The translations under genes were made by a program, and so were the position numbers. Below the pieces are notes generated by a model that was not told the origin of the DNA, made no database searches, and saw only the letters and a list, made by a program, of their open reading frames with translations. From IMG/VR virus record IMGVR_UViG_3300017722_005389: 64,000 bases of DNA, one strand, 5' to 3'. Origin of the DNA: a virus (Duplodnaviria; Caudoviricetes). Numbering within the stretch: position 1 is the stretch's first letter; each line of letters opens with the position of its first letter. Positions 1 through 64,000 of this stretch are shown in pieces.

Positions 1-2
1 TT

Positions 3-332
3 CCTTATCTTGAACTTGAATTGATTGAAGATGGTTATGGAGATAGAAGTAATTTTTATGATAAACTTCAAAATGCACTTGTAACATTTTCAATGGAAAG
101 TGTTGAAGGTTGCGTAAGAAAAATAATTTGCAGACCTATGCAAGTTATTGAGGATGATTGTGGAAAGAATTGTGCTAATTGTCAAAAGAAATATAAGATC
201 GTTTATCCTTGGAGAGCCAGAGATACAAGTGGAAAGGGTAGGTTTCTTGGTATAGTTGAAATTGACTTCCTTGATGGGTGTGGTAAATTAATTGTACCAA
301 TACGAGAAAAATTATATGTAAATATTATATAA
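3..332 (+). CDS. 5'-truncated ORF, probable virion/baseplate-upper (BppU N-terminal-like) protein
   Basis: Frame is open from position 3 (PYLELELIEDG...). The C-terminal YPWRARDT..G.F.G.VEI.F.DG..LIVPIREKLYVNI resembles BppU-like small phage proteins (recalled, not searched). Confidence 0.4.
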   Translation, partial: PYLELELIEDGYGDRSNFYDKLQNALVTFSMESVEGCVRKIICRPMQVIEDDCGKNCANCQKKYKIVYPWRARDTSGKGRFLGIVEIDFLDGCGKLIVPIREKLYVNII

Positions 333-334
333 AA

Positions 335-1930
335 ATGAAATCCTTAATAGAAATTTATAACTTAGTTTTAGAATCAAAAAAAACTGAACAACAAGCACAA
401 GATATACTTCTAAAATCTAAATTTTCTGAAGAAGAAATTTTTAAAATAATAAATGAATTAAAAAAAATTGATACTTCAGAAAATCAAAAATACCTTCCAA
501 TGATGGCAACAGTTTTTTCTTGGGGGGAAAAAGGGTATAAAACAATTAAAGATATTTTTGATGATTATGATGAATTATTTTTAAATAATAATATTGGTAA
601 AATGTTTTCATCTAATATGAGAATTAAAATCTTAGAAAAAGATGGTAAAGAAAAGGAATTTAACGATTTTCTAAAATTTACTGAATATATTCACGGAATT
701 AGAGATAATGCTTATAAAAAGAAATATGGTTATTCTTATGAAGAATATAAATCTGAAGACACGCCTTTGTTTAGTTCAAATAATATAGATGTTTATGATG
801 CAACTGAAGTTGGAAAATGTATAAAATACACTCAAGGTAGATTAACAGGTAAAAAGTATAGTTTCTGTATTGGTCAACCAATGAATACAATGTATCAATC
901 TTATAGAGATAAAAAAGTATCTACATTTTATTTTATTGTTGATAGAAATAGATTCAAAACAAATTCAAATGGGTCTGTAAATCTTGATGACCCATTACAT
1001 ATTGTTGTATTGGATGTTACATCATACGGTATTGAATTAACAGATGCAAATAATACAACAGGAAAAGTGGCTGAATATGGTACAAATGTTGATGGATATG
1101 TTTCATATTTAAAATCAAAAGGAATCCCTGTAGATAGCCTTGTAAATAAACCAAAAACTCCTGAAGAAAAAGAAGAAGAAGAACTTCTTGGTAATACAAA
1201 TGATTCTTTAGAGTGGTTTATGCAATTACCTTATGAAATGAAATCAAAATATATAGGAAGGGGGCATAAGCTTACTGATGAACAATTTGATATTATTTTA
1301 TCTGATAAATATTTATTAAATCAATATTTAAATATAGGTAATACTTTATCTGATAGTCAATTTAAAATAATAGAAAATATTCCTTCTGCATTGAATAGTT
1401 ATATAAAAAGTAGAAAAATTGCTATTTCAAATGGAGAAAAAGTTTCTTTAGTTGAATTGGATTATTTGCCTTTAGAAACTATAGATGATATTAAATTAAT
1501 TGATTCTAATCATCCTTTTAGTGATTTTGGAAATAAAAAATTAAAAGAAATACCTGATTCTATTAGAAATTTAAGGAATTTAATAACTTTAAAATTTATA
1601 TCTAATGGTATTGAAGAAATACCTGATTGGATAGATGAGTTAAAATATTTATCATATATATATTTATCTAATAATAAAATACAGAACTTACCTGAATCAA
1701 TTACTAATTTAAAATATTTAACAGAATTAGATTTGTCAAATAATAATATTAGAGAATTACCTAATTCGTTCAAAAAATTAACCTCTTTAAAAAAATTAAT
1801 CCTTTTTGGAAATGAAATCCCTGAAGAAAAAATTATAATTTTAAAAGAATTATTACCAACGTGCGAAATAGTATATGAACAAAAAGATTTTAATCAATGG
1901 AAAAGAAAACAAAGAAGGAGGACAATTTAA
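335..1930 (+). CDS. Leucine-rich-repeat protein with uncharacterised phage N-terminal domain
   Basis: 531 aa ORF with four 23-aa LRRs (LxxIPxxIxxLxxLxxLxLxxNx) near the C terminus, followed by an LP.C.I cap. Confidence 0.85.
   Translation: MKSLIEIYNLVLESKKTEQQAQDILLKSKFSEEEIFKIINELKKIDTSENQKYLPMMATVFSWGEKGYKTIKDIFDDYDELFLNNNIGKMFSSNMRIKILEKDGKEKEFNDFLKFTEYIHGIRDNAYKKKYGYSYEEYKSEDTPLFSSNNIDVYDATEVGKCIKYTQGRLTGKKYSFCIGQPMNTMYQSYRDKKVSTFYFIVDRNRFKTNSNGSVNLDDPLHIVVLDVTSYGIELTDANNTTGKVAEYGTNVDGYVSYLKSKGIPVDSLVNKPKTPEEKEEEELLGNTNDSLEWFMQLPYEMKSKYIGRGHKLTDEQFDIILSDKYLLNQYLNIGNTLSDSQFKIIENIPSALNSYIKSRKIAISNGEKVSLVELDYLPLETIDDIKLIDSNHPFSDFGNKKLKEIPDSIRNLRNLITLKFISNGIEEIPDWIDELKYLSYIYLSNNKIQNLPESITNLKYLTELDLSNNNIRELPNSFKKLTSLKKLILFGNEIPEEKIIILKELLPTCEIVYEQKDFNQWKRKQRRRTI
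1541..1816 (+). repeat. Four tandem 69-nt/23-aa leucine-rich repeats
   Basis: LKEIPDSIRNLRNLITLKFISNG / IEEIPDWIDELKYLSYIYLSNNK / IQNLPESITNLKYLTELDLSNNN / IRELPNSFKKLTSLKKLILFGNE. Confidence 0.9.
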
Positions 1931-1948
1931 CGAGTTACCTTTTTCATT

Positions 1949-4900
1949 TTAAACAAATCTATATGGAGGGTTTTCGTTGTCTATTATGACTTGTTCTCCG
2001 ATGAACCTCATTAATTCTACCCCTGTAAACATTTTTTCATTAGGATTTAAATTTGATTCGTTTGCAAATTCTCTTATTTCTAAAGAATTATTATCGAATG
2101 CATACATTTTATCCGTGAAAACTTCTTGGTAATCGAAAGGTGAATTTGGAGAAAGGTTTGTCATTTCCCAGAATTCATATTCATCTTCAGTGATAAGCAT
2201 CAGTTCATTTATATCTTGTTGTTTATCCTCTTTGTTTTCTATAGGATATCCATGAACAAGTTGTAGTTCTTCATCAGTAAACCATGCACGTTCATTTGCA
2301 GGTCTTTTTAGATGTTTGTTTGGAGCAGGAATTTTATGTCTAATATCTGGATGGAATACAATCCAAACAAGTTCAAGTACTTTGTTAAATTTATTGATAT
2401 ACTTGTTAGCATTATATTTAACTTTTGCATCAAGCTTATCATTTGGAATATAATTACAGTAGAGTACATCTTTTTCAAGAATAATATCTATAACGGCTGT
2501 ATCTCCATCTCTTTTAGACTTTTTAATTCTACCTTTAAACTTGATAGCATCTGCTTCAAATAAAGAATCCAAATCTTTTTCTTTAGAAACTTTTGTTTTC
2601 TTAACAGTTCCATGTATATCTGAAAACTTTTCAAAAGTTGTATTGAAAACAAATGTCCCATCTTGAATACATTTCTCAATAACCTCTTTAATTTTCACTC
2701 TATCTTCATTAAGAAATTTTTCAAGTCTTTTGACTGCAACAGATGTTTTTGCAATATCACCTATTATAAAATATCCTAATGAATTTTTCAAAGTTTTTCT
2801 ATCTTGCGATTCATCTTCTTCATTATCATTTATGTAGTAAATCCAATCACCAATTTCCACTTGAAGATTATTTTTGATTGCAAGCTCCATATGTGCCTGT
2901 TTAGCGTATCTTCCTTCGGCAACACCTTTTTTGTAATCGTCAACTGTCTTTTTAACCTTACTCTTGCTTGCAATCTTTCTTGCAATCAAATCTCCATTAT
3001 ATATTTTTTTGATGTAGCCGTAATAAGAATCCAAGAATTTCACAGGTTTATTCAAAAACAAATCCAAAAGATTGTTTTCGTAAAAATCTACAATAAAACC
3101 GCTTTGTTTTTTATTGATAAGACCTCCACCGACATGAGAAATTTTGTATTTTCCTTTGGATTCTTTGAGATATGAAAAATTACCTTTTGCAAAGTTTATA
3201 CAAGATACAGCAAATTCATCGATAGCCACTCCAGTATAGCCAATCATAAATTTGTCATTGTATTCGGCTACAAATGCTTCAATACCCTTATATTCTTTAT
3301 CTTTATCTGTGAGCCAGGATTTACCTGTACCTACATAAGAATAATTCTCAATTCCTTTTGGAATTACAAAGTTTGCTCCATCTGTATGGAAGTAAACAAT
3401 TTTGAAATCTGCTTTTCCAAAATATTTGATCATATGTCTCATATTTTGTCGGCTTGCACAAGTGATATGCCATGCAGATTCAATATGACAGAATGGTGAA
3501 ACATTAGGGGCTCCAAGCATTCCATAAAAACTATTGATAAGAATTTTCAAAGGAAGCTGCTTTTTATCATAAAACTGCTTCATTTCACTATCAGTAGCCT
3601 TATTCTTCATATCTTTATAATGAAGTCTACTTCTTAGAGCGTATTCAAGAACTGCTTTATAAACATTGGTTATATCTATATCTGGAACTCGACAATGAGC
3701 TAAGAATGTCGCAGGATATTGAGATGAAAAGTCAATTTTAACAATATCTTCGTGATACCCTGAATCAACCATTCCTAATAATCCACCAGTGTACTTTTTA
3801 CTTTCTTCATAATCAGGGATTGCAATACAATTAAGATATGATAGATTAGATAAAATAAGTTTCCATACGGTAGCATTACCTATTACAGATATTTTTTCAT
3901 AAGATGTTGGCAACCATTTAGAAAGAGAAAATGTTGCTTGAGAATATAATTTATCTAACAAATATGGTTCATCCAAGTCATCTTCAAGATATCTTTTAAT
4001 GATATAGCTACCTGTTACAACTTTATATTTGTCAAAATCAATATTCTTATACTTAGTATAGATTTCTTTTATATCCTTTAGAAGTTCTACAGTTTTAAAT
4101 TTTAATTCTATAAAGTTTTTCCAAAGAACATTATCATTTCTTAAGAAATCTCCAAAACCTTCTGTAGAAACTATTCCATCATAATCTACAAGTGCGCTAT
4201 ACATTTTTTCAAATGAAAGCTTTAAAGATTTTTCATTTGCATCAAATGAAAAAATATTGGAGCATTTATCTAAATGAGGAATATCTAAATTTTCATTTGA
4301 GAATCTTAAATATAGATTTTTTATATTTCCGTAAAAATATCCTTTTTCACCCTCATGGATTCTATCGAAAGAAAACTTTGTTTCCTTTGACATACTTTTT
4401 ACTGATGAAAAGTATGTTCCATCTTCATTATTGAAGTAATAAGGATTTTTATCTGAACCAATTTTACCAATCTGGTCTCCATCGACATAAACACGATTTG
4501 CCTTTGCTAAATTGGCATGCTTAATATTATCTTTTAATTTTGCGTTTGGAAGAGATTTATCCTGTTCTGCAGCTCTTTTAACTGCAAACATTACATCACA
4601 AAAATTTCTTCCAAACATTTTAGTCTGGGTATATCTTTCAGTGCTATTTCCAACTTTTACAACAGAATTTTCAATTTTTTTATACATATGGTAATTGAAA
4701 ACCTTGCCATATCTCTCATAAGATGGAGCCATTAGCTCTCTTATGTATTGTAATGATGAATCTTTTATTTTTTCACCCTTCATATTAACTTCCTCAGAAA
4801 CACATCCAAGCAATTGCAATCTTTTTTCCATAAATGGAAAATCAAATCCTTCTCCATTGAAAGTTAAAACGAGGTCTGGATCATAATCCCCAATGATTCT

Positions 4901-6262
4901 ATAAGTTTCTGAAATAATATCGGCTTCTTCTTGTGGTGTTTCTGCCTCAAGAAGTTTTACAAATCCATCATTAGATTTTATACCAATCTGAAATACTTTG
5001 CCCAATTCAGGTTTCAATGCTGCAATTTCTATTTCTTCATTGCCTTTTTGAGCCTTAGTCTCGATATCAATCATCAAAACATTCAAATCTTCATATGTCT
5101 CAATCCCTTTAAACAATCTCCTCCCAGTTTGAATCATGTATTGTTCAAGAGGATTCAAAGTATAAATTTGTGATGGAATTGAATATGTAAAATCATAACC
5201 TAAAGAAACAATATAATCCTCTAAAGGTCGTTTATCCATATTGTCATCAAAAGTATAACAATCGACAACATATAAATTCAATCTATTTTCATCCAAAGAA
5301 ATTTTAAAAATTTCTTTTAAATCTAAACTACTATCGATAAGAGTATCATAAACTGCTTTGAAATCTTTTTCTATGAGTTCGTTTATAAATGTCTTATTAA
5401 TCTTATAGCTTATGCCAGGATACAGCTTTTTATAGAACTTGATTATTTCATCGAAGTTTACTGAATCTTTTGTAAATGGATTAAAATATTCTCTAAATCT
5501 ATAGAGTGAAATGTAAAAATATATTGCAGAGCTTAAATCTTGACTAATATAGTTGAAAAAATTTGTGAATTTTGTTTCATCTAAATAAACTGTCCCTCTT
5601 GCAGAAAGCCCTGCTTCTTTAAAGAAATCTACAAGATTATTGTAGCAACCTGTAATTTTCTTTTGGAAGAATGGGTTATCACTAAATTTTGTTTCGGTCT
5701 TTTTTGATTTAATTGAAATTTTATATTTGAACCCCTTTTCAATTCTATCTATTTTTTTATCATCAAAAGAAGTTATCAGTTCTTCAATTTCAATTCCGTA
5801 TTCTCTTTGTTTGAGATTTACTATTCTTTTCCAATCTTCAATATCTTCAACTTTATATCTTACAACTATAGAATCATCACTGTTTCTTTTGATAATTTTT
5901 GTGGTATCATCAAAAGCCTTTGGAATTCCATTTGGAAGTATAACATGTGAATCACTATACTTGTTATTTGGAACTCTTATAACATTATATCGGAAAAAAT
6001 TTGATGTTTTGAATTGCTTACTCCAAAGAAATGGCTTCAATCCATCTTTGTGTGTAATTCTTGGATTGTCTTTTTGGAATGCTTTACAAAAAATTATATC
6101 TACATCATTATTACCCCTTGAGACTTCAATTGTTCTTATTCCTTGAAGCTCTGAACCAAAAACATCTTTTTCATAAGAACCATTTAGAAAGTCTACAATA
6201 ACCTTTTCAGTTGTTTCTGGTTTTGTTCTGGATTTTTTCGGTTTGAAGATGTTAAACTGCAT
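1949..6262 (-). CDS. Family B DNA polymerase with 3'-5' exonuclease
   Basis: ExoI DIET, ExoII FNGEGFDFPF, ExoIII YLEDD; motif A DFSSQYP, motif B KILINSFYG, motif C YFHTDG; 1437 aa. Confidence 0.93.
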   Translation of the reverse strand: MQFNIFKPKKSRTKPETTEKVIVDFLNGSYEKDVFGSELQGIRTIEVSRGNNDVDIIFCKAFQKDNPRITHKDGLKPFLWSKQFKTSNFFRYNVIRVPNNKYSDSHVILPNGIPKAFDDTTKIIKRNSDDSIVVRYKVEDIEDWKRIVNLKQREYGIEIEELITSFDDKKIDRIEKGFKYKISIKSKKTETKFSDNPFFQKKITGCYNNLVDFFKEAGLSARGTVYLDETKFTNFFNYISQDLSSAIYFYISLYRFREYFNPFTKDSVNFDEIIKFYKKLYPGISYKINKTFINELIEKDFKAVYDTLIDSSLDLKEIFKISLDENRLNLYVVDCYTFDDNMDKRPLEDYIVSLGYDFTYSIPSQIYTLNPLEQYMIQTGRRLFKGIETYEDLNVLMIDIETKAQKGNEEIEIAALKPELGKVFQIGIKSNDGFVKLLEAETPQEEADIISETYRIIGDYDPDLVLTFNGEGFDFPFMEKRLQLLGCVSEEVNMKGEKIKDSSLQYIRELMAPSYERYGKVFNYHMYKKIENSVVKVGNSTERYTQTKMFGRNFCDVMFAVKRAAEQDKSLPNAKLKDNIKHANLAKANRVYVDGDQIGKIGSDKNPYYFNNEDGTYFSSVKSMSKETKFSFDRIHEGEKGYFYGNIKNLYLRFSNENLDIPHLDKCSNIFSFDANEKSLKLSFEKMYSALVDYDGIVSTEGFGDFLRNDNVLWKNFIELKFKTVELLKDIKEIYTKYKNIDFDKYKVVTGSYIIKRYLEDDLDEPYLLDKLYSQATFSLSKWLPTSYEKISVIGNATVWKLILSNLSYLNCIAIPDYEESKKYTGGLLGMVDSGYHEDIVKIDFSSQYPATFLAHCRVPDIDITNVYKAVLEYALRSRLHYKDMKNKATDSEMKQFYDKKQLPLKILINSFYGMLGAPNVSPFCHIESAWHITCASRQNMRHMIKYFGKADFKIVYFHTDGANFVIPKGIENYSYVGTGKSWLTDKDKEYKGIEAFVAEYNDKFMIGYTGVAIDEFAVSCINFAKGNFSYLKESKGKYKISHVGGGLINKKQSGFIVDFYENNLLDLFLNKPVKFLDSYYGYIKKIYNGDLIARKIASKSKVKKTVDDYKKGVAEGRYAKQAHMELAIKNNLQVEIGDWIYYINDNEEDESQDRKTLKNSLGYFIIGDIAKTSVAVKRLEKFLNEDRVKIKEVIEKCIQDGTFVFNTTFEKFSDIHGTVKKTKVSKEKDLDSLFEADAIKFKGRIKKSKRDGDTAVIDIILEKDVLYCNYIPNDKLDAKVKYNANKYINKFNKVLELVWIVFHPDIRHKIPAPNKHLKRPANERAWFTDEELQLVHGYPIENKEDKQQDINELMLITEDEYEFWEMTNLSPNSPFDYQEVFTDKMYAFDNNSLEIREFANESNLNPNEKMFTGVELMRFIGEQVIIDNENPPYRFV

Positions 6263-6303
6263 AAGTTGAAAGATGGTGATTAAGTTGATAAATGAATATA
6301 AAG

Positions 6304-6350
6304 AAAAAACCTCAAAAGGAGTTTAAAAGTTCACTTTTGAGGTTTTTTTT
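6304..6350. terminator. Intrinsic terminator, probably bidirectional
   Basis: AAAAAACCTCAAAAG-15 nt-CTTTTGAGGTTTTTT, a 15-bp inverted repeat with A/T tails, just downstream of the gp13-like gene. Confidence 0.75.
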
Positions 6351-7545
6351 ATATTACAAAAAATCCGTTGGGGTTTTTGCTTAATAGCTTTTGAAGATTT
6401 TCAGCTTCAGCAGCTCGTTTTTCCATTATTTTTTCTCTTGTCATTTCATCAAGATATGCTTTCAAACTTTCATTTAACTTATCCTTTTCTTCTTTAGCCT
6501 CAGAAAGTAATGAATCATAATCCATTTCTCCATCAGCTTCAGGAAAGGGTAATTTTCCTTTAAATTTACCTCTACCTCTACCTAAAGCTTCTTTTGCATA
6601 AGCTGTTAGAAATTTTCTAACCCAAATTTTGCTTGGCGTGTTCAAATCACAATAGTCTGTCATTGTCATAGGAACATCTGATGGATACTTTATAATATCA
6701 GCACATTCTTCAAGACATTTATTTTTTTCTTCGGCATTCATTTCTGTTGTATCGTAGTAATGATACCAAACTTTCATGCCATAAAGATCCTTTCTAATAC
6801 CAATCAAGTCTTTTTTCTCTGGAACCGAATATAAATGGATTAATTTTGTTCCATTTGCGCCAGCTGTAATTTTATATGTCAAATCTGATTTAAGGATCCT
6901 GTTCTTAAGACCAAAATCTGCTGCTCTAGCAACTATGTCGTATGCAGGTGAAATATAATATGCTCCGTTAAGCATATTGTAACCTGAACCACCCCAACCA
7001 ACTGCACCTGTGATACCGACACCATTCAAAGTTGTGCCATATCCTAAAGATGCAAAAGTTGCATGGGTAATATCTGAAGGTGTAAGCCACATTACTTGAT
7101 TTACCTCTCTGCCTGCTTCTATTTCATAAACCATTTTACCTTCTTCAAGATAAAAAAAGTCTTTTTTCAATTCATATTTTCCTCTACTTTGAAGCCCAAC
7201 TTGTTTTGAATATGCGTGAGTAAATTGAAGTTCATAATCAAAACTTCTTTGGGTTAATGCAAAGCAAATATCATTCTCAGTTAATGATTTTCCATTCAAA
7301 GAACTCCATTGATTTTGAATGAGCCACATTTGAATTTGAGATACATATTCTTCTACTGAAAATTTTAACAAAGAACACCATGCAGCAGATGTAATTTCGA
7401 TCTTTACTATACCTGCACTCAAAAGATTTTTTATATCTTCGATTAAACATGCCTTTTGCTCATTTGAGAGGCAATCTTGCATGTTATAGTTTTGATGAAA
7501 TTCTGATGGAGTTTTTTTGTGATTTGCATTAATAAATGAATCCAT
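6349..7545 (-). CDS. Neck/head-completion protein (T4 gp13-like)
   Basis: C-terminal WVRKFLTAYAKEALGRGRGKF.G.LPFP..DG.MDYDSLLSEAKEEK is typical of gp13-like adaptors; gp14- and gp15-like genes are nearby. Confidence 0.65.
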   Translation of the reverse strand: MDSFINANHKKTPSEFHQNYNMQDCLSNEQKACLIEDIKNLLSAGIVKIEITSAAWCSLLKFSVEEYVSQIQMWLIQNQWSSLNGKSLTENDICFALTQRSFDYELQFTHAYSKQVGLQSRGKYELKKDFFYLEEGKMVYEIEAGREVNQVMWLTPSDITHATFASLGYGTTLNGVGITGAVGWGGSGYNMLNGAYYISPAYDIVARAADFGLKNRILKSDLTYKITAGANGTKLIHLYSVPEKKDLIGIRKDLYGMKVWYHYYDTTEMNAEEKNKCLEECADIIKYPSDVPMTMTDYCDLNTPSKIWVRKFLTAYAKEALGRGRGKFKGKLPFPEADGEMDYDSLLSEAKEEKDKLNESLKAYLDEMTREKIMEKRAAEAENLQKLLSKNPNGFFVI

Positions 7546-7559
7546 AGCACCTTTTTATC

Positions 7560-7566
7560 ATAAATA
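7560..7566 (-). promoter_or_regulatory. TATTTAT upstream motif
   Basis: 14 nt before the gp13-like ATG; recurrent motif. Confidence 0.5.
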
Positions 7567-7582
7567 GTTATAACAAAAATTT

Positions 7583-7975
7583 TTATTCATTTGGAGCAAT
7601 TTCACCATCAAAATCTTCAGAATCATCAGAACCTCCTAAATCTATATCATCTGGTTCCAATATTTTCCAAAAAGGGAATGGAAATATAAAAACTGACTCT
7701 GAGTCATCTTGTTTTACAGCAATCCATTGGATCTTTTTGTGACCTTCCTGGATGAGATGTTTTATTTTATCGATATATACATTAGGATTTGGTAAAATAT
7801 CTTTAGGAATATCGTAAAAATTTTTGAACATTAGTATTATATCCCCTGTGATTCCACTGTGAATCTCGATAACCCTTTTTCCTATTGAATAATTATGGTA
7901 ATATTCCAATTCTTCAATATACTCTACCAATTCTGGCGATAAATCGTAAAGTTTTCCTTTAATTTCTTTTTTCAT
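7583..7975 (-). CDS. Hypothetical protein (130 aa, acidic tail)
   Basis: Clean ORF overlapping the helicase stop codon by 1 nt. Confidence 0.7.
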   Translation of the reverse strand: MKKEIKGKLYDLSPELVEYIEELEYYHNYSIGKRVIEIHSGITGDIILMFKNFYDIPKDILPNPNVYIDKIKHLIQEGHKKIQWIAVKQDDSESVFIFPFPFWKILEPDDIDLGGSDDSEDFDGEIAPNE

Positions 7976-9777
7976 TATTCATTTATTTTTAAATTATGTT
8001 CTCCGTAAAAAATATTTCTGTTCAGTTGTTTGGTATTTGATACTGCATACACATCTTCTTCAAGAGTACTATCAAATAAACAATAAAAAACTTCAACATC
8101 ACCTACTCTTCCAATTCTCCAGGTTCTTCCTTCGGCTTGTTCATGTTCATCAGAACTCCAAGATGGCGAATTGAAGTAAATTATATCTGCTTTTGTAATA
8201 TTTAAACCTGTTCCGATAGATTTTATGTTCCCTATAAGTGCAAATTTATTTGGATTATTCATAAATTCATCGATTGTTGCCTGTCTTCTTTTTCCATCCA
8301 TACCTGAATCAACGCACACTGCATATTTACTTAATTTTTTCTTAAGTCTTTCATATTCTTCAACAAAATTAGTGAAAATTATGCAAGTTTTACCATCTTC
8401 TATAGAAGAAAGAACTGATTTTATTGTATGTTCAACCTTCTGAATTGCATAAAATTGTCTTAAAAGTATTGTTTCGGTTAAGTCTTTAACCTCCATTGCG
8501 CTCCTATTACCCTTTTTAGCAATATATTTATCATACAATTCAGAGGCTTCTTTTTTCTGACTCAGAGTTAATTCAAAATAAAGCTCGTTTATAAATTTAT
8601 CAGGGAATCCCTCAACCATTTTTTCAGTTCTTCTTCTTCTTTGAATGTGTCTGATTCTTTGGGACAGTTCATAAGTATTTGTATTTCCAGTTCTTCTTAA
8701 GAAAGGTTTAGTTCCTGCTTTGCCATTTTGTAAAAATGCTCCACAATATCTTTTTACATATTCTTCAAATTTTGCAGAAACCATTGAAAAATGATAATCC
8801 TTTTTACAATATATAATATCGCTAATGCTAATATTTAAATTTCTACAGATGTCATAAAATTCTTCATTTTTTTCTATAGCTGTAGCAGACATAGCCCATA
8901 CATATTTTACATTTGAATGTAAAGTTAAATCTTGAAGTACAATACTTTTTTTAGCTTTAGGATTTCTAAATTTTTGAACTTCGTCTACTATTATACAATC
9001 ATATCCTTCAGCATATAAAGGTCTATAAAGTGTTTCTTTTTTAACTCCTTTTTTAGATTCTTCATGATAAGCTGTTAACACATCACATCCAATGATTGTA
9101 TATCTTGCATCATCATCAATCCAATTGGATTCACCCCAAATTATTTTGCAATCTTGTCCCCAATGTTTTAATTCTTTTTTCCAGTCAAGTTGTTTACCTG
9201 CAATACAGACTATAAGAACTTTATTACACTTTCCTTCGATTGTTGCAGCTATTGAAGAATAAGTTTTGCCTGCTCCAACTGTATCCATCAGAAAGCATTT
9301 TTCGTTATGCAAAAGAAATTTTACAGCATTCTCTTGATGTTCGTATAAATTTCCTTTGGAAAATTTTGAATTAAGTTCTTCAAAATTTACAGAATGTCTT
9401 GAATAATTTTTTTCATATAAATCTCCGACCTCTTCTCTATGTAACCAAAAATATACAGGGTTTGATCCAATCTTTTTAAAAGAAACATGGTACCATTCAT
9501 CAGTTTCTCCTATAACTGCATTGATAGTTACATTTTTTATAGGTCTATTTAAATTAAAATCTTGTTGAATTCTTTTTTCAGTTTTTTCACCGACTTCTAA
9601 AGTAAGTTCTTTAAATCCGAAAGGTGAAAATTTAAAGTTCTTTAGAAGGTATTCATTTTCAAATTCAGATAATTCATAATTGAAATCATTACGATATTTT
9701 TTCTCAAGTTGAATTATAAAGGGGTTATTGCCTGAATATTGAAGTAATTCTTTTAATTGAAAGTTAGGATATTCCAT
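7975..9777 (-). CDS. SNF2/HARP-like SF2 helicase
   Basis: Walker A DTVGAGKT, Walker B IIVDEVQ, GTGLNIT and QAEGRTWRIG. Start moved to ATG 9777 (MEYPNF) because the track's upstream 80 codons overlap the divergent gene. Confidence 0.88.
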   Translation of the reverse strand: MEYPNFQLKELLQYSGNNPFIIQLEKKYRNDFNYELSEFENEYLLKNFKFSPFGFKELTLEVGEKTEKRIQQDFNLNRPIKNVTINAVIGETDEWYHVSFKKIGSNPVYFWLHREEVGDLYEKNYSRHSVNFEELNSKFSKGNLYEHQENAVKFLLHNEKCFLMDTVGAGKTYSSIAATIEGKCNKVLIVCIAGKQLDWKKELKHWGQDCKIIWGESNWIDDDARYTIIGCDVLTAYHEESKKGVKKETLYRPLYAEGYDCIIVDEVQKFRNPKAKKSIVLQDLTLHSNVKYVWAMSATAIEKNEEFYDICRNLNISISDIIYCKKDYHFSMVSAKFEEYVKRYCGAFLQNGKAGTKPFLRRTGNTNTYELSQRIRHIQRRRRTEKMVEGFPDKFINELYFELTLSQKKEASELYDKYIAKKGNRSAMEVKDLTETILLRQFYAIQKVEHTIKSVLSSIEDGKTCIIFTNFVEEYERLKKKLSKYAVCVDSGMDGKRRQATIDEFMNNPNKFALIGNIKSIGTGLNITKADIIYFNSPSWSSDEHEQAEGRTWRIGRVGDVEVFYCLFDSTLEEDVYAVSNTKQLNRNIFYGEHNLKINE

Positions 9778-9784
9778 TATATAG

Positions 9785-9813
9785 TATTTATAAGAAAACA
9801 GTATTAATAAATA
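9785..9813. promoter_or_regulatory. Divergent pair of TATTTAT motifs
   Basis: Plus-strand copy at 9785-9791 faces the gene at 9825; minus-strand copy at 9807-9813 faces the helicase ATG at 9777. Confidence 0.5.
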
Positions 9814-9824
9814 ATAAGTTCCAT

Positions 9825-10340
9825 ATGAATATATCTCCATTAAACCATAATAACAAATTTTTTTCAGAAGAAGAATATAGGTACTATGTTGATTCTTCAA
9901 GAGAACATATGGCTTCTTTAAATACAAAGATAATATTTTATAAAGTAAATAAAGAAAAATCACAAATAGACGATTTGTATGGAGAAGCTTATAAGGAAGA
10001 AATTCAATTGAATTCACCTATTGAAATACCTGCAATAGTTAAACTAGAAGTTTCTGAAAATAAAGCCTATGCTTCGGATAAGTCAATGCTTCGATATGAA
10101 GAATATGGTAATTTGACAGCAAGTCTATTAATTTCAGATTTAGAATTGTATAACGCAAATATAACATACGGTGATTATATTGGATATAGGGTTAGTGAAA
10201 CTTTAGTCTTGTTTTTTGAAGTTTCAAATGATCAACAAAAATTTTATCAAAATAAAAATACTTTTTTAGGATATAAAAGTTTTTGGAAAACTATAACATG
10301 TACACCAATAAATAAAGGAGAGGGCTTTTTTGAATTATGA
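9825..10340 (+). CDS. Neck protein (T4 gp14-like)
   Basis: IIFYKV...DDLYGEA...P.EIPAIV...GDYIGY pattern; lies before gp15-like and sheath genes. Confidence 0.6.
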   Translation: MNISPLNHNNKFFSEEEYRYYVDSSREHMASLNTKIIFYKVNKEKSQIDDLYGEAYKEEIQLNSPIEIPAIVKLEVSENKAYASDKSMLRYEEYGNLTASLLISDLELYNANITYGDYIGYRVSETLVLFFEVSNDQQKFYQNKNTFLGYKSFWKTITCTPINKGEGFFEL

Positions 10341-11353
10341 GACAAACAATAGATAATAGTCAACAATTGAGTGGGAAACAGTTACAAATGAAGTACTATG
10401 AAAATGGTCTTGAAAATGATACGTTTTTTCCTAAAGGTGTTCATATTGATGACATAGACAGAGCTGTTAGAGATATTTTTAAGACAGAATTTGAAGTTAC
10501 TTCAGAAGGTGAAAAGGTTCCTTTTTTAGATATCTTTTCTATACAAAGATTTTCTGAATATATGAAAACTTGGCAAAGCACCGATGAAACTAATACGGTG
10601 AAGCTACCTTTTACTTTATTAGTTAAAGAGCCTGCTGAAAAGGGTACAAATTTTAGTAATTCTTCAAATATCCCAGGATTTCCAACATTTCCTCTTTGGA
10701 AGCGAAATACTGTTAGAAATGGTAAGGCTACAATAGATTACTATAAAATACCTCAACCTGTTAATATTGATTTAACTTATAAATTCCACATATTTACAAT
10801 GCATCAAAGACTTATAAATAAAATGGATGAATTAATGTTACATCAGTTCAAATCTTTACAATATTATGTAGTTGTAAATGGTCATTATATGCCTATGTTT
10901 TTAGATACTATTGATGATGCTTCAGAAATTGGAGATATAGATAAAAGAAGATATTATCATAGAGTTTATGTTTTAAAAGTTAAAGGCTATTTATTAAGGG
11001 AAGAAGATTTTGAATTGGTTTCTTCTTTGAATAAAATTAATATAAAGATTGGAGAATCAATAGTTAAGGATAGTCGAGTTTGTATTGTAAATCAGTTAGA
11101 TTTTGATTGTGATTTATGCTTGAATTTTAAATTTAATAGAAAGTCACCAAATTCAAACACTTACAGGGTTCCTCAGAAATTAGAATTTTATTATGATAAC
11201 CAAAGCATATCAAACGACTATGATTACTTTCTTAACGGTCAATTAGTTACAATACCTTTTATTGCAGATGTTGGAGATGAATTAACAGTTGCACATAATA
11301 TGGGAAATTCAAATGTAATTAATATACAGGTTTGTGGAAAAAAAATAACTTAA
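10337..11353 (+). CDS. Tail terminator/completion protein (T4 gp15-like)
   Basis: IPQPVNIDLTYKFHIFT...INKMDE motif; directly upstream of the sheath gene. Confidence 0.55.
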   Translation: MRQTIDNSQQLSGKQLQMKYYENGLENDTFFPKGVHIDDIDRAVRDIFKTEFEVTSEGEKVPFLDIFSIQRFSEYMKTWQSTDETNTVKLPFTLLVKEPAEKGTNFSNSSNIPGFPTFPLWKRNTVRNGKATIDYYKIPQPVNIDLTYKFHIFTMHQRLINKMDELMLHQFKSLQYYVVVNGHYMPMFLDTIDDASEIGDIDKRRYYHRVYVLKVKGYLLREEDFELVSSLNKINIKIGESIVKDSRVCIVNQLDFDCDLCLNFKFNRKSPNSNTYRVPQKLEFYYDNQSISNDYDYFLNGQLVTIPFIADVGDELTVAHNMGNSNVINIQVCGKKIT

Positions 11354-11380
11354 AAATATATGATTTAGAATTCTAAAAGA

Positions 11381-11387
11381 TATTTAT
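11381..11387 (+). promoter_or_regulatory. TATTTAT upstream motif (sheath)
   Basis: GATATTTATA, 17 nt before ATG 11405. Confidence 0.55.
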
Positions 11388-11404
11388 AATTAAAATATAA
11401 CAAA

Positions 11405-14400
11405 ATGGCGATAAGTAAACCTAATCTTGCTCCTTCAATAAAATTTACAGAAACAGATTTAACCTTTTCAACTGGAAGAAATTTCGGTGTAACTAGTTTG
11501 GGTATCTCTGGTGAATTTTTGAAAGGTAGAGCTTTCACACCAATTTCAATCGATAATGTCGAATTATTTACTCAAGTTTTTGGTGAATCAAATGCATGTA
11601 AGTTCGAAGGAACTTCACAACCTATTTATGAGGGTGTTTATATAGCAAAACAATTCTTAAAAGAAAGTGACCAACTCTTTGTTTCGAGAGTACTTGGTTT
11701 GACAGGTTACGATGCAGGTGATGCTTGGGGAATTTCCTTTGGTGCAGCATTAGATCCTTCTACGGTTGCTATAACTGGTACTTCATCATTTACAGCTACA
11801 ATTAATTATGTAAATGGTAATGTAGGAAGTGTAAGTTTCAGTAATTCTACACTTCAAGACCTTTATGATGCAGGTCAAATTGCTAATTCTTCTTTAGGGA
11901 GCAGCACACTTTTAACAGGGGACACAGTTTTAGTAGGAAATGCATTCTTAGGAAATTGTGAAACTTTTGTAGGTGCTCGTTTCAATATGACTGTCACAAA
12001 TAAAATTGAAACTTATATTTGTATTACAGGTGAAACAAGTGTTTCGGAAACAGTTCAAGTTCCTTCTGAAATTCAAAATTGTCTTGTGATTTATTCGGGC
12101 GGTACTGTGACTTATGATAGTACATTCATTATTACTGTTGATAATTCTGTAGTAGTACAAAATGTTACAACTAATGAATTAACAATTGTTTCTTCTGGAT
12201 TTTTAACATTAGTTGGTGGTACTATCACTCACGATGTTGATGGTTCAATTACAATTGAAGATGGTTCAATTTTCTTTCCTAATGGGGATGTCTTCACAGG
12301 TGGTGAATATAAAATATGCGATTTGAATGATAATACGGCAGTTTATAATTGTGAAACTATAGATGGTATCAATTATACTCTTACTACAGGAACTACTATC
12401 ATTTTTAATACTGTAACATCAGGAACAACACAACAAATTATTTCACAGATTCCTTCAGGCTTGATTCAACTTGATTTTTCAGGTACTGTTACAGAACTTT
12501 CAGGTATGCCATATGCACAATATGATAACATGGTTGTAGCATTGATGCGTTCTTATGCAAGTTATGATGGAGATGAAATTTTAAACTTCCAAGTAGAAGG
12601 TAATGTAATTTCTATTGAATCTATCGATGGAGGTACGATTTATCCTACTGATGACTTTTTAATCAAAGGTACAAAAGTAAATGGTAGTACGTTTGAATAC
12701 AATGTATCTTTAGATAAGAGTAAATCAAATTATATCGCAAGAGTTTTTGGTAACTTTATCCCATGTTGTAGAACAAATAATCCTTTGTATGTTGAAGATT
12801 TATTTGAAAATAGCTTCAATTATTTATTGGATAACAATTTGGTATATTGTATCAAACCTTCTATTTGTTATATCAATACTTTAGATAACTATAAAGAACC
12901 GTATCAAGGTGCAATGACTCCTTGGGTTGTTTCTGAATTGAGAGGTAATAGAGTGTTTAGATTGTTCCGAGTTCATACATTTACTGATGGTAATGCTGCA
13001 AATACAGACATTAAAGTTTCTATCACAAATATTCGTCCTGATGCAAAAACATTTGACCTTCAAGTTAGAGGTTATGGTGATACAGATAAAAAACCTGTTA
13101 TTCTTGAATCGTATTCAAGACTTACTTTCAGAGAACAAGATAATAACTTCATCGGAAGACGTATTGGTACTGTAGATGGTAACTATGTTCTTAATAGTAA
13201 GTATATTATGATTGAATTGGCTGCAGATTGTTTAGATGAATCATTCCCTGCAGGTTTTGAAGGTTATCCAGTTCGTGATTATGATTGTATGGCAAATCCT
13301 TTACTTGTCTACAAAACACAATATAACCCTACAGATAGAGTTAGACAAGTTTATCTTGGATTGAATGATGTTTTGGGATTTGATGCGGATTTCTTTGATT
13401 ATAAAGGTAGACCTGCTGATCCAGATGTTCCTTTCTGGACTGGAACTACTAAAGGATTCCATATGGATTCAAATGCTACTTCTGCTACAGTTGAAGGTTA
13501 TGGTGTTGTACAATTTGAAACAGGTATTCATTCTTTCAAAAATGAAGCTGATTTGGCTGGAACTTCTTATGAACAACTTATTGCAAGAAAATTCACTTTG
13601 GTTCCTTTTGGAGGTTTTGATGGATGGGATATTCATAGAAAAAGAAGAACAAATACAGATTTGTATACAGTTACAAGTTCTTTAGGACAAAAAGGTTTAA
13701 CTTCAGGTGCATTCGATATTTATAGCTCTGAAAATATTAATGATGGACAAACTGTTATTAATTCAGATTACTATGCGTATCTTGAAGGTATCAGAAGTTT
13801 GAGAAATAGAAATGAATTCCGTATCAATCTTCTTGCGACACCTGGTATTAATACAAACGAACATTCAAATCTTGTAGAAGAGTCTATTGAAATGTGCGAA
13901 AGTGAAAGATGTGATACATTCTATATTCCTACAACATTAGATACAGATGATGCTGGTCAGGTTTTAAGAGTAAATGATGTTGTAAGTTCTATTCAAGATT
14001 TGTTTGATACTTCTTATGCTGCTACATACTTCCCTTGGGGTCAATTCCTTGATGAAGTTAACAATGTTTTTATTTGGATTCCTCCAACTGCTGAAGTAAT
14101 GCGTGTATATGCTCTTAATGATAAATTGAGAAGACCTTGGTTTGCTCCTGCAGGTGTTGAAATGAGAACTCAATTCAAACAAGCAAGAAAGAAATTGAGA
14201 GAAGATGAAATGGATATTCTATATACTAATAGAATGAACTACCTTGCAACTTTCAAACAAGCTGATGGTTCATCTCCTGTATATGTTTGGGGTAATAATA
14301 CTTTACAACTTGCTGATACTGCATTGACAGATATCAACGTAAGACGCTTACTTCTTTATACACAAAGATTGATTGAAGATGTTGGATTACCACTTCTTTT

Positions 14401-14635
14401 TGATCAAAATGATGAAGCTGTTAGAAGAAAGTTTGAAAATAAAGTTAATCCTATTCTCGCAAATATTAGAAACGAAAGAGGTCTTATTGATTTTAAAGTA
14501 GTTCTTGATCGTTCTAATGAATCGTTTAGTTCTAATGAAATGAAAGGTAAAATTCAAATTGCGCCTACAAGAGCATTAGAATATATTAACATAGAATTTG
14601 TATTAACTCCTGCAGGTGTTTCAGTTACAAGTTAA
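11405..14635 (+). CDS. Contractile tail sheath protein
   Basis: N-terminal PSIKFTETDL..G.FLKG.AF.P; C-terminal PWFAPAG, VWGNNTL, INVRRLL, IAPTRALEYINIEF. Confidence 0.93.
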   Translation: MAISKPNLAPSIKFTETDLTFSTGRNFGVTSLGISGEFLKGRAFTPISIDNVELFTQVFGESNACKFEGTSQPIYEGVYIAKQFLKESDQLFVSRVLGLTGYDAGDAWGISFGAALDPSTVAITGTSSFTATINYVNGNVGSVSFSNSTLQDLYDAGQIANSSLGSSTLLTGDTVLVGNAFLGNCETFVGARFNMTVTNKIETYICITGETSVSETVQVPSEIQNCLVIYSGGTVTYDSTFIITVDNSVVVQNVTTNELTIVSSGFLTLVGGTITHDVDGSITIEDGSIFFPNGDVFTGGEYKICDLNDNTAVYNCETIDGINYTLTTGTTIIFNTVTSGTTQQIISQIPSGLIQLDFSGTVTELSGMPYAQYDNMVVALMRSYASYDGDEILNFQVEGNVISIESIDGGTIYPTDDFLIKGTKVNGSTFEYNVSLDKSKSNYIARVFGNFIPCCRTNNPLYVEDLFENSFNYLLDNNLVYCIKPSICYINTLDNYKEPYQGAMTPWVVSELRGNRVFRLFRVHTFTDGNAANTDIKVSITNIRPDAKTFDLQVRGYGDTDKKPVILESYSRLTFREQDNNFIGRRIGTVDGNYVLNSKYIMIELAADCLDESFPAGFEGYPVRDYDCMANPLLVYKTQYNPTDRVRQVYLGLNDVLGFDADFFDYKGRPADPDVPFWTGTTKGFHMDSNATSATVEGYGVVQFETGIHSFKNEADLAGTSYEQLIARKFTLVPFGGFDGWDIHRKRRTNTDLYTVTSSLGQKGLTSGAFDIYSSENINDGQTVINSDYYAYLEGIRSLRNRNEFRINLLATPGINTNEHSNLVEESIEMCESERCDTFYIPTTLDTDDAGQVLRVNDVVSSIQDLFDTSYAATYFPWGQFLDEVNNVFIWIPPTAEVMRVYALNDKLRRPWFAPAGVEMRTQFKQARKKLREDEMDILYTNRMNYLATFKQADGSSPVYVWGNNTLQLADTALTDINVRRLLLYTQRLIEDVGLPLLFDQNDEAVRRKFENKVNPILANIRNERGLIDFKVVLDRSNESFSSNEMKGKIQIAPTRALEYINIEFVLTPAGVSVTS

Positions 14636-14653
14636 AAAATAAAATATAATCTT

Positions 14654-15748
14654 ATGGAATTAAAAAAATATATATTGTTAGAATTAAGAAAAGCTAGTTT
14701 AGATGAAGCAGTGTTTGCTTTAAGTGGTTTCACCGATGCCATCCAATCAGATTTTTCTAGCTTCAGACAAGGCAAAACTAAACAAGAATTAATAGATTCT
14801 GAAGAAACTGCTATTCAATCAATAGTTCAATTATTTGATGGTGGATTTAGAGACTATTTAGAAAAAGATTTAAGAAAAAAGGTTAGACGTGAAAAAATTT
14901 CAATTTTGGCTATAGTTTCTAAATATTTAGGTACGCCATCTAATACTGCTTATACAAATAATATTTTAGCTTTAATTGGAACTCCAATGCTTAATTATTT
15001 CTTACAAAAAGCATTTGGTAAAGATTCTATATGGAGTAGAATAAGGCAAATAACTCCATTTATGAAAAAAGTTTCTACAGGTAACTATGCTTTAGATACT
15101 TCAATTTATACTGGATTAGCTAAAGCATTGGAAAGTGGGGCTGTTATGAATGAATTTATTAGTATAGCAGGATCTGATATTACTAATAAAGTTGATACTA
15201 TAGCTAGTGATGGTGATTTTAAGAATCTTTTCTTATCTGAAGTTTTAGGTATAAATAGAGGTTTGAGAAGTGTTGGAAGAAGTATTGGTGCAAGTTTTCA
15301 AAATACAGGTGATGCGTTTAAAGATTTATTCGTAAAGAGAAAAGTTCGAGATAAATATAAATTGGTAAAAGAAATAATGAAATATTTACCGAGTTTAAAA
15401 AAGAGTTTAAGAGGTAAAATAAATGACGCATTTTTCGAAATGGAACATAATAAAATTGCTGCATTTTTCGGTGAAAGAGGTGTTAATATACGAAGTAACA
15501 TTCAAGATATTTCAATTCCAATTACAAAAGCTGTTTTAAAACATCTAATGGAAAATGCTAAAGATTTATATTTTGAAGATTTACCATCTGATGTATCAGA
15601 TATAGTTTATACGTTATTTACAAGTGATGTAGTAGCACAAAATGTCAATGGGGCTGTAATTTATATTATGAATAAAGTGTATAAAGATTTAAAATATGAA
15701 GAAGATAAAAGAAAACAATACCAAACTAAAAGCAGATACAACCGATGA
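14654..15748 (+). CDS. Hypothetical protein, possibly virion-associated
   Basis: 364 aa helical ORF within the tail operon. Confidence 0.7.
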   Translation: MELKKYILLELRKASLDEAVFALSGFTDAIQSDFSSFRQGKTKQELIDSEETAIQSIVQLFDGGFRDYLEKDLRKKVRREKISILAIVSKYLGTPSNTAYTNNILALIGTPMLNYFLQKAFGKDSIWSRIRQITPFMKKVSTGNYALDTSIYTGLAKALESGAVMNEFISIAGSDITNKVDTIASDGDFKNLFLSEVLGINRGLRSVGRSIGASFQNTGDAFKDLFVKRKVRDKYKLVKEIMKYLPSLKKSLRGKINDAFFEMEHNKIAAFFGERGVNIRSNIQDISIPITKAVLKHLMENAKDLYFEDLPSDVSDIVYTLFTSDVVAQNVNGAVIYIMNKVYKDLKYEEDKRKQYQTKSRYNR

Positions 15749-15930
15749 TAGATTGCACTAAAGTAAGAAAAATTACAATAAACCAAATACTTCCAAATGG
15801 AGAAGTGTTGACATCAATTATTTATTTTGATATTGATTCTGGTGATCAATTGACAGCTAATCAAGTTTCAAAATGTAATAATGTGCAATCATTAAACTTC
15901 TCTTGCGCAGTAGTTTGTAATCCTTCTTAA
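15745..15930 (+). CDS. Small 4-Cys protein, paralog A
   Basis: 61 aa; 38 of 61 residues identical to the next ORF (hand alignment); ATGA overlap with the upstream gene. Confidence 0.8.
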   Translation: MIDCTKVRKITINQILPNGEVLTSIIYFDIDSGDQLTANQVSKCNNVQSLNFSCAVVCNPS

Positions 15931-15931
15931 G

Positions 15932-16201
15932 ATGGTTAATTGTGACAACATTAGAAAAATTACGATAAATCAACTTTTACCTAATGGTGAAGTTTTTATA
16001 TCTACAATTTATTTTGATGTAGTTGCAGGAGAACAAGTTACAGCAAATAGCGTGAAGAAATGTAATAACATTCAACCTATAGATTTTTCTTGTGCAATAA
16101 CCTGTAATCCTTTTGAAGAATCAGTTATTCCAAATTGCTGGTTAACTTTTTCTGAAGAATGTTGGATTGACGAAAGTGGAAATTATTGGGAAATTGGATA
16201 A
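15932..16201 (+). CDS. Small Cys-rich protein, paralog B, with Trp-repeat tail
   Basis: 89 aa paralog of 15745-15930 plus C-terminal CWLTFSEECWIDESGNYWEIG. Confidence 0.8.
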   Translation: MVNCDNIRKITINQLLPNGEVFISTIYFDVVAGEQVTANSVKKCNNIQPIDFSCAITCNPFEESVIPNCWLTFSEECWIDESGNYWEIG

Positions 16202-16219
16202 AAAAATATATATAAATGA

Positions 16220-16226
16220 TATTTAT
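16220..16226 (+). promoter_or_regulatory. TATTTAT upstream motif (tube)
   Basis: 28 nt before ATG 16255. Confidence 0.5.
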
Positions 16227-16254
16227 TTAAAAATAAAATAAAATAAGAAATACT

Positions 16255-16749
16255 ATGGCTAATCTATTATTAAATGCTCCTTTAAAATACGAACCGAAAA
16301 CACAAAATAGGTGGGTATTATTGTTTCCTGATGATATCGGAATCCAAACTTGGGCTGTAAAAACTGTTGGTACACCAAAAATAAATTTAGTAAAAAAGGA
16401 TATGTCTTTCTTGAATACAAAGACTTATTATATTTCACAATACTCTTGGGAAAGCATGGAGTGTACGATTAGAGATTTTATAGCACCTTCACAATCCGAA
16501 GCTTTGATGGAATGGGTTCGTTTGCATGCCGAATCTGTTACAGGTCGTATGGGTTATAATGTAGGTATGGCAAAAGATATCATCCTTCAATCACTTGATC
16601 CTACAGGGGTTGCTACTGAAGAATGGTTGTTAAAAAATACAATTGTTGTTGATTCTGTGTCATTTGGTTCTTTTGATTATGATAACGGTGACGTTAGAGA
16701 ATTATCTTTTACAATGCAACCTCAATATTGCGTTCACTTATTTGGTTAA
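16255..16749 (+). CDS. Tail tube protein (T4 gp19-like)
   Basis: YEPKTQNRW, P.I......FLN...Y.....W, DPTGV..EEW.L, FG.FDY motifs; follows the sheath gene. Confidence 0.88.
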   Translation: MANLLLNAPLKYEPKTQNRWVLLFPDDIGIQTWAVKTVGTPKINLVKKDMSFLNTKTYYISQYSWESMECTIRDFIAPSQSEALMEWVRLHAESVTGRMGYNVGMAKDIILQSLDPTGVATEEWLLKNTIVVDSVSFGSFDYDNGDVRELSFTMQPQYCVHLFG

Positions 16750-16773
16750 TTTTATAATAAAAAATTATTTTTG

Positions 16774-16806
16774 GGATGGAATTTTAAAATTCCATCCTTT
16801 TTTTTT
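16774..16806 (+). terminator. Intrinsic terminator
   Basis: Perfect 24-nt palindrome GGATGGAATTTTAAAATTCCATCC followed by a T run. Confidence 0.8.
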
Positions 16807-16844
16807 ATTTTTTATTTGACTTGCTATATATTATAAATAAAATT

Positions 16845-17645
16845 ATGGAAATTGAAAAAAATGTTATGACGCAACAAATGCAACAGGTTAACTACAATAC
16901 CTACGAACCTCAATCGGAAATTTTTCATTTACCCTCAAAAGGACTTTTTTATCCTCCAATAAATGAAAATGGTGATCGTTTGACATCTGTGAAAGTGTAC
17001 GATTTGGTTACAGAAGATGAAAATATTCTTTTGAATCCTGCTTTATTTGAATCTGGGGAGATGATAGATGTTCTTTTGAAGAGAAAGGTGCAGACTCCTT
17101 ATCCTATTGAAAAATTTACAACAGGTGATAGATTGTCTATTTTTTTATATCTTAGATCTACTATGGAAAGAATGTATAGGATTAGTGTGATAGATCCTAA
17201 GACAAATATACCATTTGATCACGAAGTTGATTTACTTGCTTTAGAATTAAAGGAATCTGTAGCACTACCAGGTCAAGATGGTTTATTTGAATATAAATTA
17301 CCTAAAGCTGAAAGGATTGTCAAATTTCGACTTTCAACAGGTGAAGATGAAGCTGCAATAAGAAATAAAACTAAAAAGGAACAAGAGTTAAGAAAAAATG
17401 CAGAACCTTTTAACAGACTTTTAAAATTAGAACAACAAATTGTTTCTATTGAAGGTATAACTGATGTTTTTGAAAAAAGAAATTTCATCAAAAATATGCA
17501 AATTGGTGATAGTAGAAAACTTGTTAAATTTATGGATGAATGTATGCCTATTTTGAATTTTAATATTGAGGTATCCGCTCCAAGCGGTGGAACATTTCGT
17601 ACAGATATGCCTATCACCGCTGAATTCTTTTTCCCCGATTTATAA
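16845..17645 (+). CDS. Tail/baseplate-hub assembly chaperone (T4 gp26-like)
   Basis: LPSKG.FY, DENIL, GDR..I..YLR and C-terminal CPSG-like/FFFP pattern; lies between tube and tape measure. ATG 16845 preferred over the TTG at 16821. Confidence 0.65.
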   Translation: MEIEKNVMTQQMQQVNYNTYEPQSEIFHLPSKGLFYPPINENGDRLTSVKVYDLVTEDENILLNPALFESGEMIDVLLKRKVQTPYPIEKFTTGDRLSIFLYLRSTMERMYRISVIDPKTNIPFDHEVDLLALELKESVALPGQDGLFEYKLPKAERIVKFRLSTGEDEAAIRNKTKKEQELRKNAEPFNRLLKLEQQIVSIEGITDVFEKRNFIKNMQIGDSRKLVKFMDECMPILNFNIEVSAPSGGTFRTDMPITAEFFFPDL

Positions 17646-17670
17646 CCCCAATGTAACAAAACATTATCTT

Positions 17671-17817
17671 ATGCAAAGATTGTACCTCGTACATAAAGGT
17701 AGGTTTTCCTGGGGCGATGTTATGAAAATGCCATTGTGGGAAAAAAAGTTTTATTATGAGGAATTAATTTCAATTCAAGAGGAAATTCAAAAAGAATTGG
17801 AAAAAAATAAAAAATAA
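17671..17817 (+). CDS. Small tail chaperone partner (48 aa from ATG; possibly reached by +1 frameshift)
   Basis: YLV..G.FSWGDVMKMPLWEKKFYYEEL pattern; the +1 frame is open across the end of the upstream gene. Confidence 0.6.
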   Translation: MQRLYLVHKGRFSWGDVMKMPLWEKKFYYEELISIQEEIQKELEKNKK

Positions 17818-17825
17818 TAATATTT

Positions 17826-17851
17826 GGGGGGCTTTTAAAAAAAAGCCTCCC
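17826..17851. other. GC-rich hairpin without U tract
   Basis: GGGGGGCTTTT-AAAA-AAAAGCCTCCC, immediately before TATTTATAAATA. Confidence 0.6.
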
Positions 17852-17855
17852 ATTA

Positions 17856-17867
17856 TATTTATAATAA
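17856..17867 (+). promoter_or_regulatory. Palindromic TATTTATAAATA motif
   Basis: Upstream of the tape measure ATG at 17881. Confidence 0.5.
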
Positions 17868-17880
17868 ATAATAATTTGAT

Positions 17881-19989
17881 ATGCCAACTATAGATATTGT
17901 TGCTTTACTGAAAGGTATAGGATCCTTTTTATATGGATTAGCTAAAGCAGAAGCTCCAACAGCTGCAGTATTTGGAGCTCAAGGTGTAATGATGGATGCT
18001 GTTTCAGCTGCTCTTGCACCAGTGGAAACATTCCTAGGTAAACTAGATAAAGATATTAAAGTAGGTCGAGAAGATTTTACACCAATGGGTGCGATCAAAT
18101 ATTGGAATGATGTTTATACTGAAATGAGTAAAGTTAATGTGCAGTTAGGTGTCGCTGGAAATATAAGCGAAGCTATGAAGGGTCAATTTAAAGAAGCTTT
18201 TGTTGAATTAGGTAATATGGGTGTTGAGGCAAAAGAGATTGCTGAAAATATCAAGCAATTTATGGATGATTATGGACGTGTCATGTTGCTTTCTAAACAA
18301 GAGATAGTTGAAATGTCTCAAATGGCAGAAGTTTTCGGTAAAGAATCTCTTGCGATTGTGACTTCTTATAAAGATTTAGGTCTTTCAATAGAAACCACAA
18401 CTGCTCGAATGAAAAAGTTGACACTTGAATCAAATAAATATGGTGTTTTACCTTCGAGAGCTGTAAAGCTTATTAAGGAGAATTTAAGTGCTGTTGATAA
18501 ATATTATTTCAAAGGGGGGACTAAGGCATTTGAGCATATGGCATTAAAAGCTGCAAGCTTGAATAATGATATGAAAGGTGCCTTTGCTACGATTGATAAG
18601 ATATTAGATGGTGGTATTGAAGGTACTGTTGAAATGGCGCAAAAACTTCAGATAATGGGTGGACCAATCGCACAAATGGGAGATGTTTTTAGTCTTATGG
18701 ACAAAGCATTAAGTGGTGATATTGAAGGATTGACAACTGATGTGGCAAAAGCTGCTGCTCAGATGGCAACAATAAATTCTGAGGGAGAAGTTATGTTTGA
18801 TAAAGCAGCTATGTTACAGTTTAGAGAACTGGCTAAGGAATTACCTTTTGATATTCAAGAGATAACCAAGCTTGGTAAAACAATGGCTAAAGAAATGGAT
18901 ATCAGTAAGCAGTTGGATTTAAGTTTAAAATCAACTCCAGCGGAATTTGAGAAAATGACTAAAAAGGTTGCTGGTGCTGTTAAAGGTAAAAATGCTTTTG
19001 GTGATTGGGTTGTAACAATTGATGGTATAGAGAAAAAAGTTCAAGATTTAACTGAAGAAGATATTAATGCTAAGTTATCTATATCTCCTGAAGGTGATGA
19101 AAAAGACACCTTTAAGGAAATTGTTAGGTCTAATATGGACTTAGGTGCTGTTATACAAACTTTAATTCATGAATTAAAAAGGTCTGCATTATCAGGAGCT
19201 GGAGATTATTATAAAGAACTGATGCCTAAGTTAAGGGAAATTGCTGATACTGCAAGTGGTTATTTAAAATATTATACAGAAGCTTTTTCAGATATGTCTA
19301 AAAAGGCTTATGAAAATGCTGATAAAGTTTTAGATCCACTAGCTCAAAGTGATTTATTAGGTGCTTTAGGAGGAATTAAAGATAATCTATTAGGCACACT
19401 AACAACATTTTGGGATATGTTTAAAGGTGCTATTTATGAAGTAGGCAAAGTTCTTGGAAATGCATTATGGAATGCTGGTCAATATATTATGGCAGGGTTT
19501 TTCTATGGTGTAGATTATATGATATTTTCACTTAAAAAGGGATTGTTTGAGGCTGCTAATGAAATTGTAAAAACAATAATCGGACCTATATTGGCACCTT
19601 TTAATATAAATCCAAACTTAATTGATACTTCAACAATGCAAATGGATTCATTTTCAGATTGGATGAAAAAGAATAACTATAAAATTGTTGATGTATTTAA
19701 AGATTTTAATTGGAATAATATTATAGATCCTATTATGAAAGGCACTGAAGAAAAATATAAACCAATACCAGGTCTCAGTGAATTTGGAAGTGATTATATA
19801 AGAAATATGATACCTAATGAAGGTGAAAAACCAAAAACTGTTGATAATAAACAATATTTAGAAGTTAAAGGTGAAATAATGTTGATAAATGCTGATGGGT
19901 CAAAAGTACCATTAACTGAAGAACAGATTGTAGAATTAGTTAAGAAGCTTTCGCTGGGTACTTTTAGATCACCTGGTGGTGGGGGATAA
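17881..19989 (+). CDS. Tape measure protein
   Basis: 702 aa helical Ala/Gly/Met-rich ORF after the tube and chaperone genes. Confidence 0.7.
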   Translation: MPTIDIVALLKGIGSFLYGLAKAEAPTAAVFGAQGVMMDAVSAALAPVETFLGKLDKDIKVGREDFTPMGAIKYWNDVYTEMSKVNVQLGVAGNISEAMKGQFKEAFVELGNMGVEAKEIAENIKQFMDDYGRVMLLSKQEIVEMSQMAEVFGKESLAIVTSYKDLGLSIETTTARMKKLTLESNKYGVLPSRAVKLIKENLSAVDKYYFKGGTKAFEHMALKAASLNNDMKGAFATIDKILDGGIEGTVEMAQKLQIMGGPIAQMGDVFSLMDKALSGDIEGLTTDVAKAAAQMATINSEGEVMFDKAAMLQFRELAKELPFDIQEITKLGKTMAKEMDISKQLDLSLKSTPAEFEKMTKKVAGAVKGKNAFGDWVVTIDGIEKKVQDLTEEDINAKLSISPEGDEKDTFKEIVRSNMDLGAVIQTLIHELKRSALSGAGDYYKELMPKLREIADTASGYLKYYTEAFSDMSKKAYENADKVLDPLAQSDLLGALGGIKDNLLGTLTTFWDMFKGAIYEVGKVLGNALWNAGQYIMAGFFYGVDYMIFSLKKGLFEAANEIVKTIIGPILAPFNINPNLIDTSTMQMDSFSDWMKKNNYKIVDVFKDFNWNNIIDPIMKGTEEKYKPIPGLSEFGSDYIRNMIPNEGEKPKTVDNKQYLEVKGEIMLINADGSKVPLTEEQIVELVKKLSLGTFRSPGGGG

Positions 19990-20026
19990 TAAAATATAAA
20001 TGTTAATAATTATAATAAAATAAAAT

Positions 20027-23000
20027 ATGGCAACATTATTATCTTTAATAGGTGAAAATGAAAGATTTCGATTAAAACCAAAGAATCTTAATGGGACTGA
20101 TGATGTCACAGAAAATGGATTTTCATCTTATTTAGATGATTATGGTACAACTGCTATACAAGACTATAGTGATGATGTTAATACTGAATCTCCATCTGTT
20201 TCAGAAGTTGGTGATATAGCTTTAAGAGATTCAAAAGATTATAATATATTTCCTCAAGATACTTACAGCGAAGCAGAAGTTGAACGAATTGATGTTTCAG
20301 TTATTGATATGCCTGGAATTGATGAGATAAGTGAAGACATCTATCTTTCAAGAACTGTATATAACAAATATTCAAATTTAGAATATATCCCACTGGAAGT
20401 TCTTGATGCAGTTGGAGTGCAAAGTTACGATGGAACGTATGGTGATTATATTGGAACAATTCTTTCAAATCTTGAACAACGTGGAAATACACTTGCCGAT
20501 ATTTTTATTGGTCGATGGAATCTTGAAGATTCTCCAATAGGTGTTATAGGTGGTGAGGCATTATATCAAGCATTGACAACTCAATTTAAAGATGGTGTTT
20601 CAAGAAAAGTTGTTGGGATTCTAAATAAAAATGTTCTTTCTTTATTGGAAGGCGATGCTTTAATAAGAGAGGATTATGAGATTACAAATCCAAAAAATAG
20701 ACTTGCAAGAGCTGCAGAATTTGCTGCAAAGTTAAGCAGTCTTGAGAACCCATTGTCATATCTTCCAGAAGATGTTTTTAATTACAATAGAGTTAGAACT
20801 GTTACCGATGGAAATGTTCGTTATATTGGCTCAGAATTGACTTATAAAGACCAAGTGGCACTTATACTGCAATATACAGGAAAAGGTCAAGAGAAGCAAT
20901 TATTGAGCCTTGTGGACTTAAATATTTACAAAAATGAAATTGAAGGTAGAACTAGAACTATAAGAGCTAATACGTACACAAATTTTATTAAAGGAGCTAT
21001 AAATAATTTAGATAATTCTGATTTTATTGTTAAAGGAGATTTAATTATACCTGCACCTGATGGTTATTATGAGCCATATGGTGTTATAAGTAGACATAAA
21101 AATAATGATAAAAGTTTTGGTACTCCAGAAAAACAATTATTTTCTGATGGGTTTTGGTTTGTATGGACAACTGATGCATTTAATCTAACACCTTCAGTTG
21201 TTGATGAATCATATTCTGTAGGATGGGTTGCTAGAGAGAATCCATTTAAATCTAAATCATTATTATACAAAACTCAAGAATTAGTAAATTCTCAGCAAGC
21301 ATTTTTAGATTTAAGTAAAAAAGAGTTTATAGAAATTGTTGATGGGGATCCGAAAATAATTTCAAGAGGTGATGCAACTACTGCCTCTGGAGATTATACT
21401 GATGATGATGGTACTCTAATTAAACAGGGTGAATATTTTAGAGTTTGGACTAAACAAAGAGGTTATAATAGGCTTGATAGAACTTTGAGGCATCGTGGTT
21501 TGGATAATGGTGAAAAACGAACTGTTCTTAATGATAATGGTATTCCTAATTATGCTCCGACTATAAGGGAGGCTAATAGAAGTAACGGTCTTGTTTCAGA
21601 TGAGGTTATTAAGAGGTATATGCTTTCTCTTGAGAATCTTGCTTGGAATGATTATATGGATGATTTACCTGAATGTGAGCAAGGTCCTGGCGATCCACTA
21701 ACAGGTACAAGAGGTCGTATTATGTGGTTTCCTCCATATAATTTAAGTTTTGATGAAACTTCTACAGCTTCTTGGCAAGACCATTCTTTCATAGGTAGAG
21801 GTGAAAAAATATATACATACACTAATACTGATAGAAGTGGAAATCTTTCATTTCAAATTCTTGTAGACCATCCAGATGTAATACATACTTTAGTTGGAGA
21901 AAAAACTCAATTCTGGGAAAGATATTTCAAAGGAGATAAGCTTGTTCAAGAGGAAGCTATCAAAAGATATAAAGAGCTTACAAAATTATCGCAGAAAGAA
22001 TTAGATGAAATAAAAAAGATTCAAAATAATAATTTACCAAGATTTAAGAAGGTTCCTGTTAAGGTTAAACCTAAAAAAGAGGTTGAACAAAAAAAGGCTG
22101 AAGAGACAAAAAAGAAAGTTGATGAAAATAAAAAAAAGTTAGAAGAAAATAGTGATAAAAAGAAGGAAAATCAACAAACTGAAGATAAAACTGGCACTAA
22201 AGACTTACCATTAGGCGCACTTCTTTTGAGTGTATATTTTCCTAATGATGAAAAAACTATACCACTTGCTCCAGTAACATATAATTATTCTTCAGAGGAT
22301 GATAGCTATACTGTTGATAATAATTTGTCTTTAAAAACGTTACAATTAAAAAATTACGGTTATGAAGGTGGACCAAAAATAAATGAATTAGGATTTCTTT
22401 CTAGTGATAAATATACTATAGAAAATATTTCAGGTTTAAAATATAAATTGCAAGGGTCAAATACTGCTGTAAATATAAATTATACTTATAAGGAAGGAAA
22501 ACTTGTTTCTAATCAATATGTTTGTAAAAATCTTGCAATTTCAGCTATAGGTTATAAAGATAGAAATAATCTTGGATTAAATAATAAATTTTATTTTGAA
22601 TGGAAATCTTCATTTTTGAAGTTATTAAAAGGAGTTAAAAAAGCTAAAGTAACTATAATGGGTAATGCTTCAGGTGCAATACCTGTTGGAAGTACTAATA
22701 CAGCTTTAGCATCTGGTAGAGCAAATAATGTAAAAACTTGGTTTGAACAAAATGTAATTAAACTCCTTAAAACTCTTAATCAAGACACTACTGGTATAGA
22801 AATAGTGGTTGAAAGTCAAGGTGACTTAGAAGACGTTGCCTTAAAACAACAAAATGCTGAATTGCAAAAAAATGGTTTGGCAGGTATTCCTTTTTGTCAA
22901 GATTGTGATGAATCCGATAAAGAAGCGTGTAAAAAAACAAGAAGAGTTGATATTTTTGTTAAGGTTTTGGATGAAGTTGTTGTGCCTCCTATAGTAGATC

Positions 23001-24391
23001 CAAATACAAATGAACCAAATATACCACCGTTTAATCCTACTGGAAGTACAATTACACCTGAAGAGGAACCAATTGTTGAGCCAACTATAGAAGACACAAT
23101 AGAAGACCTTGAAACTTCTGAAGAGTTAATTCCTGATGACACTCAAGACAATATGGATCCAAATGGAGACCCTAACGAACCTGTTATAGACCCTGCGATC
23201 CTTAGAAAATTAGTTTATACTGAATGTGATTTTTTCAAATATCTTGAAACAGATCAACCTTTTACATATCAAACAATAAGTGAAAAAATAAAATATTTCA
23301 CCCCTGCATTTCATTCTATTACACCTCAAGGATTAAATTCCAGACTTACGTTTTTACATCAATGTACAAGACAAGGTGATAGTATTGGAATGGATGGTGT
23401 AGATAATATTAAAAATCTTGCATTTGGTAGACCTCCTGTTTGTATCCTAAGAATTGGTGATTTTTTTCATGTGAAAATTATAATTGAAACTTTAAGTATA
23501 AAATATGCAAATGATACTATTACATGGGATACAAATCCTGAAGGTATAGGAGTTCAACCAATGGTTGCAGATGTTTCTTTAGCAATAAAAATACTTGGTG
23601 GAATGTCATTGACAGCTCCAATAAACCGATTGCAAAATGCATTATCATTTAATTTTTATGCTAATACTGAAGTTTATGATAAAAGGGCTGATAGTGTAGT
23701 TTTTGAACAAAAATTTGATAAGGATGGTAAATTAGATATCGATTCAACTTATGGTACTCTCAAGGCAGCAAAAATTGTCGATGGTATAAAACTTTCATCT
23801 CTAATAAAATTAAGTGAAGCTCAAAAGCAGAAAAGATTGGCTAAAATTCGATTAGAAAGTAGATTGGTTAATCCAACTTCAACGGAACCTATTGTATCAA
23901 CAGAAAAAATCACTACAGCTGGTGATATTAATTCGTTATTAGAATATAAAGCTAATGCAGGTGTACCTTTAACTCCCTTTGAAAAAATATTGACATCTAT
24001 TGGAATTGAAACAAAGAATAAATTTTTATTTGAAAGTTTAGATCCTAAAGATTCAAAAAGTATAAAAGATACTATGATTGGAAACTTACAAGAAGAAACT
24101 TCTTTATTAAATGAGCAAGCTAAAGATTTATATACAAGAAGATTTAATTCAAAAAATCCAGATGATGTAGAGTATTTAAATAAATTATTAAAAACAGGTG
24201 AGCCTTTTAATCCTAAAATTCCTGCATCAGCTAGACAATATACTGATTTCGCAGAATCAATGAAGCAATATGTTGAAGTAAGTGTCAGTGATCCTAATAA
24301 ATTAACTGAAGTGGATATAACTAAAACAATTGACGAATATTTGACTGCTTATAGGCAAATTTGGGTTGAATCAACTATATTAAGAAGATAA
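20027..24391 (+). CDS. Large baseplate/tube-initiator protein with OmpA-like domain
   Basis: Tube-like segments (WFPPYNLSF.E...W....FIGRGE..Y.Y and FGRPPVCILRIGDF) flank VYFPND...GNAS...N.ALASGRANNV...RRVDI. Confidence 0.7.
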   Translation: MATLLSLIGENERFRLKPKNLNGTDDVTENGFSSYLDDYGTTAIQDYSDDVNTESPSVSEVGDIALRDSKDYNIFPQDTYSEAEVERIDVSVIDMPGIDEISEDIYLSRTVYNKYSNLEYIPLEVLDAVGVQSYDGTYGDYIGTILSNLEQRGNTLADIFIGRWNLEDSPIGVIGGEALYQALTTQFKDGVSRKVVGILNKNVLSLLEGDALIREDYEITNPKNRLARAAEFAAKLSSLENPLSYLPEDVFNYNRVRTVTDGNVRYIGSELTYKDQVALILQYTGKGQEKQLLSLVDLNIYKNEIEGRTRTIRANTYTNFIKGAINNLDNSDFIVKGDLIIPAPDGYYEPYGVISRHKNNDKSFGTPEKQLFSDGFWFVWTTDAFNLTPSVVDESYSVGWVARENPFKSKSLLYKTQELVNSQQAFLDLSKKEFIEIVDGDPKIISRGDATTASGDYTDDDGTLIKQGEYFRVWTKQRGYNRLDRTLRHRGLDNGEKRTVLNDNGIPNYAPTIREANRSNGLVSDEVIKRYMLSLENLAWNDYMDDLPECEQGPGDPLTGTRGRIMWFPPYNLSFDETSTASWQDHSFIGRGEKIYTYTNTDRSGNLSFQILVDHPDVIHTLVGEKTQFWERYFKGDKLVQEEAIKRYKELTKLSQKELDEIKKIQNNNLPRFKKVPVKVKPKKEVEQKKAEETKKKVDENKKKLEENSDKKKENQQTEDKTGTKDLPLGALLLSVYFPNDEKTIPLAPVTYNYSSEDDSYTVDNNLSLKTLQLKNYGYEGGPKINELGFLSSDKYTIENISGLKYKLQGSNTAVNINYTYKEGKLVSNQYVCKNLAISAIGYKDRNNLGLNNKFYFEWKSSFLKLLKGVKKAKVTIMGNASGAIPVGSTNTALASGRANNVKTWFEQNVIKLLKTLNQDTTGIEIVVESQGDLEDVALKQQNAELQKNGLAGIPFCQDCDESDKEACKKTRRVDIFVKVLDEVVVPPIVDPNTNEPNIPPFNPTGSTITPEEEPIVEPTIEDTIEDLETSEELIPDDTQDNMDPNGDPNEPVIDPAILRKLVYTECDFFKYLETDQPFTYQTISEKIKYFTPAFHSITPQGLNSRLTFLHQCTRQGDSIGMDGVDNIKNLAFGRPPVCILRIGDFFHVKIIIETLSIKYANDTITWDTNPEGIGVQPMVADVSLAIKILGGMSLTAPINRLQNALSFNFYANTEVYDKRADSVVFEQKFDKDGKLDIDSTYGTLKAAKIVDGIKLSSLIKLSEAQKQKRLAKIRLESRLVNPTSTEPIVSTEKITTAGDINSLLEYKANAGVPLTPFEKILTSIGIETKNKFLFESLDPKDSKSIKDTMIGNLQEETSLLNEQAKDLYTRRFNSKNPDDVEYLNKLLKTGEPFNPKIPASARQYTDFAESMKQYVEVSVSDPNKLTEVDITKTIDEYLTAYRQIWVESTILRR

Positions 24392-24398
24392 ATAAATT

Positions 24399-24716
24399 AT
24401 GGATAGTATAAATAGATATCAAAAATTCACATCTAATAGTGAGATGAAAATAATGCCTTTTATAAAAATTAGGGTAAAGGGTAGTGACAAAAGTATTATT
24501 TGGAATAAAAGTACTCATAGGTTAGATGTATTGAGCCAAAGATATTATGGTGTTCCTGATGCAGGGTGGCTTATAATGATGGCAAATGCACAATATGGTA
24601 CTGATGAATTCGATATTCCAGATGGAGAATTAGTAATAATTCCTTATCCTTACAAAACATCTATACAATCTTATTTAGATGAGATTGTAAGATTTGATGC
24701 TAAATTTGGGATTTAG
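24399..24716 (+). CDS. LysM-like baseplate wedge protein (gp53/P2 gpX-like)
   Basis: RLDVLSQRYYG....WLIMMAN...G.LV.IP motif. Confidence 0.7.
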   Translation: MDSINRYQKFTSNSEMKIMPFIKIRVKGSDKSIIWNKSTHRLDVLSQRYYGVPDAGWLIMMANAQYGTDEFDIPDGELVIIPYPYKTSIQSYLDEIVRFDAKFGI

Positions 24717-24744
24717 ATAATTATAAGCTAAATTAAATAAAAAA

Positions 24745-27700
24745 ATGGGTGATATAGAAACAATTTCAAATGATAACTTTTTTACAGTGGTTGTTGACCC
24801 AAATGGACTCAATAAACAGAATGTACGTAATGAAGACTTATTTATATACGTAGATTTTAGGTCTTTACCTAAAACTAGGTCTGTTGTTCAAACGGATGGT
24901 TCTGTTACTAATGAAGTATTTGAAACTAAAGGTGTAAGCTTTATTGCCTCTAAAAAACAAAATGGTTCTAATTATCTTACAACTGATTATACTAATATAG
25001 GTGGTAGTAATCCTAAAGAAGAAGAAGGATTTGGTATTAAGAGTATAAGTATTGAATATGGAAAAGAATTTAATCCTATTATTAAAATAGAGTTTGTGGA
25101 TGTAAGAGGTGCAGGGCTTTTTAATGGATATGAAACGGTTGATGATGAGGGTATACTTTCTAATAATTCTACTTTTTCTTCATTTTTTTCTCTACCTTAT
25201 CCATTATTCAAATTAACCGTAAAAGGGTTTTATGGAAAGGCTGTTTCTTATTGTTTACATTTAATGAAATGGTCACTAGAATTAGATGGTGAAAATGGGG
25301 ATTTTAAAATTATTGCAGAATTTCAAGGTTACACTTTTGCATTTTTTAATGATATATTGTTGAAACATGTTATAACTATTATTAATATGAATGTTGGGCA
25401 AGAAGCTCTAAAGGGACATGGTGTAATTTCAATATCAGAATTAGTAACTCGTTTAGGAAAATTAACAAGTATTTCTGAAGAATATAAAAAGAATAGTAAA
25501 ACTTTTGAAGAGTTAAAATTTATAAATTCATTATTACTTGATAGAATTGAAATTTTATCAAATAGTATAGGTGAAGTTATGACTGTTGCAAATATTTCCT
25601 CTTTTGGTACACCTCTTCCGATACCGCAATTAAAAAATGGTACTGATCAACTTTTTGTTAGAGATGTGGCATTAATTTCTGAAGAAAAACTTGAAACATT
25701 AAAATTTATAATTGAAGACCTTGGAAAATATGTAAAAGAATATAATGATTTTATCAAAACGAATTCATCTAAATATCCTTATGGAAATGAATATAAAATT
25801 GATGATTTTAATATTTCTGTGCCTACAATTGCATATGTTATAGATGATAGTACAACTAATATTATAATTGATAAAGTAAAAAAGGATGGATTATCTGATA
25901 ATAATGCATTAACTACTACTACTGCTATTAGAAGTAGGTTAAATTTACCAAATAATTCAACTAAGAAATTTTATATAATTGATTTTCATAAATTCAGAAA
26001 AGAGATTTCTCAAATTAAAAGTGATTTATCAAAAAAGAAAAGTAATGTTGAAAAGAAAGTTAATGATGAATTAAACAGCGATATAGAAACTCAATTAAAT
26101 TTAAAATTAAATATTTCAAATGTATATGAAATCATTCTTGGAAATGTTGAAGCGTATTTGAAGGTTGTTCATGATTATGCAGTTGCTGCAGATAGTCCTT
26201 CTATTCAATCTCAAAGGCTAAGTGCTATTAGAGGTGCTGTTACAGATATTCCTATCACCTATGAAAATAGAGTTTTCCCATTTCCATCTGTTTTTGATTC
26301 AAATACAGGCGAAGAGGTTTGGATTGGGGATATTGTTGGAGACGATAACCCTTATTTCCCAGAAATTGAACTTGTTAGGTTAAGTTTGAACTCTGCTGTG
26401 ACTTCTGAAGGAAAAAATGTTAAAGATAGAGAAAAAAATGATTCAAGTACAAGTGTAACTCCTACTGAAGGAGGTTGGATGCCATTATCTTTAGAACATA
26501 GTTTGCCTAGAGGTAGAGCTTATTTTTTACCTAATGGTGATCCAATTACAGATACACCAACTGAAGAGTTTAGTAATCCTTACATTTATAAATATCCATC
26601 AATTACGCTTAATTCATCTGAAAAGATTATTGGAGCTTATAATACTGATTTATCGAATGGTCTTTTTGCAGCTTATTATGAAATGGGTTTTGATAATGAT
26701 ACAATATTATTTTTAGCCAAACTTGATGCATGTTTTGCGTATAATAATACAAATGATAAATATGTTAGAGATCTTTTAAATAATATAACTTTAGAAGATT
26801 TTTATCTTTTTAATTCAATCGATGCTATTTTTTTTATGAAAGAACCTATTTTAATAGGGAGTTCAATTGATACAAAAGGAACAGTATTGGAAAATCTTTC
26901 TTTAAACCCTAGTTTTGCTTCAGATAGTAAAATAATAAAAAACATACAAAATCAACCTAAACGTAATCTCATTAAAGATGTAAATGATGAAATAGAAGCA
27001 CAAAAAAAACCTTTAGAAGATATATTAATTCCTAATAAACATAAAACTATTCATAGGCAGATTGATAAAAATACTTATCTGATTAAAGGTGATATTACAG
27101 ATTTATTATGGACTAATGAAGTAAAAGCTAACATAAGAAAATTCTATAAATCTGAAACGAGTAATGATTTACTACAGAAGGATCCTGTTAGTTTTACCAT
27201 TTCATCTAAGATAAATGATTTTTCAATTTTTGATGGTCAAATTAATCCAGCAGTTGATTTTGTTAAATCTATAGATCCAAATAGTAAATTTACAAATATA
27301 AAAAGAAGTAAAATTGGTTTAAATTTATTTCCATCTTTTTCTACGGTTTTAAGTAGACCAACAAACACTGATTCAATATTAGATACCATTTATTATAAAA
27401 GTGCTTCAACTACAGAAAGAGCATACTTGTTCTTATTAACAACTCCTATTGATGAAACTTATGATTTTTATGAGATGTTATCATATGGAGGTATGTATAA
27501 AATCACTAAAATGCAATTGGCTTGGGTTTCAGCTCAATTTTGGAGGGCAAAATATATAAAAGATTTTGGTGTAGATGTTTTTGTTGGTATTTTTGATAAA
27601 GTTGTAGATAATGTTACAAATAATATATTAACAATTCCTGATACTACATCAGAGCGTCAATTATTAAATGAATTATCAAATCAATTAACTCAATTAGGAA

Positions 27701-30174
27701 AGGATACTGAAAGATATTTACCTGATTTATCAGCATTTTCACAAGAGTTTATTGATAAACTCATAAGTTTTTATGTAAATTGGGTTGTAAATTCTTATAC
27801 TCCAGACCCAAATTTATTAATATCTGATTATACTAATCAAGATAAAAGTTTAGAGAATACGTTATTTAATTTTATGGATCTTTATAGTGTTGGTGCAAAT
27901 AATCCTATTAATGGTTCTCAAAATTTTGCTGCATTTCAATATTATTATGAATTACTTTTAAAAGAATTTACTGAACCTGTTGATTTTTTTGTTAATTCTA
28001 ATTATAATATAGAAATTGAAACAAATAGAGATGGAATTCCAAATGAATTTTCTTTATCTTACTATAAAGAATGGTTATCAACATTTAAAAAACTTTATCT
28101 CAAGAGTAATAATACAACTACAAATACCACTACAACTACTACTGGATCTGATCCGTATTATATAACAGATAAAGACACTAAATTAGCTGCATATAAATAT
28201 TTTAAAAATTTATATGATAAGTGGCTTGCTGGTACTAAAGATGGAAAAGTTTTTAATTCTTGCTCAGGGGGTTTAAGTAATGTTCCAGGTTCTAAGTTAA
28301 TAGATAGATTTCATTTTGTAGATTCGACATTTAATCCAATAGGACATATTGCTGTTGTTGACCCTGAAATGTTAAGAACTTTAACAAATACAGGGGATTT
28401 GCCTTTGTTAAATTTTTTATCTAAACTTTCAGATGCATCAGGGTTTAATAATTTTATTTTACCTTCTTTTGTAAACTATAAAACGCCTAGAGCAGGTTTA
28501 GAAATGTGGAAACCTCAAACTACAGTAGAAAATGTAAATTCTGGTGCAGCATTCTTTTGTGTATATAATAAAAATCAAAGCTCTAAAGTTTTAGACATTG
28601 GTAAAAAATCTTTTTATGTTAATGATGGATTTGATTTTAGAGATACTGACATAGGTAATATACCAACAGGATTTAAAAAGAGGGTTCCTTTGAATATTGA
28701 TCAAATTCCTAAAGATAAAGATAAGTATAATTTAGTTGTATTTAGGGTTGGATATGCGGATCAAAATCAAAACATCTTTAAGACCATAAAGATGAATCAA
28801 ACTGAACATAAAGCTTCTATCGAATTTATTACTAGTCTTGTTGATTATTTTGATTCAAAAGGTGGTACAAAGCCAATGTACAAAAAAGCTAATTTATATA
28901 ACCTATTTTCTTTGAGGTCTTATCAAGTAGATGTTACTTGTCTTGGTAATTTAAATTTGCATCCTTTGAATTACTTTCAACTTGATAATGTTCCATTTTA
29001 TCATGGGGCATATCAAATTATAAAGGTAAATCATAATATAACACCACATAATGCTGAAACAAGTTTTTCTGGTATTAGAATGCCAAGACATTTGCATCCA
29101 ATTGTAAAAACTGTTACAGCTTATGTTAAAATACCATTATCAGATTCTTTATTTAATCAAAATGAAAGACGTAAACCTGTATTCAGACCTTTAGGTGCTA
29201 ATTATTCGGAAGCTGAGATTGCTAAAAATAACTCTGGTTCATCTCCAGGAGTAAAATCTTATAAATTAGGTGAAAATGTTGGTACAGCTACTTCTGTGAC
29301 TACACCTGCATTTACAGGTTCTCTTATGAATATTTCAGGATTATCTGCAAATGAAGTTAAACCATTGAATTTAATTGAAAATGCAACATCTTTAGATAGA
29401 TCTGGTTTATGGGCGAAAAATACACTTTCTCCAAAAATTAATATATCTACTTCTGAATATACTTCATTAATGAACAAAGCGAGACAATCAAATTCTCCTT
29501 CTGCTCAAATAATTTTAACAAATCAAACGGTTTCTAAAGATAAACTTGGCACTTTAGATGCATATCTAAAAGGATTGAATAAAAAACCTTATATTGTAGG
29601 CAAATCGAGGGTTGCAAGACCGCTCACAAATAAAGCTGATCTTGATGCAGCATATGGGTATATTGAATTATCTACTTTACCTGAAGATGATTCTCTTTCA
29701 ACTCCAGGTAGAAAAGAATTTGTTTCGAAATATATAAGAAATTATACTTTACCTTTTAAATTAAGAGGAGTAACAAATAATGGTAATATTATAGATTTAG
29801 GAACATCCTTTCCTTTTCATAAAGAGGTTGGTGATTCTTTTGTTTATGCTATGAAAGAAGTTTTAGATTTCTACGGTCTTGAAAATATTGAAAATCTAGG
29901 TATAAATATATCTGCTGGGACATTTAATTATAGAAGGATGAGGGGTAAGGCTATGCCATCGTTACATGCTTATGGTGCAGCTATAGATTTAGGAGCTGGA
30001 CAGTATTTTAATGCTCATAAATGGACTAAAAAGGATGCATTATTTGCATTACCTGTTTATAGACCTTTTTTAGATATAATGGAAAAATGGGGTTGGTACA
30101 ATCAAGGGAGATATTATAATAACGATTATATGCATTTTCAAGCTGCAACATATGGAAATATAGTAAATTATTAA
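24745..30174 (+). CDS. Baseplate hub protein with C-terminal M15 peptidase
   Basis: 1809 aa; C-terminal GTFNYR, SLHAYGAAID and DYMHFQ Zn-peptidase motifs. Confidence 0.75.
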   Translation: MGDIETISNDNFFTVVVDPNGLNKQNVRNEDLFIYVDFRSLPKTRSVVQTDGSVTNEVFETKGVSFIASKKQNGSNYLTTDYTNIGGSNPKEEEGFGIKSISIEYGKEFNPIIKIEFVDVRGAGLFNGYETVDDEGILSNNSTFSSFFSLPYPLFKLTVKGFYGKAVSYCLHLMKWSLELDGENGDFKIIAEFQGYTFAFFNDILLKHVITIINMNVGQEALKGHGVISISELVTRLGKLTSISEEYKKNSKTFEELKFINSLLLDRIEILSNSIGEVMTVANISSFGTPLPIPQLKNGTDQLFVRDVALISEEKLETLKFIIEDLGKYVKEYNDFIKTNSSKYPYGNEYKIDDFNISVPTIAYVIDDSTTNIIIDKVKKDGLSDNNALTTTTAIRSRLNLPNNSTKKFYIIDFHKFRKEISQIKSDLSKKKSNVEKKVNDELNSDIETQLNLKLNISNVYEIILGNVEAYLKVVHDYAVAADSPSIQSQRLSAIRGAVTDIPITYENRVFPFPSVFDSNTGEEVWIGDIVGDDNPYFPEIELVRLSLNSAVTSEGKNVKDREKNDSSTSVTPTEGGWMPLSLEHSLPRGRAYFLPNGDPITDTPTEEFSNPYIYKYPSITLNSSEKIIGAYNTDLSNGLFAAYYEMGFDNDTILFLAKLDACFAYNNTNDKYVRDLLNNITLEDFYLFNSIDAIFFMKEPILIGSSIDTKGTVLENLSLNPSFASDSKIIKNIQNQPKRNLIKDVNDEIEAQKKPLEDILIPNKHKTIHRQIDKNTYLIKGDITDLLWTNEVKANIRKFYKSETSNDLLQKDPVSFTISSKINDFSIFDGQINPAVDFVKSIDPNSKFTNIKRSKIGLNLFPSFSTVLSRPTNTDSILDTIYYKSASTTERAYLFLLTTPIDETYDFYEMLSYGGMYKITKMQLAWVSAQFWRAKYIKDFGVDVFVGIFDKVVDNVTNNILTIPDTTSERQLLNELSNQLTQLGKDTERYLPDLSAFSQEFIDKLISFYVNWVVNSYTPDPNLLISDYTNQDKSLENTLFNFMDLYSVGANNPINGSQNFAAFQYYYELLLKEFTEPVDFFVNSNYNIEIETNRDGIPNEFSLSYYKEWLSTFKKLYLKSNNTTTNTTTTTTGSDPYYITDKDTKLAAYKYFKNLYDKWLAGTKDGKVFNSCSGGLSNVPGSKLIDRFHFVDSTFNPIGHIAVVDPEMLRTLTNTGDLPLLNFLSKLSDASGFNNFILPSFVNYKTPRAGLEMWKPQTTVENVNSGAAFFCVYNKNQSSKVLDIGKKSFYVNDGFDFRDTDIGNIPTGFKKRVPLNIDQIPKDKDKYNLVVFRVGYADQNQNIFKTIKMNQTEHKASIEFITSLVDYFDSKGGTKPMYKKANLYNLFSLRSYQVDVTCLGNLNLHPLNYFQLDNVPFYHGAYQIIKVNHNITPHNAETSFSGIRMPRHLHPIVKTVTAYVKIPLSDSLFNQNERRKPVFRPLGANYSEAEIAKNNSGSSPGVKSYKLGENVGTATSVTTPAFTGSLMNISGLSANEVKPLNLIENATSLDRSGLWAKNTLSPKINISTSEYTSLMNKARQSNSPSAQIILTNQTVSKDKLGTLDAYLKGLNKKPYIVGKSRVARPLTNKADLDAAYGYIELSTLPEDDSLSTPGRKEFVSKYIRNYTLPFKLRGVTNNGNIIDLGTSFPFHKEVGDSFVYAMKEVLDFYGLENIENLGINISAGTFNYRRMRGKAMPSLHAYGAAIDLGAGQYFNAHKWTKKDALFALPVYRPFLDIMEKWGWYNQGRYYNNDYMHFQAATYGNIVNY

Positions 30175-30177
30175 AAT

Positions 30178-31035
30178 ATGAAACCATTTATTTACGGAGA
30201 TATCAAAGTATCAGAATTTAATCAAAAAATTACACAATTATTAGACCCTAATAAACCACAATTATTAGGGGTAAGTCCATTTCAAAGTTATAAATGGGTT
30301 TTAGCAGTTTTGGCAGAACTCGGAATCACTTTACCTGAAGATATAGATTCAGCTTGGGTATTATTTACTAAAATTAATGATGTAAGTATGAGATATATCA
30401 ATAAAGATGTATTTTCATTAGGAATTCAAAGTTCTTTTGACAATGCTTTACTTTCAAAAGAAATAAAAAGTGGTTCTATTGTATTTGGTTATTTTCCTGG
30501 ACATCCTTATGTTTTTAGGTCAATAGATAAAATGATCACAAATGTGATTTCACCTGTAAAAATTTTTCAATTAAATAGATTCTTAAAAAGAGATGATAAG
30601 GTAAATTTAAATACATCTGAAAGTGACTTTGGTTTTTTTGATACAACTCCTATGAATAAAATGGTTTTTTCTGAAAAGGGGTATAAAGAAAAATGGGAAG
30701 ATGTTGATAATAAAATTTTGATAAATAAAAAATTACCATTTGCACCTATAAATCACGTTGGGATATATTATAACGGTCATTTTTTTAATTTAACATCTAC
30801 TTTAACTGTTGAAGCTCCTGAAGCATTTAGAGCTGTAGCATTCTATAATTTTAAGAATGGATTTTTAAAGGTTAGAGAACTTTTAGGTGATATTAGAGAT
30901 GCTGTAAATACTGCAAATGACATAGCCAATGAAATAAAAAATGATGTTAGAGTTGTAAATAATGAATTTAATAGAATTGGGAACCTTACTGGCATTGAAG
31001 ATGTTAATAAGGTAATCAAAGATATTAACTTCTAA
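30178..31035 (+). CDS. NlpC/P60-fold protein with catalytic Cys replaced by Ser
   Basis: FQSYKWVLAVLAELGITLP, KSGSIVF and NHVGIY align in register with DCSGFV..VY...GISLP, PGDLVF and HVGIY. Confidence 0.5.
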   Translation: MKPFIYGDIKVSEFNQKITQLLDPNKPQLLGVSPFQSYKWVLAVLAELGITLPEDIDSAWVLFTKINDVSMRYINKDVFSLGIQSSFDNALLSKEIKSGSIVFGYFPGHPYVFRSIDKMITNVISPVKIFQLNRFLKRDDKVNLNTSESDFGFFDTTPMNKMVFSEKGYKEKWEDVDNKILINKKLPFAPINHVGIYYNGHFFNLTSTLTVEAPEAFRAVAFYNFKNGFLKVRELLGDIRDAVNTANDIANEIKNDVRVVNNEFNRIGNLTGIEDVNKVIKDINF

Positions 31036-31547
31036 TGAAAATCGGTAATATTCTAACGAATTCTTTATACGTTCCAGATTATTTGAATAATGTTTCTTTT
31101 GTGGAAGAATGTGTTCCTACGATTATTGTCGGATGGAAAGCTGCAAAAGAACTTTATCCAGATATGTCATTAAGAGATTGGAAAATTTCCGATAATATTT
31201 ATTGGACTATGGATAGTCAAGATGATAAAATGAAAATGGAAAGTGATCTTTTGAGGTTTAAATCTATATGTTTGGACACCATAATAAAAAAATATCAGTT
31301 CACTTATATTGATTTATTGCTGAATCCTTCACCAGCACTTGATTTCAGCCATTCCGACAAAATACTTTTGACAAACAGTATAATCTATATTAAGAATCTC
31401 AAAAGTATTGTCTCTATATCTTTAGAATTAAGTAGTAGTGTAGGTTATGATATATTTAAACTTATTCCTAATAATATTTTAGTGTTGGATGAAACAGCCG
31501 AAAACAAATTTGGCGTGGAAAATAAATTTTTATTATGTTTTTTATAG
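31035..31547 (+). CDS. Hypothetical protein
   Basis: 170 aa ORF with TAATG overlap. Confidence 0.7.
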   Translation: MKIGNILTNSLYVPDYLNNVSFVEECVPTIIVGWKAAKELYPDMSLRDWKISDNIYWTMDSQDDKMKMESDLLRFKSICLDTIIKKYQFTYIDLLLNPSPALDFSHSDKILLTNSIIYIKNLKSIVSISLELSSSVGYDIFKLIPNNILVLDETAENKFGVENKFLLCFL

Positions 31548-31554
31548 TTAATGA

Positions 31555-31561
31555 TATTTAT
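31555..31561 (+). promoter_or_regulatory. TATTTAT upstream motif
   Basis: 32 nt before ATG 31594. Confidence 0.5.
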
Positions 31562-31593
31562 AATAAAACAAATTAACTTAAAACCTTAAAACT

Positions 31594-31731
31594 ATGGCAT
31601 GCGGAAAACCTGTTGGAAGAGTATTCACAAATGGACTTTGTTTGAATCCTAAAACAAACTACAGATATAATCAAGACACTGCTTCAGATAATATTGTAGC
31701 GATCTTCAAAGCAAAATATAATTTACTATGA
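31594..31731 (+). CDS. Small protein, 45 aa (not in ORF track)
   Basis: MACGKPVGRVFTNGLCLNPKTNYRYNQDTASDNIVAIFKAKYNLL; follows the motif and has an ATGA overlap with the next ORF. Confidence 0.6.
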   Translation: MACGKPVGRVFTNGLCLNPKTNYRYNQDTASDNIVAIFKAKYNLL

Positions 31732-31901
31732 TTAATGATAAAAAGAATGAAGCACTTGATGCCTTTTTAGGTGAAGAAAGTGTGAAAGAAACAAAAAAAG
31801 AAACTGTAAAAACAGTTAAAAAAACATCTAAATCAGGCGAAATCGTAGAACATGTTGAGAAGAAACTTGTTCTTGAAGATGGAAGACAACTTTTAATATG
31901 A
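31728..31901 (+). CDS. Small protein, 57 aa (not in ORF track)
   Basis: MINDKKNEALDAFLGEE...KKLVLEDGRQLLI; ATGA overlaps at both ends. Confidence 0.7.
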   Translation: MINDKKNEALDAFLGEESVKETKKETVKTVKKTSKSGEIVEHVEKKLVLEDGRQLLI

Positions 31902-32632
31902 GAAAATTGGATATTGACAAAATCAGTAGAAGACTAATACAGATAACAGAGGCTATTAGCCCTGAAAGTTATTATTCTTTAGATGAAGACGATGTATTGA
32001 GCGAACAGGATGCAGCTCCTGCTGAAGGTGAAGGGGCTATAGATCAAGAATTAGATCAGATTATGGCTGGTGTTGGTGGTGAAACACCTGCAGCTGAAGG
32101 AGCACCTGCAGCACCAACTGACCCTACAGCTCCACCTGCAGCACCTGCAGCAACTCCTACTACTCCAGAGGCAGTACCAACTGAACCTATGGCTCCAGAA
32201 ACACCTTCTGAAGAGGAAGTAGAGGTAGATGTTACAGACATTGTAAATAAAGTTGAGGGAACAGAAAATTCTGTTGAAGATGTTGAAGAAAAGATTGACA
32301 ATATTGGAAGCCAGCTTAATCAATACATTGAGAAACTTACACAAGTTAACAGTGAATTGATGGATAAGATTTCTGAACTTGAATCTAACATGAATAAACA
32401 ATTTTCAAAAAGAAATCCCACTCCAAATGAACAATTAATGTTGAGGTCTATGTCTTCATATCCTTATAATCAAAAATTATCAGATTACTGGGAAATAGGT
32501 GAAAAAGATTATTTCAAACCAAAAGGTAATATGGTTGATGATACAGAAGATGAAGAACCTGAAGAATACATTTTAACAAAAGACGATATTGAAAGTACAT
32601 TTAACCCAACGGATATTAAAAAAACTTTCTAA
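31898..32632 (+). CDS. Acidic Pro/Ala-linker coiled-coil protein (possible scaffold/internal head protein)
   Basis: 244 aa, D/E-rich, with a PAAPAA linker and heptad region. Confidence 0.6.
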   Translation: MRKLDIDKISRRLIQITEAISPESYYSLDEDDVLSEQDAAPAEGEGAIDQELDQIMAGVGGETPAAEGAPAAPTDPTAPPAAPAATPTTPEAVPTEPMAPETPSEEEVEVDVTDIVNKVEGTENSVEDVEEKIDNIGSQLNQYIEKLTQVNSELMDKISELESNMNKQFSKRNPTPNEQLMLRSMSSYPYNQKLSDYWEIGEKDYFKPKGNMVDDTEDEEPEEYILTKDDIESTFNPTDIKKTF

Positions 32633-32710
32633 AAATTGAACTATTTGCATTTTGATGCAGTTATACTTACAACTTACATTTATTTTTAACAACTTAAAAT
32701 TTTACAACTT

Positions 32711-33787
32711 ATGGCAATCGGTAATCAAAACGCTACAGGAAGTAGCAAAAAAATCGAATCACCTTTCAAAGGTTTTACGAATTACAATCTTCAAGTTTTC
32801 ACAAAAGATGGTGAAAACGTTTTTAAAATTGAAAGAAGTTTCATCATGAATTCCCCAAAGGAAGAAATGTTTGATTCTGAAGAAGAGTTTAAAAAGGCTG
32901 AAGCGGAACATTCAAAGCTTATGGCAAAGTATCGCAAACATGTTGAGAAATGTCAATTGAATCCGACAGATAAAGATTCTTCTTACTATATCAGACAATA
33001 TGAAAGAAACATGAAACTTCAATCTGAAGGTGGGGATAAAGTGATTTACGCATCATATCCTGCGGAAACTCCCACTTCAAATATGATTGATGGAGTCATT
33101 TTTAACATGTCTCAAAAACTGGATGTTATTTCAGACAAGCAAAAAACTGAAAAAGTTTACTTTGATTTGGTAGATTTCAAAAATAAAGAAATCTATCGTG
33201 TCAACAGTAGCTTTTCTACAGCAACAAGAGGTTGGTTAGATTCTATGCTTAGAATTGAAGATTTCAAAAATCCTATTCAATTGAAATTTGAAATTGAAAT
33301 GGATGCACAGAAAGATTTCAAAGAGCCAAAGCTTAGAGATGGGAAACAAATCATCAACGCTGTGCTTATGAATGAATTCAGAGATGGATACTATCGTAAG
33401 AAAGTTAAGCCTCTTTACTATCAGTATGAAAAACTGAAAGAAGGTGAAAAGGGTAAGAAAGGTGAAACCCACAAACATATCTGCACTGAACCTGATGCTC
33501 AAGAATATCATGATGCACTTCAGTTTGCTATCAAGAAAAGCTTCAATGGAGATATCATTGATTTCTTTGTGAATAAAGTAAATAACGTTATTATTCCAAG
33601 AATTCAAAAGAGTATGGTTGAACTTTTTGATGAAAAAGGTTATTCAGTAGAATACATGAAAAATGAAAAAACTGAATTGTTCACACCTTATTTTAAAAGA
33701 AGTGGCAATACTCCTTCTGAAGAAGAATTTGTTTCTAATGAAGTTAGTGCCTCAACAAAATTCAATGAAGAAGACTTACCCTTTTAA
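32711..33787 (+). CDS. Probable single-stranded DNA-binding protein
   Basis: Ends in acidic EEDLPF, an SSB C-terminal tail; heads the replication cluster. Confidence 0.55.
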   Translation: MAIGNQNATGSSKKIESPFKGFTNYNLQVFTKDGENVFKIERSFIMNSPKEEMFDSEEEFKKAEAEHSKLMAKYRKHVEKCQLNPTDKDSSYYIRQYERNMKLQSEGGDKVIYASYPAETPTSNMIDGVIFNMSQKLDVISDKQKTEKVYFDLVDFKNKEIYRVNSSFSTATRGWLDSMLRIEDFKNPIQLKFEIEMDAQKDFKEPKLRDGKQIINAVLMNEFRDGYYRKKVKPLYYQYEKLKEGEKGKKGETHKHICTEPDAQEYHDALQFAIKKSFNGDIIDFFVNKVNNVIIPRIQKSMVELFDEKGYSVEYMKNEKTELFTPYFKRSGNTPSEEEFVSNEVSASTKFNEEDLPF

Positions 33788-33806
33788 CTAACCCTATAAT
33801 TAACTC

Positions 33807-33843
33807 AGGTTCTCATTTTTTTATAAGGTGAGAACCTTTTTTA
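33807..33843 (+). terminator. Intrinsic terminator
   Basis: AGGTTCTCA-13 nt-TGAGAACCT followed by a T run. Confidence 0.75.
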
Positions 33844-33855
33844 TATTTTAAAATT

Positions 33856-34356
33856 ATGGATTTACATACATTAAATAAAAAAATTTTAAAAGGCGTTAGC
33901 TTAGAAGATGGAGATTTCAGAAATAATGCTTTAGAAGCCTTAATAAAAATTTATGAATCTGGAGCAGAATTCAAAAAAAGTAAGCTTCATGGCTCAGATA
34001 TTGATTTAGATTTTATTTCTGCAGATATGTCAAATATTGCATCATATATGTTTACAATAGGAATGGCAAAATCTATATCTAAAACACTTTTAGAAAACTC
34101 ACAAGCTGTAGCTGACAGAAAATTATATGATACCGATAGAGAGTATTATAAAAATTCGTCTAAATCTTCTACTATTCATACTACAAACATAAGGGGTATG
34201 GATGAGGTTAGACCATTCTTTCAATTATATTATCTTTTCAATGAGTTATATGAAGATTTAAATAGGCTTTTTGAAGGCTTAAGATCTATTTCCTCCAATA
34301 GAAGATTTGAGATTGAAAAAGGATTGATTGATTATACCATTAGAAAAAAGAAATAA
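33856..34356 (+). CDS. Hypothetical helical protein (weak UvsY-like resemblance)
   Basis: 166 aa; ends ...LRSISSNRRFEIEKG; follows the SSB-like gene. Confidence 0.5.
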   Translation: MDLHTLNKKILKGVSLEDGDFRNNALEALIKIYESGAEFKKSKLHGSDIDLDFISADMSNIASYMFTIGMAKSISKTLLENSQAVADRKLYDTDREYYKNSSKSSTIHTTNIRGMDEVRPFFQLYYLFNELYEDLNRLFEGLRSISSNRRFEIEKGLIDYTIRKKK

Positions 34357-34388
34357 CAATATTTTATAACCAATTTAAATTATTTATT

Positions 34389-34628
34389 ATGCTTGAAGAA
34401 ATTTTAGAACTTTATTCTGAAGAAGAATTATTGATTGCAGATGGATTTAATGATGCCATTATAGGTATCGATGGAAATTCGTTAAGAATTATCTATTCCG
34501 TAACAAAATGTATTGAAATTCTAATGAAAGATATGCCTGAAGAAGATGCATTAGAATATTTTAGTTATAATGTATCTGGTGCATATGTAGGTGAAAAAAC
34601 CCCTATATGGTGTGAAGATAATTTTTAA
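34389..34628 (+). CDS. Conserved small phage protein of unknown function
   Basis: ADGFNDAIIG...YS..KCI.IL...EDALEYF.YNV.GAYVGEKTPI pattern. Confidence 0.75.
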   Translation: MLEEILELYSEEELLIADGFNDAIIGIDGNSLRIIYSVTKCIEILMKDMPEEDALEYFSYNVSGAYVGEKTPIWCEDNF

Positions 34629-34644
34629 TGTTCCACGTGAAACA
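34629..34644. promoter_or_regulatory. parS: parS-consensus centromere-like palindrome
   Basis: TGTTCCACGTGAAACA matches the consensus TGTTNCACGTGAAACA exactly; intergenic. Confidence 0.8.
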
Positions 34645-34653
34645 ATTTGAAAA

Positions 34654-35775
34654 ATGAAAACTTTATTAGTAGATGGAAACTCCTTGTTCAAAAATTCTTT
34701 TGAAGCCACAAGCAATACAAAAGAATATGAAAAGAATATCAACGGAGTTTTACTTTTTTTATCAAAATTAAGATCTATTGTTGATTCAGATCGGTACTCT
34801 CATCTTAAAGTAGTCTTCGATGGAGAAAAAAGTGGCTCCTTAAGAAGAAATCTCTATTCTGCGTATAAACTTAAGCGAGAAGAAAGAAAATTGAATGCAG
34901 AGGAAACTGAAAAGAATCAGAAATATAAATCTCAAAAGGAGGAGTTAAAATCCTACCTGAAACATTTCTGCTTAGTTTATGAAGATAAAGTTGTAGAAGC
35001 TGATGATGTTATTGCTTATTATGTAAGAAATAAACCTTCAAATGAAAAAATAACAATTGTCACTGGAGATTTTGATTTGCTTCAATTAATTTCAAAAGAT
35101 GTAGATGTTTATTATCTGAATAAAAAATTCAAAAATAAGACCAGGGAGGTTGAAAGATATGAAAAAGATAAAGATAGAGTTCATCTAATAATAGATCATA
35201 AAAATTTCAAAAAGTTTTATGGGTTTCCTTATGAGAATATTGCTATAATTAAAACAATTTGTGGCGATGAATCTGATGAAATAAAAAATATAAAGGGTAT
35301 AAAAGAAACAACATTATTCAATTTATTTCCAGTTTTAAAAGAAAAAGTTTTAAATTTAGAAGAAATTAAACATATTTGTTTGAACTTTGTTAAAAATGCT
35401 GATGTTATCTCCAGTGACAAAGAAAAATTTTCTTTATTAAAGGAAGATTTGAAACAAAAAGGTTTAAAATATCAATCGATGTATAATTCATACCAGAATA
35501 TTTTAAATGGTATTACAGATGGAGTACAAGGAAATAATATTCTTGAAATAAATAAAAGGATTGTTGACTTGTCAAATCTTGAATTTATTACAAATGAATG
35601 TATATTAAATCTAAAGAACTTAAATTATTTTTCTGATGAAAAAATTGAAGCCAAAGATGCAGCTGAAATGATTTCGAAAATGAAAAAAACTGGAATACAC
35701 GATGTCATAGTCGATAAATATAAATCAATTAATTATTTCTTTAAACCCTTTAAAAAAACTTTTAAAAATGCGTGA
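34654..35775 (+). CDS. 5'-3' exonuclease / RNase H (FEN-like)
   Basis: LLVDGNSL, VFDG, R...Y..YK..R, EADDVIA, TGDFDLLQL and GDESD.I..IKGI motifs. Confidence 0.92.
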   Translation: MKTLLVDGNSLFKNSFEATSNTKEYEKNINGVLLFLSKLRSIVDSDRYSHLKVVFDGEKSGSLRRNLYSAYKLKREERKLNAEETEKNQKYKSQKEELKSYLKHFCLVYEDKVVEADDVIAYYVRNKPSNEKITIVTGDFDLLQLISKDVDVYYLNKKFKNKTREVERYEKDKDRVHLIIDHKNFKKFYGFPYENIAIIKTICGDESDEIKNIKGIKETTLFNLFPVLKEKVLNLEEIKHICLNFVKNADVISSDKEKFSLLKEDLKQKGLKYQSMYNSYQNILNGITDGVQGNNILEINKRIVDLSNLEFITNECILNLKNLNYFSDEKIEAKDAAEMISKMKKTGIHDVIVDKYKSINYFFKPFKKTFKNA

Positions 35776-36859
35776 TTACACAAGGAAACCTAACAGGTTC
35801 ACATTTAGATTACTTTACAATGATGAAATAGTAACTTCTTCAGAAAGAGATTTTGATGCTCCATTTCCAGAGGAATTCAATTTATCAAAATTATTAGACA
35901 AAAAAATCCATTTGAAGGTAGATGATTCTGTAATGAATCATGTTAATTACACTAATACTTTTGAAAATTCATGGGAAGCTATAGAATTAGGAGAAGCTGT
36001 TTCAGAAATTTTTAGACTTATTTTAAGAAATGGTACTGAACAGTATCTTTATAACCTTAATAGGTCTGAAAGAACGTTGTTGCTCGGAGATATGATGTCG
36101 ATATCTGATGCTAATAAAACTATTAAGACTGAAAATAGTGCGACACAAGAATTGGTTGGTTATAGACAAAATGTTAACAATTGGTTCAAACAAAAAAATA
36201 ATAAGTACACATTCGTAATTATTGATAGACGTTCTTTAGTAAGAAGAGATAATGGGATGTTTAACGATTTGAAGGATCTGAATAACAAAATCGATGTACT
36301 TAGAGAAAAAGCTCAATACGGAAAGATTACAAAAGAAGAATTAGATATACTCAAAAGTCTTGAAAAAACGCTTCAGAGTAATTACTACGAAAGAGAAATT
36401 TTTAGGTATTCTATAAGTGCAGATGATTTTTCTTATAATGGAACTACATTTGTACCACCAATCGGAGTTATTTGGAAAGATTTCAATACTAGTTTTAATT
36501 CTCCTAATGAAGACATGAGAAGTTCTATTGAATACCATGATATTTCTGAATTCTCATCATTTTCTGAAAGAGCTATGAATTTAAGATTTAAGCTCCAGGT
36601 TATGAGAAATGCTCATCAAGAGGTTGAAAAGATGGGGGATAACATCAAAACAGCTTCAATCGAGAAAGATATCAGAAAAGTCGAATCTGAACTCATTAAG
36701 GTTGAAAATACCTACTTTAAAGGAATCCGAACTTTAATCAAAGAATATATAAATATGGATTCATACGAAAATAGGTTTTTATACCAAAGAAGTAAAAATA
36801 ATAATTACACTGTCAACAGTTCAGAAAAAGAGATAATTGAAGAAGCTATAATGATCTAA
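35768..36859 (+). CDS. Hypothetical protein
   Basis: 363 aa ORF overlapping the exonuclease end. Confidence 0.75.
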   Translation: MRDYTRKPNRFTFRLLYNDEIVTSSERDFDAPFPEEFNLSKLLDKKIHLKVDDSVMNHVNYTNTFENSWEAIELGEAVSEIFRLILRNGTEQYLYNLNRSERTLLLGDMMSISDANKTIKTENSATQELVGYRQNVNNWFKQKNNKYTFVIIDRRSLVRRDNGMFNDLKDLNNKIDVLREKAQYGKITKEELDILKSLEKTLQSNYYEREIFRYSISADDFSYNGTTFVPPIGVIWKDFNTSFNSPNEDMRSSIEYHDISEFSSFSERAMNLRFKLQVMRNAHQEVEKMGDNIKTASIEKDIRKVESELIKVENTYFKGIRTLIKEYINMDSYENRFLYQRSKNNNYTVNSSEKEIIEEAIMI

Positions 36860-36870
36860 AAAATAAAATT

Positions 36871-36899
36871 CCCTTTCTTAAAAGAAAGGGTTTTTTTTT
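36871..36899 (+). terminator. Intrinsic terminator
   Basis: CCCTTTCTT-AA-AAGAAAGGG followed by T9. Confidence 0.75.
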
Positions 36900-36935
36900 G
36901 AACGTTTTTTTATTTCCATATGTTAATCCATTATC

Positions 36936-36942
36936 TATTTAT
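36936..36942 (+). promoter_or_regulatory. TATTTAT upstream motif (helicase)
   Basis: 20 nt before ATG 36963. Confidence 0.5.
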
Positions 36943-36962
36943 CTTAACAAGGATAAAAAATT

Positions 36963-39446
36963 ATGAAGCATTTTGAAGATAAAAATATAGGATTAGGTTT
37001 TTTTGGTGAAGAATATGAATTAAAAGTTTTGAACTTAATTATAGGTTCTAAAGAAGTTAAGGGAAATGGTGTTGTAAGGGATGATTCATTTGGTCGCAAG
37101 ATAATAAATAAACTTTCTTCGGAGCATTTTACAAATACATTGGCACAAAGACTTGTTGTATCAATGAAAAATCATTATAAAGTAAATAATAAAATACCTT
37201 ATTATGATACAATAAAAGAAAGGATTTTAGCTAATGCCCAAAATGAATACGATAGAGAGCTTTTTATTGAATATTTGAGGGATATTCAAAAATCTCATAT
37301 TGAAGAGCCTAAATGGGTAAAAGATAATCTTGTAAACTTTATAAATTCTAAGAACGTATTTTCTTGTTTGGATGAAATTAAAGCATTAGTTATTCAAGGA
37401 AAATATGAAAAATTCAATGAAATACCTACACTTCTTCAGAGAAATATAATTTCTGATGTAGATGAAAATCCTTTGGAGGCATTTGTTCCTGGCGATTATC
37501 GACATTTGGAAGAAGGAGAAAGACATCCTATTCCTACAAAGATATCCGCTTTGGATTCTGATATGAATGGTGGATTAGCTTATGGAGAATTTGCGTTGTT
37601 TATTGCGCCTTCAGGTGCTGGAAAAGCTCAACCTCATTTTTGCAAGATTTACACTCCTAATGGATATAAAACATTTTCAGAAATTAAAATAGGAGATGAA
37701 ATTTTAGGGTCTGATGGTAAATGTCAGAAAGTATTAGGAGTATATTCTCAAGGAAAAAAAGAATACTATAAAGTATCTTTTACTGATAATACATATACAT
37801 ATTGCTGTAAAGATCACTTGTGGAATGTAAAAACTAAAGATGATATTACTCATAAAAAAGAGACTTATCGAACCTATTCTCTTGAAAAAATAATGGAAAA
37901 TTATAAAACAGGGAGTGGAGCTTCAAATTATAGAATACCAAGAATTCCTTTTGCAGATTTTAACAATACTGATAATTTAGATATTCATCCATATTTGTTA
38001 GGGGTTTTAATTGGAGATGGTTCATTATGTGGTAACTTTGGGATATCAAATGGTGATCAACAATTGTTAGACAAAGTGATTGAAATTCTTGGTGAGGAAT
38101 ATGAATTGGTAAAAAGAAATAAATATGATTATAGAATTAAAGACAAAAATAAACATAAAGCAAATAGATTAAAAAATTTAGTAGAAGCAGAAGGTCTTCT
38201 CGGAAAAAAGTCTTACGAAAAATTTATTCCTAAAAAATATTTGTTTGCTTCATATGAAAATAGATTGGAACTAATTAGAGGTTTAATAGATACAGATGGA
38301 TATATTGGAAAAAAAGGTAAGATTACATTTACATCTACATCTAAAAATTTAGCTGAAGAATTTAGATTTCTTGTTTTATCAGTCGGTGGATATTCTGGTC
38401 AAATTTTAGAAAAACAAAAATTTTACACTCATAAAGGTGAAAAAAAACGTGGAAGAATTTCTTATGATGTATGTGTGTCATTTAATGATGATATAAAATT
38501 GGTTTCATACATAACAAGAAAGCAATCAAGATATATTCCAAGAGATCATTATAAAAATAATAAAAGTATAAAAAATATATCTTTAGAAGGTGTTGATGAA
38601 TGTATTTGTATTAAAGTTTCTAATGAAGACCAGTTATATGTTACAGATGATTTTATTTTAACACATAACACCACATTTTCTACATATGTAAGTAACAATG
38701 CTGCAAAAGATGGTTATAATGTTCTTCAGATATTTTTTGAAGATACTGAAGAACAAATCAAAATGAAGCACGTTGCAAAGCTTATTGGTAAACCCATTAA
38801 TTTTTCTTCAAATAAAAAGAATCGTAAAGTTGTAATTAAAGAAACCGATGATAAGCTCAGAAAAATAAGTGAAAAAGGTGGAAGTCTGGTATTACATTCA
38901 ATGGATTCTACTGAAACTACTGTTGAAGATATAAAAAATCTTTATATCAGAGCACAAGAACAAGGTGTATATTTTCCAGATACAGGTGAATACAGAAAAA
39001 TTAAATTTGACTTAGTAATTATTGACTATTTAGATTGTATAAAACCTAAAAAGAATTACAGTTCTGTATGGGAAGGTCAATCTGAAATTGCAAGAGACCT
39101 TGAGAAGTTATGTGGAAAAGACCAACTTAATTTTGCATGTTGGTGTTTCACCCAAGGAACCAAAGCTTCTTTGAATGCAAAATTGGTTACAGGTGAACAA
39201 ATGGGAGGTGACTTTGGAAAATATAAAGTTGCTCACTTTGTAGCTTCTCTTGCAAGAACTTTGGAACAACAGTCAATGTGTAAAGCAACATTTTCTATTC
39301 TGAAAAGTCGTTTTGGCAGATCTGGTATCATATATCAGGATTGCATCTTTGATAATGCAAACTTAATTATTGAAATGGAGAAAGAGGAATTTCACACAGA
39401 TAAAGTAGTGAACGACATTTTAGTTGGAGCTACTGATGAAGATTAA
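36963..39446 (+). CDS. dnaB: DnaB-like replicative helicase, intein-containing
   Basis: Walker A APSGAGK|TT split by the intein; QIFFED, LVIIDYLD, TQ and KSRFG motifs; 479 aa after splicing. Confidence 0.9.
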   Translation: MKHFEDKNIGLGFFGEEYELKVLNLIIGSKEVKGNGVVRDDSFGRKIINKLSSEHFTNTLAQRLVVSMKNHYKVNNKIPYYDTIKERILANAQNEYDRELFIEYLRDIQKSHIEEPKWVKDNLVNFINSKNVFSCLDEIKALVIQGKYEKFNEIPTLLQRNIISDVDENPLEAFVPGDYRHLEEGERHPIPTKISALDSDMNGGLAYGEFALFIAPSGAGKAQPHFCKIYTPNGYKTFSEIKIGDEILGSDGKCQKVLGVYSQGKKEYYKVSFTDNTYTYCCKDHLWNVKTKDDITHKKETYRTYSLEKIMENYKTGSGASNYRIPRIPFADFNNTDNLDIHPYLLGVLIGDGSLCGNFGISNGDQQLLDKVIEILGEEYELVKRNKYDYRIKDKNKHKANRLKNLVEAEGLLGKKSYEKFIPKKYLFASYENRLELIRGLIDTDGYIGKKGKITFTSTSKNLAEEFRFLVLSVGGYSGQILEKQKFYTHKGEKKRGRISYDVCVSFNDDIKLVSYITRKQSRYIPRDHYKNNKSIKNISLEGVDECICIKVSNEDQLYVTDDFILTHNTTFSTYVSNNAAKDGYNVLQIFFEDTEEQIKMKHVAKLIGKPINFSSNKKNRKVVIKETDDKLRKISEKGGSLVLHSMDSTETTVEDIKNLYIRAQEQGVYFPDTGEYRKIKFDLVIIDYLDCIKPKKNYSSVWEGQSEIARDLEKLCGKDQLNFACWCFTQGTKASLNAKLVTGEQMGGDFGKYKVAHFVASLARTLEQQSMCKATFSILKSRFGRSGIIYQDCIFDNANLIIEMEKEEFHTDKVVNDILVGATDED
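37626..38669 (+). mobile_element. Class 3 intein with LAGLIDADG homing endonuclease (348 aa)
   Basis: Starts AQP and ends ILTHN before Thr; WCT triplet (HLW, ECICI, THN); LGVLIGDG and RGLIDTDG motifs. Confidence 0.93.
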
Positions 39447-39513
39447 ATTTTTTAACAAATTTTTTAATTTACTATTCAGATTTAGCTTCTATTTATTTAA
39501 ACAAATCAAAAAC

Positions 39514-40464
39514 ATGAAAGAGAAAATTTTAATTGAGAACAAGGATCGTTATGTTATTTATCCAATAAAACATCCTGACATATGGGATTTTTATAAAACA
39601 GCACAGGCAGCTTTTTGGATTGCTGAATCAGTTGATTTATCAAAAGACCTAGATGATTGGGAAAAACTGAATGACAATGAGAAGTTTTTTGTCAAGAATG
39701 TAATATCATTTTTTGCTGCAAGTGATGGTATAGTAAATCACAATATTGCACACAACTTTATTAATGAAGTTCAATATCCAGAAGCAAGCTTCTTTTATGG
39801 ATTTCAAATAGCAATGGAAAATATTCATAATTTGATGTACTCATTGTTAATTGATACATATGTAAAAGATATCGATGAAAGAGATGAGTGTTTTAAAGCA
39901 ATTGAAAAATTGCCTATTGTAAAAAAGAAAGCCGAATGGGCACTCAAATGGATTGATTCAGATTCTTTTGCCGAAAGATTGATTGCATTTGCTGCAGTTG
40001 AAGGTATATTTTTTTCTGGTTCATTCTGCTCAATCTTTTGGTTAAAATCAAGAGGTCTTATGCCAGGACTTTGCCAAGCGAATTCATATATCAGCAAAGA
40101 CGAAGCATTACATACTGATTTTGCAATTCATCTTTACAATAATCATGTGGAATATAAAGTTTCTGAAGAAAGAGTAAAAGAAATCATTCTTTCAGCATAT
40201 GAAATTGAAAATGAATTTATAAATGATGCACTTCCAGTTTCACTCATAGGGATGAATCAAACCCTTATGACACAATATATCCAATTTGTAACAGATCAAC
40301 TTTTGATTCAATTTAGATGTAAACCTGTTTTCAATGTAAGACAACCATTTGACTTTATGATGCAGATTGCAATGAAAGCCAAACAAAACTTTTTTGAAGG
40401 AAGACCTACTGAATATAAAAAAGCAGATTTGTCAGGCTCAATCTCATTTGATGAAGAATTTTAA
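39514..40464 (+). CDS. nrdB: Ribonucleotide reductase class I beta subunit
   Basis: FFAASDG, ENIH..MY, VEGIFFSGSF, DEALH and NFFE..PTEY motifs. ATG 39514 chosen; TATTTAT at 39490-39496. Confidence 0.95.
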   Translation: MKEKILIENKDRYVIYPIKHPDIWDFYKTAQAAFWIAESVDLSKDLDDWEKLNDNEKFFVKNVISFFAASDGIVNHNIAHNFINEVQYPEASFFYGFQIAMENIHNLMYSLLIDTYVKDIDERDECFKAIEKLPIVKKKAEWALKWIDSDSFAERLIAFAAVEGIFFSGSFCSIFWLKSRGLMPGLCQANSYISKDEALHTDFAIHLYNNHVEYKVSEERVKEIILSAYEIENEFINDALPVSLIGMNQTLMTQYIQFVTDQLLIQFRCKPVFNVRQPFDFMMQIAMKAKQNFFEGRPTEYKKADLSGSISFDEEF

Positions 40465-40487
40465 TAACAAATAAACCAAAGAAATTT

Positions 40488-42803
40488 ATGAACAAAATGG
40501 AAATCGTTAAAAGGAACGGAAGTACAATGGAGTTTAATCCATCTAAAATATTGACAAGAATAAAAAAACAATCTGAAGGATTGAAAGTAAATCCAGATGA
40601 ATTATTTATTAAGGTTACTCAAGGAATTGGAGATGGTATCACCACAAATCAGATTGACGATTTGATTACTATCACTGCGGATTCTTTATCTCATAAGCAT
40701 TCAGACTATTCAAAACTGGCTGCAAATATTTTTATTTCAAGACTTCATAAGGAAACTGAAGAAAACTATTTTAAGCTTATAAAGAGGTTAAAAAACAATG
40801 GAATTGTTAATGAAACCTTATATAATAAAGTAAAGGAAAATTTCGAAGTTATACAAAAAGCTATTGATTATAGTCGTGATTATATGTTTGACTATTTTGC
40901 ATGCTCTCGTTTGAAAGAAATTTACCTTCTTAAGGAAAGAGATGAAATTGTCGAAAGACCACAACATATGTACATGCGAGTTGCTTTGACTGTTACAGAA
41001 ACAATTGAAGATGCGCTTAAATATTATGAGTTAGTTTCAACACATAAAATTTCCCCTGCAACCCCAATTTCGATTAATGCTGGGACCAATGATCAAAGCA
41101 TGATTTCTTGCAATCTAACAATGAGCAAAGGAGATAATACACCAGATTTGTTAAAAACTCTTGCGAATATTTCTATATCTTCTTCAAGGGCTGAAGGAAT
41201 AGGTCTTGCATTACATAATATAAGAAGTAAAGAATCTTATGTTGGTAAAGGTGGAGGAAAAGCAGGTGGTCTTTTGAAGTATATAAAAGTTGTTAACGAA
41301 TCCTTAAGATTTTGGAATCAAAAAGGTAAAAGACCAGGTGCTGCAGCAGTTTATTTGGAACCTTGGCACAAAGATGTAGCAGACCTTATAGAAATCAGAA
41401 AAGAAGGGGCTGATGAACTTAGAGCAAGAGATATGTTTGCTGCACTTTGGATTCCTGACAATTTTATGAAAGCTGTTGAATCTGATGGAGATTGGTATTT
41501 GTTCTGCCCAAATGATCTTCTTAAGAATAGAATAAAACCTCTTTGGGAAGTCTATGGTGAAGAATATGAAGCAGAGTACAATAAAGCAGTTGCATTAGGT
41601 ATTGGTAACAAAATTAAAGCTCAAAGTCTTTGGAAGAAAATTCTTGAGGCTCAGATTGAGACAGGTGTACCTTATATGACATACAAAGACCATGTTAACC
41701 ATAAAAGTAATCAGCAAAACATTGGTACTATCAAATCTTCAAATTTATGCGCAGAGATTAACTTATATAGCGATGCTGAAACTACAGCACAATGCGTTCT
41801 TTCTTCATTAGTATTACAGAAATTTGTCAATAATAAAGTTTACGATTTCAAAGGATTATATGATGCTGCATATGAAGTTGTAAAATCTTTAAACGTTTTG
41901 ATTGATGTAAACGATTTTTCAACTGAAGAAGCCAGAAAGGGTGCAACTGATCAAAGAGCTTTAGCAATAGGTGTTCAAGGTCTTGCAGATACTTTTGCAT
42001 TGATGGGATATGCATTTACTTCTGAAGAAGCTAAAAAATTGAATAAAGATATATTTGAAACAATTTATTATGCTTCATTGAAATCTTCATGTGATTTAGC
42101 AAAAGAAAAAGATGAAACCTATAAGTTTTTTAAAGATTCACCATTTTCTAAAGGAATTTTACAATATGACATGTGGAATGTAACAGAATTATCTGGTCTT
42201 TGGGATTGGGATTCTTTGAAAGAAGATATCATAAAATACGGTGTCATGAATTCAACTTTAACTTCGACTATGCCAACAGCATCAAGTGCATCAATTATTG
42301 GCAGCACTGAAGCAATTGAGCCATTTTTCAGTAACATGTATATCAGAAAAGTTATTGGTGGAGAGCATATCGTTATTAACAAATATTTGATACAAGATTT
42401 GGAAGAATTAAGTCTTTGGAATGAATATATCAAAACAGAAATTATAAAAAATGATGGTTCTATCCAGGATATAAATCTGATTCCTCAAGAAATCAGAGAA
42501 AAGTATAAGACTGTTTATGAAATTTCTCAAAAGGAACTTATAAATATGTCTGCAGAACGTGCGCCTTTTATCGATCAATCCCAAAGCTTGAACATCTTTA
42601 TGAAGAATCCAACTGTAGGCAAACTAACTTCTTCTCATTTTCATGGATGGAGGCTCGGATTGAAAACTGGGCAATATTATCTTAGAACAGATGCAATCAC
42701 AATGTCAAGAAAACAATTGGCAATTGACGTTAAAACTGAAAATGAAGACACGTTAAAGAAACCTGAAAATTCACCTTTTGAATGTTTTGGATGTTCGGCA
42801 TAA
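40488..42803 (+). CDS. nrdA: Ribonucleotide reductase class I alpha subunit with ATP cone
   Basis: IVKRNG ATP cone, SNLCAEI, PTASS, QSQSLN, GQYYLR and C-terminal CFGC. Confidence 0.97.
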   Translation: MNKMEIVKRNGSTMEFNPSKILTRIKKQSEGLKVNPDELFIKVTQGIGDGITTNQIDDLITITADSLSHKHSDYSKLAANIFISRLHKETEENYFKLIKRLKNNGIVNETLYNKVKENFEVIQKAIDYSRDYMFDYFACSRLKEIYLLKERDEIVERPQHMYMRVALTVTETIEDALKYYELVSTHKISPATPISINAGTNDQSMISCNLTMSKGDNTPDLLKTLANISISSSRAEGIGLALHNIRSKESYVGKGGGKAGGLLKYIKVVNESLRFWNQKGKRPGAAAVYLEPWHKDVADLIEIRKEGADELRARDMFAALWIPDNFMKAVESDGDWYLFCPNDLLKNRIKPLWEVYGEEYEAEYNKAVALGIGNKIKAQSLWKKILEAQIETGVPYMTYKDHVNHKSNQQNIGTIKSSNLCAEINLYSDAETTAQCVLSSLVLQKFVNNKVYDFKGLYDAAYEVVKSLNVLIDVNDFSTEEARKGATDQRALAIGVQGLADTFALMGYAFTSEEAKKLNKDIFETIYYASLKSSCDLAKEKDETYKFFKDSPFSKGILQYDMWNVTELSGLWDWDSLKEDIIKYGVMNSTLTSTMPTASSASIIGSTEAIEPFFSNMYIRKVIGGEHIVINKYLIQDLEELSLWNEYIKTEIIKNDGSIQDINLIPQEIREKYKTVYEISQKELINMSAERAPFIDQSQSLNIFMKNPTVGKLTSSHFHGWRLGLKTGQYYLRTDAITMSRKQLAIDVKTENEDTLKKPENSPFECFGCSA

Positions 42804-42816
42804 AATTTTTAATAAA

Positions 42817-42841
42817 AAAGGGAGATTTTTAATCTCCCTTT
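42817..42841. terminator. Hairpin/terminator after nrdA
   Basis: AAAGGGAGATT-TTT-AATCTCCCTTT, directly followed by GATATTTATA (motif at 42844-42850). Confidence 0.65.
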
Positions 42842-42865
42842 GATATTTATATTAAAATACTGACT

Positions 42866-43054
42866 ATGGGATTTTATAATATTAGAAGCTGTCCTGCTAA
42901 CCAAGCTTGTAGAAGAAAAGACGTAAGAAATTCACTTTTAAGACAAAACGATATTGAATCACAAACAATTCTCAATATCTTAAAAGATTGTTGGGAAACA
43001 CCATCAGGCAGTTGTTGGCAAACTGCTTCTGGAAGTTCTTGGCGAGTAGCTTAA
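42866..43054 (+). CDS. Small Cys/Trp protein (62 aa)
   Basis: Follows TATTTAT; C-terminal CWETPSGSCWQTASGSSWRVA matches the tail of 15932-16201. Confidence 0.7.
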   Translation: MGFYNIRSCPANQACRRKDVRNSLLRQNDIESQTILNILKDCWETPSGSCWQTASGSSWRVA

Positions 43055-43074
43055 TCAATTTAAATATTTTATAT

Positions 43075-43458
43075 ATGGCGAACCAAAATAATCTTGGAAT
43101 TACCTTTCCATATCAGGAAGATTTAACAGGTAAATTCTTAAGATTAAATCAAAACGATAAAGAAGAAATAAAAAGTAAATTAGCTCTTTTGATAACAACA
43201 CAAAAGGGTCAAAGACTTTTTAACTCAAATTTTGGAATTAATATTGAACAATTCCTATTTCAACCTATGGATGAGCAAACGTATAATGCCATACGAGATG
43301 AAATCACTGCTAATGTTACAAGATATATACCTTCATTGAAAATTGAAAGTATTCAAACGGATGTTAGCGAATCTCAAAAATTAGTAGGTCTTCAAATACG
43401 ATACTCAATTTCTGATGGAGTTATTAAGCAAACAGATGAACTTGCTATTTTATTCTAA
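43075..43458 (+). CDS. Baseplate wedge protein (T4 gp25/GPW-like)
   Basis: GITFP, EIKS.L.LLITT.KG.R.....FG..I..FLFQP...YIP.LKI motifs; ATG 43075. Confidence 0.88.
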   Translation: MANQNNLGITFPYQEDLTGKFLRLNQNDKEEIKSKLALLITTQKGQRLFNSNFGINIEQFLFQPMDEQTYNAIRDEITANVTRYIPSLKIESIQTDVSESQKLVGLQIRYSISDGVIKQTDELAILF

Positions 43459-43607
43459 TGAAAGTTTTAATCACTGAATCTCAAATTACTAATATTATTG
43501 AAGCATATAAAGATAGCTTATCAGTACATTTAGATAGAAAAAATCTAACAGGTCTAGATGTTAGTAGAAAGTATTACAGTGACAGCATAGGCTCAAAGAA
43601 TATATAA
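43458..43607 (+). CDS. 49 aa ORF (MKVLITESQ...), possibly frameshifted/truncated
   Basis: TAATG overlap with the gp25-like gene; a coding-like -1 frame continues to 43681. Confidence 0.45.
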   Translation: MKVLITESQITNIIEAYKDSLSVHLDRKNLTGLDVSRKYYSDSIGSKNI

Positions 43608-43698
43608 GCCTTGTAAAAGAAAAATACTCTGAAGATGAGGATATTCAAATGTATGTTGAAGATGTTGAAGTATTTATATAAAAATAAATAAAATAAAA

Positions 43699-44142
43699 AT
43701 GAAACCGAACAATTTCCCCCTAAGACCGAGTTTAGATGGTTCTGAAGAACTTTATACACAGACAGGAGACGTAGCTCAAAAATTTACTTTGGAACAAGCT
43801 AAAGAATACATAAGACCTTACAAAGTTTATACTGCTTTATTAACACAAAGTGGAAATGATGCTCCTGTTGCTAAAGTATTGGAAAATACAATTGGAAATA
43901 TTGTTTGGAGTAGAACAAGTGATGGAGTATATTACGCCACATTAGTCGGAGCTTTTCCTAATGGAGGTAAATTTTTTACTTTAAACTCTATTACTGAGAT
44001 TTCAAATTCTAACGTTTCAGTTTATTGGAATGACACTGATAGTTTTCAACTAAATACTTTTAGTGGAAATGTAAATACTGCTTATCAACCACAAGATGGT
44101 ATAATATTAAAATATCCAATAGAAATCCGAGTTTATAACTAA
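43699..44142 (+). CDS. Small tail-fibre-like/accessory virion protein
   Basis: YKVYTALLTQSG.DAPVA.VLENTIG.IVWSR...G.Y domain, recalled from Bacteroidota phage fibre proteins; TATTTAT at 43671-43677. Confidence 0.5.
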   Translation: MKPNNFPLRPSLDGSEELYTQTGDVAQKFTLEQAKEYIRPYKVYTALLTQSGNDAPVAKVLENTIGNIVWSRTSDGVYYATLVGAFPNGGKFFTLNSITEISNSNVSVYWNDTDSFQLNTFSGNVNTAYQPQDGIILKYPIEIRVYN

Positions 44143-44837
44143 TAGTAATAATTAGTATTTTTACTTTGGGTATATTGTTTTGTATTAACATCCATCATAG
44201 TCAATTTTCCACCACATTTTATACCTGTATCAACATTGATAAGGTTTGATACAAAATCAGGTTTAAAATTTCTTGTTGTGGAGTGACCGATAAAAATTTC
44301 ATCGATAATTATTCCTGTGTCTTTAAAAGATACAGGAATTTTTCTTTTTTGCTGATGATAAGTCTTCGCAAGGGAATAAAGTTTTCTATTTAAAGCAAAC
44401 TTTCTTCTTCTTTGGGAATCTATAGCTCTCTTAGGGTTAAATCCTCCATGTAAGAAGATTTTGTTATCATGTACATGATAGTAGTCAGCTTTTGAAAAAT
44501 ATCTCTTTAGATTGGAAATTATGTGAGGATTATTTAATTTCTCAATAGTACTTGCTCCACCTGAAGGAATCCATTCTTCATTTATTGTTCCATATTTTAG
44601 AAACTCCATAAGGAAAAAATCGTGATTTCCTATGATGGGTATAAAGTTGTCAAAAGATAACAACAGTTCTAAGCATTTGTCAAAATCAGGTAGTCCATCA
44701 GCTAAGTCACCAATGAAGATTATTTTATCATCTTTTTTATTAACATTTCCTTTGGTTAACAAATCTTCCAAAGGTAAATAAGCACCATGTATATCCCCTA
44801 TTACATAAGTTTTAAACCGCTTTTCTTTCTTCTTCAA
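44139..44837 (-). CDS. Metallophosphoesterase (lambda-PP/PPP-like)
   Basis: GDIHG, GDLADG, GNHD, LHGG, GHS and NVDTG motifs; TTG start 15 nt after TATTTAT (44853-44859). Confidence 0.9.
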   Translation of the reverse strand: MKKKEKRFKTYVIGDIHGAYLPLEDLLTKGNVNKKDDKIIFIGDLADGLPDFDKCLELLLSFDNFIPIIGNHDFFLMEFLKYGTINEEWIPSGGASTIEKLNNPHIISNLKRYFSKADYYHVHDNKIFLHGGFNPKRAIDSQRRRKFALNRKLYSLAKTYHQQKRKIPVSFKDTGIIIDEIFIGHSTTRNFKPDFVSNLINVDTGIKCGGKLTMMDVNTKQYTQSKNTNYYY

Positions 44838-44861
44838 AAAATGCTATTTCATATAAATAGA

Positions 44862-47800
44862 TTAGAACATTTCAAATTCTTTGGTCATATTCATATAATA
44901 GTTTAAATCTTCTGAAGAATCTTTAAGTTGACATTGGATAAGTTCTTCTTCAGTCATATCTTCATAATGCTTATCGGATATATCAATTTTTCTTAAAGGC
45001 TGGATTTCATATCCTTCAATTTCTTTGGGATACATAGAAGCAAATTTATACAAATATTCATTTCCACCTTTAATCTTTTTAACTCCAACCCTTTGGAAAT
45101 CAAAATAGTCATGAACTAATTTTATAGCATTCCTCGATTCGAGTTTATACATTCCAAGAATTGGAAGTTTACTTCTTAGTTCATTTATTTTTCTAGTAAT
45201 TTCTGTATTTGAGATAACAGCGTTTTCTTCAAACTTTTTATTAGCCCACTCCTCAAATTTCCAAGTGAAAGTTGCCACTTCATTAACAACTTTTATACCT
45301 CGTATGGCATAAAACAACCCTGCATTTTCAAGCCTTTCTTCAACATCAAAATATGATTTGATAATTTCTAAAGTGCGATGTTCACTTTCTGAAGAAATAT
45401 TTAGCTTTCTAAAGATGTCATTTAATATTTTGTTAATATCTGAAATGGTATAAAGTACAAAGGAGCCTGTGGCTTTTTCTTTCTCACGATTTTTCTTATA
45501 GAATTTTATAAGATGTTTGGCAATTTCTGATGAATTGTCCACAGCCTTACTAAAAGCATTAATTTTTTTAGTTATTTGAACATTAATTTGTCTAACAATC
45601 TTACTCCAAATTCTATCACTCATATTATGCTCTTTAATCCATTTTTCAACAAGTTCACATGAATCTTCAAAAGATAACGAGTTGCATAAATATTTTATTT
45701 TTGTCCTTAATTTTACTTGATATTGAGCCCTTGGGAGTGATTCAAGGTTAAATACAACATCATCTTTTACTTTATTACAACATTCAACCTCTCCTTCAAT
45801 TTTTATTTCTTCAAGGATTTTTAATACATCTTGAACAAGCATTTCTTTCCTTTCAGATTTCAATGTCTTAAGATTTGACTGTTCCTCTGGATGTATTTCC
45901 TCAAGAACAAACATTTCTTCTTTAAACTGCCAATTATATTCATGAAGCAATACCTTCATAAATTCAAAATTCTTGTTGGCATAGCGTTTTTCTTCAATAT
46001 AAGCCATATTGGCTATACTCAAATAGTCAATTTCCCAAACTCCATCCCTAACTCTATAAAGTTTACTTTTACCAAATAATTGTTGATTGAATACTTTTAT
46101 AGCAGATTTATAACTTACACTATCACCTGTTACATATGCCTTATTGAAAAGTTCTTTTCCAATATTGGCATTTTTAATATAGTTCTCTTGAAGATTAACA
46201 ATATCAATATGGTCAGTTTCAGACATATCTTCTGAATCCAATGGCTTGTAAACATAAATCATCGAGTTATTCTCAACACTTTTCGTGAAAATGTTTCTCA
46301 ATCGATTTACCATTTGCTCCATATTTGTAGCACTTTCGGCTGTCATAAAATGAACCGATTTAAAATCATTATTATAGATATTAACACCCTCTACAATAAC
46401 TGAAGTACAAATGACAATATCAACATTATCTCTGATTAATTCCTTTGTTGTGAGTATAGTAAAATCCTCACTATTTTTTTCATCAGCATTAATACATACA
46501 ATACGATCCTTCTTCCAACCTTTCATCACCAAATAATCAATCAATTCACCCATTTTACCTTCTTCCTTTTTATTCTGAAGATAAATCAGATTTTTACCAT
46601 TTCTACTAAGATTTTTTTCAATAGCAAATAAAATATTGTTATATCTTACAGGAGTGCAATATTTGATTGGCGTTTTTTCCCAATTTACTCTTATAATATC
46701 AAAATTTTTGAATGCTGGGTGAAGAACAGGGATTTTTGTACCAGTTAAAAACATTCTTTTTCTAAAAAGATGCATGTTGTCTACAATGTAGTTCAATTCA
46801 TATCCTCGGAATTCAGGGCTTGAACTAACTGCATTATTATGTTCCTCATCAACATACAAAGCATAATCCGAAATCTTAACATTTTCCCAATTTTTCATTT
46901 GTTTCAAAAGATTTGGAAAACTGCTGTAAGTACATACGATAAGTTCATCCCCTTCTTGTACATTCTTTTTATCCCTATAATAAACTGATGCATTATAGGA
47001 ATTGTCTATACTCAAAAGTAAAGGTATAATTGGAACCAGAATAAGCCTTTTACCTTTTATGTGTTCACAAATCCAAGTTGTCTTACCTTGACCTGTGTTA
47101 CCCCATATAATTTGGTTATCTTCATCAGGAATATTAATTTCATTGATGTATTGCCCAGGTTTCAAAAAATATTCTTTTGTAATTTTATATCTTGAACGAA
47201 TTTCCTGTGGAGTGATATTTCTAAATATTCTTACACCAAACTTCCAAGAATCTTGGGTATAACATTCATCAGCTAAAAATTTTATAATAGGGATCAGATT
47301 GCTGATAAAATGTTTTTTCTCTGAATAAGTGATATTATTATCAATTTTAATAAAATCTTCAAAAGAATATTCTATAATTTCATTTAGAAATGTATAAGCT
47401 GTCTCTTTGATTATGGCGTGTCCTTTCGTTTGCTTGAAATAATATCCAATATATGAAAATACATTATCATAGGAAATAGTATGATAGATATTGGCAGCTG
47501 TTTCTAATATATTCTCAAGAGTTTTTTCAAGCTTTCCTTCGAATTTATATTTTATAACGACTCTATATCCATTAGTTACAGCCCAGCTTTTATAAGATTC
47601 AAGTTTCTTTGATTTACCTTCTTCAGATAAAACTTTTACACATCCGAACAAATAGTCTGAATTGCCATATATTTTGTCAATAGTAGGATATAAATTATCA
47701 TTAAAATTTAGTACGGATTCAAGATAATCTATTACAGGTTTTTTGGTAATACCTGCTTCTTTTGCAAGAATCGCCATTCTATAGATTTTCTTATTATCAT

Positions 47801-48908
47801 CTCCACTTTTTTCTTTAATATTGAACCAGATGTAATCTAACTTTAATTTTATATCCCCATCATATTTTTTATATAAACCATATATTTCATGCCCTTCTTC
47901 ATTTTTTACTGCTCTGACACCAAATTGATGTCCATAATATTTTTCAATGTTGTTGAGAATCCCATATCTTACTTCTTCAACGCTTCTATGTTTAAAAATC
48001 TTTGGATATTTTTCTTGATTTAAAATCAAATAGTTTAAGCTTTCATTCAAATCAATACCCATTTGATTACAAAATACAAAGTAATCGAAAAAGAACTTGT
48101 ATGAAATATGATTATTACTCCAAGAGCCAGGCTTATGATAAAGTGAATGTAACTGGTATGCCAAAACATCTGAAGCTAATTCCAAAGGAAGTCCATCTGT
48201 TACAATAGGAGTATAAATATTTTCTTTAGGTTGAACAGCATCAAATGGAATAATTTCCGATTCTTCTCTCACAAAAATATTTGGATCGTAAGGAAGAACA
48301 TTACATCTTGTAATATCTTTAGTCTGAGGGTCAATATTGATATTCCAACCGCTGAAAAGATTTGATATAGCTTTCCAAGTTGTGCTGAAATTTTCCAAAG
48401 AAAGCCCTTCTACCTTCACAAGAAATCCTAAACCTTCTCCAGAAAAAGAATCCCAAGCAGCCTTTACAAATTTTAGATTTTCTGAAGAAAGCAAATTTTT
48501 TATGTAAGTCTTTGCTTGTTCTGAAGATGTAAAATTTTTGACTTCGGATATTTTAGTGAAATCATCAATATCAAAATAGATATAACCCGATGGTGCTTGT
48601 ATTTTATCTTTGGTACGTTTTTCTTCTACAAAGCAATTCCATGTAACAACATATGATTCTTGTTGCTTCACATGATTGTAGAAGTTTCTTTTGACATAGT
48701 CTAATTTGGATACAGAACGATTCCAAACTCTATCATTATAAATCAAATTAAGATTTTTCTTTCCACCATTGACTGGATCATTTTTACATTCAAGAATTAA
48801 ATGTTTCTTTGGGTGGTCTTTAATAAATCCTAATGCTTCATCGATTGTGAACTCATTAATAGGTTTAGAACTTTTGTCGAGGCATTGAAATACGGAAATC
48901 TTTTCCAT
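44862..48908 (-). CDS. AEP (BT4734/VirE-N-like) primase domain fused to an origin-binding-type SF2 helicase
   Basis: N-terminal SGYIYFDIDD, SFSGEG and DPQTKD..R...YDP; central GNTGQGKT, VDEEH, LTGT, TSVIVEGVNI and QMVNRLR. ATG 48908 lies 20 nt after TATTTAT. Confidence 0.7.
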   Translation of the reverse strand: MEKISVFQCLDKSSKPINEFTIDEALGFIKDHPKKHLILECKNDPVNGGKKNLNLIYNDRVWNRSVSKLDYVKRNFYNHVKQQESYVVTWNCFVEEKRTKDKIQAPSGYIYFDIDDFTKISEVKNFTSSEQAKTYIKNLLSSENLKFVKAAWDSFSGEGLGFLVKVEGLSLENFSTTWKAISNLFSGWNINIDPQTKDITRCNVLPYDPNIFVREESEIIPFDAVQPKENIYTPIVTDGLPLELASDVLAYQLHSLYHKPGSWSNNHISYKFFFDYFVFCNQMGIDLNESLNYLILNQEKYPKIFKHRSVEEVRYGILNNIEKYYGHQFGVRAVKNEEGHEIYGLYKKYDGDIKLKLDYIWFNIKEKSGDDNKKIYRMAILAKEAGITKKPVIDYLESVLNFNDNLYPTIDKIYGNSDYLFGCVKVLSEEGKSKKLESYKSWAVTNGYRVVIKYKFEGKLEKTLENILETAANIYHTISYDNVFSYIGYYFKQTKGHAIIKETAYTFLNEIIEYSFEDFIKIDNNITYSEKKHFISNLIPIIKFLADECYTQDSWKFGVRIFRNITPQEIRSRYKITKEYFLKPGQYINEINIPDEDNQIIWGNTGQGKTTWICEHIKGKRLILVPIIPLLLSIDNSYNASVYYRDKKNVQEGDELIVCTYSSFPNLLKQMKNWENVKISDYALYVDEEHNNAVSSSPEFRGYELNYIVDNMHLFRKRMFLTGTKIPVLHPAFKNFDIIRVNWEKTPIKYCTPVRYNNILFAIEKNLSRNGKNLIYLQNKKEEGKMGELIDYLVMKGWKKDRIVCINADEKNSEDFTILTTKELIRDNVDIVICTSVIVEGVNIYNNDFKSVHFMTAESATNMEQMVNRLRNIFTKSVENNSMIYVYKPLDSEDMSETDHIDIVNLQENYIKNANIGKELFNKAYVTGDSVSYKSAIKVFNQQLFGKSKLYRVRDGVWEIDYLSIANMAYIEEKRYANKNFEFMKVLLHEYNWQFKEEMFVLEEIHPEEQSNLKTLKSERKEMLVQDVLKILEEIKIEGEVECCNKVKDDVVFNLESLPRAQYQVKLRTKIKYLCNSLSFEDSCELVEKWIKEHNMSDRIWSKIVRQINVQITKKINAFSKAVDNSSEIAKHLIKFYKKNREKEKATGSFVLYTISDINKILNDIFRKLNISSESEHRTLEIIKSYFDVEERLENAGLFYAIRGIKVVNEVATFTWKFEEWANKKFEENAVISNTEITRKINELRSKLPILGMYKLESRNAIKLVHDYFDFQRVGVKKIKGGNEYLYKFASMYPKEIEGYEIQPLRKIDISDKHYEDMTEEELIQCQLKDSSEDLNYYMNMTKEFEMF

Positions 48909-49023
48909 TATATGTTTGATTTGTAAAAATAAATAGAGAGCGAGAGCCAACAAAAATAAAATTAGCAGGACTTTAACAGATAAAGTTTCTCAAATGTTTT
49001 AACCCTCAGAAATTAAAAAAAGT

Positions 49024-49488
49024 TCAAATTTTTTCTTTAGCTTCAAAAAAACATTTCATTTGGGTTCCATGAACTTTGACTTCTCCATTCAAAACAGCAT
49101 CAAAGTCGAACCATTGAAGCTTTGAGAATTCTGGCAATGATTTCCCAGAGGAATCTGTGAAATATGAATTACATTTCAAATCATCAGGCTTTGTCTTGCA
49201 TATTGCAAGGAAGGGTACAAGCCTTTTTCTTTTTGAACCATACATTTGAGGTTTGAGTTCAAAAACATTACAAGACTTTATAAATTCTTTTGAAATATTA
49301 GATTCTTCATAAAGCTCCCTTAAAGCAGCTTCTAATGAATTTTCACCATCTTCTTTTCCACCTTTAGGAATAGACCAGAAATTATTCGAATTCGTTTCTC
49401 TACCAAGAAGAATTTCATTAGAACCTTCACAATAAATAACGAAACCACAAGATGTTTTCATAAGAGGATTGATAAGCTTTTGATCCAT
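49024..49488 (-). CDS. NUDIX hydrolase
   Basis: Nudix box GGKEDGENSLEAALRELYEESNI. Confidence 0.92.
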   Translation of the reverse strand: MDQKLINPLMKTSCGFVIYCEGSNEILLGRETNSNNFWSIPKGGKEDGENSLEAALRELYEESNISKEFIKSCNVFELKPQMYGSKRKRLVPFLAICKTKPDDLKCNSYFTDSSGKSLPEFSKLQWFDFDAVLNGEVKVHGTQMKCFFEAKEKI

Positions 49489-49509
49489 TCTAATAGGTTT
49501 AACTTTTTT

Positions 49510-49613
49510 ATAAATATCTATAATCTATAAGCAAATCTTATTAATTGTAATAAAAACTTTCTCTTTTATTGAGAATAGCTTAAATTAAATATGAACAAAA
49601 ATATTTATAAATA
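49510..49613. promoter_or_regulatory. Divergent promoter region
   Basis: Minus-strand TATTTAT at 49510-49516 faces NUDIX; palindromic TATTTATAAATA at 49602-49613 faces the baseplate gene. Confidence 0.5.
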
Positions 49614-49620
49614 AAGTTTT

Positions 49621-51444
49621 ATGCAAAAGAAGATAAATTATTATACAAGAGATTTTAATGGTATAAGAAGTGAACTTATAAATTTCACCAAAAAACATTT
49701 TCCAACTACCTATACAGAGTTTGATGATGCTTCAATCGGTATGTTACTTATCGAATTGAATGCTGCAGTTGCGGATATGCTTTCTTTTAATATTGATAGG
49801 GTAGCTCAAGAGAATTTGCTTGAACATGCTCAAGAAAAAAGATCATTGATGTCTTTAGCAAGAACTTATGGATTAAAGATTCCTTTCAAAAGACCTTCTA
49901 TTACTATTTGTGATTTTTCTGTTGAAGTCCCTGTTAATGGAGATTCATTTGATTTAACATATGCACCATTTTTATCTAGAGGGGCACAAGTAATTGGTGG
50001 TGGTCAAAAATTTGAATCTTTGAACGATATAGACTTTTCATCACCATTTTCAGCAAACGGAACTCCTAATAGAATTATAATCCCAAATGTAGATAACACT
50101 GGAGACATTTCATCATATACTTTGAAAAAACGTGAATTGGTAGTCGCAGGTGAAACCAAGTTTTATAAAAGAGTTATCAGTTCTGCAGACTCAGTTCCAT
50201 TTTTAGAGATTGATTTGCCAGATAATGATATTTTATCAGTTGATTCAGTAATTTCTTTAGATGGCACAGATTATCAAAGGAACCCAACTTTATCAGAGCA
50301 AGTAAACCCAAATAATCTTTGGTATTCGGTAGAATCTTTAGCTGAAAGCAAAATTTTTATTGAGCAACCATTACTTTCTTCAGACAAACCAGGAGTTTTA
50401 GTTGGAAAATGGGAATATATCTCAAGAAGGTTTATGTATGAATTTTCTGATAGAGGATATGTAACAGTGAGATTTGGAAATGGGGTTCAAGATACATCTG
50501 CATCAAGTCAATATCTTACAAATTCAGATATATTTTTAGAACAAATTCAGAATTATGTGTTAGATAACTCACTAGGAGATATTCCAAAAGCAAATTCTAC
50601 ATTATTTTTAAAATATCGTGTAGGTGGAGGTGCCTCAAGTAATATAGGTATTAACACTTTGACAAGTTTAGGCATTTACAATATCTTTGTACCAGGACAA
50701 AATCCGACTATTAATCAAAGGGTGAAAAATTCTTTGAAGGTAAATAACCCTTTACCTGCTTTTGGAGGTTCAGACCAGCCTTCTATTGAAGAAATGAGAA
50801 ATATTATAAGATATAATTTTGCAGCACAAAACAGATGTGTAACTTTAAAAGATTATTATAGTAGAATTTATCAAATGGGTGGTAAATTTGGTGTGCCTTA
50901 TAAGGCTGCCGTTGCGAAAGTTAATAATAAAGTAGAAATTTCAATATTAGGTATTGATGCGAATGGAAAATTGACCAATAGCTCAACAAGTACTATGAAA
51001 GAAAACATTTCAACTTATTTGGAGAAATACAAACTTCCAAATGACTATGTTTCTGTTAAAGATGGAAAAATTCTTAATATCGCATTTGAATTTGATTTAT
51101 TCGCAGATCCGAATTTCAATAGAAACGAGATAGCTTCTGAAGTGATAAATGCTACCAACAAATATATACAAGAACAAAAACTGATAATGGGGCAAGACAT
51201 TTACTTGTCACAACTCATCGAAATTGTAAATAATATTGGGGGTGTATTAAATGTTATCAGTTTTAGAATTTACAATAAAGTAGGTCAAGGTATTTATTCA
51301 TTGAATCGAACAGGTCAACCATTATCAGATGCTGCTACTGGAGAAATTAATCTTCTTGGGCAGAATGCGATTTTTTCACAATATGATGAAATTTTCGAAA
51401 TAAAATATCCTGAAAAAGATATAAGAGTAAGATTCTCCGCATAA
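49621..51444 (+). CDS. Baseplate wedge protein (T4 gp6 / baseplate J-like)
   Basis: Y.TRDF..IR.ELI, V.FGNG, Y.VGGG..SN, GG.D.PSIEE.R and QNRCVT..DY motifs. Confidence 0.9.
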   Translation: MQKKINYYTRDFNGIRSELINFTKKHFPTTYTEFDDASIGMLLIELNAAVADMLSFNIDRVAQENLLEHAQEKRSLMSLARTYGLKIPFKRPSITICDFSVEVPVNGDSFDLTYAPFLSRGAQVIGGGQKFESLNDIDFSSPFSANGTPNRIIIPNVDNTGDISSYTLKKRELVVAGETKFYKRVISSADSVPFLEIDLPDNDILSVDSVISLDGTDYQRNPTLSEQVNPNNLWYSVESLAESKIFIEQPLLSSDKPGVLVGKWEYISRRFMYEFSDRGYVTVRFGNGVQDTSASSQYLTNSDIFLEQIQNYVLDNSLGDIPKANSTLFLKYRVGGGASSNIGINTLTSLGIYNIFVPGQNPTINQRVKNSLKVNNPLPAFGGSDQPSIEEMRNIIRYNFAAQNRCVTLKDYYSRIYQMGGKFGVPYKAAVAKVNNKVEISILGIDANGKLTNSSTSTMKENISTYLEKYKLPNDYVSVKDGKILNIAFEFDLFADPNFNRNEIASEVINATNKYIQEQKLIMGQDIYLSQLIEIVNNIGGVLNVISFRIYNKVGQGIYSLNRTGQPLSDAATGEINLLGQNAIFSQYDEIFEIKYPEKDIRVRFSA

Positions 51445-51452
51445 AAAAATTT

Positions 51453-51478
51453 AACCTCCTTTCAAAAGGAGGTTTTTT
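51453..51478 (+). terminator. Intrinsic terminator
   Basis: AACCTCCTTT-CA-AAAGGAGGTT followed by a T run. Confidence 0.75.
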
Positions 51479-51536
51479 GTTTTCTTATGAAAAACATTAT
51501 ATTAAAGAAAAAAATAAAAATCAATATTTATTCAAA

Positions 51537-51806
51537 ATGGGATGTTGCAATAAAACTACTGACAATAAATTAAATCAAACTCAAAAACGAATTGAAAATT
51601 TTGAAATTAAACATGAATTACCCAAAGAAGCACTTTTTAGCGGAAAGTTAGGTAGATTATTTTATTTTTTAATATTATTAACTATTGCTTTGACACCTAT
51701 CATCAATTTAGCTGCTATTTATGTGTTTTTTATTGCAGTTTTTGGTAAAAATATTAATAAAAAAGTTTTAAATGCAAAGAAATATCAGGATTCGAACGAA
51801 GCCTAA
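51537..51806 (+). CDS. Small membrane protein (89 aa)
   Basis: Starts MGCCNK, 5 nt after TATTTAT (51525-51531); hydrophobic segment LFYFLILLTIALTPIINLAAIYVFFIAVF. Confidence 0.65.
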   Translation: MGCCNKTTDNKLNQTQKRIENFEIKHELPKEALFSGKLGRLFYFLILLTIALTPIINLAAIYVFFIAVFGKNINKKVLNAKKYQDSNEA

Positions 51807-54800
51807 TGATGGCGATAAATATGTAAAGATAAAAATTGATCAATCATTTGATTTTTTAGAAATTCTGTCTTTAAAATTAACGCAAGCAGAAGTATACCGT
51901 AAATTTGCATCAAATTATGGTGCAATTGTAGGTAGGGTAATTGCTAATGGTGGGTTTGGAGTTCCAAATGCAAAGGTTTCTGTGTTTATTCCAATAGATG
52001 ATAATGAACCTAACGAAATCATAAAGGACATATATCCATACAAAAAATTAAAAGATACAAATGCTGATGGTGTAAGATACAATCTTCTACCTGATGATAA
52101 ACAAGGTGAATGTCATACACCTATAGGAACATTTCCAAGTAAAAGAAAAGTTCTTGATAATGATATTTGGCTTGAAATATATGAAAAATATTATAAGTTC
52201 ACTACAACTACTAATTCAGCTGGTGATTATATGATATTTGGTGTACCTATTGGAACACAAAATATGCACATGGATGTAGACATAAGTGATATGGATTTTC
52301 TATCATTAAAACCATATGATTTAATAGAACAAGGTTACAATCCAAATTTATTTGAATCTAGAACTATATATAAAGATGGCGTTAATCTAGGGTCATTAGT
52401 TCAAGTTCAATCAAAAGATTATGCATTAAATGTGATTCCATTTTGGGGAGATTTGGAGGAAGGTGAAGTTGGTGTAAATAGAGTTGATTTTAATTTAGAC
52501 TTGGAAATTGTTCCAAATGCAGTATTTTTTGGTTCAATATTTTCGGATTCAAAGAAATCCTCAGTTAGAAAAAAATGTGGTGTAAGAAAGGGTGTTGGTA
52601 GAAATTGTGATTTATCGACAGGTGTTGGTAGAATCGAAATGTTGAGAAGGGTTTTACCAAATTCTAATGAAACTGAAATAATTGAAGGCGAAGCAAAAAA
52701 TATAGATGAAAACGGAAATTGGGCGTTTACGGTTCCAATGAATTTAGAAAGAGTTGTTACTGACGAATTCGGTAATTTAGTTCCTTCAGAAGACCCAGGT
52801 GTTGGAATTGCGACAAAAGCTTCAGTTAGATTCAGAATAGGTTTAGAAGAGCATAGTGGTAGTCTTAAAAATAGAACTGCAAGTTACTTAGTTCCAAACA
52901 TGTATAATAGATTTGAATTCGGAGATGATACTCCTGATTTCGAGTTTTTTGAAATGCGTTGGAAAAAGGTATATACAGTTACAAACTACATACCAAGATA
53001 TCAAAGAAATGACGATACTGCAAATACAAAACTATTTACAGGAATAAAAGATGTAGGAGAATGTGAAAATACTTCGCCATTCCCCTTTAATAGAGTATCA
53101 ATTGCACCAACATTTTTCTTTGGAATTTTGTGTTTAATAATAAATCTATTTGCTTTAATTTTGGAAATTATAAACTTCATACTTGAAATTATAATTTTCC
53201 AATTAGTAATAAGGTTTATTTGCTTTGTAATGCACCCTTTTAGTAGGGGTAGACAAGGTGCTTGTAGATGTAAAGGATGTTATGATACTGAAAACTTTTT
53301 AAGAACAGGACCAGACTTTATTCCCGATGGATGGGTTGCTTCAAATTGTAACATTTGTGTAGATTGTGCAATTTGTTATGATGGTGGAAATGAAGGTGCT
53401 ACCACATACGCATTAAAAGAATCAATAACACTGTATCCATCATATATAGATCCCATTTCTATAGTACAAGGAACAGGAGCTACTCCATCAACCACATTTT
53501 CACCTGTGAGTATTGCAGGATCAGATTCATTTGAAATTATAACTGATGTTTCAGGGAATATATCTTCAATTAAAATATTAAATCAGGGAATTTTAGTATT
53601 AGCCCCATTTTATAGTTTAACAATTCCTAACGGTGCTTTAGGTGTAGGTTCATCAGGATATAGTTTTACACTTACTGTAGGAAATATAATTATTATAAGT
53701 CAAGATACAAGTTCAACAAATGGGACTTACAATAATTTAGTAGAACCATCAAGTTATACTTATGGCACAGGAAGTGGAAATGGTTTAGAATTCGATTTAG
53801 TTATTTCTGGAGGTATTATAGATTCAATAACTATTGCCGTAGGCGAAGGTGGAGTCGGATATACTTATTATGATTTAGCAAGTCCTACTGCTGAAAATTT
53901 TAATATACTTCCAGGTGTCATTGGGACAAACAAGAGTTTTGCTTTTCATGTATCAGCATTTAATACCATGCAAAGTATTAACTATTCATCAGGGGGATCA
54001 TATTCCGTTGATTGTACTAATATTGATCTAGCTCAAGATTGTATAAATCAATGTCAAACGTGTCCACTCACTTTATATAGATTTGAATGTAATGGCGTAC
54101 CATTTGATGATATACTTGGTTGGGTAAGATGTGTCAATGAAAATATTGCAGAGGAATCAGGGATAGTAAAATATAATTTCTACAATGATTGGGTCATTGG
54201 TTCATTATATTCATTTTTATTTGATTATAAAGTTAAATTTAAAAAGAAAGGTAAGTCCTTTGAAAAATTTTGTGATTTCAATTGTAGAGATTATGGCGAA
54301 TCAGTACCACCTATAAATGACCCTGATTATCCACGTAGAAAAAACAGATGTTATACTGCAATTATTGCAGAAGAAAGAATTTTTAACGGTACGCCTTCTT
54401 CACCAGGAGACTGTTCATATGGAAACCATTTCGTTGAATATGTAACAAATCCCCCTCTTACAACACCTAATCATGGACTTATAGTTGAATATGAAGATAA
54501 TTTATACTATTCTGCAAGATATGATGTAGAAATGAATACTGCAGATCCTACATCAAATAGTTTAGATGTATGCAGAAAATATCTATTATTATTTGCCACA
54601 AATATTATTGAACTCGGAAGCATGGTATCGTGTGATTTAGATGGAGAACCATATTTAGTAGACAGGCTAGAAGCGACTTCATATCAAAAAGATGATGGAA
54701 CTGGAACTATAGTAGATTTCTTAGATTGCTTTACAGCATGCCCTATAAATAGAAATGGTATACAATTGATGTCTCAAACAGGTTTAGAAATTGCATTTGC

Positions 54801-55254
54801 AACGGCTGACAGCGCAAATTCTCCATTACTTGTAGGTGATGATGGTGAAATATATACAATAATTGGAACAGAATCTGCGATACCTGATTATGATGGGAAT
54901 AGTAACGTTATAATTTTTGATAGAGATGATATAATTCTCAGAAGAAAATTGTGTGAAAATTTTAAGTATTATAATACTGTTGGAGTATACTCTTCAAGTA
55001 CTCATCCTACAAATCTTATAACAGATTCTTATCTAGAAGAATCTGCCATTTCCCCAGACTCTGGAGAAGTCTTAGAATTTACAATTGATACATGTGCTGG
55101 ATTTGATGACAACGATCAAAATTTTTGCTTTGGTCCTGCTCTTGAAGGTCCTGCAAGAAGAATGCACCCATATTACACGTATTTTGGCATAAGACAAGGA
55201 CAGACTTCTTTAGATAAACTAAGAAAATTTTATTTTGATAGATGTATTGATTAA
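51772..55254 (+). CDS. Large Cys-rich tail/baseplate protein with internal hydrophobic segment
   Basis: N-terminal IVGRVIANGGFGVPNAKVSVFIP transthyretin-like domain; about 40-aa hydrophobic stretch; Cys clusters. Confidence 0.65.
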   Translation: MQRNIRIRTKPNDGDKYVKIKIDQSFDFLEILSLKLTQAEVYRKFASNYGAIVGRVIANGGFGVPNAKVSVFIPIDDNEPNEIIKDIYPYKKLKDTNADGVRYNLLPDDKQGECHTPIGTFPSKRKVLDNDIWLEIYEKYYKFTTTTNSAGDYMIFGVPIGTQNMHMDVDISDMDFLSLKPYDLIEQGYNPNLFESRTIYKDGVNLGSLVQVQSKDYALNVIPFWGDLEEGEVGVNRVDFNLDLEIVPNAVFFGSIFSDSKKSSVRKKCGVRKGVGRNCDLSTGVGRIEMLRRVLPNSNETEIIEGEAKNIDENGNWAFTVPMNLERVVTDEFGNLVPSEDPGVGIATKASVRFRIGLEEHSGSLKNRTASYLVPNMYNRFEFGDDTPDFEFFEMRWKKVYTVTNYIPRYQRNDDTANTKLFTGIKDVGECENTSPFPFNRVSIAPTFFFGILCLIINLFALILEIINFILEIIIFQLVIRFICFVMHPFSRGRQGACRCKGCYDTENFLRTGPDFIPDGWVASNCNICVDCAICYDGGNEGATTYALKESITLYPSYIDPISIVQGTGATPSTTFSPVSIAGSDSFEIITDVSGNISSIKILNQGILVLAPFYSLTIPNGALGVGSSGYSFTLTVGNIIIISQDTSSTNGTYNNLVEPSSYTYGTGSGNGLEFDLVISGGIIDSITIAVGEGGVGYTYYDLASPTAENFNILPGVIGTNKSFAFHVSAFNTMQSINYSSGGSYSVDCTNIDLAQDCINQCQTCPLTLYRFECNGVPFDDILGWVRCVNENIAEESGIVKYNFYNDWVIGSLYSFLFDYKVKFKKKGKSFEKFCDFNCRDYGESVPPINDPDYPRRKNRCYTAIIAEERIFNGTPSSPGDCSYGNHFVEYVTNPPLTTPNHGLIVEYEDNLYYSARYDVEMNTADPTSNSLDVCRKYLLLFATNIIELGSMVSCDLDGEPYLVDRLEATSYQKDDGTGTIVDFLDCFTACPINRNGIQLMSQTGLEIAFATADSANSPLLVGDDGEIYTIIGTESAIPDYDGNSNVIIFDRDDIILRRKLCENFKYYNTVGVYSSSTHPTNLITDSYLEESAISPDSGEVLEFTIDTCAGFDDNDQNFCFGPALEGPARRMHPYYTYFGIRQGQTSLDKLRKFYFDRCID

Positions 55255-55256
55255 CT

Positions 55257-56882
55257 ATGGATAGAAATGAAAGAGTTGTTTTAAATGAATTTAAATCTAA
55301 GGAACAGAATAATACCAATATTACTCTTAAACAAGATTTTATAAATTCACATAATCTTATTCCAATAGAACCTTTGGAAGAAGAGGTAGACATTTCTGCA
55401 ATCTTTATGAATGAAAGAGATACTTCTAATTGTTATAGATTTCTTGGAAATATAAATACTGTTGCTTCAAATGTTCTTTTCAATTGGAATGGTGCCAATT
55501 CATATGAAACCATATTAGGTCTTATGGATTATGATAGCGGAGATCCAGAATCAACTGATGAATACGTTTTTACTCAAAATGAAATTTTAAAAGAAAAAAA
55601 TGGATGGTTTTACTATCTTGCTTCAGGTGAAAGTGTATGCCAAAAAAGTTTTTTAGAACCTGTTCCAGACAGATTTTATCCATTGAATGCTTCAGGTGAT
55701 ACAAATTGGAATGTTTGGCTAACATACCCAAAATATACAGACTTAATCCCATTAACATTCAATCAAGTTGATATTCAAGATGGAATTGCAGTTTACTCTG
55801 GAACTACCATAACAATTGATAATAGGCAAATGACTGCATTTATTTGTTCGATAAATCATGGATTAAGTGTCGGTGATGAAATTGCCATTAGAAGTAATCC
55901 GATCCTTCCAGCAACTAATACAGGTTATGAAGGAATATTTAGTATTTATGAGTTAGGATTTGGAGATGGGACTTATTTATCTAACACTTTTATAATAGAT
56001 TATGTGATTCCTAGCGGTATTACTGCAGGGCTTTTTTCGAATACTAGAACATCTTTCAAAAGAAGAGTTGAAGGGTATGAATCAGAATATCACGGAAGAT
56101 GGTTTGAAAAAATATCTAAGCAATCTGAATTAGAACTTTATAACACAGCATTTGCTACAAATATTTATAGAGATCCAATATATTCATATATTTTTAATAA
56201 AGAATATGATACAAACTTATATAGAGATTATTTAGGCAGACCTTTAACAGAAATTTATGTTACGGTTGTTAAAAAACAGGATATTTATAACAACCAACCA
56301 TTTTGGACTTCATTAGAAAGCGGTTTAAAAACAGTTATAACAAATTCTGAATATGATATCAATACAATAAATTCAGTAACTAATAATGATTCAATTGAAA
56401 ATAATTTATATTCAAATACGATTAGTTTCTTTGGAGATATAATTGAATATAATCCAGTTAGTCAAACTGAAAACGTTTTAGAGGTAGCATATCATAGATT
56501 TAATACCACAAATCGAGAGAATTACAATTTTTTAGAAGGATATTATTATAAACCACATTATAAACAACAAATAAGAAAATTTTCAGACTATGTTGAAGTT
56601 AGTACAAATGAAAACGATGATATTCCAGACTACGCAAGCGATCTCGGAGATGGGAGAAAAATTTGGAGAGATGTTTTGCCCAATGATTTTAGTAACACTG
56701 ACAATATTCCATTTTTGAATGGATGTCATTATATTTATAATAACATAATTTTAACAATTCAACGTCAAGATCCATGTAATATTTATAATTCACCAAATGT
56801 AACATTGGTTGAAGGTATTTGTGATGTTGAAATCCTTCAACAATTCGAACAAACAACACCTTCAAATAACTTCTGCGAATAA
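55257..56882 (+). CDS. Putative structural (tail) protein
   Basis: 541 aa in the coupled tail operon; EGY.YKPHY motif. Confidence 0.6.
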   Translation: MDRNERVVLNEFKSKEQNNTNITLKQDFINSHNLIPIEPLEEEVDISAIFMNERDTSNCYRFLGNINTVASNVLFNWNGANSYETILGLMDYDSGDPESTDEYVFTQNEILKEKNGWFYYLASGESVCQKSFLEPVPDRFYPLNASGDTNWNVWLTYPKYTDLIPLTFNQVDIQDGIAVYSGTTITIDNRQMTAFICSINHGLSVGDEIAIRSNPILPATNTGYEGIFSIYELGFGDGTYLSNTFIIDYVIPSGITAGLFSNTRTSFKRRVEGYESEYHGRWFEKISKQSELELYNTAFATNIYRDPIYSYIFNKEYDTNLYRDYLGRPLTEIYVTVVKKQDIYNNQPFWTSLESGLKTVITNSEYDINTINSVTNNDSIENNLYSNTISFFGDIIEYNPVSQTENVLEVAYHRFNTTNRENYNFLEGYYYKPHYKQQIRKFSDYVEVSTNENDDIPDYASDLGDGRKIWRDVLPNDFSNTDNIPFLNGCHYIYNNIILTIQRQDPCNIYNSPNVTLVEGICDVEILQQFEQTTPSNNFCE

Positions 56883-57661
56883 TGGAAAAGATAACGTTGA
56901 ATATAAATACTTTGGGTGAAACAGGCAATTATATAAAAATTCCTATTAACAATTTTTTCATTCCTATGGATAATGATGAAGTTGTTCAAAATGAATTTAT
57001 TCCTGATGCTGTTATAGAAGGACTGAATCCCATTGAAGACTATGAAAAGAAACGATTTTTACCTTGGAATGGTATAACTCAATTAATTATAAGATTAAAA
57101 CAATCTGGATCAACACCTCTTCACTATGATGATTTTGGTTATTCTTATGATGATTTATTTTTCTTAAGAAATTCATTCAAAAATTCATTTATTAAATTAA
57201 ATTTTTATGATTCACCCGACCCTTCCAATAGAAGACTGGCATTTCAATCTATAATTTATAATCAGATAAACTCAGACCAAAGAGACCCGATAACGAAATA
57301 TCCGTTACCAATAGCTACAATGCCTATAACCTATAGAATTGTAGATCCTATAAAGGTAAAAATTGGGATTTCTGAAGGATTTTATTTGTACTGGCTTAAC
57401 AATCCACCAAACACTCAATATCCTATTAATTTTTATATGACAGCTTCATATCATAACGCTTTAGATGGTATTATTACTCCTTTGATAGCTTATGATTTTC
57501 CAAGTCTACCTATAAATCAATTTAACGCATATAATTATGTGAAATATACTTTATCAAGCATAAATGGAATTAGCCAATACCAAGTCGATATGAACAATAG
57601 AACTATATCGCAAGTAGGTTCTGACTTATACATAGATTTTTACATTCCAGATTTATTATGA
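56882..57661 (+). CDS. Putative structural protein
   Basis: 259 aa with TAATG coupling. Confidence 0.6.
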   Translation: MEKITLNINTLGETGNYIKIPINNFFIPMDNDEVVQNEFIPDAVIEGLNPIEDYEKKRFLPWNGITQLIIRLKQSGSTPLHYDDFGYSYDDLFFLRNSFKNSFIKLNFYDSPDPSNRRLAFQSIIYNQINSDQRDPITKYPLPIATMPITYRIVDPIKVKIGISEGFYLYWLNNPPNTQYPINFYMTASYHNALDGIITPLIAYDFPSLPINQFNAYNYVKYTLSSINGISQYQVDMNNRTISQVGSDLYIDFYIPDLL

Positions 57662-58503
57662 TTACAATAAAAAAAAGAATTTGCTTAGAGGACTTTTTAA
57701 ATAAGGCTTATCCAATCGTTAGACCAGGTATAAGTAAAAAACTGCTTGATCAAAACGGTTGCCCTATTCCAGAAATTCCTATTAACGCTGAAGACTATAT
57801 AAATGAAAATGAGAAGTATAACAAGATTGATAAAAGTTTTATCAATATTTTAGTGCATTTTGAGCAGACTTTTGATAACATTGGAATTTTTACAAATGAA
57901 GAATTTATACCTTCTGATGAGATTATAAATTCAGAGCCCGATTATTTCACAAGAATTTCAGGATTGAATATTGAAAATTATTATACTTTTGATGAATATT
58001 TAGTCACAGGATTCACTGAATCTCAAGTGGAAGTTGTAGCATCTTACAATGAAAACAATCCATTTATTGTAAATTTAAATGTTTCAGATACACCTTCTTC
58101 AGAGTTCACAGGTGTATTAGAATTCAAAGATTCAAGTGTGGTGTATGTTATAGGTGGAGCTTTGAATTTGGGTCAATACGTTCCAAATACAGGTATTATT
58201 TATGAAACTTTTTTAATACCAAGAATTGTTCAAAACCCTTTAACAGGTGAATATAGAGCTATAGATTTAACAACTTTCAAATATTATACAAAAGGCATTC
58301 GTAATTATAATACGGTATTACAAGCATTAATTCATGAAGAAAAATTTTTAAATATTGTATTTGAGCCAACTATAGACAATGATGTTGTTGTCGATAGAGG
58401 AACTGTTAATATAAGTGAACGACACTTAAAACTTTCAGAAATAGATTCAGTTGGTCAAATGGTAAAATATGGACAAAATTTTTTTAATGTGGTAGATAAG
58501 TAA
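57658..58503 (+). CDS. Putative structural protein
   Basis: 281 aa with ATGA coupling. Confidence 0.6.
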   Translation: MITIKKRICLEDFLNKAYPIVRPGISKKLLDQNGCPIPEIPINAEDYINENEKYNKIDKSFINILVHFEQTFDNIGIFTNEEFIPSDEIINSEPDYFTRISGLNIENYYTFDEYLVTGFTESQVEVVASYNENNPFIVNLNVSDTPSSEFTGVLEFKDSSVVYVIGGALNLGQYVPNTGIIYETFLIPRIVQNPLTGEYRAIDLTTFKYYTKGIRNYNTVLQALIHEEKFLNIVFEPTIDNDVVVDRGTVNISERHLKLSEIDSVGQMVKYGQNFFNVVDK

Positions 58504-58547
58504 TTTAAATTTTATAAAACAATATTTATATTAAATAAAAAAAGATA

Positions 58548-59450
58548 ATGGCAACAGGCGTTTTTGGTATCAAAAGAAGTGCAGACTTTAAAGTTCGTGA
58601 TTGTGAAATTTTTTACACTTACAGTCAAGATAGAACTATAAATACTACTGAAGTTTTAACATTAAATCCCAATCAGATTATTCAGAAAATTGATGACCCT
58701 AATGATGCAGGAACAATATTAGGAGGACTATATAATTTAACTTTACCTACAGCAATTTTCAATAAAAAAGGTATATATAATATTTATATTAGACCTAAAA
58801 GAATAAGAACCAGAATTCTCGATTGCGGTGTTCTTTCATCAAAACCTGATATCAGAGGTGTTTTGTTTGATTTAACAACTGTGAGTTCAGAAGATGTGTC
58901 AAAGTTTGAAAATGGGGGTCTTATTGGATATAGAATTGAATACATTGCAACCAATCCTACAACTGATGAGAAAAAAGTGCAAAATTTGTTTAGAATAATA
59001 ACTTCAAACAATAAAGTTGAACCTGTTAGTGAAAATCTTAATAATACCACTCAAAAAGGAGTAAAATATAGATTGAATGACAATAGTTCTTTAGTATTCT
59101 GCACGGTAACACCATCTTCTGCACCTTCTGTAAAACCGAATGCTGTTCCATTCATAGGATTGCCAAATCAAGAGGTATTCATCATACCAACATTTTTTGA
59201 TCCTGTTCATTTAGAAATTGAATTAGTTGAACATGATTTTGATACTTTGGCAATTGGATTGTATGGTAATCAATCTAAATCTGTTGCGGATGGAGTTAGA
59301 ACTTATTATAACGATGATAACGAAATTTATAAGCAGTTTACAGAATATGTGATTAAAGATGATGTAACTGAAGAAAAACTTTACGAAGTAAAACAAGAAA
59401 AAGATAATATAGATTTTTCAAAAGATTTTAATACAATTTCTAACATATAA
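58548..59450 (+). CDS. Putative structural protein
   Basis: 300 aa; TATTTAT at 58523-58529. Confidence 0.65.
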   Translation: MATGVFGIKRSADFKVRDCEIFYTYSQDRTINTTEVLTLNPNQIIQKIDDPNDAGTILGGLYNLTLPTAIFNKKGIYNIYIRPKRIRTRILDCGVLSSKPDIRGVLFDLTTVSSEDVSKFENGGLIGYRIEYIATNPTTDEKKVQNLFRIITSNNKVEPVSENLNNTTQKGVKYRLNDNSSLVFCTVTPSSAPSVKPNAVPFIGLPNQEVFIIPTFFDPVHLEIELVEHDFDTLAIGLYGNQSKSVADGVRTYYNDDNEIYKQFTEYVIKDDVTEEKLYEVKQEKDNIDFSKDFNTISNI

Positions 59451-62125
59451 TGGCTGAAAAGTATGTAGGGACAATCCCACACAAAACAAATGATTTAACA
59501 TTAAATGAAACGTCTACCGTTATTTATACGGTTGGCGGTGTGGATATTACTACAAACTTATCACCTTCAACAGGAAGATCTTATTTTCCTCCGAAGTTTT
59601 CAGATTTTACTACTTTAGAAACTGTAGGTGAAATTCCTTTGAAAAATTCATTATTTAATCCTAATAGATCTTTAAATCTTTCAATAGATAAAAGGAATGC
59701 AAAATACTTTGCAAAATATGGTTCTTTATTAGAATTAGTTAGGGTTTCTATAGAAAATATTATCTTAAAATATCCTGCTGCAATACATTCTAAAACGACT
59801 TTATTAGGTAACAGTGGGTTAAATATTCTTAATGCAGGTTACAGTTTTGTTGATGATATTACAACATTTTCAGCAAATACAAGCTATTTCTCTAATCCAT
59901 TTGGAATTTATTATCAAAATAAACTAGAATTTAATTTTAGTGATGAAAGAATTGCTATTTTAAGAAACCTTACTAAGAACTTCAACAAGTATGAAGTTAT
60001 AATTGATGGTATAGCCTATCCAATTTTGGAATTTACACCTTCAGAAAGAAGTAGTAACGATATAGTTAAAATAAAAATTCATGGAGAGCCTTTAGACCAG
60101 GGCAATAGTTCTAAAGAATTTTATATAAAACCTATCGAATCAGAAATTGTAAAATTTTATGAATCTTTAGACGAATTTGAAGAACACCTTTTGAATAGAG
60201 ATTTAGATTATGAAGCCCTTTTTAATGCAAAAAGAGAAGTTGATAGTGGATTGATATTAGAATATGTTTTATCATTAAAATTTCCTAAGATTGATAATTA
60301 TAATCTGGATATTTCAGGTAGAAATTATGAAATCTATTTAAGTGAGCTTTTAGAATACGCTAAGAATTTTGATGAAAAGGAAGGAAATATTCTAATGAGA
60401 AAATTCGTTCCAGATTCAGTTCAAAGTGTAACATTGGAAGATGTAAATTCTGCATATCCCACATACGGTGAAATTAATAGATTGTTAATTGTTTATGGAA
60501 GAGAATTTGATAAACTTAATCTTTACACCGAAGGAGTTAGATATTTAAATTCTGTTACATATTCAGGTTACGACTCTGTTCCAGAAGCATTACTACCAGA
60601 ATATATAAAAACTCTTGGATGGGATTTAGACGCTAATCCTCCAATTCCAAACAACTTACTTAAACTTTTAGGTTTAAATTCTTCATGGGTTTTCAAATCA
60701 AAAGGAACCCGAAATGCAATAGAATTTATTTTAAATTTCTTTGGAATTCCAAGAAGTATTGTTGATTTTAATGAATATGTCATAAGAGCAAAAAAACCTG
60801 TCGATGTTGAAAAACTTAAATTCTATTATTCATTACTAAGTCCTGATGCAGATTTTGATATTACAACATTACCTATTGATGAAAACGGATATCCAGTATT
60901 TATCAAAGATAATGATCAAGATTATTTTCAAAGATATGGAGAATTAGATAGAGGTTATTCTTATTTTTATAAATATTTTAACTTATTTCCAAATGGATTT
61001 ACAGGTTCCACTGTAACTTATAATGAAGAAATAAATAACTATAAAGTTTTATTTGAACAGAATTTTGATGGAACAGGTTCTACATTATCTTATTCAGTAG
61101 TAAATGAAACGCTTCTTTCAGGAGGATGCTTTCAGGTTTCAGGTGAGACCATTACAGACCCATTACCAGAAATATTTTTGGATGATTGCGGTTGCCCACT
61201 TCCAATTTCAGATAATGTAGTTAAAATATGTGTAGAACCCTATGTATTTACAGGTTGTACAAATATTATTTTAGATTTATGGTATCAATGTTCACCAACA
61301 GGTGATACGGCTGAATTAAATATTGATGTTTATGGTGGTACACCTCCATATGAAATTTTTGGTGCCACTGATGGTCAAATTGTCCCTACAGGTGAAACAT
61401 ATAATATTTATGCTGTAGATTCAAATGGATGTTCTTCAGATGTATATGAGATTTATATAGATTGCCCAGATCCTTGTCTTGATAATGATTTAGATATTGA
61501 TTTGTCATATGAATGTAATCTTGATGAATATGGAAGAAACGATGGAACTGCAACAATATCATTAAGTTTTACAGGTACAAATATTACAGCTGTTAACGAT
61601 GGGGATTTAGTTGAGCATGGAAACACTGTGTCCGTAACTGTTACCAATGAAATAGGATGCACTTTGACTAAATTTATCTACATTAATTGCCCAGAACCTG
61701 AAGTAAATCCATGTATAGATCCAATATCAATTACAGCTTCATTAGAAACTACAAGTGTTAATTTGGAAGAATGTTCAGGTAAAGTAAATGTAGTATATGA
61801 TTTAGATCCATTACCATTTGGATATATTATTGATGAAGTAACATTAACTGTAACAGTAAATGGTGATTATACAAATACAGCTATAGGGGGAGGACCAGTA
61901 GTAACCACATTTAATTCTTTAACAGGTGTAAAAACCATAGATTTAGATTTTTCATTCCTTTGTAACGATTTTGTTAGCATTCCTTCAAGTATCACATTAG
62001 ACATCACAGTTAATGCGTTATTTGTAGATGCATGTGAATATGAGGAAAATTTCTCTCTTACAGTGAATCCAAGACAACTTGGAGATTATGACGATGAAAC
62101 ACAAATAGTAAACCCAACATTATAA
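59450..62125 (+). CDS. Baseplate protein with P2 gpI/T4 gp7-like motif and SprB-like repeats
   Basis: LGWDL...SKGTRNAIEFIL..FGIP; later GGTPPY...DSNGC. Confidence 0.65.
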   Translation: MAEKYVGTIPHKTNDLTLNETSTVIYTVGGVDITTNLSPSTGRSYFPPKFSDFTTLETVGEIPLKNSLFNPNRSLNLSIDKRNAKYFAKYGSLLELVRVSIENIILKYPAAIHSKTTLLGNSGLNILNAGYSFVDDITTFSANTSYFSNPFGIYYQNKLEFNFSDERIAILRNLTKNFNKYEVIIDGIAYPILEFTPSERSSNDIVKIKIHGEPLDQGNSSKEFYIKPIESEIVKFYESLDEFEEHLLNRDLDYEALFNAKREVDSGLILEYVLSLKFPKIDNYNLDISGRNYEIYLSELLEYAKNFDEKEGNILMRKFVPDSVQSVTLEDVNSAYPTYGEINRLLIVYGREFDKLNLYTEGVRYLNSVTYSGYDSVPEALLPEYIKTLGWDLDANPPIPNNLLKLLGLNSSWVFKSKGTRNAIEFILNFFGIPRSIVDFNEYVIRAKKPVDVEKLKFYYSLLSPDADFDITTLPIDENGYPVFIKDNDQDYFQRYGELDRGYSYFYKYFNLFPNGFTGSTVTYNEEINNYKVLFEQNFDGTGSTLSYSVVNETLLSGGCFQVSGETITDPLPEIFLDDCGCPLPISDNVVKICVEPYVFTGCTNIILDLWYQCSPTGDTAELNIDVYGGTPPYEIFGATDGQIVPTGETYNIYAVDSNGCSSDVYEIYIDCPDPCLDNDLDIDLSYECNLDEYGRNDGTATISLSFTGTNITAVNDGDLVEHGNTVSVTVTNEIGCTLTKFIYINCPEPEVNPCIDPISITASLETTSVNLEECSGKVNVVYDLDPLPFGYIIDEVTLTVTVNGDYTNTAIGGGPVVTTFNSLTGVKTIDLDFSFLCNDFVSIPSSITLDITVNALFVDACEYEENFSLTVNPRQLGDYDDETQIVNPTL

Positions 62126-64000
62126 TGTCTTGCCTAAGTGATTTAAGAATAAAACAAACTGTAACATATGATAGCACTCCAGATACAACAAATGGATTGT
62201 TAGATGGACAGGTATATGTTGAAATATTGAATACTTATGGAGATTTTATATCAGGTGAAGTTATTGTAAGTCAAGTAAGAGATTTACCTGTCGTAGATTT
62301 AGAAGATGAACCAATTACTGAAACACAACCTCTTACTTCAACAGGTGAAACTTTAAGTTTTAATTTTTACTATCCTTCTAATGAACCAAACAATATCGTT
62401 ATAGATATATTGGTTAAAATTAGAGTTGGTGATTGCTTTTATGAAAAGAAGTGTACCCATGTGTTATTAACACCAAATCCTTTTGAATATATCTCGTTTT
62501 GTAATGAGTTAGTTCAAGGATATGAAGTTATTTCAGGGTGTACTAATCCATTATATTATGAATACAATCCAAATGCTAATGTAGACGATGGAAGCTGCGG
62601 TATCTTAAAACCTATATTTGGTTGTTCAAATCCTTTAGCATTAAATTATAACCCTTTAGCTACATTTAATAATGGAACTTGTATTTTCAAATCTGGATGT
62701 ACAAATGCCTTGGCAATAAACTATGATTCAACTGCTGTTATTGATGATGGTTCTTGCGAATGTGGTGATATAAATATACAAATGGATTTTGGATATAGCT
62801 CTGGAGAAACTTTTGTAGTTGAACCAAATTGTCAATATCTGATCGAGTTTGATTTAATGGCAGAAATCGAATGTGGCAAACTTATAGATTATTTGAGTAA
62901 TGATACAAGAACGATCTTAGAAGTGCTGTCAGAACTAAAAATAAACGCTCAAGCACAAGTTTTAACAAATGAAGAAAATAGAATTATTGAATATACAGGT
63001 GGTACTGTTCAGTATACAGGTGAGACCTCTTATCTTTTAATACAGAATGAAAATTTATTTACTTTTGATAAAAACATTATTCCTTATGGAATTGGAATTT
63101 ATGGTGATGCAGAAGATTGTGCTTTCATAAATAATTTGATTTCTACAGAATTACAAATAGATTGTCCTGTAGAATCAGTAGTCGAACAAAGGTTTAAAAA
63201 ATCTTGGAAAAGATATACTTTTATTTTAAATTCAGATTTAATACAAACTTTTGTTAGGTTTAATTTAAATTTTCAAAATTTTGATTTTGGTTTATGTACA
63301 TACATTGATAATTTAAAACTTTCAAAACTTTGCACTATTAATCAAGAAAGATGTGTAATAATTCCAAGTAGATATGGTTTCGAATTTGATAAAATTATTG
63401 ATAATAAAAAATCTTGGGTTTATACAGAAGAAGCTTTAAATAGACTTTACGATTATCAAGGTCAAGATACTGCTTATCGAGATTTTGATTCTAGATTAAT
63501 TTTTAATACAAAAGAATTAGAATTAGTAATTAATCCTGTTAAATATATTGAATCAGATGTATTAGAATATTATAACTATTATAGTAGGTTTTTCAATGAT
63601 ATTGATGAAAGATATACCGAATTAACAATGAATAGAATTCAATTTGAATCCATTAATGTTATAGGTAGACAATACATAAGACAATACCCATATCTCCAAA
63701 GCATTTATGAGCAATATTTGGATGGACTTGACTGTGCCCCTTCGAAAGCTTTGGATTATCCTTATGGATTAGAAATTATTAATAGAACTGGTGATTATTG
63801 GTATAGTGCGGTAAAACAATTGATACCTGCAACTTCCATTTGGAATGAAGCAAAACATATTTTAAAAAATAACGTATTCCACAAACCAAAACATGTGTAT
63901 AAAAAATATACATTAGGAGGTTCAAGTGATACAGATATAGCTCCACCATCAGGTGTAACGATTGCATGTAATACTTTATCAAATACATGTCTTAGTGAAC
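62125..64000 (+). CDS. 3'-truncated Cys-rich tail protein (not in ORF track)
   Basis: TAATG overlap at 62125 (MSCLSDLRIK...). I read the frame codon by codon and it stays open to the window end (625 codons). Confidence 0.9.
   Translation, partial: MSCLSDLRIKQTVTYDSTPDTTNGLLDGQVYVEILNTYGDFISGEVIVSQVRDLPVVDLEDEPITETQPLTSTGETLSFNFYYPSNEPNNIVIDILVKIRVGDCFYEKKCTHVLLTPNPFEYISFCNELVQGYEVISGCTNPLYYEYNPNANVDDGSCGILKPIFGCSNPLALNYNPLATFNNGTCIFKSGCTNALAINYDSTAVIDDGSCECGDINIQMDFGYSSGETFVVEPNCQYLIEFDLMAEIECGKLIDYLSNDTRTILEVLSELKINAQAQVLTNEENRIIEYTGGTVQYTGETSYLLIQNENLFTFDKNIIPYGIGIYGDAEDCAFINNLISTELQIDCPVESVVEQRFKKSWKRYTFILNSDLIQTFVRFNLNFQNFDFGLCTYIDNLKLSKLCTINQERCVIIPSRYGFEFDKIIDNKKSWVYTEEALNRLYDYQGQDTAYRDFDSRLIFNTKELELVINPVKYIESDVLEYYNYYSRFFNDIDERYTELTMNRIQFESINVIGRQYIRQYPYLQSIYEQYLDGLDCAPSKALDYPYGLEIINRTGDYWYSAVKQLIPATSIWNEAKHILKNNVFHKPKHVYKKYTLGGSSDTDIAPPSGVTIACNTLSNTCLSE
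62536..62757 (+). repeat. Three GC(T/S)N(P/A)-type Cys-bounded peptide repeats
   Basis: GCTNPLYYEYNPNANVDDGSC / GCSNPLALNYNPLATFNNGTC / GCTNALAINYDSTAVIDDGSC. Confidence 0.9.

Follow-up and report, generated by a model that had tools for sequence, protein, structure and literature searches.

The window, i.e. the whole 64,000 nt stretch of DNA analysed here, has a GC content of ~29% and belongs to an uncultured freshwater myovirus. A near-identical contig measures 275,468 bp and the genome was taken as ~275 kb, which is jumbo size; the source phage is a large, T4-related jumbo myovirus. Genes for a tail sheath (positions 11405-14635), a gp25-like protein (42988-43458) and a baseplate wedge (49621-51444) were found in the window, as was a replication and nucleotide-metabolism module. 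This module comprises a family-B DNA polymerase (PolB, 1949-6262, minus strand), a helicase (7975-10017, minus strand), a 5'-3' exonuclease/flap endonuclease (FEN), an intein-bearing DnaB (36963-39446), RNR (39424-42803, with the large subunit at 40488-42803) and an AEP-primase-like gene (44862-48953, minus strand). A search for tRNAs found none. The PolB ORF is 1437 aa long and Pfam covers only an exonuclease domain at residues 391-564 and a polymerase domain at residues 871-948, a patchy cover that suggests big insertions or strong divergence.

Inteins vary among these phages. A LAGLIDADG/Hint intein of ~1.06 kb lies at 37609-38667 in the DnaB-like helicase gene and is precisely missing from a 90%-identical relative (L004); DnaB is also intein-free, at 475-478 aa, in the distant relatives L255, L459, L461 and L462. 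The DnaB intein is thus a presence/absence polymorphism. The large subunit of RNR is intact in the window, and inteins or split genes were seen in this subunit or its neighbours elsewhere in the group (L009:15848-20233, L257:11374 onward, L462:13032-16700); intein content differs widely within it.

The FEN gene is the third of a four-gene unit on the plus strand. The unit begins with a 166-aa gene without a family match (33856-34356), which is kept in all related lineages whether or not they carry the site described below and is 52% identical to its homologue in L255. It is followed by a 79-aa accessory gene (34389-34628; phrog_13182, E = 7e-20), by FEN itself (34654-35775, 373 aa; PF02739, E = 4e-26) and by a 363-aa gene (35768-36859), which is the last of the unit and is syntenic in all lineages. 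Terminator-like hairpins with T-runs lie at both ends on the plus strand, one at 33807-33837 ending the upstream transcription unit and the other at 36871-36890 ending the four-gene unit.

Inside this unit, the spacer that separates the 79-aa gene from FEN contains TGTTCCACGTGAAACA at 34629-34644 (hereafter parS-1; not assigned to a strand), which matches the chromosomal parS consensus TGTTNCACGTGAAACA at 16/16 positions. It begins right after the TAA of the 79-aa ORF, whose stop ends at 34628, and 9 nt separate it from the ATG of FEN at 34654, which lies directly 3' of it; the whole spacer is 25 nt. A reading made earlier from the sequence alone had placed a parS consensus 16-mer at this position, 9 nt before an exonuclease ATG and within the replication cluster of a large T4-like phage, and our analysis bears out the sequence, the position and the setting. 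At one mismatch or fewer, the window has no copy besides parS-1, and the sole match at two mismatches (12022) falls within the tail sheath gene. Under a first-order Markov model of the window, 5.8e-5 chance matches are expected per 64 kb on both strands, close to the earlier estimate of ~1e-4. However, ~250,000 windows were scanned overall, for which tens of chance matches are expected, and a lone match is therefore not beyond chance by itself. At this scale a single match is not decisive, so relatives had to decide. The window DNA had no nucleotide match in the phage collection, the nearest record stops 188 nt before parS-1, and a scan of metagenomes matched one fragment.

Sigma-70-like promoters were no commoner in the window than in shuffled sequence, and an overlap of the site with a promoter is therefore not supported. 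Moreover, GC skew across the window has no turning point close to parS-1 and simply tracks gene orientation; the skew had earlier been put forward as a check for a nearby origin, and it yields no origin signal.

The near clade was surveyed in 19 contigs including the window, drawn from JGI, ENA, Logan and IMG/VR, of which the 18 others are near-identical to it; L004, at ~90% nucleotide identity, was taken as an additional sequence. parS-1 is present in all 19 contigs and in L004 (20/20). Its recurrence in 19 further near-clade contigs from these separate assemblies speaks against an assembly chimera, which had been raised beforehand as a way in which the site could prove spurious. When two IMG/VR contigs of 98% identity were searched with one mismatch allowed, another site appeared, TGTTCCACGTGGAACA (parS-2), 286 bp upstream of parS-1 in the spacer between the 166-aa and 79-aa genes. 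Its sequence is the C5/G12 variant with full symmetry, and in most near-clade genomes the 79-aa gene lies between both sites. The claim that there is no second copy therefore stands for the haplotype of the window but fails for the clade, as parS-2 is intact in 15 of the 19 contigs, the window counted.

Alignment of the window to its relatives shows what became of parS-2. Where the window has GAAAT|AACAAT (scar at 34351-34360, not assigned to a strand), its relatives have GAAATAA(A/G)T-TGTTCCACGTGGAACA-AT, and this corresponds to a clean 16-nt deletion at 34354/34355 that leaves the last four bases of parS-2, AACA (34355-34358). The identical deletion is found in the window, L237, L240 and L243, all from different samples. 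Haplotypes with one site and with two occur side by side in lake metagenomes. As judged from these alignments, the ancestral state in the window's species is two sites around a small accessory gene, and the window haplotype has lost one of them. All 20 near-clade sequences keep at least one site although one site can go, a pattern that fits redundancy under selection.

Conservation within the near clade is uninformative alone, since the probability of neutral retention relative to L004 (90% nucleotide identity) is ~0.19. Syntenic loci in more distant phages were found through FEN homologues of 60%, 59%, 57% and 48% identity. A search with the exact consensus TGTTNCACGTGAAACA matches only the clade at 90% identity or above; once position 12 is set to N, TGTTCCACGTGGAACA is recovered in relatives of ~60% identity, and the view that the site is specific to the near clade was rejected on this ground. 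In the near clade (FEN 90-98%) the order is the 166-aa gene, parS-2, the 79-aa gene, parS-1 and FEN. In P0004/P0006 (L009-L013, FEN 59-60%) a 168-aa gene is followed by the site, 30 nt, a 79/81-aa gene and FEN, the site being syntenic with parS-2. P0002 (L459, FEN 60%) has a 166-aa gene, an unrelated 142-aa gene and then TGTTCCACGTGGAACA in the spacer upstream of FEN, 16 nt from its true ATG at 3501, and so on the far side of an accessory gene that is unrelated. The remaining lineages have no site at the junction: P0007 (L255, FEN 57%) carries a 169-aa gene, an unrelated 187-aa gene and FEN without a junction site, P0012 (FEN 45%) has none at the junction, P0009/P0010/P0013 (FEN 48%) have none within 13-21 kb and the outgroup P0022 (FEN 36%) has none within 21 kb. 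The wider group can therefore do without the site.

When the near clade is compared with P0004/P0006, TGTTCCACGTGGAACA is identical at 16/16 positions, whereas the 50 spacer bases that flank it are only 42-52% identical and synonymous third positions in the gene that follows agree at 56-61%. The probability that the 16-mer was retained neutrally over this distance is ~3e-5 or less. The lineages that carry the site form an unresolved polytomy in a FEN tree, where distances of 0.74-0.89 amino-acid substitutions per site separate them. Either an ancestral site with losses or repeated gain could account for this distribution, and both histories would imply selection. The sequence-only reading had named absence from syntenic relatives as grounds for dismissing the site; instead, the 16-mer persists at one shared junction in three lineages whose flanks have diverged. 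Full identity between such flanks, together with a third lineage at the same junction, indicates a sequence held by selection and not by drift, and the site is very probably a selected functional element. Judged by its sequence, parS-1 is a genuine host-type parS above chance.

Two further matches were noted in relatives. In L255, AGTTCCACGTGGAACA at 1448-1463, 4.5 kb upstream, matches at 15/16 positions. It falls within the homologue of the window gene at 30178-31035, where Ser-Ser-Thr-Trp-Asn codons at a conserved Ser-Ala/Thr-Trp motif make up the sequence, and could be either a site that has moved or a side effect of the coding sequence. A match with one mismatch in L461 has a broken CACGTG core and was taken as chance.

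Between the 166-aa gene and FEN lies a hotspot for accessory genes (34357-34653 in the window; compared in L009, L012, L255, L459 and L014). Depending on the lineage it holds the 79/81-aa gene, the unrelated 142-aa gene, the unrelated 187-aa gene or nothing. The site itself does not travel with the 79-aa family, as 80 other viral loci with members of 41-70% identity have no parS-like site at two mismatches or fewer within 1.5 kb and L459 pairs the site with an unrelated gene instead. Among the local neighbours no phage gene co-varies with the site, the 166-aa and 363-aa genes being present in all lineages regardless. The site marks a junction where accessory genes turn over.

Plasmid and prophage ParABS cassettes have a parA-parB operon beside the centromere. 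Here the neighbours are the 166-aa, 79-aa, FEN and 363-aa genes, and Pfam or PHROGs scans of ~40 ORFs found neither ParA nor ParB, in agreement with the earlier observation for the window. A six-frame search for ParB_N in near-identical IMG/VR contigs, which span the window and reach 17.6 kb beyond it upstream and 3.7 kb downstream, was also negative; in control genomes this search does pick up ParB. Altogether, the search for partition genes covers ~85 of roughly 275 kb.

Next to the question of a partner protein stands that of the host. Bacteroidota account for almost all of the bacterial relatives closest to the phage RNR large subunit, Flavobacterium is the host of the nearest cultured phages, and an SD-like motif precedes only 3 of 44 genes, low SD use being characteristic of Bacteroidota. 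On these three grounds the host phylum is likely Bacteroidota; the -33/-7 promoter pattern of Bacteroidota was not enriched in the window. Five genomes of this candidate phylum (G002-G006; loci L016, L026, L027, L040 and L033) each contain one ParB and, at one mismatch or fewer, just one compact cluster of 1-3 parS-type sites, versus 0-1 matches to the control. In four of the five, one or both of the two phage variants occur exactly, the exact-match sites being TGTTCCACGTGGAACA, TGTTCCACGTGAAACA or TGTTTCACGTGAAACA, and the two variants of the phage are therefore variants of the candidate host phylum. Bacteroidota chromosomes thus share with the phage the C5 and G12-or-A12 variants. In G002-G005, which have parB and parS on one contig, the parS cluster lies 1.6-3.4 Mb from parB by coordinate (in G003, parB is at 1.51 Mb and parS at 4.92 Mb), unlike many model bacteria, in which parS sites adjoin parB.

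Sites of this kind are not confined to the phages studied here. Among the matches listed, more than 119 IMG/VR contigs contain the parS consensus pattern, many with 2-10 copies, and at least 120 contigs carry the single 16-mer TGTTCCACGTGGAACA (L096-L175 and L259-L338 for the two patterns together); several contigs have 4-10 copies. The reversed control pattern occurs in 20 contigs in the whole IMG/VR collection. parS 16-mers are thus strongly over-represented in viral contigs, which supports non-randomness and no particular mechanism. Plasmids, flanks of prophages or elements that encode a ParB may be among these contigs.

Taken together, the conservation of the site and its match to Bacteroidota variants suggest that a ParB-family protein probably binds it, and for the identity of that protein we lean, with some reserve, towards the host's own ParB. 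In such a case host ParB dimers would bind the palindrome, close as a CTP-dependent clamp and slide onto the adjoining DNA of the replication genes, so that a partition-type complex would assemble on each phage genome. This complex could link phage DNA to host ParA or SMC and so serve in positioning, in compaction or in carriage through divisions during a stalled or carrier-state infection; amplified phage genomes could also soak up ParB. The earlier reading also raised that spreading ParB may repress the downstream exonuclease operon. Binding by ParB and every consequence downstream of it are our inference. Against these steps, each genome has just 1-2 sites and they lie within a transcribed operon, where traffic of RNA polymerase could limit the accumulation of clamps. 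A role in partition is also less obvious because phages of the T4 type usually break down the nucleoid of their host. The probable hosts, Bacteroidota, do not sporulate, and entrapment in spores is therefore an unlikely explanation here. As a tentative proposal, which we would not yet back over its alternatives taken as a whole, lytic jumbo phages of non-sporulating, Gram-negative Bacteroidota may keep a host centromere for positioning by host ParABS/SMC or for carriage through divisions, i.e. pseudolysogeny without partition genes of the phage, with the site turning over by duplication and loss at an accessory hotspot. Were this so, the excess of parS 16-mers across IMG/VR would imply that phages commonly hijack host ParB and that this strategy has gone largely unrecognised.

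Other readers of the site are conceivable. A ParB-family protein encoded elsewhere in the ~275 kb genome (ParB, KorB, Noc or a ParB-nuclease type) could read the sites as part of a system of the phage's own. Large phages often carry genes with a ParB_N domain, and the ~85 of roughly 275 kb searched leaves room for one. Against this, the window and its extensions contain neither ParB_N nor ParA, none of the linked genes varies together with the site, and the sites are the exact chromosomal variants of Bacteroidota, whereas plasmid and phage ParBs usually use private parS sites such as those of P1 or sopC of F. A phage-encoded reader is the chief alternative, but we consider it unlikely. Quite improbable, in our view, is a palindrome kept for a cause unrelated to ParB, either as a recombination or insertion site at the junction or as the operator of a phage regulator, its identity with parS then being coincidental. 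Its position exactly at a variable slot, which holds a 79-aa, 142-aa or 187-aa gene or none, and on either or both sides of it, speaks for such a cause. A coincidental 16/16 match in two variants, both of which occur in candidate host chromosomes, would be very improbable, however, and no copy was found at any other variable junction in the 85 kb. As for an operator, the distance to the downstream ATG is 9, 16 or 30 nt, which gives no fixed geometry of operator and promoter, and no regulator gene co-varies with the site.

The location within an operon, 9 nt before the FEN start, would also suit a role at the level of RNA, as a hairpin, attenuator or translational operator. However, the local fold (-5.6 kcal/mol) is no better than that of shuffled sequences (z = -0.18) and the palindrome is not paired with itself in the MFE structure, and the conserved copy in relatives precedes a different gene at other distances. 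By this folding and variable placement an RNA hairpin or terminator is effectively refuted, and any such role is highly improbable. Lastly, the site could be a functionless chance occurrence, a single 16-mer in one window among the ~250,000 scanned, and the neutral retention of ~0.19 relative to L004 does nothing to counter this. It is refuted by the further site that most genomes carry at a distance of 286 bp, by a 16-mer unchanged (16/16) between lineages with flanks of only 42-52% identity and by the site's presence at this junction in a third lineage, and we give chance next to no credence. The reading that we favour thus remains binding by a ParB-family protein, the host's own by preference.

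Precedent comes from the Bacillus phages phi29 and Nf, which have parS sites of the host type. phi29 has five, bound by the host protein Spo0J, which takes part in segregation of the phage genome into the prespore (PMC2731898, summarising Meijer et al. 2005). In this case a virulent phage that lacks a ParB employs the partition protein of its host on its own DNA, and the principle is therefore already described. phi29 is a 19-kb podovirus whose benefit is entrapment in the spore of a sporulating Firmicute; the phage studied here is a T4-related myovirus of ~275 kb with one or two sites at one locus and probable non-sporulating hosts, so that any benefit would have to be a different one. In the literature searched, no paper was found on parS of the host type in jumbo phages or in phages of Bacteroidota. 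New relative to phi29 are the type of phage, the probable non-sporulating host, and the duplication and loss of sites at a variable junction.

The chromosomal ParABS-SMC centromeres, such as Spo0J/parS of B. subtilis and ParB/parS of Caulobacter, in which ParB acts as a CTP-gated sliding clamp, share the 16-bp palindrome with the phage. On the phage, however, it lies within an operon of replication genes and adjoins neither oriC nor parAB. Partition cassettes of plasmids and prophage-plasmids (P1 parABS, N15 sopAB, F sopABC, RK2 KorB) likewise put a centromere-like palindrome on a mobile replicon. They encode ParA and ParB of their own beside private centromeres, whereas neither gene occurs in the 85 kb covered here and the phage sequence is that of the chromosomal consensus.

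Should host ParB indeed load on this phage, the strategy of phi29 would not be peculiar to spore-formers. It would reach giant T4-related phages of aquatic Bacteroidota, in which it would have to serve another purpose, be it positioning or compaction of the genome, carriage through divisions or titration of ParB, and it would link phage infection to the biology of ParB-CTP clamps and SMC. The numbers of IMG/VR contigs, more than 119 and at least 120 against 20 for the control, suggest that such sites are widespread and under-described.
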